Shown: one piece after another, positions 1 to 27,620 of the stretch
Layout of the letters: every line of letters starts with the position of its first letter
Numbering within the stretch: the stretch's first letter is position 1
The notes under the pieces: generated by a model
What the model was told of the DNA's origin: nothing
Seen by the model: the letters and a program-made list of their open reading frames with translations, nothing else
The model's database searches: none
Position numbers and translations under genes: made by a program
Virus record (IMG/VR): IMGVR_UViG_3300008255_000394
Span: 1 to 27,620 of that record
Origin: a virus
Taxonomy: Duplodnaviria > Caudoviricetes
Strand: one strand, 5' to 3'
Length of the DNA: 27,620 bases

Positions 1-30
1 TATAGAACAATAAAATACACTGGAGAAACA

Positions 31-327
31 ATGAGAAAGCTTCTTAATGTAATTAAAGAAATAGACGAAGGAAACGAACAAATTATAAACTTCCAAATTG
101 AAACTTTTAAAAATTCTGATGTTGTAAAACGAGAAGAAACTAATACCATTAATTCAATAGGAGAAAACCCAAATTTAATTACTTTAAAAAGAAGAAAATT
201 GCCTTGTTGTGAACAAACTATTAAAGAAGTTATTTTAACAATTAAGAATTTTCCGTTTGATGAATATACAGACTTTGAAATTGGAGAAACATTAAAAAAA
301 GATTTGGAAAAAGGAATTTTAAAATGA
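31..327 (+). CDS. Hypothetical protein
   Basis: 98-aa ORF, GGAG upstream, ATGA overlap with next ORF; no recognised motif. Confidence 0.6.
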   Translation: MRKLLNVIKEIDEGNEQIINFQIETFKNSDVVKREETNTINSIGENPNLITLKRRKLPCCEQTIKEVILTIKNFPFDEYTDFEIGETLKKDLEKGILK

Positions 328-518
328 AAGTTGATAAATCTAATTGCATCTTAACCTTATTTAATCCAAAAGGAGAAATTACTTTAGATATACCTAAATT
401 TGTATGTGAAATGGAAGTGGTTAACGGAGTTATTATAAATTTAATATATATGCCAAATTGGTGGAATAGATTTTGGATGAAAAGAATATTTGGATTTAAA
501 TTTAGGCATTTAAAATGA
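324..518 (+). CDS. Hypothetical protein (PNWWNRFWMKRIFGF motif)
   Basis: 64 aa, ATGA overlaps on both sides. Confidence 0.6.
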   Translation: MKVDKSNCILTLFNPKGEITLDIPKFVCEMEVVNGVIINLIYMPNWWNRFWMKRIFGFKFRHLK

Positions 519-586
519 AAACAAAAATCAATCAAGTAATTATAACAAATAAAACAGATAAATTAGTATTTGTTGTTGATACAGAT
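508..586 (+). repeat. 79-bp direct repeat, copy 1
   Basis: ATTTAAAATGAAAACAAAAATC...GTTGATACAGAT; identical to 1042-1120 except one T/C. Confidence 0.95.
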
Positions 587-718
587 AATATTAAAAAAAT
601 AGAACTTTTTAAGAAAAAAATTGAAGAATTTTTTGAAAGCAAAAAAAGAGTTTTAATTGTAGGTGGTGCTGAAATAATAAAATTTGAAAAACCCAAAAGA
701 TTTAAGAAACATTTATAA
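515..718 (+). CDS. Hypothetical protein
   Basis: 67 aa, coupled to upstream ORF; first 24 codons duplicated at 1049-1120. Confidence 0.6.
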   Translation: MKTKINQVIITNKTDKLVFVVDTDNIKKIELFKKKIEEFFESKKRVLIVGGAEIIKFEKPKRFKKHL

Positions 719-719
719 A
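712..719 (+). promoter_or_regulatory. Archaeal TATA box (TTTATAAA)
   Basis: 21 nt before ATG at 741, same spacing as five other sites. Confidence 0.65.
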
Positions 720-740
720 TAAAATCAGCTTCGTATATAT

Positions 741-914
741 ATGGAAAACAAAACAACAGCATTAATTTTATCATGTATAGGTTTTATAGGAATTGCTGGT
801 ATACATAGATTATTTCTTTTCACAATTGGTTTCTTTGGGATTGGAACATTAGTTGATTTAATAAATATCTCAATGGGAAAATTCAAAGATAAAAAAGGGA
901 GAGTTCTTAAATAA
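741..914 (+). CDS. TM2-domain-like membrane protein, 57 aa (not in ORF track)
   Basis: MENKTTALILSCIGFIGIAGIHRLFLFTIGFFGIGTLVDLINISMGKFKDKKGRVLK; GxHR and GxxGIGxxxD TM2 motifs; TAATG overlap with next ORF. Confidence 0.7.
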   Translation: MENKTTALILSCIGFIGIAGIHRLFLFTIGFFGIGTLVDLINISMGKFKDKKGRVLK

Positions 915-1144
915 TGGAAGAAGTAGACTGGAGAGAAATCTTAAATGAGGATAAAATCTTAAATAAACCTGAACCAGAAGATTACAAATTTTATTTATCA
1001 AGTGGGTTATATAAATGTTGTAGAATAGGTGATACTGAAAAATTTAAAATGAAAACAAAAATCAATCAAGTAATTATAACAAATAAAACAGATAAATTAG
1101 TATTTGCTGTTGATACAGATGAATATAAGGGAAAGAAACATTAA
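914..1144 (+). CDS. Chimeric hypothetical ORF (C-terminal part duplicated from 515..718)
   Basis: 76 aa, contains MKTKINQVIITNKTDKLVF(A)VDTD. Confidence 0.45.
   Translation: MEEVDWREILNEDKILNKPEPEDYKFYLSSGLYKCCRIGDTEKFKMKTKINQVIITNKTDKLVFAVDTDEYKGKKH
1042..1120 (+). repeat. 79-bp direct repeat, copy 2
   Basis: Matches 508-586 with one mismatch. Confidence 0.95.
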
Positions 1145-1214
1145 TACTTATAGTTGTTATAAAGGGAAAAAAGAACCCTGTGGAAAATGTAAAGCCTGTA
1201 AATCATTAAAATGA
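1119..1214 (+). pseudogene. queC: C-terminal remnant of QueC-like 7-cyano-7-deazaguanine synthase
   Basis: MNIRERNINTYSCYKGKKEPCGKCKACKSLK matches the QueC Zn-binding TxSCY...CGxCxxC motif; ATGA overlap with the TGT-like gene; N-terminal PP-loop domain absent. Confidence 0.7.
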
Positions 1215-2515
1215 AAATATTTTTTGCTGGAGCAGAATCAAATGAACATAGAAAATCATTATTAGAAATTGGAGTAAAAAATATTTTATTAACTTTTTAT
1301 TATTTAAAGGATAAAAATGATGAAAAAATAAAAGAAATGTTTGATGAATTAAAAAAAGAAAATATAAACATTTTTTTAGATAGTGGGGCATTCTCTTTTA
1401 TGTATTCAAGTAGTGAAAAACCATCTTTTGAAGTATTAGAAGATTATGTAAAAGAATATATACTTTTCTTAAAAAAATACAAGGATTATTTAGAAATATA
1501 TGTTGAATTAGATGTGGATAAAGTAATTGGATTAGAAAATACTTTAAAATTAAGACAAAATATGATAGATGAAGGATTAAATCCAGTATTAGTTCACCAT
1601 TTTGAAACAAGAACAGATGAAATGTGGGAAGAAGCATGCAAAAATAATAAAATAGTGGCAATGGGAAGTATTGCTCAAGGTGAGCAGTTAAACATAGGAA
1701 AAATAGCCTCTTTATTAAACATAGCAAATAAATACAAAACAAAAGTACATGGATTTGGATTTACAAGATTGGATTTATTAAACAAATTAAAATTTTATTC
1801 CGTTGATTCCACATCTTGGTTAGGAGGTAATAAATTTGGGCAAACTGAAACCTATTATTTTGATGGAAAACAATTAAGAGAATATAGTCAAGAGGATAAA
1901 AATATTAGATTAAAGTTTAAAGAATTATGTGAAAAGATAGGGGTAGATTTTGAAAAATTGATAAAAGATGATGGAAGAGAAGTAAGAAAATTTAATACTT
2001 ATAATTGGAAAATCTTTTCAGATTACTTAGAAAACGAGTCTAAAAATTCCGATGGAATAAAAATCAAAAACGGATATGATAATTCAAAGTTTAATGCAGT
2101 AAAAACAGGATTATATGCAAGACACCCGGAAGCATTAGAACATATTAAATGTCCAAAGAAATGCGATGTGTTTATGAATACAGGAAAATGTGTCCATACA
2201 AAAAATCTAAAGATTTTAGAGGTTAAAGATTTAGAGGATATGAAGAAGAAAATGCTCAAATTAATAAACTTCACAGGAAAGCGATATGTATCGGGTTTAA
2301 TAGGAGAAGAACAAACAGAAGGTTTGTTAGATAGGGCGGTAGATAGAGTAGCCAATAATTATGCCAAATATATTGAAACATATCAAAAATTAACGGTTCC
2401 CCAAAATGAGATAATCATTAAAAATGAAAAAAGCATCGTAGAACTTATGAGGGACGCAAGGAAAGAATTAGATAATATTGATAACAAAAGCGGAAGCGAT
2501 AAAGAAACTAATTGA
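1211..2515 (+). CDS. TGT/DpdA-like transglycosylase (N-terminal ~275 aa) fused to probable terminase small subunit
   Basis: FLDSGAFS, YVELDV, VHGFG and SVDSTSW TGT-fold motifs; C-terminal FNAVKTGLYA (TerS-type NAxKxGxY) plus Cys cluster; overlaps the TerL start. Confidence 0.7.
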   Translation: MKIFFAGAESNEHRKSLLEIGVKNILLTFYYLKDKNDEKIKEMFDELKKENINIFLDSGAFSFMYSSSEKPSFEVLEDYVKEYILFLKKYKDYLEIYVELDVDKVIGLENTLKLRQNMIDEGLNPVLVHHFETRTDEMWEEACKNNKIVAMGSIAQGEQLNIGKIASLLNIANKYKTKVHGFGFTRLDLLNKLKFYSVDSTSWLGGNKFGQTETYYFDGKQLREYSQEDKNIRLKFKELCEKIGVDFEKLIKDDGREVRKFNTYNWKIFSDYLENESKNSDGIKIKNGYDNSKFNAVKTGLYARHPEALEHIKCPKKCDVFMNTGKCVHTKNLKILEVKDLEDMKKKMLKLINFTGKRYVSGLIGEEQTEGLLDRAVDRVANNYAKYIETYQKLTVPQNEIIIKNEKSIVELMRDARKELDNIDNKSGSDKETN

Positions 2516-3917
2516 AAAAAGAGATGTTAGGATTTTTAATCAAAAATTCTTTGGAGTTAATTTAACAACAACTCAAGAAGAAATAGTAAGGACTGTAGCT
2601 TTTGATGAACATAAACGAGTGGTTATTTCTTGTATGACAAGATATGGAAAATCATTTTGTGTAAGTTTGGGTTTACTTTTATGGATTATGATGAATGAAA
2701 GAAAAAGATTGGGTATAATTGCCCCAACAAATGAAAAAACATCAATCCTAAGAAATTATATGTCTAATTTTATTACTATGTGCCCAGACTTAATGGATTT
2801 ATTGGATTTAGATAAAAAAGGAACAGATAGAATTAAAAAAGAAGTAAGTAAACGAAGAATGACATGGAGAAATGGTATAGAAATGAGAACCCTCTCAGCA
2901 GAAGGTCATGGAGAACAACTTATGGGTTTTGGTTTTGATAAAGTAGTTGTAGACGAAACTTGTGATATTAAATTTGAAGTATTTAGGTCAAGAATAACAA
3001 GAATGTTAGGAGATAGTCCAAATGCCACCTACGTTGAGATAGGAAACCCGTGGCATAGAGATAATCATATGTGGATGCATTGGATTAACCCAAATTGGTT
3101 TAAGATACACGTAGATTGGAAAACTGCTTTAAAAGAAGGAAGAATTAGTGAAAATTTTTTAGAAGAACAAAGAAATCAATTAACCAATAGGGAATTTAAA
3201 ATATTATATGAAGCAGAATTCCCAGAAGAAAGTGAAGACCAATTAATTCATTTTTCTTGGATAAGAGATGCCATTAAACCCTTTGTAGAAATTTCGGGAA
3301 TTAAAACACTCGGGGTAGATGTAGCAAGAACAGGAAAAGATAGCACAGTATTAACTTATGGAGTAGTTTCTAATGATTTTTATATAGTAAAAGGAATACA
3401 AGAGCATAATCAAGAGGATACTATGCGTACGGTGGATAGAATTTTAACATTGCATTATAAAGAAAAGTTTAATAGAATTATTGTGGATACAAATGGGCTT
3501 GGTGCTGGTGTAGCAGATAGATTAAATCAATTAAAAAGGGATGGTCAATTAAATTGTGAAATAATTGAATTCTTTGGGGGAAGACAACCAGGTCCAGAAA
3601 TTAAGAAAATAACTACGGAAAAGAAAGTGGTTAAATCAAGATTTTTAAATACAAAAGCAGAAGCGTATTTTAAATTAAGGAGTATATTTGAGGAGGGAAG
3701 AATTATAATTCCCAATAATCCAAAATTGATAGACCAATTAACTAAAATGAAATGGATACTTACGGGAAATGAAAAGATTAGAGTTTTAGACCCCGGTATT
3801 GCTAAAGAAGACACCAGTGAAGAAAAATCCCCTGATTTTGCAGATAGTTTGTGTTATTTTTGTTATTCGGGAAAGAGAGAAGTGCTTACATTTCAGTTTT
3901 TAGATTTTAAAAAATAA
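2478..3917 (+). CDS. terL: Terminase large subunit
   Basis: Walker A-like TRYGKS, Walker B VVVDE, IGNP coupling motif, RNase H-like LGVDVARTGKD, VDTNGLGAGV and SPDFADSL; TTG start. Confidence 0.95.
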   Translation: MITKAEAIKKLIEKRDVRIFNQKFFGVNLTTTQEEIVRTVAFDEHKRVVISCMTRYGKSFCVSLGLLLWIMMNERKRLGIIAPTNEKTSILRNYMSNFITMCPDLMDLLDLDKKGTDRIKKEVSKRRMTWRNGIEMRTLSAEGHGEQLMGFGFDKVVVDETCDIKFEVFRSRITRMLGDSPNATYVEIGNPWHRDNHMWMHWINPNWFKIHVDWKTALKEGRISENFLEEQRNQLTNREFKILYEAEFPEESEDQLIHFSWIRDAIKPFVEISGIKTLGVDVARTGKDSTVLTYGVVSNDFYIVKGIQEHNQEDTMRTVDRILTLHYKEKFNRIIVDTNGLGAGVADRLNQLKRDGQLNCEIIEFFGGRQPGPEIKKITTEKKVVKSRFLNTKAEAYFKLRSIFEEGRIIIPNNPKLIDQLTKMKWILTGNEKIRVLDPGIAKEDTSEEKSPDFADSLCYFCYSGKREVLTFQFLDFKK

Positions 3918-3920
3918 AAA

Positions 3921-3928
3921 TTTATAAA
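3921..3928 (+). promoter_or_regulatory. Archaeal TATA box (TTTATAAA)
   Basis: 21 nt before ATG at 3950. Confidence 0.6.
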
Positions 3929-3949
3929 GACTAATTGATTGCCATAATG

Positions 3950-4432
3950 ATGACTTCTGGAAAATGCCCCCATCCTTGGAATAAAAATAAAAAAGGCACT
4001 TTTCTTAAAGGACATACCCAAATAAATAATGGAAAAGGTTATTTTGAGAAAGGTAGAAAAATACCAGAATGGCAAAAACAAGCAAATTCTTTAATACAAA
4101 CAGAAAGATATGAACTTGGTTTACACCCCCTAAAAAAATTGAATAAATTAGCATTCGAAAATAGATTAATAACTAATTGGTATGGCATTGGAAGAGCAAA
4201 TTGGAAAAAAAAATCTAAAGAAATACTTTTTAGAGATGGACATCATTGTATGAGATGCCATAAATCAATAAATAAATATAGTTATAATTGCCATCATAAG
4301 ATACCCTATCAAATAAGTAAAAATAACAGCGACAATAATTTAGTTTCATTATGTAGGAGTTGTCATACAATAGAAGAATGGAAAATAAGAAAAGAATTAA
4401 ATAAATCCAAAAACATCCAAAGATTTAAATAA
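3950..4432 (+). CDS. Free-standing HNH endonuclease 1
   Basis: PWNK and FxKG DNA-binding repeats; RDGHHCMRC, HHKIPY, NLVSLCRSCH; start moved to 3950 based on TATA spacing. Confidence 0.9.
   Translation: MTSGKCPHPWNKNKKGTFLKGHTQINNGKGYFEKGRKIPEWQKQANSLIQTERYELGLHPLKKLNKLAFENRLITNWYGIGRANWKKKSKEILFRDGHHCMRCHKSINKYSYNCHHKIPYQISKNNSDNNLVSLCRSCHTIEEWKIRKELNKSKNIQRFK
4424..4431 (+). promoter_or_regulatory. Archaeal TATA box (TTTAAATA) for portal
   Basis: 21 nt before ATG 4453; the 17-mer ATTTAAATAACAAAAAG recurs at 24471. Confidence 0.75.
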
Positions 4433-4452
4433 CAAAAAGAAATTAAAATATT

Positions 4453-7400
4453 ATGTCTGAACCAAACTTAAAAAAAGAAATTGCCAGACTAAGAAGTGAA
4501 GTAAGAAAGTTATCAAAAGATAAGAACTTACAAAAAGAGACTAACCCATTTACAGGGCTTGTAACAGGTAACTATTGGACACAAACAGGGATGCCTTGGG
4601 TTTCAAGTTCTGGAAGGAAGGCGGTTCTCACGGAGTGGTTTTGATTTTATTAGGGAAACTAAATAAAAGAACAAGCAACCCATCAGAGGACAACCGAGAC
4701 GGGTAGATACCAATGAACTTAGACAGTTCTCTCAAACATTTTGGATTAATTCCTGTGTTAATACTTATTTAGATGAAATAAGCGGAGTAGATTGGGATAT
4801 AATTGAAAAAGAAGGATATAATCACGATTGGGTTAAAAAACAAATAAATGAAGTTAAAACCTTTTTTGAATATCCAAATAAAAACAGAGAAAGTTTAACT
4901 ACAATAATAAGAGCATTACTTAAAGATATTCTTGAATTAGATGCTGGTGTTTTAGTAAAAGTATTTGATATTAATTCTTATGATTTTGATAATATTGAAC
5001 CCAAATCTGGTTCGCCATTACTTAAACCAAAAGGTCAAAGAAAAATGGTTGAATTATACGCTCGTGATGGAGCTTGTATAAGATTTGGTGAAATGATAGA
5101 AACTGATTTGGGATTTATACCAATAGGCAGAATAGTCAATGAAAAAATACAATGTAATGTCAAATCATATAATTTAGAAACAAAAGAAATAGAATGGAAA
5201 CCCATTATCAATTGGTTCAATAACGGAGTTACTACCGATTGGATAAGATTGAAAGCAAAGACTAATAGAAAATTCAGAAGTTTGACTGCTACACCAAATC
5301 ATAATATTTTAACTCTTGAAGGATATAAACAAGCAAAAGATATTTATTGTGGAGATACAATATTCACACAAAGTTATGATATTACAGAAGACCAAAAACA
5401 GATTATTTTAGGTAGTTTATTGGGTGATGGTAGTTTAACTAAAGGAGACTCGCAACAAGCAAAATACAAATATTCTGAAACCCATTCAATAAAGCAAAAA
5501 GAATATTTACTTTGGAAAAGAGATAATCTCAATTTCTTAGATTGGAGAACAGAAGAATTTTTGTCAAGATATGATAAAAAACATCAACCAACAGAAAAGA
5601 TAAGGATTTATTCAAACGCAGAAATTATTTTTGAAGATTTTTATAATTTAAAATACCCAGAATTAAAAATAGAAATGATTGAGCAATTAAATGAACTTGG
5701 TTTGGCTATTTGGGTACAGGATGATGGATATTATAATCAAGATAGTTATTCTATTTCTTGTGGAAAGACACCATTAGATACATTGTATGAAATAGCAACA
5801 ACATTGTATTCTAAATTTGGAATAATCTTTAAAGTAAGAGAAGGAAATAAAGAGAATTTATTAGAAGTTGGAAGAGAGGACGGAAGAAAATTAAAGGAGT
5901 TAATAAAACCCTACATTCACACATCTATGTCCTACAAAATAGGTGAAGGAGAAAACAAAATAAAAGAGATAAACAAAGATTATTCAATAAAGATATACCC
6001 AGTAAAAATATATTCCAGAGAAGAATTAAATGAATATGATGCAAGATATGATATTGAAGTTCAAGACAATCATAATTTCTTTGCTCAAGGATTATTGGTT
6101 AGTAATAGTTTTTTAAAAGAGGTTGATAAATTTGGATTTGAAATAGGATATTGGCAATATAGTTATCAAATACCCGCACATCCAATGTGGTTTAATAAAG
6201 ATGAGGTTTGTTATATTAGTAGAAATCAAAGAAGTATGAGTTGTTATGGATTTGCACCCACACAGTCAATACTTGATATAGTGAAATCTCTTCATTATTC
6301 ACTTTTGTATAATAAACGATTTTTTGAAGAAAATTCAATACCAGATGGTGTTCTTAGTGTATTAGATACAAATGAAACAGAATTAAAAAATTTCATTTCA
6401 AATTGGCAAAGAGATTTTAAAGCACAACCTCATAAATTTGCGGTGTTGAATAAAGCTATTCAATGGCAACCTTTTACAATAACTCAAAGAGAATTAGAAT
6501 TTCTTGAAACACAAAGTTGGTATTATAAAATGGTTATAAGTGCTTTTGGTTTAACTCCAACTGAATTAGGTATTACAGAAGATGTTAATCGTGCAACGAG
6601 TAACAATCAATCAGAACTAAGTCGTAGAAAAGGAATAAGACCTTTGCTTAAGATACTTGAAAAATATTTTAATGAAGAAATAATAAGTGAATTTGGATAT
6701 GAAGGAATTGAATTTACATTTATTTATGATGACCCAAGTGAAAAAAACCAAAGATTAACTAATTGGAAACTTGAAATAGATATGGGAGTTAAAACTGTCA
6801 ATGAAATAAGAAATGAAATGGGGCTTGAACCAGTTGAATGGGGAGAATTACCAATGAGTAGTTTAGGTAGAATAGTTAGTTCCCCTATTGAAGAAAATAA
6901 TCCAAAACAAGAAGAAAAATACCAAATCAATCAAAAGAGAGAAGAAGGAAAAAATGAAGAAAAACCAGTAGAAAAAGGAAAAAAATTAATTATGGACACA
7001 GATGATTTAATCTCTGAACACGAGAAATTAGTAAGAATATTAGAGCAAGGAAATCCAAATGAATTAAAAGAAGAAGCAAAACATCAAAAAAATGAATTAA
7101 ATGATTATAAAAGACAAGCAGAAAAAGGAATAGACGACGGTCAATATTATAGAGAACCAAGTTATGAAATAGAAAATCGTGGAAAAATAACTCAACCGCA
7201 AAATGAAAATACTTGTCCTCATTGTGGTAAAAATACTTTAAACCTTGAAGTAGATTTAGACAGTTTAGTAGGAGAAGCAAAAAGGTATAGATGTATAAAT
7301 TGCAATAGTTACTTCACACAAGAAGAATTAGATAAAGAAGTTCTAAATTCTCTTAGTAATACTCTTATGGCTAATAATTCAACAGAGCCAGTGACCAACC

Positions 7401-7933
7401 CAACTTGGAGCCCGAAGTCTTGTCAGAATTGTTCTAATGAGCAAAAACCACTAAATAAAGGAGACGTTGATATGGAAACAAAGGATTTTTGTGGTTTTGA
7501 TTATTCAAAGAGTTATGAACAAATAAGTGCTTATATAAACTCAAAAGAATATGAAAAATTACTCGATAAATATTTAAGTGATTTAACTAAAAAAAAAAGA
7601 GATAAAATAAAAGAAATAATTTATTTAGGAATGAAAGATGGCTTAACAATCAGAGAAATTTCAAATAGAATAAATAAAATAATAAAAGACGAAGAAAGAA
7701 GTGAATTAATAAGCAGAACCGAAGTAATAAGAGTTGCTAATGAAGGACAAATTAAAAAGTTTGAAGAAAAAGGCGTTGAAAAAGTTATTTGGCTTTCAGC
7801 ACCAGAAGATGGGAGATTATGTAATAAATGTAAAAAATTAGACAGAAAAATATTTTTAACAAAAAATATAAAAGGAAAAATTCCTCTTCATTGTCGTTGT
7901 AGGTGTTCGGTTTCAGAATATATAGAGGTATAA
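4453..7933 (+). CDS. Portal protein, join(4453..4643,4675..7933), with intein and C-terminal Zn-ribbon and MuF (SPP1 gp7-like) domains
   Basis: Spliced frame is 1149 aa (805 aa after intein removal); portal motifs YGFAP, FFEENSIPDGVLSV, ISAFGLTPTELG, TVNEIRNEMGLEP; MuF motifs ISRTEV, RLCNKC, IPLHCRCRCS; 4667-5044 is open in the portal frame but has no start codon. Confidence 0.85.
4644..4674 (+). other. 31-nt archaeal bulge-helix-bulge (BHB) intron in portal mRNA
   Basis: Central helix GUUU(4638-41)/GAAC(4669-72), 3-nt bulges UG^A (4642-44) and AA^G (4673-75), intron stem UUUUAUUAG/CUAAAUAAAA; removal gives TGG and restores the frame. Confidence 0.8.
5075..6106 (+). mobile_element. Intein with LAGLIDADG homing endonuclease (344 aa) in portal
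   Basis: Starts at Cys (RDGA|CIRFGEMIET), block B ATPNHNIL, LAGLIDADG motifs IILGSLLGDG and LAIWVQDDG, ends YDIEVQDNHNFFAQGLLVSN|S. Confidence 0.93.
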
Positions 7934-7934
7934 A

Positions 7935-8411
7935 ATGACAACTGATTATCGTGATATTTTTCAGGATGAACATAATCCTACTGCAAAAGCAAAAAAATCA
8001 ATTCTCGTAGATGGAACAGGAACAGAAATAAGTAGTTTAAATCCATTACCTACAACAGCTACAATAACTACTGGAGATATTGAAATTGGGGCAGTTGAAA
8101 TAAAAAATTCAACAGATGATACAAGAGCAGTAGTAAAATCAGACGGAACAAATAATGCTTTAGTTGTTGTTCAAAATACCCAACCAATTCCAACAGGAGC
8201 AAGTACAAGTGCAAATCAAGATACAATTATTTCTAATTTACAAACAATAAATAGTTTAGTTCCCTCTGTTTATGATTTTATTAGTTTAGGTTATACGGGG
8301 AGTAATTTAACTTCTGTAATATTTAAATCAGGAGGTTCTGGAGGAACTACAATATCTACATTAACTCTTGCTTATTCTGGTAGTGATTTAGTTTCTATCA
8401 CGAAAACCTAA
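7935..8411 (+). CDS. Virion structural protein (Thr/Ser/Gly-rich)
   Basis: Beta-strand-like composition, located in head module. Confidence 0.6.
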   Translation: MTTDYRDIFQDEHNPTAKAKKSILVDGTGTEISSLNPLPTTATITTGDIEIGAVEIKNSTDDTRAVVKSDGTNNALVVVQNTQPIPTGASTSANQDTIISNLQTINSLVPSVYDFISLGYTGSNLTSVIFKSGGSGGTTISTLTLAYSGSDLVSITKT

Positions 8412-9436
8412 TGGTTAAATTTATTTTTAATCCTTTTTCTGGTAAGATGGACGCTATTGTAGATTTATCTGGATACGTTCCCTATACTGGTGCAACAAGT
8501 GATGTTAGTTTAGGAATTTATGATTTAACTGCTACTGATGTAACAGCAACTAATTTTATAATAGGTGCAAATACACTAAACGCAACTGAATGGGCTTATT
8601 TAGATGGACAAAATCAAAGTGTTAAAACAACTTCAACTCCTTCTTTTACTGGATTAACTCTTACAGATAATTTATCAGTTTCTGGTACTGGAGTTAATGT
8701 TGTATATACAAGGGGAGGAGTAAAAGGAACAATAAGTTGGGAACCTCTTACAAATTCTACTTTGACAATTCCAGCAACTGGAGGAACAATAGGGATAATC
8801 GGTTCACCACAAAGTTGGTCTGCACTTAATACTTATACTTTAGTTCCAACAGGAACAGGAGTAAATCAAGGTTCAATTTATATAAACCCCGCAAGTGCAA
8901 CCGCTAATTATACATTACTTGGTATAGCAGTAAATGGAACTCAAAAATTTAGATTTGATGCAGACGGAGATTTAACAGTTGCAAGTTCTGTAATAGTCAC
9001 CGATGGAACAGATACAATTTCTATTTTAACAGGAACTAATGCAAGAGTTTCAGTTTCAAATGGAATAAACACAAAAAGTTTAGATAGTATAAATGGAGTT
9101 ATGGTTACCGCAGGAGCAGTTGGTTGGTTTGTAACTGCAGATGCTGCAACGAGTGCACACATCGGATTTTTAACATCTGGAGGAAATAGATATACTTTTA
9201 CAGATACAAGCGGAGTTGAAATATTTAATGTAAGATTAGATAGTTCAGTAATTTCAGGAAGTAAAGTAGCTTTAGCAACAAATGCAACAACTGGATTTTT
9301 GTATATTCCAACTTGTGCAGGAACGCCAACAGGAACACCAAGTTCCTACACTGGAAAGGTAGCATTTGTTTATGATACCACAAACAATAAAATATATGTA
9401 TATGACGGAAGTTGGATAGGAGTTAATGTAGCATAA
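8411..9436 (+). CDS. Fibre-like virion protein
   Basis: FNPFSG N-terminus, YVPYTGAT, C-terminal GFLYIPTCAGTPTG...YDTTNNKIYVYDGSW; T/G/S-rich. Confidence 0.65.
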   Translation: MVKFIFNPFSGKMDAIVDLSGYVPYTGATSDVSLGIYDLTATDVTATNFIIGANTLNATEWAYLDGQNQSVKTTSTPSFTGLTLTDNLSVSGTGVNVVYTRGGVKGTISWEPLTNSTLTIPATGGTIGIIGSPQSWSALNTYTLVPTGTGVNQGSIYINPASATANYTLLGIAVNGTQKFRFDADGDLTVASSVIVTDGTDTISILTGTNARVSVSNGINTKSLDSINGVMVTAGAVGWFVTADAATSAHIGFLTSGGNRYTFTDTSGVEIFNVRLDSSVISGSKVALATNATTGFLYIPTCAGTPTGTPSSYTGKVAFVYDTTNNKIYVYDGSWIGVNVA

Positions 9437-9642
9437 TGACAGAAATCATAAAATTTGTTAAGACGGGAGGATTTAATGCAAAAGGAGAAGAATTACTTGA
9501 AGAATGGATAAAAGGTTGGGAAGAACCAGTAGCAACTGGAAAAATAACAACTCAAAAAGAAATAGAAAATAAAATAGAACAAATAACTTCAGCATTAAAT
9601 AAAGTAAACGAAGAACTTGAATTAGCAAAAATAGCACAATAA
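9436..9642 (+). CDS. Hypothetical protein with C-terminal coiled coil
   Basis: 68 aa, TAATG coupling. Confidence 0.55.
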   Translation: MTEIIKFVKTGGFNAKGEELLEEWIKGWEEPVATGKITTQKEIENKIEQITSALNKVNEELELAKIAQ

Positions 9643-9643
9643 A

Positions 9644-9856
9644 ATGAGAAGAACAAAAAATGTAATAGTTAATCCAGCAAGGCAAATGCAACCAATTAAT
9701 GATATTCAAGTTGTTCCAGTAGGGGAACAAGGAGGACATCCAATTGAAGAAAGACCAAAAAGAAGACTTGAATGGGTTAGTTGGGAAAATGCAGAATTAC
9801 TTTATATGCTTAAATTAATTCACGAAGAATTAAAGGAAATAAAAAACAAATTATGA
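9644..9856 (+). CDS. Hypothetical protein
   Basis: 70 aa, tightly packed in operon. Confidence 0.55.
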   Translation: MRRTKNVIVNPARQMQPINDIQVVPVGEQGGHPIEERPKRRLEWVSWENAELLYMLKLIHEELKEIKNKL

Positions 9857-10074
9857 GAGATAGGGAACAATTTAAAAAACTTGTGTTCATTCTACTCGAA
9901 GGAAAAGAATTAAAAGCAAGAGAAGTATATGAAGAAATTAGACATAACTATCCAAACATAATTCACGAAGAAAGAATAAGAGGATTTCATTCTTTTGTTA
10001 AAATAATAAATTCAATAAAAGAAATTAAAAAAAAAGGATGTAAAGGAGAACCGTTAAATTATTTTATTCATTAA
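9853..10074 (+). CDS. Small basic protein, possibly winged-helix DNA-binding
   Basis: ILLEGKELKAREVYEEI...KKKGCKGEPLNYFI pattern resembles a wHTH. Confidence 0.45.
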   Translation: MRDREQFKKLVFILLEGKELKAREVYEEIRHNYPNIIHEERIRGFHSFVKIINSIKEIKKKGCKGEPLNYFIH

Positions 10075-10075
10075 G

Positions 10076-10083
10076 TTTAAATA
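10076..10083 (+). promoter_or_regulatory. Archaeal TATA box (TTTAAATA) for head operon
   Basis: 21 nt before ATG 10105. Confidence 0.75.
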
Positions 10084-10104
10084 ACAATAGAGCAATTTAT
10101 TTTT

Positions 10105-10680
10105 ATGGACGATTTTAAATTTTTCTTGCCTCTACAAAAAGAAGCAGAAGATTGGCTTGTTGGAATAGCATCAACTTTAAGTGTGGATAGAGATACTGAA
10201 AGAATGTCAGAAAACGCATTAACAGATATGCGTAATCAAATAATAACAAGCGGAGTTAATTTATTTGGAAATCACCAACACGATTGGGAAAATACTCTCG
10301 GAGTTATTAAAGAAGCAAGTTTAAATAATAATCAATTAGGTATTAAAATATTTCTTGATAGTGAGGAAACAAATAATAAAGTAAAAATGTTAAAAGAAAA
10401 ATTAAAAAGAGGGATTAAATTGGGTTTAAGCGTTGGTGGTTCAGTTACAAAAGTAAGAGAAGAATACAATAAAGAACTCCACACTAAAGTAAAAGTAATT
10501 GATGGAGTTAAATTATATGAAGTAAGTGTTGTTGGAATACCAAGTAATGCCGATAGTTTTTTATCATTACCTCAAGCAATTTCTAAATCGTTAACTTTAA
10601 ATAACAAAAGGTGTAATTGTTGTTATAGCAAAATAGAAAATAAATGTCCAGTTTGTTTATGGAGTAAAGATGGAATATAA
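10105..10680 (+). CDS. HK97-type prohead protease
   Basis: GIASTLSVDRDTE, FGNH (His), GLSVGG (Ser), LYEVSVVGIPSN; Cys-rich tail. Confidence 0.9.
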   Translation: MDDFKFFLPLQKEAEDWLVGIASTLSVDRDTERMSENALTDMRNQIITSGVNLFGNHQHDWENTLGVIKEASLNNNQLGIKIFLDSEETNNKVKMLKEKLKRGIKLGLSVGGSVTKVREEYNKELHTKVKVIDGVKLYEVSVVGIPSNADSFLSLPQAISKSLTLNNKRCNCCYSKIENKCPVCLWSKDGI

Positions 10681-10810
10681 AGAATGCCCTTTTTGTCATA
10701 GTGAAAAAATAGAAGAAGTAGAAAATGATAAATTTGATGATTTATATTATTGCAATTCTTGTGAACATAGATTTAGATACAACGAATTTGCAAGTCAAAC
10801 AATTAAATAA
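10670..10810 (+). CDS. Zn-ribbon protein, 46 aa (not in ORF track)
   Basis: MEYKECPFCHSEK...YYCNSCEHRF; GGAG upstream. Confidence 0.6.
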   Translation: MEYKECPFCHSEKIEEVENDKFDDLYYCNSCEHRFRYNEFASQTIK

Positions 10811-10822
10811 TAGGAGGTTAAT

Positions 10823-11446
10823 ATGAAAGAAGAAAAAATAGAGGAGTCTGAATTAATCAAATCCAAGAAGGAAAAAACAAAAAAGAAAAAGAAAAAACTT
10901 AGAATGAAAGAAGAGGAAGAAGATGAAGAAGACGAAGATGAGGAAGACATGGAAAAAGAAGAAGACGAAGATGAAGATGAAGATGAAACCGAGAAAGGAG
11001 AAATGGGTGGACAGAACCAAGCAGAAAGTGCATCTGATTCAACTAAGCCAAACAATACCACAACCCCAAGTTCAGTAATCGGAAATCCACAGAATGTATT
11101 TGTCCCACAGACACAAGTAAGTGGAGATAGGTTTGCATCAGGGAGTTCCCCTTCTGAAGCAAGTTATTCAGGCAAGTCAGTTAATCCTGATTTAATGAAA
11201 AGTCCTTTGTTTGTTGAATTGAGTGGTCAGATAGATGAATTTCAAAAAGCAGTTTCTAAAAAAATAGAAGCAGTAGAAAAATCAGTATCTGATAGAATGG
11301 TAAACATACAAAAAGCAATTAGTCAAATAGAAGAGTTTTACAAAAAACCATTTTATAAAGCAATTGATGAAAATGTTTCCCCAGAATCAATTATGAAAGA
11401 AACAATTGAAACTCAAATTAAAAATAAACAAGTAAGGTATAGTTAA
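10823..11446 (+). CDS. Scaffolding protein
   Basis: Between protease and capsid; poly-Lys then poly-Glu/Asp tract, C-terminal coiled coil; GGAGG RBS. Confidence 0.75.
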   Translation: MKEEKIEESELIKSKKEKTKKKKKKLRMKEEEEDEEDEDEEDMEKEEDEDEDEDETEKGEMGGQNQAESASDSTKPNNTTTPSSVIGNPQNVFVPQTQVSGDRFASGSSPSEASYSGKSVNPDLMKSPLFVELSGQIDEFQKAVSKKIEAVEKSVSDRMVNIQKAISQIEEFYKKPFYKAIDENVSPESIMKETIETQIKNKQVRYS

Positions 11447-11471
11447 ATTCATATAGATGTAAGGAGGTAAA

Positions 11472-12650
11472 ATGGAAAAAGATTTTAAAAAAGCATGCTT
11501 TCCAGCACAAGTATTGCCAGAAAATGCTATGTATACTGGAGGTATTAAATACGGTGGTTACGACCTAAGAAAATCAATTGCAGCAGATTTAGGATTTGAA
11601 ACAGTTGAACACGAATTAGGAACCGATAAATATCCATTAGTTAATACTTTCAATAAGAACTTTGAAAAAGCGTTAAGTACAACGTTATCTACTTATTCGG
11701 CAGGAACATTGCCAGTGTTAATTCCAGTCTATGTAGACCCAGAGATTGTTGATTTAACAAGAAGGGCAACACCTTTAGTTGAGTTAATTCCAAGAGTTAC
11801 AAACTACGGTAAGACCTGTGATTATAATCAGATAACCGCAATAGCTTCAGCAAATATGGAGTCAGAGGATGCAGCAGAAACTGAACAAGACGACACAATT
11901 GTCAGAAGAAGTGTAAGTATTAAAATACTTAGGGCAATTGGTAGAGTTACTGGACTTATGTTTGCAGCAAGTAAGCAATATCTTTCAAGTGGAGGTTACG
12001 TAGATGCAGTTAGTTTTGAAGTAAAAAACAGAACACTTGCATTGAAAAGACTTGAAGAAGCATCAATACTTTTAGGAGATAGCCAAGCTGATTGGACAGA
12101 GCCAGTCAATTCAACTACACAAACAGCAGCATTGTCTTATGATGGATTATATAATATCATAACAAATGCAAATTCAGTTGGGTTAGGTGGAAGTTCAAGT
12201 TATATGACAGATATGGCAGGAGCATCTCTTTCAATCTCAAGTATTAGAACAGCAATTAGAACTTGTAGAACAGCAGGTGGAGAACCAAACTTAATTGTAA
12301 CAGATTATGCAACATATGATGTTATTAAGAGTTTAATACAAGACCAGCTTAGATATTTGTCTACTCAGTCAATTGCTTGGGGAATTACAACAGTATCTTT
12401 TGAAGGATTGCCAATTATAGCAAGTAGGTTTTTATCTACTACAGCAGGTACAGGAGCTATGGTTCCGTCAACAGGTAGAAGTTTGTTTGTATTAGATACT
12501 AATGTAATTGAAATGAGAGTATTACAAGATGTGTCTTACGAAGAACTTGCAAAGACAAATGACTCAATTAAGTTCATGCTTAAGTGCTATGAAGCATTAG
12601 TTGTAAAGGCACCAAGTTTTAATCACGTTGTGATTGATATAGGTGCTTAA
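11472..12650 (+). CDS. Major capsid protein (HK97 fold)
   Basis: Position, 392 aa, LIPVYVDPEIVDLTRRATPLVELIPR, GGEPNLIVTD, YEELAKTNDSIKFMLKCYEALVVKAP; strong RBS. Confidence 0.9.
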   Translation: MEKDFKKACFPAQVLPENAMYTGGIKYGGYDLRKSIAADLGFETVEHELGTDKYPLVNTFNKNFEKALSTTLSTYSAGTLPVLIPVYVDPEIVDLTRRATPLVELIPRVTNYGKTCDYNQITAIASANMESEDAAETEQDDTIVRRSVSIKILRAIGRVTGLMFAASKQYLSSGGYVDAVSFEVKNRTLALKRLEEASILLGDSQADWTEPVNSTTQTAALSYDGLYNIITNANSVGLGGSSSYMTDMAGASLSISSIRTAIRTCRTAGGEPNLIVTDYATYDVIKSLIQDQLRYLSTQSIAWGITTVSFEGLPIIASRFLSTTAGTGAMVPSTGRSLFVLDTNVIEMRVLQDVSYEELAKTNDSIKFMLKCYEALVVKAPSFNHVVIDIGA

Positions 12651-12661
12651 TTATTAAATTA

Positions 12662-12706
12662 TTTTTTTTACTGAATGTTATTTTTTAGTCAGTAGCCATA
12701 AAAGGC
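12662..12706 (+). terminator. U-tract plus hairpins after capsid gene
   Basis: T8 run, TACTGA/TCAGTA stem, GCC-ATAAAA-GGC. Confidence 0.45.
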
Positions 12707-12730
12707 AATTAAATTAAATAGGAGGAAATA

Positions 12731-13018
12731 ATGGCAGAAATAACAGGATGCACGACATATGGAGAAGTTCCAACATTAGGAAGAAAGATTTTGTTAGTTA
12801 AAACTCCAGCAACAGCAGATAGTGCAGATACAATTGATGTATCAAGTACTACAGTAACAGGCGGAGAAGTATTAACAAGTTCAGTTGATTGGGTAGTTGC
12901 ATGGGATGTGACAAGCGGAGATATAGTTACAGCAACAGTTTCAACTACTACAATTACTATTGATGCAGCAGGTGGAACAACAAACCATACTTATTCACTT
13001 TTAGTGATAGGAAAGTAA
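12731..13018 (+). CDS. Probable capsid decoration protein
   Basis: Small T/V/A-rich ORF right after the capsid gene, GGAGG RBS. Confidence 0.55.
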   Translation: MAEITGCTTYGEVPTLGRKILLVKTPATADSADTIDVSSTTVTGGEVLTSSVDWVVAWDVTSGDIVTATVSTTTITIDAAGGTTNHTYSLLVIGK

Positions 13019-13019
13019 A

Positions 13020-13355
13020 ATGACAGAAACAAAATTAGCGAACCCACAGATTACAACTTTAAGTGTAACTGATTTAAGTGCAGTAACAACTGCAACCACT
13101 GGAAGCGGAGCAGATATACAAAAGTTTAGTAAGAAAACAGTATTTGTTAATGTTTCAGTAAATACAGGAGCAGTAACAGTAACTATAAGTGCAAGTCCAA
13201 ATAATTCTACTTGGTTTACTTTAGATAGTAAAACTTACACAGCAACTACAGGAACAGATGTATTTAGTTACAATTCTTACTTTCCTTATATAAGAACAGC
13301 TACATCCACTCAGTCAAATTCTACAGTTACGACTACAATAACAGCGAGGTCATAA
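13020..13355 (+). CDS. Virion structural protein (beta-sandwich-like)
   Basis: T/S-rich, ISASPNNSTWF and FPYIR. Confidence 0.55.
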   Translation: MTETKLANPQITTLSVTDLSAVTTATTGSGADIQKFSKKTVFVNVSVNTGAVTVTISASPNNSTWFTLDSKTYTATTGTDVFSYNSYFPYIRTATSTQSNSTVTTTITARS

Positions 13356-14050
13356 TGGTTCTTTATGAAAGACTTGGAAGAAATATAGATAATGGACTAA
13401 TTGGATATTGGAGATTAGATGATTTTATGGGCTCAGCAAGTCCAACAGCAAAAGATTTATCTTTATTTAGAGATGGAACTTTAAACGGTCCTATTGCTTT
13501 TATAGGGCGTAGAGGATATTCAAAAACAGCAATGTATTTTGATGGAATAGATGATTACATTAATTTAAATTCAACAAGTATTTTGCCTTCTGGAACAACT
13601 AAATTTACTATTTCTGCTTGGATATTTACAACCAGAGTAAATGTAGACCAATGTATAATTGGTAATATTCGTTTTATAGGAACAAGTGGGTTTAAATATT
13701 CTATAAATGCAAGTGGCAAAATGTATTTTTCTTTTTATGATACAGTTGGGACATTAAAAATTAAAACAGATACAGGAACCGCTTTATCAGCAAATGTTTC
13801 ATACCATGTAGCAGTAAATTTTGATGGGACAACCATACAATTTTATACAAACGGAGTTTTATCCTCTTCTCAAACAGATTTAGGCAATGGAATTTTAAGT
13901 GAAAATACTGCACATAACGTTAGGATAGGTCATCGTCAAGGAGCAGATTTACTTGAATTCTTTAAAGGAAGTATACAAGAGGTTCAAGTTTATAATAGAA
14001 ATTTAAATACAAATGAGATAAAAGAAATATATCTCTCAAAAGACAGATGA
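13355..14050 (+). CDS. LamG/concanavalin A-like virion protein
   Basis: GLIGYWRLD, FDGIDDYI, FTISAWI, YHVAV, FKGSIQEVQVYNRNL. Confidence 0.9.
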   Translation: MVLYERLGRNIDNGLIGYWRLDDFMGSASPTAKDLSLFRDGTLNGPIAFIGRRGYSKTAMYFDGIDDYINLNSTSILPSGTTKFTISAWIFTTRVNVDQCIIGNIRFIGTSGFKYSINASGKMYFSFYDTVGTLKIKTDTGTALSANVSYHVAVNFDGTTIQFYTNGVLSSSQTDLGNGILSENTAHNVRIGHRQGADLLEFFKGSIQEVQVYNRNLNTNEIKEIYLSKDR

Positions 14051-14229
14051 AAGAATACATAGAAGCAATTGAACAAATAGAAGAAGAACCAGAATGTTTT
14101 AAAGAAGAAGTTATAAGTAATGACGAAGAAACAATCGTCTTAGTTGAGAGTTTATTACATCCATTAAAAACATATTCATTAAGAAAGCAAGGTTTAGCTT
14201 GTGAAACAGAAGAAATAGTATACCGATAG
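14047..14229 (+). CDS. Acidic hypothetical protein
   Basis: 60 aa, ATGA overlap. Confidence 0.5.
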   Translation: MKEYIEAIEQIEEEPECFKEEVISNDEETIVLVESLLHPLKTYSLRKQGLACETEEIVYR

Positions 14230-14332
14230 GTTCAGCAATTAGAATTTCAAATGCTGGAACAAATTTAAAGTGTATGTAGGAACAACTGCGAGATATATTT
14301 GGTTAGCAACAGCAGCACCAACAGGTCCATAA
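14229..14332 (+). pseudogene. Start-less remnant of a fibre-like gene C-terminus
   Basis: GSAIRISNAGTN and KFKVYVGTTARYIWLATAAPTGP* in adjacent frames, ending just before the U-tract. Confidence 0.4.
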
Positions 14333-14337
14333 AAACA

Positions 14338-14364
14338 TTTTATTTTTTTTATTTTTTTTATTTT
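14338..14364 (+). terminator. Oligo-T archaeal-type terminator
   Basis: Consecutive long T runs at operon end, followed by a TATA box. Confidence 0.7.
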
Positions 14365-14373
14365 ATATAAACA

Positions 14374-14381
14374 TTTAAATA
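14374..14381 (+). promoter_or_regulatory. Archaeal TATA box (TTTAAATA)
   Basis: 21 nt before ATG 14403. Confidence 0.75.
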
Positions 14382-14402
14382 GTGTAGATTTATTATATTA
14401 TT

Positions 14403-14741
14403 ATGAAGGCTAAGAAAATAAACTTAGAACCATACGAGATTGAATTAAGAAATCAAGAAGGTAATATAGTTAAGTTTCCTTACGACGTAAAAACTTCTAT
14501 AGCAGATATTATTTTATCCCAACCACTTAAATTAAATGGAGTAAAACTTTTAAGAAATCAGGAAATAGCTTCTAAAATTATTAATTGTAAAGAAAAATTT
14601 ATTTTATTAGAATTTAATGAATATTTAGTAATAAAAGAAGCAACAGATATTTTAGATGTATTTAGTAAAAATGATGTTGAATTAGTAAAAAGAATTCTAA
14701 ATGCAGAAGAAGTAGAAGTAGATGAGAAAAATAAAATTTGA
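14403..14741 (+). CDS. Hypothetical protein
   Basis: 112 aa, leaderless after TATA box. Confidence 0.6.
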   Translation: MKAKKINLEPYEIELRNQEGNIVKFPYDVKTSIADIILSQPLKLNGVKLLRNQEIASKIINCKEKFILLEFNEYLVIKEATDILDVFSKNDVELVKRILNAEEVEVDEKNKI

Positions 14742-14743
14742 AA

Positions 14744-14836
14744 ATGGAACTACAACCGAAGATAATTGGAGTAATAGCAGAAGAAAAAGCAAACGTTCCA
14801 AGCGGAAGAATAAGTCCAGTTCCAAAGCGGAAATGA
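14744..14836 (+). CDS. Possible 30-aa ORF
   Basis: MELQPKIIGVIAEEKANVPSGRISPVPKRK; fills the operon gap. Confidence 0.35.
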   Translation: MELQPKIIGVIAEEKANVPSGRISPVPKRK

Positions 14837-14900
14837 AGATAAAAACATTTATTAAATAAAGGAGAGCATACTGGTTTACATAATAAAAACAGAAAATAAA

Positions 14901-15218
14901 ATGACAGAAGAAAAATTGATGAACCAAGGAGCAATTGTTTTGGACAAACAAGGACCTCATGGCTTAATAGAACCAGTACCTATTAGGGAATGTGGAATAG
15001 GTCTTAATTCAGAACACCCAAGCAACCCTTTTGATGATGAAGGTACTGAATTACGAAGAAACCATTATGGAGAAACAATAATTTGGTTACATAGTAAACC
15101 AGATTTTGATAAAATTGAAGTAGAAGAAAAAACAACAAAAACAAGAGATGAACAAATAAGAGGTTCTAATTCTGATAACAATCCCGAAACCACATTTGGG
15201 AGGCATATGTGTGCTTAG
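14901..15218 (+). CDS. Hypothetical protein
   Basis: 105-aa ORF. Confidence 0.55.
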   Translation: MTEEKLMNQGAIVLDKQGPHGLIEPVPIRECGIGLNSEHPSNPFDDEGTELRRNHYGETIIWLHSKPDFDKIEVEEKTTKTRDEQIRGSNSDNNPETTFGRHMCA

Positions 15219-15223
15219 TTAAG

Positions 15224-15231
15224 TTTAAATA
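15224..15231 (+). promoter_or_regulatory. Archaeal TATA box (TTTAAATA)
   Basis: Same box as the others, upstream of HNH2 and neck operon; predicted start ~15253 gives a ~20-nt leader. Confidence 0.6.
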
Positions 15232-15272
15232 TCAAAGTATATTCAATAAATCATAAACCCAAGAGGGAAAAA

Positions 15273-15824
15273 ATGAAGCAAGGGCAGACAAACAAAGGCA
15301 GTTTTAAGAAAAATTGTATTCCTTGGAATAAGGGAGTAAAAGGATATAATAAAGGACATCCTTCTTATACTTTAGGAAAGCACTGGAAGTTAAATCAGGA
15401 GACTAAAGATAAAATAGGTAGAGCTAATTCTATATCTTTGAAAGGAAAAATATTGCCCCAAACAGTTAAGGATAAGATAAGTAAAGCGAATAAGGGAAAA
15501 GTTCCAAAGGTGACTTACCAAAAAGGAGAAAAGCACCCTAATTGGAAAGGTGGTATAAGTAATGAACCTTATGGACAGGAATTTAATAAGGAATTAAAGG
15601 AAAAAGTAAGAAAGAAATATAATTATAGATGTCAAGAGTGTTTCAGGCATCAGAATGAACTTTATAGAAAAGGAAGTAAATATAGTTTGATAGTGCATCA
15701 TATAGATTTCAACAAAAAAAATAATCAGGAAGATAATTTAATTCCTTTGTGTTTAGAATGTCATTCACAAACTAATTTCAATAGGCAGAACTGGATAAAT
15801 CATTTTCAGGGGAAGATTATATGA
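15273..15824 (+). CDS. Free-standing HNH endonuclease 2 (NUMOD3-like repeats)
   Basis: PWNKG, ETKDKIG, HPNWKGG, CQEC, VHHIDFNKKNN, NLIPLCLECH. Confidence 0.92.
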   Translation: MKQGQTNKGSFKKNCIPWNKGVKGYNKGHPSYTLGKHWKLNQETKDKIGRANSISLKGKILPQTVKDKISKANKGKVPKVTYQKGEKHPNWKGGISNEPYGQEFNKELKEKVRKKYNYRCQECFRHQNELYRKGSKYSLIVHHIDFNKKNNQEDNLIPLCLECHSQTNFNRQNWINHFQGKII

Positions 15825-16564
15825 CAGCATATTTACCTATTTACACTTCTGTAAATTATATTTATGCGAAGACAGGTTTAAGTTCTACAGAAGTTGATTT
15901 AAGCACAGAAGAGAATAGTAAGATTATTGAAGATAGTGAAAATGAAGTTGAATATTTAACAGGAAGAAAATTTACGGATGGTGCCACAAAAACAGAAATT
16001 CTAAGTGGAGCAAAAAAAGATATATTAGGTTATGCTGGTCAAAAATCAATTACAATTAATTTAACAGAATATCCCGTTCAGAGTATAACAGAATGTAAAA
16101 CTCTTAATACAGATGGAACTGCAAATACTACCTATGATACAGTAAGTGCAGCAGAAATAATTGCAGGAACCTTTGAGTCAGATGATTATTGGCTTGAAAC
16201 AATAGAAGACCCACTTACTCACACCATTATTGCTAATGGAAAAATAATTCTAAAAGAAGAAGAATTCCCAGTAGGAAACAGAAATATTAAAGTAAGTTAT
16301 ACATATGGATATGGTACAGTTCCAGTAGCAATAAGAGATTTAGCAACTTGTCTTGCTGGAATAAGGGCTTGGATTAGATTTTTAGGTGGTTCTTATAATT
16401 ATTTAAATTCTTATTCAATACCTCAACAAAACGTAAACAAAGGAGATTTTTACCAAAGAGGGCAAAACAACATTCAAAATTTAACAGATGAAGCTAATAG
16501 AATTTTAGATAGAATAGGAAGAAGACCAAGAATACTCTATTACGCAAGTGGTCAAGACCGATAA
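15821..16564 (+). CDS. Head-tail adaptor (connector) protein
   Basis: EVEYLTGRKF, YPVQSI, NIKVSYTYGYGTVPVAIRDLA; position. Confidence 0.8.
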   Translation: MTAYLPIYTSVNYIYAKTGLSSTEVDLSTEENSKIIEDSENEVEYLTGRKFTDGATKTEILSGAKKDILGYAGQKSITINLTEYPVQSITECKTLNTDGTANTTYDTVSAAEIIAGTFESDDYWLETIEDPLTHTIIANGKIILKEEEFPVGNRNIKVSYTYGYGTVPVAIRDLATCLAGIRAWIRFLGGSYNYLNSYSIPQQNVNKGDFYQRGQNNIQNLTDEANRILDRIGRRPRILYYASGQDR

Positions 16565-16636
16565 ATATCTTAACCAATACCAAAATAATGCAACCAAGAG
16601 GTTATAAACGCAAAATAAACACATCCAAGAGGACAA

Positions 16637-16993
16637 ATGAACACAGGAATAACAAACGCTGATTTCACAGCAATACACACAGATTTCAAGAGAACAGTAA
16701 GTTATCAAGTTTTAACTAAATCAGTTGATGGAATGGGGAATGAAACTTCTACTTTTGCAGCTGCAACTAATGTAGATTTGGTATTTTTTCTTGAAGAAAA
16801 TAGATATATTTTTGATAAAGAAGGATTGACTGAGGTTGGAGACGCATATATTATTGCTAAAACTTCAGTTGGAATTAAAAGATACGACCAATTTACACTT
16901 TCGGGGGAGACTTATTACATACAAAACGTAATACATAGATATGTTCTTGGAACTGCTATGTGTGATTACGCTGTGTGTTTCAAGGTTCAATAA
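16637..16993 (+). CDS. Head closure/stopper protein
   Basis: 118 aa after adaptor; DGMGN...YDQFTLSGETYYI. Confidence 0.65.
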   Translation: MNTGITNADFTAIHTDFKRTVSYQVLTKSVDGMGNETSTFAAATNVDLVFFLEENRYIFDKEGLTEVGDAYIIAKTSVGIKRYDQFTLSGETYYIQNVIHRYVLGTAMCDYAVCFKVQ

Positions 16994-17169
16994 TGACACA
17001 ACCAGATGAAACAATATTTACAACAATAGTAACAGCCCATTTAGGATTAAACCCCCCGCCTATTAGTTTAGAAGAAGCAGTACATGATTTACAAGTTAAA
17101 TTAAACGAATTAATACTCCAGTTTGAAATATTAAAAGAACACGTTAAAATATTAAAAGATAAAGCATGA
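16993..17169 (+). CDS. Hypothetical protein (58 aa)
   Basis: TAATG start at 16993, ATGA overlap at end. Confidence 0.5.
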   Translation: MTQPDETIFTTIVTAHLGLNPPPISLEEAVHDLQVKLNELILQFEILKEHVKILKDKA

Positions 17170-17582
17170 TAGATAAAAAAAGACAACAAATAATACTTGA
17201 AAAAATAGGGGCATTAATTGAAATGAGAGCAAAAATGAATTGTCCTGTTGATTTAGGACCTTTAAGAGCAAGTATAACCCACGAAGTAAATGGAAATGTA
17301 GTTAGAATATTTACTAATCTTCCTTACGCAGATGATATAGAATATGGCAAACCCCCAGAGATTTTAAGTGAAAGTGAAAAAGGAGATTTAACTAAATGGA
17401 GTGAAAGACATAATTTACCAGCATATTCAGTAATTAAAAAAATAGAACGAGAAGGAATTAAAGTTGGAACAGTAGAACAACCGCTTAAAACTCCATCTGG
17501 TTATCGTCCATTTTTAAGACCGGCACTTTTTCAGTCGCTACCAAATATTAAAAAAATTATAAAAAATGAATTAGGAAATTAA
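17166..17582 (+). CDS. HK97 gp10-like neck/tail-completion protein
   Basis: AKMNCPVDLGPLRASI, YADDIEYG, RPFLRPAL. Confidence 0.85.
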   Translation: MIDKKRQQIILEKIGALIEMRAKMNCPVDLGPLRASITHEVNGNVVRIFTNLPYADDIEYGKPPEILSESEKGDLTKWSERHNLPAYSVIKKIEREGIKVGTVEQPLKTPSGYRPFLRPALFQSLPNIKKIIKNELGN

Positions 17583-17583
17583 G

Positions 17584-18261
17584 ATGACAACAATTGAATT
17601 TCAAAATATAAGGGAAGAAATATGTAATACACTTAGAAATGCAGATATATTTACTATTACCATAAGAGGAGTAACTACTACTACCGATACTATTACAGCG
17701 ACGGCAGGACAAACAATTTTTACTTTGACCAACAGCACAGTAAAAAATATAAGAAGTTTATCTGTTGCTTCTGTTAGTAAATATTATATAAATGATTACA
17801 CAGTTAATTGGTCTACTGGAGTAGTAACACTTTTAGTTGGAGCTGGAGTTGGAGAAGAAGTAATAATAAATTATGATTATGGAACTGGAGATAAAATATA
17901 TCCAGATTATCCAAGAAGTGATTTAACATTAACGAGTTATCCAAGAATAGGAATTAGTTTAGTAAGTGGAACAACAACACCCTTTGGATTGGGTGGAACT
18001 ACTCATATATCTGATTTAATAATAACTATATTTCTTTGGATGCCAGTTAATAAAGATAGCAATATTTCAGGTGGATTAGGCGGGACTAAAGATTTAAATG
18101 ATTATATGTCTGATGTAAGAAGTACTATGAGAACAAATGCAAAATCATTTTATTCGTTTAAGTATATTACACCAACTGGAGTAAATCCAATTACAGTAGG
18201 CACAAATCAAAAAATAATTCAAGCATCACAAGATTTTAATATTAAATTCCTCGTAGAATAA
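17584..18261 (+). CDS. Probable tail terminator protein with inserted beta-rich domain
   Basis: IYPDYPR, YPRIGI; position before tail tube. Confidence 0.6.
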   Translation: MTTIEFQNIREEICNTLRNADIFTITIRGVTTTTDTITATAGQTIFTLTNSTVKNIRSLSVASVSKYYINDYTVNWSTGVVTLLVGAGVGEEVIINYDYGTGDKIYPDYPRSDLTLTSYPRIGISLVSGTTTPFGLGGTTHISDLIITIFLWMPVNKDSNISGGLGGTKDLNDYMSDVRSTMRTNAKSFYSFKYITPTGVNPITVGTNQKIIQASQDFNIKFLVE

Positions 18262-18408
18262 ATGATAATAATAAAAATGAACAAACAAGATGGAAGTTTT
18301 CACTTAGTAATAGAAGGAGAAGAATGGTCTTTTAAAGAAAAAGAAAGACTTATGAAAATATTAAATGAACTAATAGATTATAAAGATAAATTCGGGAGAA
18401 TTAAATAA
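18262..18408 (+). CDS. Hypothetical 48-aa protein (not in ORF track)
   Basis: MIIIKMNKQDGSFHLVIEGEEWSF...; abuts upstream stop. Confidence 0.5.
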   Translation: MIIIKMNKQDGSFHLVIEGEEWSFKEKERLMKILNELIDYKDKFGRIK

Positions 18409-18420
18409 ATGGGGGATAAA

Positions 18421-18528
18421 ATGAATTTTAAAAAAGTTTGGGAAAAAACAATACAAGTTTTAGTTGGAATAAGTGCAGTATTGTTTTTTGCATGGATTAT
18501 AAAAATATTAATAACATCAATTTTTTAG
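18421..18528 (+). CDS. 35-aa single-TM protein (not in ORF track)
   Basis: MNFKKVWEKTIQVLVGISAVLFFAWIIKILITSIF; GGGGA upstream. Confidence 0.45.
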   Translation: MNFKKVWEKTIQVLVGISAVLFFAWIIKILITSIF

Positions 18529-18560
18529 ATACTCAATTAAATCATAGGAGGTAAAAAATT

Positions 18561-19532
18561 ATGGCACAAAATTATGTTAGTGGTTATGCAAGTTATGTAA
18601 ACTATGGATATGAATTGACTTATGGAGCAGGAGCAGTAAGTGCAAGAACATTCGGTCACGGAACTAAAATAACCCATACCAGAAGAAATAATATGGAAAG
18701 ATTGTATGGGCTTGGTGCAAGAAATGCAACTACTACAATAGCAAAAAAATATGAAGGTTCGGCAAGTGTTGAATTTGTTTTAAGTAATGGTAGTTTTTTT
18801 AGAGCTGTTTTAGGAACTGTAACAGATGGAGGAGCATCACCTTACACTCATACTTACACAGAAGCCAATACCATACCAAGTTTTGCAATAGATACAGGAA
18901 CAGAATTAGGCACAAACGACGAAGTAGTAGAACTTCAAGGATGTAAAGTAGCAAGTTTGACACTTACAGCAGCAATTGATGAAGTAGCAAAAGTAAGACT
19001 TGAATGTCCTTATAAGACAGAAACACTTACAACAAGTGGAATAGGCAGTCAAGTTGCGGAAACTGAAAGTCCATTTACATTCGCACAAGGCACACTTCAA
19101 TTACCAAGTGGAAGCACAATCGGAGCTGTTCAGTCTATTGAATTAACTATTAATAATTCAATAGAAGGACTTTGGGGATTAGGAAGTAGAGTAAAAACTG
19201 CACAAGTAGAAAAAATAAGAGAATATAACATTAAAATGACAGTTGCATTTAATGATGTAACTACTTTATTGACTAAATTCCTTGGGGCAAGTGGAGCACC
19301 AGTTGCAGGAACTCCAGCAGCACAAGCAACGTTAATCCTTACATTTACAAATGGGGAAACAGGAAGTGCTCAAAGGAGTTTCGTAATGACCTTAGCGAAT
19401 ATTTATTTGGATGAAGATAGTTTACCAAAGGATGTAAATGAAGTACTCAAAGAAGATGTAAGTGGTTGGGCATTAAGTGGAACAAGTGTAGTTTATTCCA
19501 ATAATGTAGCGTCAGATGATGACATTCCTTAA
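18561..19532 (+). CDS. Major tail tube protein
   Basis: YGYELTYG N-terminus, YGLGAR and WGLGSR repeats, GCKVASLTL, SIELTINNSIE; no sheath gene; GGAGGT RBS. Confidence 0.85.
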   Translation: MAQNYVSGYASYVNYGYELTYGAGAVSARTFGHGTKITHTRRNNMERLYGLGARNATTTIAKKYEGSASVEFVLSNGSFFRAVLGTVTDGGASPYTHTYTEANTIPSFAIDTGTELGTNDEVVELQGCKVASLTLTAAIDEVAKVRLECPYKTETLTTSGIGSQVAETESPFTFAQGTLQLPSGSTIGAVQSIELTINNSIEGLWGLGSRVKTAQVEKIREYNIKMTVAFNDVTTLLTKFLGASGAPVAGTPAAQATLILTFTNGETGSAQRSFVMTLANIYLDEDSLPKDVNEVLKEDVSGWALSGTSVVYSNNVASDDDIP

Positions 19533-19571
19533 GGGACACCAACATCACAATTAAACGCAGGAGGAATAAAG

Positions 19572-20033
19572 ATGGCTTATGCCAAATATCATAGGAAAGA
19601 AAAAGAAAGAGAAAAATCAAAAAAAAGATATGATATGGGATTATACAATCGTAAGAATAAGAAAAACAAGTATAAAAAAAAGGGATATAATCCAAATTCA
19701 AAACCTATAAAAGAAAAACATTGGAATTGGAAAGGGGGAATTACTCCTTTAAGAGATGTAATAAGACATCTTTTTGAATATAGGCAATGGCGTTCAGATG
19801 TATTTACAAGAGATAATTTTACTTGTCAATATTGTGGGGTTAGAGGATGTTATCTTGAAGCAGACCATCATATAAAATCATTTGCACAAATTATAGAGGA
19901 GAACAATATAAATACAATTGAAAAAGCAATTAATTGTGAAGAATTATGGAATCTTAATAATGGAAGAACTCTATGTAAAGATTGTCATAATTTAACTAAA
20001 ACAAGGAGGTTAAATAAATGCAAAAAGATATAG
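19572..20033 (+). CDS. Free-standing HNH endonuclease 3
   Basis: HWNWKGGIT, WRSDVFTRDNFTCQYCG, DHHIKSF, NNGRTLCKDCH. Confidence 0.92.
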   Translation: MAYAKYHRKEKEREKSKKRYDMGLYNRKNKKNKYKKKGYNPNSKPIKEKHWNWKGGITPLRDVIRHLFEYRQWRSDVFTRDNFTCQYCGVRGCYLEADHHIKSFAQIIEENNINTIEKAINCEELWNLNNGRTLCKDCHNLTKTRRLNKCKKI

Positions 20034-20320
20034 AAATAATTTGGAATGGAGAAAATAAAGTCGTAAGAATGAAAAGACTTACATTCGGAGAAAGAAATCA
20101 ATTAACTGAAGAAGCAGTTGATATAAAAATAGTAAATGGACAAGCAATTGCTAAAGTAAGTCAAAAAAATCTAATAGAACTTGGTCTTCTTAAATCCATA
20201 GTAGATGCACCGTTTACAATAGACCTTAAAACGATACAAAATTTAGACCAAGAAATAGGAGACCTTTTAACGAATGAATTTTCAGAATTAAATCAACAAA
20301 GTCCAAAAAAAAAAGATTAA
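20018..20320 (+). CDS. Tail assembly chaperone (gpG-like)
   Basis: Between tube and tape measure; ends in A10 slippery run (PKKKD*). Confidence 0.85.
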   Translation: MQKDIEIIWNGENKVVRMKRLTFGERNQLTEEAVDIKIVNGQAIAKVSQKNLIELGLLKSIVDAPFTIDLKTIQNLDQEIGDLLTNEFSELNQQSPKKKD

Positions 20321-20514
20321 TTAATCAAGCAATAGATGGAATTATAATAAGTGATAATGAAATAAATAAAATAATAACTTATTTAATTTGTGCGAGAGAA
20401 TTTGGTTGGACACCAGACCAAACAGATAAAATAGACAATCTTTTGCTTGAAGGAATTTTAAGTGGATTAGGCAGAATTAAAGAAAGAGAAAATCAAAGTA
20501 TAAAAAATGGCTGA
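20305..20514 (+). other. -1 programmed frameshift site and gpGT-like extension
   Basis: A10 run then G at 20305-20315; -1 frame RLINQ...CAREFGWTPDQTD...KNG* is open to 20514 with no ATG. Confidence 0.85.
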
Positions 20515-21619
20515 TTTAACAATTTTATTAGAAGATAAAGGAGGAAGTGAAAAAACAAAAGGAAGTATCTCTGGATTACTTTCAAGTTTTGTTAAAGGGA
20601 ATGTAATATCAGATTTAATACTTCAATCAGTTAAAAAAACAGCAAATCTTTTAGAAGGAATACCTATGATTACTTCTATTTTTAAAATATTTAAATTAAT
20701 ATTAACGTTATTATTTTTACCTCTTATACCAATTTTAAAACCAGTTTTAATTGCATTAGGTCAATTAGCGAAGAAACTTGCTATGGCGGCTTCTGGAGGA
20801 GCGGGTTTTGGTGAAATGATTACCCTTCTTTTCGAAGAAGGTAAAAAGATATTAGGACCAGTATTAGAAAAATTATGGGAAGATTTAAAAGACCCCCTTA
20901 TGAAAGGATTTACAACATTTATAGAAGAGTTTATCCAAATTATTATACCAATTTTAGTATCTGGATTTATTCAATTTACATTTGAATTATTTAAAAATAT
21001 TCCAGATATTTTAAGTGCAGCATGGAAAGGACTTTTAGAAGGATTAAAAACAGTTTGGGAAGATATTAAATCAAATACAGGAACTTATGTATTAGTTTTT
21101 ATAGGGGTTTTATTAGTTGGGCTTGTTGCTGGTATTTTAATTGCATTAGGGGTTGCTGTAGGGGGATGGGCAATAGCATTATCTTTGGCGTTGGTTGGTT
21201 TAATTGTTTTAGTAGCAAAATGGCTTGCAGAAAGAATACCGATTTGGTTTGATAAATTAAAAGAATTCGGAACTTGGATATGGAATACTTTAGTTAGTAT
21301 TTTTACTACTGCATTTGAAGTAATAAAAGGGATTGGTTCATGGATATGGAATAAAATAACTTCCTTTTTTGGAGGCGGAGAAGATGAAGGTCATCAACTT
21401 GGACTCGCATATGTTCCGGCCCAAGGAATGTATAAATTGCATAAAGGGGAAAGAGTTTTAAGTGCAACAGAAAGAGGGAAACAAAGTTCAGGTGGAATGA
21501 CTTTAAATATTAATATAGATAGTCCAACATTTAGAAATCAAGATGATATTAAATTATTAGTTCGAGAAATAGAAAACAGAATTAAATCAGAGATGAGGAG
21601 ACGTGTTTCATATGCCTGA
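20507..21619 (+). CDS. Tape measure protein (short, 370 aa)
   Basis: Amphipathic W/F-periodic helices, hydrophobic segments, C-terminal YVPAQGMYKLHKGERVL; position after chaperone. Confidence 0.8.
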   Translation: MADLTILLEDKGGSEKTKGSISGLLSSFVKGNVISDLILQSVKKTANLLEGIPMITSIFKIFKLILTLLFLPLIPILKPVLIALGQLAKKLAMAASGGAGFGEMITLLFEEGKKILGPVLEKLWEDLKDPLMKGFTTFIEEFIQIIIPILVSGFIQFTFELFKNIPDILSAAWKGLLEGLKTVWEDIKSNTGTYVLVFIGVLLVGLVAGILIALGVAVGGWAIALSLALVGLIVLVAKWLAERIPIWFDKLKEFGTWIWNTLVSIFTTAFEVIKGIGSWIWNKITSFFGGGEDEGHQLGLAYVPAQGMYKLHKGERVLSATERGKQSSGGMTLNINIDSPTFRNQDDIKLLVREIENRIKSEMRRRVSYA

Positions 21620-21743
21620 ATTTAATTTAACCACTTTAGAAAGATTAATGACTATGAATAATAATTTTTTATATAAAATTCTTGAGCAATTAAATGAAAT
21701 AAAAAATGAAATTAAATTAATTAAATCGGAGGTAAAAAAATGA
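21612..21743 (+). CDS. 43-aa coiled-coil ORF (not in ORF track)
   Basis: MPEFNLTTLERLMTMNNNFLYKILEQLNEIKNEIKLIKSEVKK; GAGGAG upstream, ATGA overlap with HNH4. Confidence 0.45.
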   Translation: MPEFNLTTLERLMTMNNNFLYKILEQLNEIKNEIKLIKSEVKK

Positions 21744-22237
21744 CATTTCAAAAAGGAGAAAAAAATTTTATGTTTGGTAAAATACCTTGGAATAAAGGTA
21801 AAAAAATGTCTAAAGAAACAAGAGAAAAACTTAGTGAAAGTCATAAAGGTAAAAATATAGGACACCCAAAATATAATTTTAAATCGGCATGGAATAAAGG
21901 ATTAATTGGTTTCAAATCTGGTTCAGAACATTATAATTGGAAAGGGGGCATTACTCCATTTAACAGAAAATTAAGATGTAGTTCTAAATGGAAAATTTGG
22001 AGAGAATTGGTTTTTTTAAGAGATAATTTCATTTGCCAAAATCCAAATTGTGAATATTGTCGTAACAAAATTGGAAATATGTTGCATCCGCATCATATTA
22101 AACCAATAAGTTTATATCCAAAATTAGCATTCGATGTAAATAATGGAATTACTTATTGCAAGGAATTTCATATAAATTCAAAAAAACTACATAAAGGAAT
22201 TTTGAAAGGAGGAAGATTACAATTACATACACATTAA
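21740..22237 (+). CDS. Free-standing HNH endonuclease 4 (NUMOD3)
   Basis: PWNKGKKMSKETREKLSESHKG, HYNWKGG, VFLRDNFICQ, HPHHIKP, NNGITYCKEFH. Confidence 0.92.
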   Translation: MTFQKGEKNFMFGKIPWNKGKKMSKETREKLSESHKGKNIGHPKYNFKSAWNKGLIGFKSGSEHYNWKGGITPFNRKLRCSSKWKIWRELVFLRDNFICQNPNCEYCRNKIGNMLHPHHIKPISLYPKLAFDVNNGITYCKEFHINSKKLHKGILKGGRLQLHTH

Positions 22238-22587
22238 ATGCTCATGCACTTGGAACAGTAACAAGTGAAGAAAGTACAAAAGATGCACAATTATTTCAAA
22301 TGCCAATTCCAATGTCTGATAGTAGAGATACTATTATGTTAGATTTATTTGGGGCAAGTAGAACAATTACAATAACAGGTATTTGGACTGCTGGAGATGG
22401 GACTATTTCTACTTTCATAACTTGGTTAGATGGTTTAGTAAATGGAACTCAAACACCAATTAGTTTTGTGAGTGATAAATCTGGAGTACCTTATACAGTT
22501 TTAGTTCAATCAGTAAAATGGTCAAGTGAAGAAGCAGGAGTAAATAAACTTGATTATACAATTAATATGGTAGAGGGTTCGGCATGA
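22222..22587 (+). CDS. Distal-tail-like protein; probable start is ATT at 22222
   Basis: Frame open upstream of ATG 22300 (TYTLNAHALGTVTSEESTKDAQLFQMP), AGGAGG at 22207-12; DLFGASRTITITG. Confidence 0.6.
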   Translation: MTYTLNAHALGTVTSEESTKDAQLFQMPIPMSDSRDTIMLDLFGASRTITITGIWTAGDGTISTFITWLDGLVNGTQTPISFVSDKSGVPYTVLVQSVKWSSEEAGVNKLDYTINMVEGSA

Positions 22588-24458
22588 TGCTTCAAAAAAC
22601 AGAAATTAATAATATAGATGTAAGTAGTAAAATAATAAACTGGGAATTAGAAAAAACTTTTGGAGATGCTATTTCTCAGATAGAAATTAAATTAGTTAAA
22701 ACAGTATCTACTTTATTAACAATAGAAACAGGTCAAACTGTTGAAGTGTGGAGAGGATGGTCTGTATCAACAGAAGAAAAAATATTTGATGGTTATATTG
22801 AAAGTTATGAACCAGAAGGGGGAATTATTAAAGTAATTGCAAAAGACAAATTATGGGATTTAATAAGAAAAGAAGTCACTCATGTATATGACAAAACCAT
22901 AGATGCAAGTGCTGGAGTAATAAGCGAAATATTCAGCGATTTAGTAATTACGTATGGTTTACTTACTGCTGACGCAACAAGTATACAAGACAGCGGAACA
23001 ACTATTTTATTAGATAAATTTGTTTGTAATCATACTGATATTTTTGAAAGATGCAAAGAACTTGCTAAATTACTTGATTGGCAATTTTATTATAATTCAA
23101 ACACCGATAAGGTTTACTTTGAACCAAGAGGTTTTGTAAATAATTCTACTATCTTAACTATTGGAGATAATATAATAAACGTTCCTAAATGGACTTATGA
23201 TAATACTGAAATGGTTAATGATTTAACTGTTGTAGGTGCATTTCAGGAAATAGAAACAACAGAAAGCGGTCAAATAGATGTAACTGCTAATTATACAACA
23301 TCAAGTATACTCCTTAGTTTTGAACCAATTAGTGTTAAACTTTATATGGATGCGGCAAATCCACCCACCACTTTAAAAGTTGGAGGTTTGCCAGATAGTA
23401 CTGGAACTTATTTTTATTATGTAGATAAACCAAACAAAAAAATAATTCCAGCAACTGGAACAAGTTTTACAACTAATCATTTTGCAGAAATTCGTTATTC
23501 TCACGCAGTGCCAATTCCAGTGCATATGTATAATCAAATTAGTATAGATGATTATGGTCAGTTTAAAAAAACTCTTACTTATAATGATATAAGAAGCGTT
23601 TCCGACGCCGAACAAAGAGCAACTAATTATTTAATTAAGTATTCTACACCTTTTATTTATGCAACTCTTAAAGTAAAAAATGTAAGCACTTATAATTTAA
23701 GAGAAGGAAATATAATAAGAGTAGTTGATAGTGTTTCAACGCCAAATGTAGATAAAAATTTAGTTATTACAAGATTGAGAATTAGATACCCAAGTGATTA
23801 TGACGAAATAGTAGTAGGAGATAAAGCATTTAGATTAGCAGAATGGCAAAGTTCAGTAGAAGAAAGATTAAAACGTTTAAATGAAAATGAATTAGCAAAT
23901 CAAGATTTAATAAATGAAATTCTTACTTTTGATAATACCGTAAGCAATCAAATTCAACCAGTTCCAAGATATTATAAAATAATAAAACAAGACTTTACAG
24001 GGACTGATGAATTAATTTGGAATAATGCAGACTATGGAACTTGGGGGAGTTTTAAATGGTCAAGTGGTGCGGGTCCAGCAGAAGTAAATCATTTTATTCA
24101 ACAATATAATAACTCTTATACTGAAACCTTTTTTGATGATGATTTTAAATCTGGAAGTAGTACTGCTACTTGGTCAAACGCAGATAAATGGCTAAGTTTT
24201 ACATCGGGACAAATTGGTCAGAGTTTAAGTATTGATTTTAATAACTCAACAATTACCACAGCGACGTTAACAGCGACGGTATCAAGTGGTAGTTTTACCT
24301 ACCAAATGACAGCAAACGGAGGAACTAATTGGGAGAATGTAACAAACGGAGTTGCACATACTTTTTCAAATACTGGAACAGACCTTCGTTGGAAAATAAC
24401 AGAAAACGCAGCAAGTACAGGAAAGATAACTCAAATAGTAATAAATTCATATCATTAA
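22584..24458 (+). CDS. Baseplate hub/tail-tip protein
   Basis: KIFDGYIE, LAKLLDWQFY...VYFEPR, VNDLTVVG, SIDDYG, LREGNIIRVVD. Confidence 0.8.
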   Translation: MMLQKTEINNIDVSSKIINWELEKTFGDAISQIEIKLVKTVSTLLTIETGQTVEVWRGWSVSTEEKIFDGYIESYEPEGGIIKVIAKDKLWDLIRKEVTHVYDKTIDASAGVISEIFSDLVITYGLLTADATSIQDSGTTILLDKFVCNHTDIFERCKELAKLLDWQFYYNSNTDKVYFEPRGFVNNSTILTIGDNIINVPKWTYDNTEMVNDLTVVGAFQEIETTESGQIDVTANYTTSSILLSFEPISVKLYMDAANPPTTLKVGGLPDSTGTYFYYVDKPNKKIIPATGTSFTTNHFAEIRYSHAVPIPVHMYNQISIDDYGQFKKTLTYNDIRSVSDAEQRATNYLIKYSTPFIYATLKVKNVSTYNLREGNIIRVVDSVSTPNVDKNLVITRLRIRYPSDYDEIVVGDKAFRLAEWQSSVEERLKRLNENELANQDLINEILTFDNTVSNQIQPVPRYYKIIKQDFTGTDELIWNNADYGTWGSFKWSSGAGPAEVNHFIQQYNNSYTETFFDDDFKSGSSTATWSNADKWLSFTSGQIGQSLSIDFNNSTITTATLTATVSSGSFTYQMTANGGTNWENVTNGVAHTFSNTGTDLRWKITENAASTGKITQIVINSYH

Positions 24459-24471
24459 ACAAAAGTGAAAA

Positions 24472-24479
24472 TTTAAATA
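24472..24479 (+). promoter_or_regulatory. Archaeal TATA box (TTTAAATA)
   Basis: 21 nt before ATG 24501. Confidence 0.75.
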
Positions 24480-24500
24480 ACAAAAAGTAAATAAATATTT

Positions 24501-24902
24501 ATGGCAACTGGGTTAGTTTTAACAACCAAAGGGAAATTAATTGCTTTTAATAGAACATTTAAAACAACGCCAGATTATTTAGAACCTTCTTTATTTAAAG
24601 TAGGGACTGGAACTACAACACCTTCAGTTTCCGATACCGATTTAGTTACTCCAGTTGTAATAAGTGGAGGAAGCACAACTAAATCTTTTTTGACTGGATA
24701 CCCAGTGTTAGATGAGACAAACTTAAATTCAACTATACGTTGTTTACTTCTTACAACAGAAGCAAATGGAAATAGTTTAACAGAATTTGGAATATTCAAC
24801 AACGACGCAACTAAAAAATGCTTTAGTAGAGCAGTTCATACCTCAATAAGTAAAACAAGTTCAATACAGGTTAGTTATATTGAACGTGACCATATATCTT
24901 AA
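24501..24902 (+). CDS. Tail-tip structural protein
   Basis: LTTKGK, VGTGTTTPSVSDTDL, EANGNSLTEFGIF. Confidence 0.7.
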   Translation: MATGLVLTTKGKLIAFNRTFKTTPDYLEPSLFKVGTGTTTPSVSDTDLVTPVVISGGSTTKSFLTGYPVLDETNLNSTIRCLLLTTEANGNSLTEFGIFNNDATKKCFSRAVHTSISKTSSIQVSYIERDHIS

Positions 24903-24903
24903 A

Positions 24904-25017
24904 ATGAAAAAATTAAATGTTGAAAAAGAAACCAGAGAAAAATATAAAATTGCAGCTAAAAGAAGATTAGTTATCTCTGAAAATCAAATAATTAAAATAA
25001 AAGATAAAGTAATATGA
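24904..25017 (+). pseudogene. 37-aa ORF, possible NUMOD3/HNH remnant
   Basis: MKKLNVEKETREKYKIAAKRRLV...; ATGA-coupled to next gene. Confidence 0.3.
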
Positions 25018-26048
25018 CATTTGCAACTGGATATTTAGCAGAAGTATATGATGTAGGAAGTCTTAAATATTATAGTCTTTCTTATACAAAAAACGCTTGT
25101 TATGCATTGTTAGCACATTCAGCTACTACTTGGACAGCAATACAAGATTCTTCAACCTTTAGAACAACAGACGCCGGAGTTACTTGGGCAGCAGCAGCGG
25201 CAGATATAGGTGATATGACTGGTGTTAGTAAAGTTTGCACAGCAGATAAAACCAAAGCAATAAGTTGCGACCATGATTCAGGTAATGTTTCTTATTCAAC
25301 TGACTCAGGAAATAATTGGACAAGTGCTACAACAGACCCGGCATTAATTACAAGGGTTTTCGATTTAAGTTTTATTACTACCGGTGTGGCGGTAGTTGCT
25401 TGTGATATTGGAACCGCAGCAAGAAGTATATTTTATTCAACAGATGGAGGAAATAATTGGACGATTTGTGCTACTGGACCAGCAGTTGATACAGTTGCTA
25501 TTGATATGTTTGATGCTACAAATGGGATTGCTGTAGATGTAAGTGGTAATGTTTGGACATCTTCTGATGGAGGTATTAACTGGTCTGACACTACTTACGC
25601 GGTAGTTGGTGCTGCCAGTCAAAGTTCTATTAAATGTTTAACCTCTTCTACTTATGTTTTTATTCAGGCTTCTAATGATATGGTCCAAACTGGAACCACA
25701 AGCACTGATGGAGTAACAAGAATACAACAAGTTTTTGGAGGTAACTTTCCAGCTTATACATCTAATTTAATTAAAGCATCAAATGGAAATTTATATTTTG
25801 TTTTGTATAGTTTCAGAGATAAAGCAGAGATAAACGACTTAATTTCAAATATTACTTTATATAAATCTTCTGATTCTGGGGTTACTTGGGCTGTAAGCAC
25901 AATTCCAATATTAGATATGATGTATAGAACTACTATGTTTACAAATGAAGACGCCAAATCGCAATTAGTTGAATATGATACAAATAAATTTTTATTAAAA
26001 GCTGGCACTTATTTAATATTAAAAATAGATGAGAGTTGGGACGCATGA
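25014..26048 (+). CDS. Asp-box (BNR) beta-propeller, candidate receptor-binding protein
   Basis: TTDAGVTW, STDSGNNW, STDGGNNW, SSDGGINW, SSDSGVTW. Confidence 0.8.
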   Translation: MTFATGYLAEVYDVGSLKYYSLSYTKNACYALLAHSATTWTAIQDSSTFRTTDAGVTWAAAAADIGDMTGVSKVCTADKTKAISCDHDSGNVSYSTDSGNNWTSATTDPALITRVFDLSFITTGVAVVACDIGTAARSIFYSTDGGNNWTICATGPAVDTVAIDMFDATNGIAVDVSGNVWTSSDGGINWSDTTYAVVGAASQSSIKCLTSSTYVFIQASNDMVQTGTTSTDGVTRIQQVFGGNFPAYTSNLIKASNGNLYFVLYSFRDKAEINDLISNITLYKSSDSGVTWAVSTIPILDMMYRTTMFTNEDAKSQLVEYDTNKFLLKAGTYLILKIDESWDA

Positions 26049-26254
26049 GAAAAACATTTATAAAGATTACAAACATGGATATATATAACACAATTAACGA
26101 ATTAAAAGAAGAAAACTCAAGACAGCATAATTTAATAATAAACCATCAAATAGAAACAAATGGAAAAGTAAGATTAAGCAAATGGATAGCAACTACAGCA
26201 CTTAGTTTAATTCTTGCTTTCACAATAGGTTTAGTTGGAAGGAGTTTAATATGA
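26045..26254 (+). CDS. Membrane protein (coiled coil plus C-terminal TM)
   Basis: ATGA start at 26045; hydrophobic C-terminus. Confidence 0.6.
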   Translation: MRKTFIKITNMDIYNTINELKEENSRQHNLIINHQIETNGKVRLSKWIATTALSLILAFTIGLVGRSLI

Positions 26255-26454
26255 CAGATATAAGAAGTAGAGATAAAAAAACATATTTAAAGAATTTATA
26301 CGGAATATTAAGCATCTTAGCTGGAACATTTTTATTAATTGAACATATTTTTAATTGGGGAGAATTTACTTTTTTTGATTTCTTTGGACATGAATGGTTA
26401 GGATTTATTTTAATAATTTTTGGAATAATTTTAAATATAAATTTTAAAAAATGA
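26251..26454 (+). CDS. Two-TM membrane protein
   Basis: Two hydrophobic segments. Confidence 0.6.
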   Translation: MTDIRSRDKKTYLKNLYGILSILAGTFLLIEHIFNWGEFTFFDFFGHEWLGFILIIFGIILNINFKK

Positions 26455-26672
26455 CAGAAAAAACAAAAGTTGGATTTGGAAAATTAGACATAGCTGGTTG
26501 GAAGAGCATAGGAAAGTCTTTTTTGATAACTGTAGCAGGTGCAGTAATAGGATTTATTGCTGATTTAACTGGAGTAGCGGACTTCGGAAGTTATCAAACA
26601 ATATTAGCAACTACCTTGCCTTTCGTGGCTAATTTTTTATACAAATTGTTAGGAACATATACATCCAAGTAA
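26451..26672 (+). CDS. Holin-like two-TM protein
   Basis: WKSIGKSFLITVAGAVIGFIA...LPFVANFLYKLL; after tail genes. Confidence 0.55.
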   Translation: MTEKTKVGFGKLDIAGWKSIGKSFLITVAGAVIGFIADLTGVADFGSYQTILATTLPFVANFLYKLLGTYTSK

Positions 26673-26675
26673 AAA

Positions 26676-26804
26676 ATGAAACAAGTAAAGAAGAAATGTG
26701 ATAATTGTAAAATCAAATATAATGAATTATACAAATATTTTGATGGAAAAAGAGAAAAATTATTATGTAAAAAATGTTATAATAAAAAACAAATCATATT
26801 ATAA
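26676..26804 (+). CDS. 42-aa Zn-finger protein (not in ORF track)
   Basis: CDNC...LCKKCY; TAATG overlap. Confidence 0.55.
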   Translation: MKQVKKKCDNCKIKYNELYKYFDGKREKLLCKKCYNKKQIIL

Positions 26805-26989
26805 TGGGCGTATTTAGTTCAATATTAATAGAAACATTAAGTGGATTAGTTAAAAACCTTTTTTGGTTTATATTAATTATTTGGGCTGTAAAGACGATTG
26901 TAAAACAAATGCCTAAATGGTTAATTGTTGTTTTCAAAGAAATGGAAAAGTTTAGATTACTTGACGAAACATTACGGAGAAAAAAGTGA
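26804..26989 (+). CDS. Single-TM membrane protein
   Basis: LFWFILIIWAV. Confidence 0.55.
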   Translation: MGVFSSILIETLSGLVKNLFWFILIIWAVKTIVKQMPKWLIVVFKEMEKFRLLDETLRRKK

Positions 26990-27620
26990 TACATCATAAG
27001 ATAAATAATAAAGAGATAAGATTTGGAGTTGTATCTGATACACATCTTTGTTCTGATAGTGAAGATTTAAATTCACTTAATTTAATGTTTGATATCTTTC
27101 AAAAAGAAGGAATTAACATAGTTCTACACGCGGGGGATATAACAGATGGATTTGGGGTTTATCTTGGTCAGGAAAATTCTCTTAAAGTAACAGGAGTAGC
27201 AAAACAAGCAAAATATACAATAGACCACTACCCAATAAGAAAAGGAATTGAAAATTTAATTATAGGCGGAAACCATGATTTAAAGTCATTTAAAAGAACT
27301 GGGATAGATGTATGTAGTTTAATTACTCATGGCGGTTATGTAGAAGATGGAACCGAACAATTTGAAATAAAAGGAAGAAAAGATATTAAATATTTAGGTA
27401 GATATTATGCACGTGTTAAATGGAATGAAATGAATATAGATTTAGTTCATCCAGATTATGGTTTTGCTTACGCGGTTAGTTATTCTCCACAGCGTTACAT
27501 TAATGAATTAGAAGGTGGAAGTAAACCAGATATTCTTTTATTTGGTCATTTACACAGGGCTATGTTTATGAGTTATAGAAATGTAAATTTAATTATGGCG
27601 GGGGCGTTCCAAAAGCAAAA
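26986..27620 (+). CDS. Calcineurin-like metallophosphoesterase, truncated by window end (not in ORF track)
   Basis: GTG start (GTGA overlap); VVSDTH, HAGDITDG, GGNHD, LVHP, FGHLH. Confidence 0.9.
   Translation, partial: MIHHKINNKEIRFGVVSDTHLCSDSEDLNSLNLMFDIFQKEGINIVLHAGDITDGFGVYLGQENSLKVTGVAKQAKYTIDHYPIRKGIENLIIGGNHDLKSFKRTGIDVCSLITHGGYVEDGTEQFEIKGRKDIKYLGRYYARVKWNEMNIDLVHPDYGFAYAVSYSPQRYINELEGGSKPDILLFGHLHRAMFMSYRNVNLIMAGAFQKQ

Follow-up and report, generated by a model that had tools for sequence, protein, structure and literature searches.

Small terminases (TerS) of the classical kinds (SF6/SPP1, Sf6, P22, HK97 and T4-like) are encoded by genes that overlap the gene for the large subunit (TerL) and have a central two-helix hairpin and a C-terminal tail, and many small terminases carry a DNA-binding domain on the outside of the ring. 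TerS families have been predicted to form assemblies of seven or more subunits in 37 of 38 cases (bioRxiv 10.64898/2026.05.24.727406). The other group of proteins relevant here, the phage DpdA1 enzymes, is treated in PMC6884629, PMC7544227 and PMC10516641. Pocket, acid/base and nucleophile residues have been proposed for the DpdA of phage CAjan from a homology model (PMC7544227), both catalytic Asp residues of the Salmonella DpdA were reported to be required for base exchange (PMC10164549), and DpdA is described as acting after replication (PMC10516641). Orion is reported as a phage with DpdA only and unmodified DNA (PMC6884629), and in rosebushviruses the genes for modification precede those for terminase (PMC10484667).

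Here we describe a gene in which a DpdA barrel and a candidate small terminase are joined in one reading frame. It lies in the window, by which we mean the whole 27,620 nucleotide stretch that was analysed (IMG/VR record IMGVR_UViG_3300008255_000394; Duplodnaviria, Caudoviricetes), a linear virus contig of approximately 70% completeness and 30% G+C. The features of the locus are as follows.

1211..2515, + strand: DpdA-TerS (candidate) fusion gene, 434 aa; junction unchanged in an independent contig
1211..2038, + strand: DpdA/TGT barrel, aa 1-276 (PHROG 887; tblastn to 9g-type DpdA; Foldseek matches to TGT; pLDDT)
1379..1393, + strand: D57-S58-G-A-F61, predicted acid/base Asp and base pocket (CAjan D63, S64, F67; CAjan DpdA alignment, roles from PMC7544227)
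1511..1513, + strand: D101, conserved Asp, invariant in an alignment of homologues and likely equivalent to CAjan D105
1598..1600, + strand: H130 (CAjan H132; CAjan DpdA alignment)
1748..1756, + strand: H180-G-F182 (CAjan H187, F189; CAjan DpdA alignment)
1805..1807, + strand: D199, predicted nucleophile (CAjan D206; CAjan DpdA alignment, roles from PMC7544227)
2039..2092, + strand: low-confidence linker (pLDDT <50; no in-frame ATG, GTG or TTG between aa 251 and 319)
2093..2116, + strand: NAVKTGLY motif (sequence)
2141..2197, + strand: predicted metal knuckle H311-x2-C314-x3-C318-x8-C327-x-H329 (family form CxxC..C..C; putative metal binding)
2231..2395, + strand: antiparallel helical hairpin, aa 341-395, with conserved R358, E366, G371 and D374; predicted ring-forming core (pLDDT about 87-97)
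2435..2512, + strand: C-terminal helix, predicted TerL-docking tail (structure model)
2478..3917, + strand: terminase large subunit, 479 aa (Pfam Terminase_6N/6C; PHROG 2)
3935..4432, + strand: HNH endonuclease, downstream of TerL (the window has four HNH ORFs)
5045..7933, + strand: intein-bearing portal, joined to a Mu gpF-like domain

The virus record was matched in aquifer and groundwater sequencing runs, and a TerL relative at 42% identity was named from an Aenigmatarchaeota MAG, a weak hint of an archaeal host. Downstream of TerL lie the intein-bearing portal and the protease, capsid and tail genes. We also noted several other features of the window. The portal intein is of the LAGLIDADG type, and the four HNH endonuclease ORFs (3935-4432, 15273-15824, 19572-20033 and 21740-22237) are spread over the structural operon. 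In the region 4453-5045, a 63-aa ORF ahead of the portal resembles, by eye, a 74-aa ORF in a related virus (region L386:3930-4414); both are followed by a gap of 260-400 bp up to the portal ORF and possibly represent a portal N-terminus split by an intron or a frameshift. The peptide MKTKINQVIITNKTDKLVF is encoded by a duplicated stretch (515-570 and 1049-1105) in two small upstream ORFs.

A sequence-only reading of the window had proposed a single 434-aa frame with LDSGAFS (1376-1396), ELDV, HGFG, SVDSTSW (1799-1819) and NAVKTGLY (2093-2116) motifs and a Cys cluster. The frame is present at 1211-2515 (+), its 3′ end shares 38 bp with the TerL ORF, every motif lies where it had been placed, and the Cys cluster corresponds to C314, C318 and C327. 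That reading had also considered a one-off sequencing error. A contig from a second study (run X2, record 11) spans positions 1946-2611, which include the linker and the TerL overlap, with 0 differences, and a full-length homologue of the fusion protein (P0002) was found at 51% identity; together these rule out sequencing or assembly error as the source of the fusion. An internal start yielding a separate TerS was rejected in turn, given the lack of in-frame ATG, GTG and TTG codons over aa 251-319 of the window gene.

The first 276 residues matched PHROG 887 (E 3e-41), and tblastn with the barrel returned 172 phage records, phage 9g DpdA among them. The AlphaFold model of the fusion protein had a mean pLDDT of 73.6, with values of 74-97 in most 10-residue blocks of the barrel and dips at 151-160 and 201-210, and its top PDB matches by Foldseek were tRNA-guanine transglycosylases. 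D57, S58, F61, H130, G152, F182 and D199 were in register with CAjan D63, S64, F67, H132, G153, F189 and D206, so that both catalytic Asp residues aligned (D57 with D63, D199 with D206), as the TGT/DpdA identity claimed earlier would lead one to expect. The CAjan G154 position is occupied by S153, and D101 is only tentatively equated with CAjan D105 because the HMM alignment places D105 three residues off. The bacterial DpdA model NCBIfam NF041059 gave 24.6 bits, and its equivalog cut-off of 200 was not reached. These comparisons support the identification of the window barrel as a phage DpdA with intact catalytic residues, for which base-exchange activity is predicted. FolE, QueD, QueE and QueC were not detected in a profile search of the first 12 kb or in PHROG and Pfam scans of the other ORFs of this 70%-complete contig; preQ0 would presumably come from the host or from the missing part of the genome.

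Residues ~288-434 belong to a large module family, in which a Cys knuckle is followed by a helical hairpin and then a tail. Among the best 150 family matches, CxxC..C..C was present in 148, with His311 at the first Cys position in the window protein, and a NAVKTGLY-type pattern, a motif that we assume to be linked to TerS, in 26. The family motif R..FE..GG..D falls inside the two-helix hairpin, the helices of which (H341-368 and H374-395) form a generic fold. Sequence searches of Pfam, NCBIfam and the PDB with the protein or the module returned nothing for the module, Pfam has no model of the family, and a search of viral contigs with the full protein for related loci gave no match. No HTH domain was matched in the window protein (Pfam, PHROG), and the knuckle and barrel occupy that place. 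PDB fold searches of the module yielded generic hairpins alone and no solved TerS, a result with which a TerS fold is compatible. None of the BFVD matches reached significance (best E 0.028); a 128-aa archaeal virus protein headed them and the TerS of a Gordonia phage stood fifth. An Atlas feature search, in which all scores were under 0.9, placed TerS-labelled clusters at 0.76-0.78, which we regard as a lead. The module tail showed a weak likeness to the tail of an HTH gene that precedes a related TerL, a score reached by 78 of 2000 shuffles.

A module profile built from nine C-terminal parts retrieved 1129 clusters at a cut-off of E<=0.001. The search for the same fusion in other genomes had been suggested at the outset; barrel and module were joined in 94 of the best 150 of these 1129 clusters. 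Another 38 of the 150 were short, and some of these could be pieces of fused genes; the other 18 had different forms, HNH fusions and barely recognisable barrels among them. An HNH domain precedes the same module in L095:4146-5285, L098:4725-5795, P0175, P0223, P0230, P0239, P0242 and P0250, and in L095 and L098 this gene comes straight after a separate dpdA and is followed by neck-like genes.

Gene context was compared for 138 module ORFs from loci >700 bp, which formed 51 clusters at 60% identity once shorter loci and one spurious match had been dropped; TerL was called with a purpose-built profile plus two ORFs confirmed separately. Intact fusions made up 24 clusters, with TerL within 1 kb in 7 and a Que gene nearby in 16. 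Ten clusters had substituted barrels (TerL within 1 kb in 1, a preQ0/Que gene nearby in 1), although that one cluster, L097, is apparently misclassified because its catalytic Asp is retained by eye; a catalytic Asp is lost from the barrel in about 9-10 of the 51. The halves were separate genes in 8 clusters, all within about 2.6 kb of dpdA and none adjoining TerL (TerL within 1 kb in 0, a Que gene in 6). The remaining 9 clusters had no DpdA in the locus, counting L127, which is cut at a contig edge, and L226, with a dpdA 20 kb away; 7 of the 9 lay within 1 kb upstream of TerL and none had a Que gene. In one locus (L388) the fusion sits behind QueE, FolE, QueC and a QueF-like gene and one ORF ahead of TerL. 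Besides Que genes, intact fusions repeatedly have glycosyltransferase-like ORFs, judged by inspection, immediately upstream of them (L001, L003, L097, L146 and L076), a hint that the inserted base is modified further.

Free modules of 133-207 aa adjoin TerL in L173 and L222 (gap 0), L153 (overlap) and L354 (4 bp), where they precede three different TerL types, that of L354 being GpA-type; no DpdA barrel was matched in the L354 genome. More generally, the module abuts TerL in records without a barrel match, complete genomes among them. The barrel is thus not needed, because free modules of ~130 aa occupy the TerS slot without it. Another free module (L345:4623-5183), from a Woesearchaeota MAG, has cellular genes as neighbours and no terminase close by. 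Module queries also matched gp9 of Gordonia phage Katyusha and gp1 of Rhodococcus phage Mbo2, both annotated as TerS and both directly before TerL, and PHROG 6902, which carries a TerS label that may rest on gene position, was matched by 16 of 34 short module members and had no match to the window protein.

A second line of evidence came from the only viral contig retrieved with the window TerL as query (L386; TerL 52% identical), in which a 167-aa HTH-type gene overlaps TerL. No module was detected in this virus, the same search having recovered 4 of 4 positive controls in one copy each, and direct BLASTP of the module against the HTH gene gave no match (E 2.1). This gene (L386:1843-2346) and a comparable HTH gene overlapping TerL (L094:5679-6149) match PHROG 645, labelled 'Rnase E', which may consist of mislabelled small terminases. 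The earlier statement that TerL has no other TerS candidate beside it agrees with our scans of this 70%-complete contig, as 5 small upstream ORFs and 22 further ORFs had no TerS PHROG match; three of the four HNH ORFs match a TerS-labelled PHROG through their HNH part alone.

We conclude that the module (aa ~288-434) is probably a small terminase, because free members adjoin three TerL types, an HTH gene fills its slot in a related virus, and the module outlasts dead barrels. The small-terminase-like domain claimed by the sequence-only reading is well supported by gene context over many genomes, with no match to a solved TerS structure. The main competing view of the module is that it is an oligomerisation or DNA-targeting accessory of DpdA, found near TerL since modification clusters often precede packaging genes. 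Consistent with this, TerL is missing from the surrounding 1 kb in 34 of the 42 clusters linked to DpdA, split modules remain close to dpdA, dpdA genes that are not fused are likewise found near TerL, including in rosebushviruses (PMC10484667), one genome (L094) carries both a module and an HTH gene resembling TerS (Pfam Terminase_5) before TerL, and the module has no structural match to solved TerS. An accessory of DpdA would not, however, be expected to adjoin TerL in records without a barrel match, to fill the slot of the HTH gene of a related virus or to be kept with a dead barrel and no nearby preQ0 genes, and we judge this view improbable. For module-far-from-TerL clusters, 33 records were searched and TerL was found in 22; among 32 ORFs upstream of TerL in 20 such genomes there was no TerS PHROG match, the ORFs including QueD, phosphoesterases, a glycosyltransferase and small unknowns. 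A helical ORF of 73-94 aa recurs upstream of TerL in three of these genomes, and because of this ORF and the divergence of TerS genes another TerS is possible there.

To establish how often the barrel remains catalytically equipped, we surveyed 217 long module-bearing proteins in 140 clusters. Both catalytic Asp residues were kept in 95 clusters, 25 were flagged as substituted, 5 were truncated and 15 had no barrel match. Further inspection revealed that in 8 of the 25 flagged clusters the VDS of the nucleophile motif is directly followed by an intein, with both ends seen in 7, and these eight barrels would be intact after splicing. Truly substituted barrels therefore number about 16-17 of 140 clusters; they are full-length and recognisable, and include BRock gp36 and related actinophage proteins. 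Inteins at this one DpdA site were recorded in P0123, P0126, P0164, P0183, P0210, P0243, L305:2904-5486, L233:4590-7529 and L353:2064-5501, and a literature search on both terms found no report of an intein in DpdA.

A FastTree phylogeny of 146 barrels (100 fused, 7 split and 39 unlinked, a sampling biased to fused forms) was rooted at the midpoint. Module linkage changes 6 times on this tree, against a shuffled mean of 34, fused barrels span it, and on the midpoint-rooted tree split and unlinked barrels nest among fused ones. A placement of CAjan DpdA among fused forms, on a very long branch, is given no weight here. The pattern is consistent with an ancient fusion followed by recurrent fission and decay, and neither half always needs the other, because both fission and barrel-free modules occur. 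We also considered whether the N-terminus of the Gordonia and Rhodococcus TerS is a decayed DpdA barrel; the idea gained no support, with an hhalign probability of 1-2% and HMM scores no better than those of 400 shuffles. For seven other decayed barrels the profile match was weak (probability 62%, E 7.5e-5).

The explanation that we consider best, and rather probable as a whole, is that the window protein combines a catalytically equipped DpdA with a likely small terminase, with a loose link between modification and packaging. The DpdA barrel would replace guanine with a 7-deazaguanine base throughout the viral DNA, and the back ~145 residues, as small terminase, would form a ring through their helical hairpins, with the C-terminal tail docking on the adjacent TerL. 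The barrels would then sit on the ring outside, at the usual place of the DNA-binding domain, where they could help to grip replicated DNA; this arrangement of ring, tail and outer barrels is drawn by analogy with known small terminases. Because DpdA acts after replication, one late protein could both modify new genomes and start their packaging. The module would be the conserved and probably essential part, with DpdA riding on it, and the link between the two activities would not be required. A preQ0 gene was nearby in 1 of 10 clusters in which the module is retained with an Asp-less barrel, compared with 16 of 24 with an intact barrel, and such retained dead barrels suggest a DNA-holding role.

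Physical coupling of modification to packaging, as first proposed, could be much stricter than this: a DpdA ring would modify DNA at or entering the motor, or packaging would start only on DNA recognised or marked by DpdA. The age and frequency of the fusion (6 label changes against the shuffled mean of 34), the retention of both Asp residues in 95 of 140 clusters, plus 8 in which an intein is the sole interruption, and the post-replicative action of DpdA (PMC10516641), which coincides with the time window of packaging, all speak for such coupling. The comparative data nevertheless lean against a strict link: of 51 clusters, 8 show fission, about 9-10 have dead barrels and 9 lack DpdA in the locus. 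Moreover, TerL is distant in 34 of the 42 clusters linked to DpdA, and CAjan DpdA, which has no module, is reported still to modify about 32% of G (PMC6884629). Tight coupling is accordingly unlikely to a marked degree. A broader version, namely an old and widespread TerS class in which a DpdA ring writes or checks 7-deazaguanine at handover to the motor and in which a dead barrel serves some lineages as a DNA-reading domain, is also unlikely.

At the other extreme, loss of a stop codon could have fused TerS and DpdA a single time, with each half working on its own and the barrel contributing nothing to packaging. A dpdA gene often lies upstream of terS-terL (for example in L062), the halves have separated repeatedly and the linker is of low confidence, all as such a passive joining would predict. 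Against it, about 16-17 of 140 clusters have substituted barrels that stay full-length, suggesting that these barrels serve some non-catalytic purpose, and of all the alternatives weighed here we give this one the least credence.

The fusion is real and widespread, unites two known kinds of protein and is apparently undescribed. No description of a DpdA-TerS fusion was found in the literature searched (subscription papers and bioRxiv supplements lay outside the search), and the word 'terminase' does not occur in the main texts and searched supplements of the DpdA surveys PMC6884629 and PMC10516641. With this pairing, one molecule would serve both DNA modification and genome packaging. It defines a Cys-knuckle family of putative small terminases without a Pfam model, and provides a candidate TerS for phages with no TerS match before TerL, namely BRock, BCD7 and 20 related records of 43-113 kb. 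Genes counted as DpdA can evidently be catalytically dead, possibly being kept for packaging, and with BCD7 (intact barrel) and BRock (dead barrel) both in culture, the packaging link is open to a direct test.

Compared with known systems, the window protein resembles gp35 of Escherichia phage CAjan and the DpdA1 of phage 9g in its TGT barrel, with catalytic and pocket residues aligned to those of CAjan DpdA. The CAjan protein, in contrast, has 306 aa, lacks the module and is encoded beside a DNA polymerase and Que genes, whereas the window DpdA is fused and overlaps TerL, with no Que genes seen. The same architecture of barrel plus module occurs in two PHROG 887 members, gp021 of Bacillus phage BCD7 (YP_007005872) and gp36 of Streptomyces phage BRock (APC46298), both listed as DpdA in the supplement of PMC6884629. 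Unlike the window gene, both lie far from TerL; the BCD7 barrel is intact, and in BRock gp36 a Ser replaces the nucleophile Asp. Katyusha gp9 and Mbo2 gp1 (PHROG 6902) share the C-terminal module (E 9e-16 and 6e-9), have about 460 aa and directly precede TerL; their N-terminal part has no significant match to the DpdA barrel, and TerS is their annotation. The window module has no sequence match or specific fold match to solved classical TerS; the window protein shares with the classical TerS the TerL-overlapping position, the two-helix hairpin and the C-terminal tail, and differs from them in carrying a Cys/His knuckle and a 276-aa enzyme in place of the HTH domain.

What the first reader, a model, noticed from the sequence alone, without database searches (positions are those of the whole stretch)
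4625..4690. Canonical bulge-helix-bulge intron interrupting a viral portal mRNA
Seen: the 63-aa ORF 4453-4644 stops at TGA, and portal-like sequence resumes 31 nt later in another frame, with no start codon until 5045. The junction folds as a textbook BHB. Exon pairs G4637-C4676 and U4636-A4677 (plus UUCUC 4625-29/GAGGA 4686-90). The 4-bp central helix is G4638-C4672, U4639-A4671, U4640-A4670, U4641-G4669. The 3-nt bulges are UGA (4642-44) and AAG (4673-75). A 9-bp intron stem with one bulged A is closed by a GGAAA loop. Established: the archaeal tRNA-splicing endonuclease EndA cuts after the second nucleotide of each bulge, and BHB mRNA introns are known mainly from crenarchaeal cbf5. Applying that rule removes exactly 4644-4674, joins TG+G into TGG (KAVLTEWF-W-QPIRGQPRR) and gives one 1149-aa frame. 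Inference: an essential virion gene depends on host EndA and RNA ligase, possibly as a timing or stoichiometry switch or a minimal selfish intron. I know of no described BHB intron in a viral protein-coding gene, but could not check the literature.
Basis: partly seen in the sequence, partly recalled or inferred. Interest (0 to 1): 0.95.

Follow-up and report, generated by a model that had tools for sequence, protein, structure and literature searches.

The report
tRNA-type micro-introns in archaeal virus portals
The DNA-packaging portal gene of this probable archaeal virus is broken by a 31-base insert that is predicted to fold like an archaeal tRNA intron, and relatives carry 16 more such inserts in the same short stretch, so these viruses likely need the host's tRNA-splicing enzymes to make the protein.

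Summary
Confirmed and extended. [quoted passage not shown] Among 53 distinct portal loci, 8 (this one included) carry 17 short inserts (13-36 nt) at 12 positions within about 135 coding bases, up to three per gene. All 17 break the frame; 14 have a 4/4 central helix, 3 have 3/4; three shared sites show compensatory pairs. Archaeal TATA/BRE promoters and intron-bearing tRNA-Met genes in relatives point to an archaeal host. No RNA run was found, so splicing is inferred; this BHB lies 3.6 kcal/mol above the predicted best fold. A free-standing HNH gene sits upstream in 13 of 18 interrupted versus 1 of 33 intact portals (4 of 7 for BHB loci alone), suggesting interruption shields a homing-nuclease target. 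Precedent in print: only unproven, in-frame 12-bp rudivirus indels. This scan earlier noted BHB introns in capsid genes of other archaeal viruses; none in a portal.

The parts
4644..4674 (+). 31-nt BHB-type intron, splits the Trp codon after its second base and supplies the premature TGA
   Evidence: only excision restoring the conserved peptide; pairs checked
4638..4641 (+). 5' strand of the 4-bp central helix (exon 1)
4642..4644 (+). 5' 3-nt bulge; predicted cut between 4643 and 4644
   Evidence: cut rule from PMC2738675 passage
4645..4668 (+). intron hairpin, 7+2 bp, pair probabilities 0.45-0.98
4669..4672 (+). 3' strand of the central helix (intron)
4673..4675 (+). 3' 3-nt bulge; predicted cut between 4674 and 4675
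4624..4691 (+). exon-exon scaffold: 2 bp at 4636-37/4676-77 and a 6-bp helix 4624-29/4686-91 (probability about 1.0)
   Evidence: stronger in the 6 loci with introns at this place than in 33 intact loci, Mann-Whitney p 0.003, not corrected for kinship
4453..4643 (+). portal exon 1 (63 codons plus 2 bases)
   Evidence: matches the N-terminus of full-length homologues
4675..7933 (+). portal exon 2: Phage_portal PF04860, intein, C-terminal Phage_Mu_F PF04233 (about 7604-7912)
   Evidence: single portal gene in the contig
5075..6106 (+). LAGLIDADG intein inside exon 2 (344 aa)
   Evidence: Pfam PF14890 and PF03161; 1032-nt gap against homologues; ends
4417..4431 (+). archaeal-type BRE plus TATA box, 22 bases before the portal ATG (leaderless start likely)
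   Evidence: TATA-like motif upstream in 20 of 27 portal loci tested, 6.2 expected from shuffles; consensus recalled from memory
3935..4432 (+). free-standing HNH endonuclease gene between terminase and portal; candidate homing partner
   Evidence: PF01844 E 6e-8; same subfamily upstream of 11 other interrupted portals
2478..3917 (+). terminase large subunit (context)

Best explanation
4644-4674 is a 31-nt insert at the exact cut sites of a bulge-helix-bulge motif in the single portal gene of a probable archaeal tailed virus, and it is likely cut out of the mRNA by the host tRNA-splicing endonuclease EndA and the exons likely joined by the host RNA ligase, which would restore the invariant Trp codon and a 1149-aa portal-intein-MuF precursor. 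Shown: insert, boundaries, pairing potential, loss of the frame without removal, the family of 17 such inserts. Inferred: archaeal host, folding into the BHB, cleavage, ligation (about 0.87 together). More weakly inferred (about 0.5): the intron is kept because it breaks the recognition site of the free-standing HNH nuclease encoded just upstream, which would cut intron-less portal alleles in mixed infection and carry both elements along (collaborative homing); a portal is needed in only 12 copies per particle (general knowledge), so incomplete splicing would be tolerated.
For: 73 of 96 homologous proteins read through the junction, 49 with the exact peptide EWFWQPIRGQPRRVDTNE; the split Trp is invariant in 22 aligned portals. 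One excision only restores it, in BHB register. 17 short inserts in 8 of 53 distinct portal loci at 12 positions: 14 with 4/4 and 3 with 3/4 central helix in a register allowed by homology; combined shuffle probability for the central helices about 1e-21 (inserts treated as independent); none of 8 slid registers per insert reached 4/4. Compensatory central-helix pairs at 3 of the 4 positions shared by two or more loci (C-G/U-A at L001 vs L049; U-A/G-C at L033 vs L042; C-G/G-C at L042 vs L085). All 5 inserts whose length is a multiple of three contain an in-frame stop, the other 12 shift the frame. L061's BHB is its minimum-energy fold, z -3.8. Two records with terminal repeats (G001, G002) carry three such introns each in their only portal gene. 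Archaeal host: TATA/BRE motif in 20 of 27 loci; tRNA-Met(CAU) genes with an intron at 37/38 just upstream of the portal in G001 and G007; nearest annotated capsid protein is Haloarcula tailed virus 2, 23%; a terminase homologue at 41% lies on a contig filed under Candidatus Aenigmatarchaeota. No EndA (PF01974) in 6 and no RtcB (PF01139) in 5 virus records searched, so the enzymes would be the host's. HNH upstream in 13 of 18 interrupted and 1 of 33 intact portals, Fisher p 2e-7; within the subclade 13 of 18 vs 1 of 18, p 8e-5.
Against: No RNA evidence of any kind. The BHB here is the least favoured of the 17 relative to its own best fold (+3.6 kcal/mol; others 0 to +3.4), its central helix has a G-U pair and only 2 exon pairs flank it. 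Loose BHB-like patterns are common by chance (19 on the plus, 25 on the minus strand under one filter, which this intron itself did not pass because of its 3' bulge G), so the case rests on homology-fixed boundaries. The host is not identified; best portal matches among annotated phages are 22-28% identical and mostly bacterial, though the best E-value among the 20 rows listed is Halorubrum tailed virus 28, and one homologue is filed under Gammaproteobacteria. For homing: among BHB loci alone only 4 of 7 scorable ones have the HNH (L033, L061, L085 lack it); on well-supported branches 6 independent pairs gave 4.8 same way, 0 opposite, sign test median p 0.06; an HNH-first scan found no new portal-linked locus (3 of 80 kept loci, all known; scan stopped at its limit). 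Nine loci carry +1/+2 insertions in the same stretch with no BHB, so some other rescue route exists in this gene family.
Confidence: 0.87

Rival explanations
1. The gene is a pseudogene or the insert an assembly error; the virus is defective.
For: Only assembled contigs are at hand; the window seems to carry an unrelated 18-nt deletion near 14188 relative to a re-assembly of its probable source run, so its assembly is not flawless.
Against: A contig of a second run is identical across 4544-4824; the 1085 codons after the insert have no stop; 16 other inserts in relatives have the same geometry; it is the only portal gene.
Confidence: 0.02
2. The insert is skipped by the ribosome (programmed bypass or frameshift at a stop plus hairpin) and the RNA is never cut.
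For: A stop codon followed by a hairpin resembles bypass signals (from memory: T4 gene 60); nine relatives have +1/+2 insertions in this stretch that look translationally rescued.
Against: No matching take-off and landing codons; the insert splits the invariant Trp codon between bases 2 and 3, which a hop cannot rebuild; other inserts split codons in all three phases and keep the BHB geometry instead.
Confidence: 0.05
3. The portal is made in two pieces, a 63-aa N-terminal peptide and a C-terminal protein from an internal start.
For: Both pieces are open frames; 23 of 96 homologous database proteins lack the N-terminus.
Against: The first usual start of the second piece is at 5045, 123 conserved codons later and 10 codons before the intein; break points in relatives differ from locus to locus; several of the truncated database proteins are gene-caller artefacts of the interrupted loci themselves (P0033 is L011, P0035 matches L042).
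Confidence: 0.03
4. It is spliced by EndA as above, but is kept as a regulatory device (timing or portal-to-capsid ratio) or is neutral, with no link to the HNH.
For: Three BHB loci lack the HNH; the tree-based test of the association is not significant; splicing would lower portal output relative to the downstream capsid genes (inference).
Against: No conserved intron position; 34 of 53 loci uninterrupted; all 12 loci with this HNH subfamily are interrupted within about 30 bases of each other, by three unrelated kinds of insertion.
Confidence: 0.35

Closest known systems
BHB intron of cbf5 pre-mRNA in Crenarchaeota (PMC2738675, passages read)
   Same: Short intron in a coding region, BHB-like motif, cut between the second and third bulge residues, placed in a codon of an indispensable residue, sizes in the 30-40 nt range.
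   Different: cbf5 has one intron at one conserved position in a cellular gene, with splicing shown; here a viral structural gene, 12 positions in about 135 bases, up to three introns per gene, splicing not shown.
BHB intron in the 5' UTR of Haloferax volcanii HVO_1309 (PMC7714728, passages read)
   Same: mRNA substrate of the tRNA-splicing endonuclease.
   Different: Untranslated region of a cellular mRNA; that paper names cbf5 as the only other mRNA case.
Putative 12-bp introns / 12-bp indels in rudivirus and lipothrixvirus ORFs (Peng et al.; not read, known through passages in PMC2738675 and PMC4390879)
   Same: Proposed archaeal-type introns in viral coding genes.
   Different: Fixed 12-bp, in frame, splicing not demonstrated and perhaps not needed; here every insert breaks the frame and has an extended BHB with its own hairpin.
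Non-canonical and multiple tRNA introns with BHB, hBH or HBh' sites (PMC4090602, passages read)
   Same: Same motif, tolerance of relaxed flanking helices, several introns close together in one RNA.
   Different: Substrate is mRNA of a virus; the scaffold is made by synonymous exon positions.
Collaborative homing of a nuclease-less intron with a free-standing homing endonuclease in phages (PMC2988022, passages read)
   Same: Endonuclease-free intron in a conserved coding site with a free-standing nuclease gene next to it.
   Different: Described for group I ribozyme introns in bacteriophages; here the partner would be a protein-spliced micro-intron, and cutting is untested.

Membership tests
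Archaeal BHB (EndA-spliced) intron | 4-bp central helix flanked by two 3-nt bulges on opposite strands | tested here: met
   4/4 with one G-U
Archaeal BHB (EndA-spliced) intron | Cuts after the second bulge base coincide with independently defined exon boundaries | tested here: met
   single excision restoring the homologue peptide is the BHB register
Archaeal BHB (EndA-spliced) intron | Helices outside both bulges | tested here: met
   intron side 7+2 bp; exon side 2 bp, then a 6-bp helix further out
Archaeal BHB (EndA-spliced) intron | The BHB is actually adopted by the RNA | tested here: inconclusive
   3.6 kcal/mol above the predicted minimum here, 0 to 3.4 in relatives; compensatory pairs at 3 of 4 shared sites
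Archaeal BHB (EndA-spliced) intron | Host is an archaeon with EndA and a ligase | tested here: inconclusive
   indirect only: TATA/BRE, tRNA-Met 37/38 introns in relatives, HHTV-2 capsid match, Aenigmatarchaeota-filed terminase
Archaeal BHB (EndA-spliced) intron | Spliced mRNA, circular intron, cleavage by EndA | not testable with these tools
   no RNA holder listed
Group I intron | Ribozyme core (P3-P7) and terminal G | tested here: not met
   31 nt, ends in AA, no likeness to the 173-191 nt group-I-like inserts of L009 and L053
Programmed translational bypass | Matched take-off and landing codons, whole codons on both sides | tested here: not met
   Trp codon is split by the insert; feature list recalled from memory
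Collaborative homing pair | Nuclease-less intron in a conserved site with an adjacent free-standing homing endonuclease | tested here: met
   HNH 3935-4432, 211 bases upstream of the intron
Collaborative homing pair | Co-inheritance of nuclease and interrupted allele | tested here: inconclusive
   13 of 18 vs 1 of 33, Fisher p 2e-7; tree pairs p about 0.06; BHB loci alone 4 of 7
Collaborative homing pair | Nuclease cuts the intron-less allele and spares the intron-bearing one | not testable with these tools
   needs a cleavage assay

The most novel reading that the evidence does not exclude
A lineage of archaeal tailed viruses repeatedly makes new protein-spliced micro-introns (13-36 nt, at least 12 sites, up to three per gene) inside the target site of its own free-standing HNH homing nuclease, with group-I-like ribozymes and four-letter Arg steps as alternative shields at the same site; the host tRNA-splicing machinery thus acts as a general mRNA-splicing system for virion assembly, and intron birth can be watched in one 135-base stretch.
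Probability: 0.4. Interest if true: 0.93.

Novelty: new variant of a known kind. Interest (0 to 1): 0.86.

Why it matters
Archaeal mRNA splicing is known from cbf5 and one 5' UTR (PMC7714728 passage). Seventeen frame-breaking BHB inserts in one essential viral gene would make it common in archaeal viruses, tie particle assembly to a host enzyme, and show that gene callers truncate such genes (23 of 96 database portals lack their N-terminus, some for this reason). Because the introns are tiny, differ in position and sit beside intron-less alleles, the open question of how archaeal introns arise and spread becomes testable in vitro with EndA, RtcB and one HNH protein.

Tried and rejected
No RNA holder listed for window 3900-13000; this blank is no evidence on expression. 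A finer look at the contigs around the intron was not obtained, so intron-less alleles in the same samples remain unexamined. Scan of prokaryote genomes with the upstream pattern gave 2 chance matches, no provirus; 4 of 57 distinct pattern hits (L043, L047, L057, L088) were not portals and were dropped; L086 has the window's length and position and was treated as the window itself. Rfam found nothing on L015/L053 at E 0.1 or on L053 1750-2300 at E 10. Other BHB introns in the window: a motif scan gave only chance-level hits, and comparison with 10 related records showed no other frame break in window genes that have homologues there. Breaks in other genes of relatives (12 tested beside the portal N-terminus) were stop-start overlaps, in-frame domain insertions or a split intein, none a convincing BHB. 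Two further viral pattern scans and an alignment scan added no new interrupted locus; 6 distant portals (L153-L158) and L125/L151 are uninterrupted. HNH-first scans: none with the single protein, no new portal-linked locus with the alignment. +1/+2 alleles show no shared fold and no stronger exon scaffold (p 0.22). Sigma-70 promoter scan at chance level. Solved portal structures match only from residue 171 of a homologue, so the role of the interrupted segment is not seen. Six loci were left out of the tree for under 100 aligned residues; 52 of 70 upstream ORFs were sent to Pfam, the nearest one or two per locus, all 70 were screened by an HNH pattern. Literature: nine full-text searches found no report of a BHB intron in a viral portal or other viral gene beyond the 12-bp indels; the library lacks most subscription journals, and no supplementary files were read, so a listing in a supplement would have been missed.

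Full report
Observation. Removing 4644-4674 yields 1149 codons. The contig is a tailed-virus morphogenesis module: terminase, HNH, portal with a LAGLIDADG intein and a MuF domain, prohead protease, capsid, tail tube. It has one portal gene. A contig of a second sequencing run is identical over 4544-4824, so the insert is not an assembly slip; that run may belong to the same campaign.

Boundaries fixed without the motif. Of 96 homologous proteins, 73 read through the junction and 49 have exactly EWFWQPIRGQPRRVDTNE; the Trp is invariant in 22 aligned portals. A search blind to structure found one excision that restores this peptide, 4644-4674, which is where EndA would cut under the rule 'between the second and third bulge residues' (rule from PMC2738675, passages). 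Shuffling the intron gave this helix plus stem in 5e-5 of trials; 2 of 55,080 31-nt windows of the contig match as well. Against: the BHB is not the predicted best fold (-15.9 vs -19.5 kcal/mol; central pairs near 0 probability), and loose BHB-like patterns are frequent by chance.

A family of micro-introns. Pattern scans of viral and metagenome contigs gave 57 distinct hits, 4 of them not portals; of the 53 portal loci (the window's own record counted once) 34 are intact in this stretch, 8 carry short inserts, 2 carry group-I-like inserts and 9 carry +1/+2 bases. The 8 loci hold 17 inserts of 13-36 nt at 12 positions over about 135 coding bases; L014, L033, L042 and L061 have three each, L085 two. 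In a register allowed by homology 14 have a 4/4 central helix and 3 have 3/4 with the outer pair mismatched; 15 have an adjoining intron stem of 4-9 bp; no slid register reaches 4/4; the combined shuffle probability is about 1e-21 if inserts are treated as independent. At three of four shared positions the central helix differs by compensatory pairs. All 17 break the frame: 12 by length, 5 by an in-frame stop. The exon flanks pair more strongly in the 6 loci with an intron near this one than in 33 intact loci (p 0.003, no kinship correction). On a tree of 47 ingroup portals (6 loci left out as too short) BHB carriers need 7 changes for 8 rows, no fewer than shuffled labels: repeated gain, loss or exchange, not one old intron. 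The window's position is not shared by any other locus. Other genes of 10 related records showed no convincing BHB break, so within this sample the portal N-terminus is the hot spot.

Host. Not identified. An archaeal host is favoured by a purine-rich plus TTTAAATA-type motif upstream of the portal in 20 of 27 loci (6.2 expected; here 4417-4431; consensus recalled), by tRNA-Met genes with 37/38 introns beside the portal in G001 and G007, by the capsid protein's only annotated match, Haloarcula tailed virus 2, and by a terminase homologue filed under Candidatus Aenigmatarchaeota. Portal matches among annotated phages are weak and mostly bacterial, and one homologue is filed under Gammaproteobacteria. 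No EndA or RtcB was found in the virus records searched, most of them incomplete by estimate.

Mechanism. Most likely the pre-mRNA folds the BHB, host EndA cuts both bulges, the host ligase joins 4643 to 4675, translation gives the 1149-aa precursor and the intein then removes itself (all inferred; about 0.87 for splicing). Bypass is unlikely because the insert splits an invariant codon; a two-piece portal is unlikely because the second piece has no start for 123 conserved codons. Why the introns persist is less sure. A Pfam HNH gene lies directly upstream in 13 of 18 scorable interrupted portals and 1 of 33 intact ones (that one a different, shorter HNH); all 12 loci with the window's HNH subfamily are interrupted within about 30 bases, by BHB introns, group-I-like inserts or +1/+2 bases. 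This is the pattern expected if the nuclease targets the intact site and any interruption protects its carrier, as in collaborative homing (PMC2988022, passages). But the tree-based test is short of significance (6 pairs, none opposite, p about 0.06), three BHB loci lack the HNH, and no cleavage is shown; I give it about 0.5.

Comparison with what is known. It works like the cbf5 mRNA intron of Crenarchaeota (PMC2738675) and passes every sequence-level test for an archaeal BHB intron; the biochemical criteria could not be tested. PMC7714728 (passages) lists cbf5 and one Haloferax 5' UTR as the mRNA cases. The nearest viral precedent is the proposal of 12-bp introns in rudivirus ORFs, in frame and not shown to be spliced (paper not read; seen through PMC2738675 and PMC4390879). 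PMC4090602 (passages) gave the motif definitions; PMC12397907, PMC11291895 and PMC8651126 (passages) had nothing on viral mRNA introns; PMC6125680 was seen only as a listing. Nine searches found no BHB intron in a viral portal gene; subscription journals and supplements were not covered. Earlier notes of this scan report BHB introns in capsid genes of other archaeal viruses (unchecked, not used as evidence); look-ups by place and by sequence found nothing on this portal family.

Verdict. A real, precisely bounded BHB-type micro-intron in an essential viral gene, one of 17 in a small hot spot; a new variant of a known kind. Interest 0.86. The missing step is RNA or in vitro evidence of splicing.

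Noticed in passing
L008, L011, L012, L041, L056, L062, L068, L073 (portal codons QPIR-G and PRR-V); L072: Ten sites in 8 distinct loci have one extra base (two in L011) at either of two invariant Arg codons, always reading CG-N-Y: CG start 10 of 10 against 9 of 66 in intact alleles, fourth base a pyrimidine 10 of 10 (locus background about 0.4); the portal downstream is intact. Looks like a coded +1 frameshift or four-letter Arg step; L072 has +1 C in a C run. 7 of these 9 loci carry the upstream HNH. Database proteins P0041, P0043-P0045 imply the same. Mechanism not worked out.
   Followed up: partly
L009 4815-5001; L053 2067-2239 and about 1807-1997: Three related 173-191 nt inserts (68-81% alike) in the same portal stretch, ending in G, with a GACUG/CAGUC pairing as in the P7 helix of group I introns (motif from memory); no Rfam hit. 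Likely very small group I introns; L009's follows a C rather than a U.
   Followed up: partly
G001 19407-19495 (+); G007 584-684 (-): Virus-borne tRNA-Met(CAU) genes between terminase and portal with 12-nt and 27-nt introns at 37/38 in BHB form (4/4 and 3/4 central helix, read by eye).
   Followed up: partly
window 14188: A re-assembled contig of the probable source run has 18 more bases here, in frame in ORF 14047-14229; the window probably carries a deletion or a strain variant. Not BHB-like.
   Followed up: partly
G003 about 2390-3290 (-): A neck/head gene holds an intein split in two by an HNH frame: the N-half ends at a stop, and an overlapping HNH frame runs into the C-half.
   Followed up: no
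G001 32199-32888; G007 several structural genes: In-frame domain-sized insertions (261-690 nt, one LamG-like by eye) inside small head-tail genes.
   Followed up: no
window 5075-6106; G010, G002: The portal also takes inteins at two nearby sites (one here, two in G010, one in G002), so four kinds of intervening element share one gene.
   Followed up: no
window 15273-15824, 19572-20033, 21740-22237: Three more free-standing HNH genes in the structural module; no interruption seen in their neighbours.
   Followed up: partly
window 1211-2515: 434-aa ORF without Pfam hit; its first 280 residues resemble, from memory, DpdA-like 7-deazaguanine DNA-modification proteins. Untested.
   Followed up: no
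window 14225-14332 and 26985-27620: A short frame-broken remnant after ORF 14047, and a metallophosphoesterase-like frame (by eye) that runs off the end of the contig.
   Followed up: no
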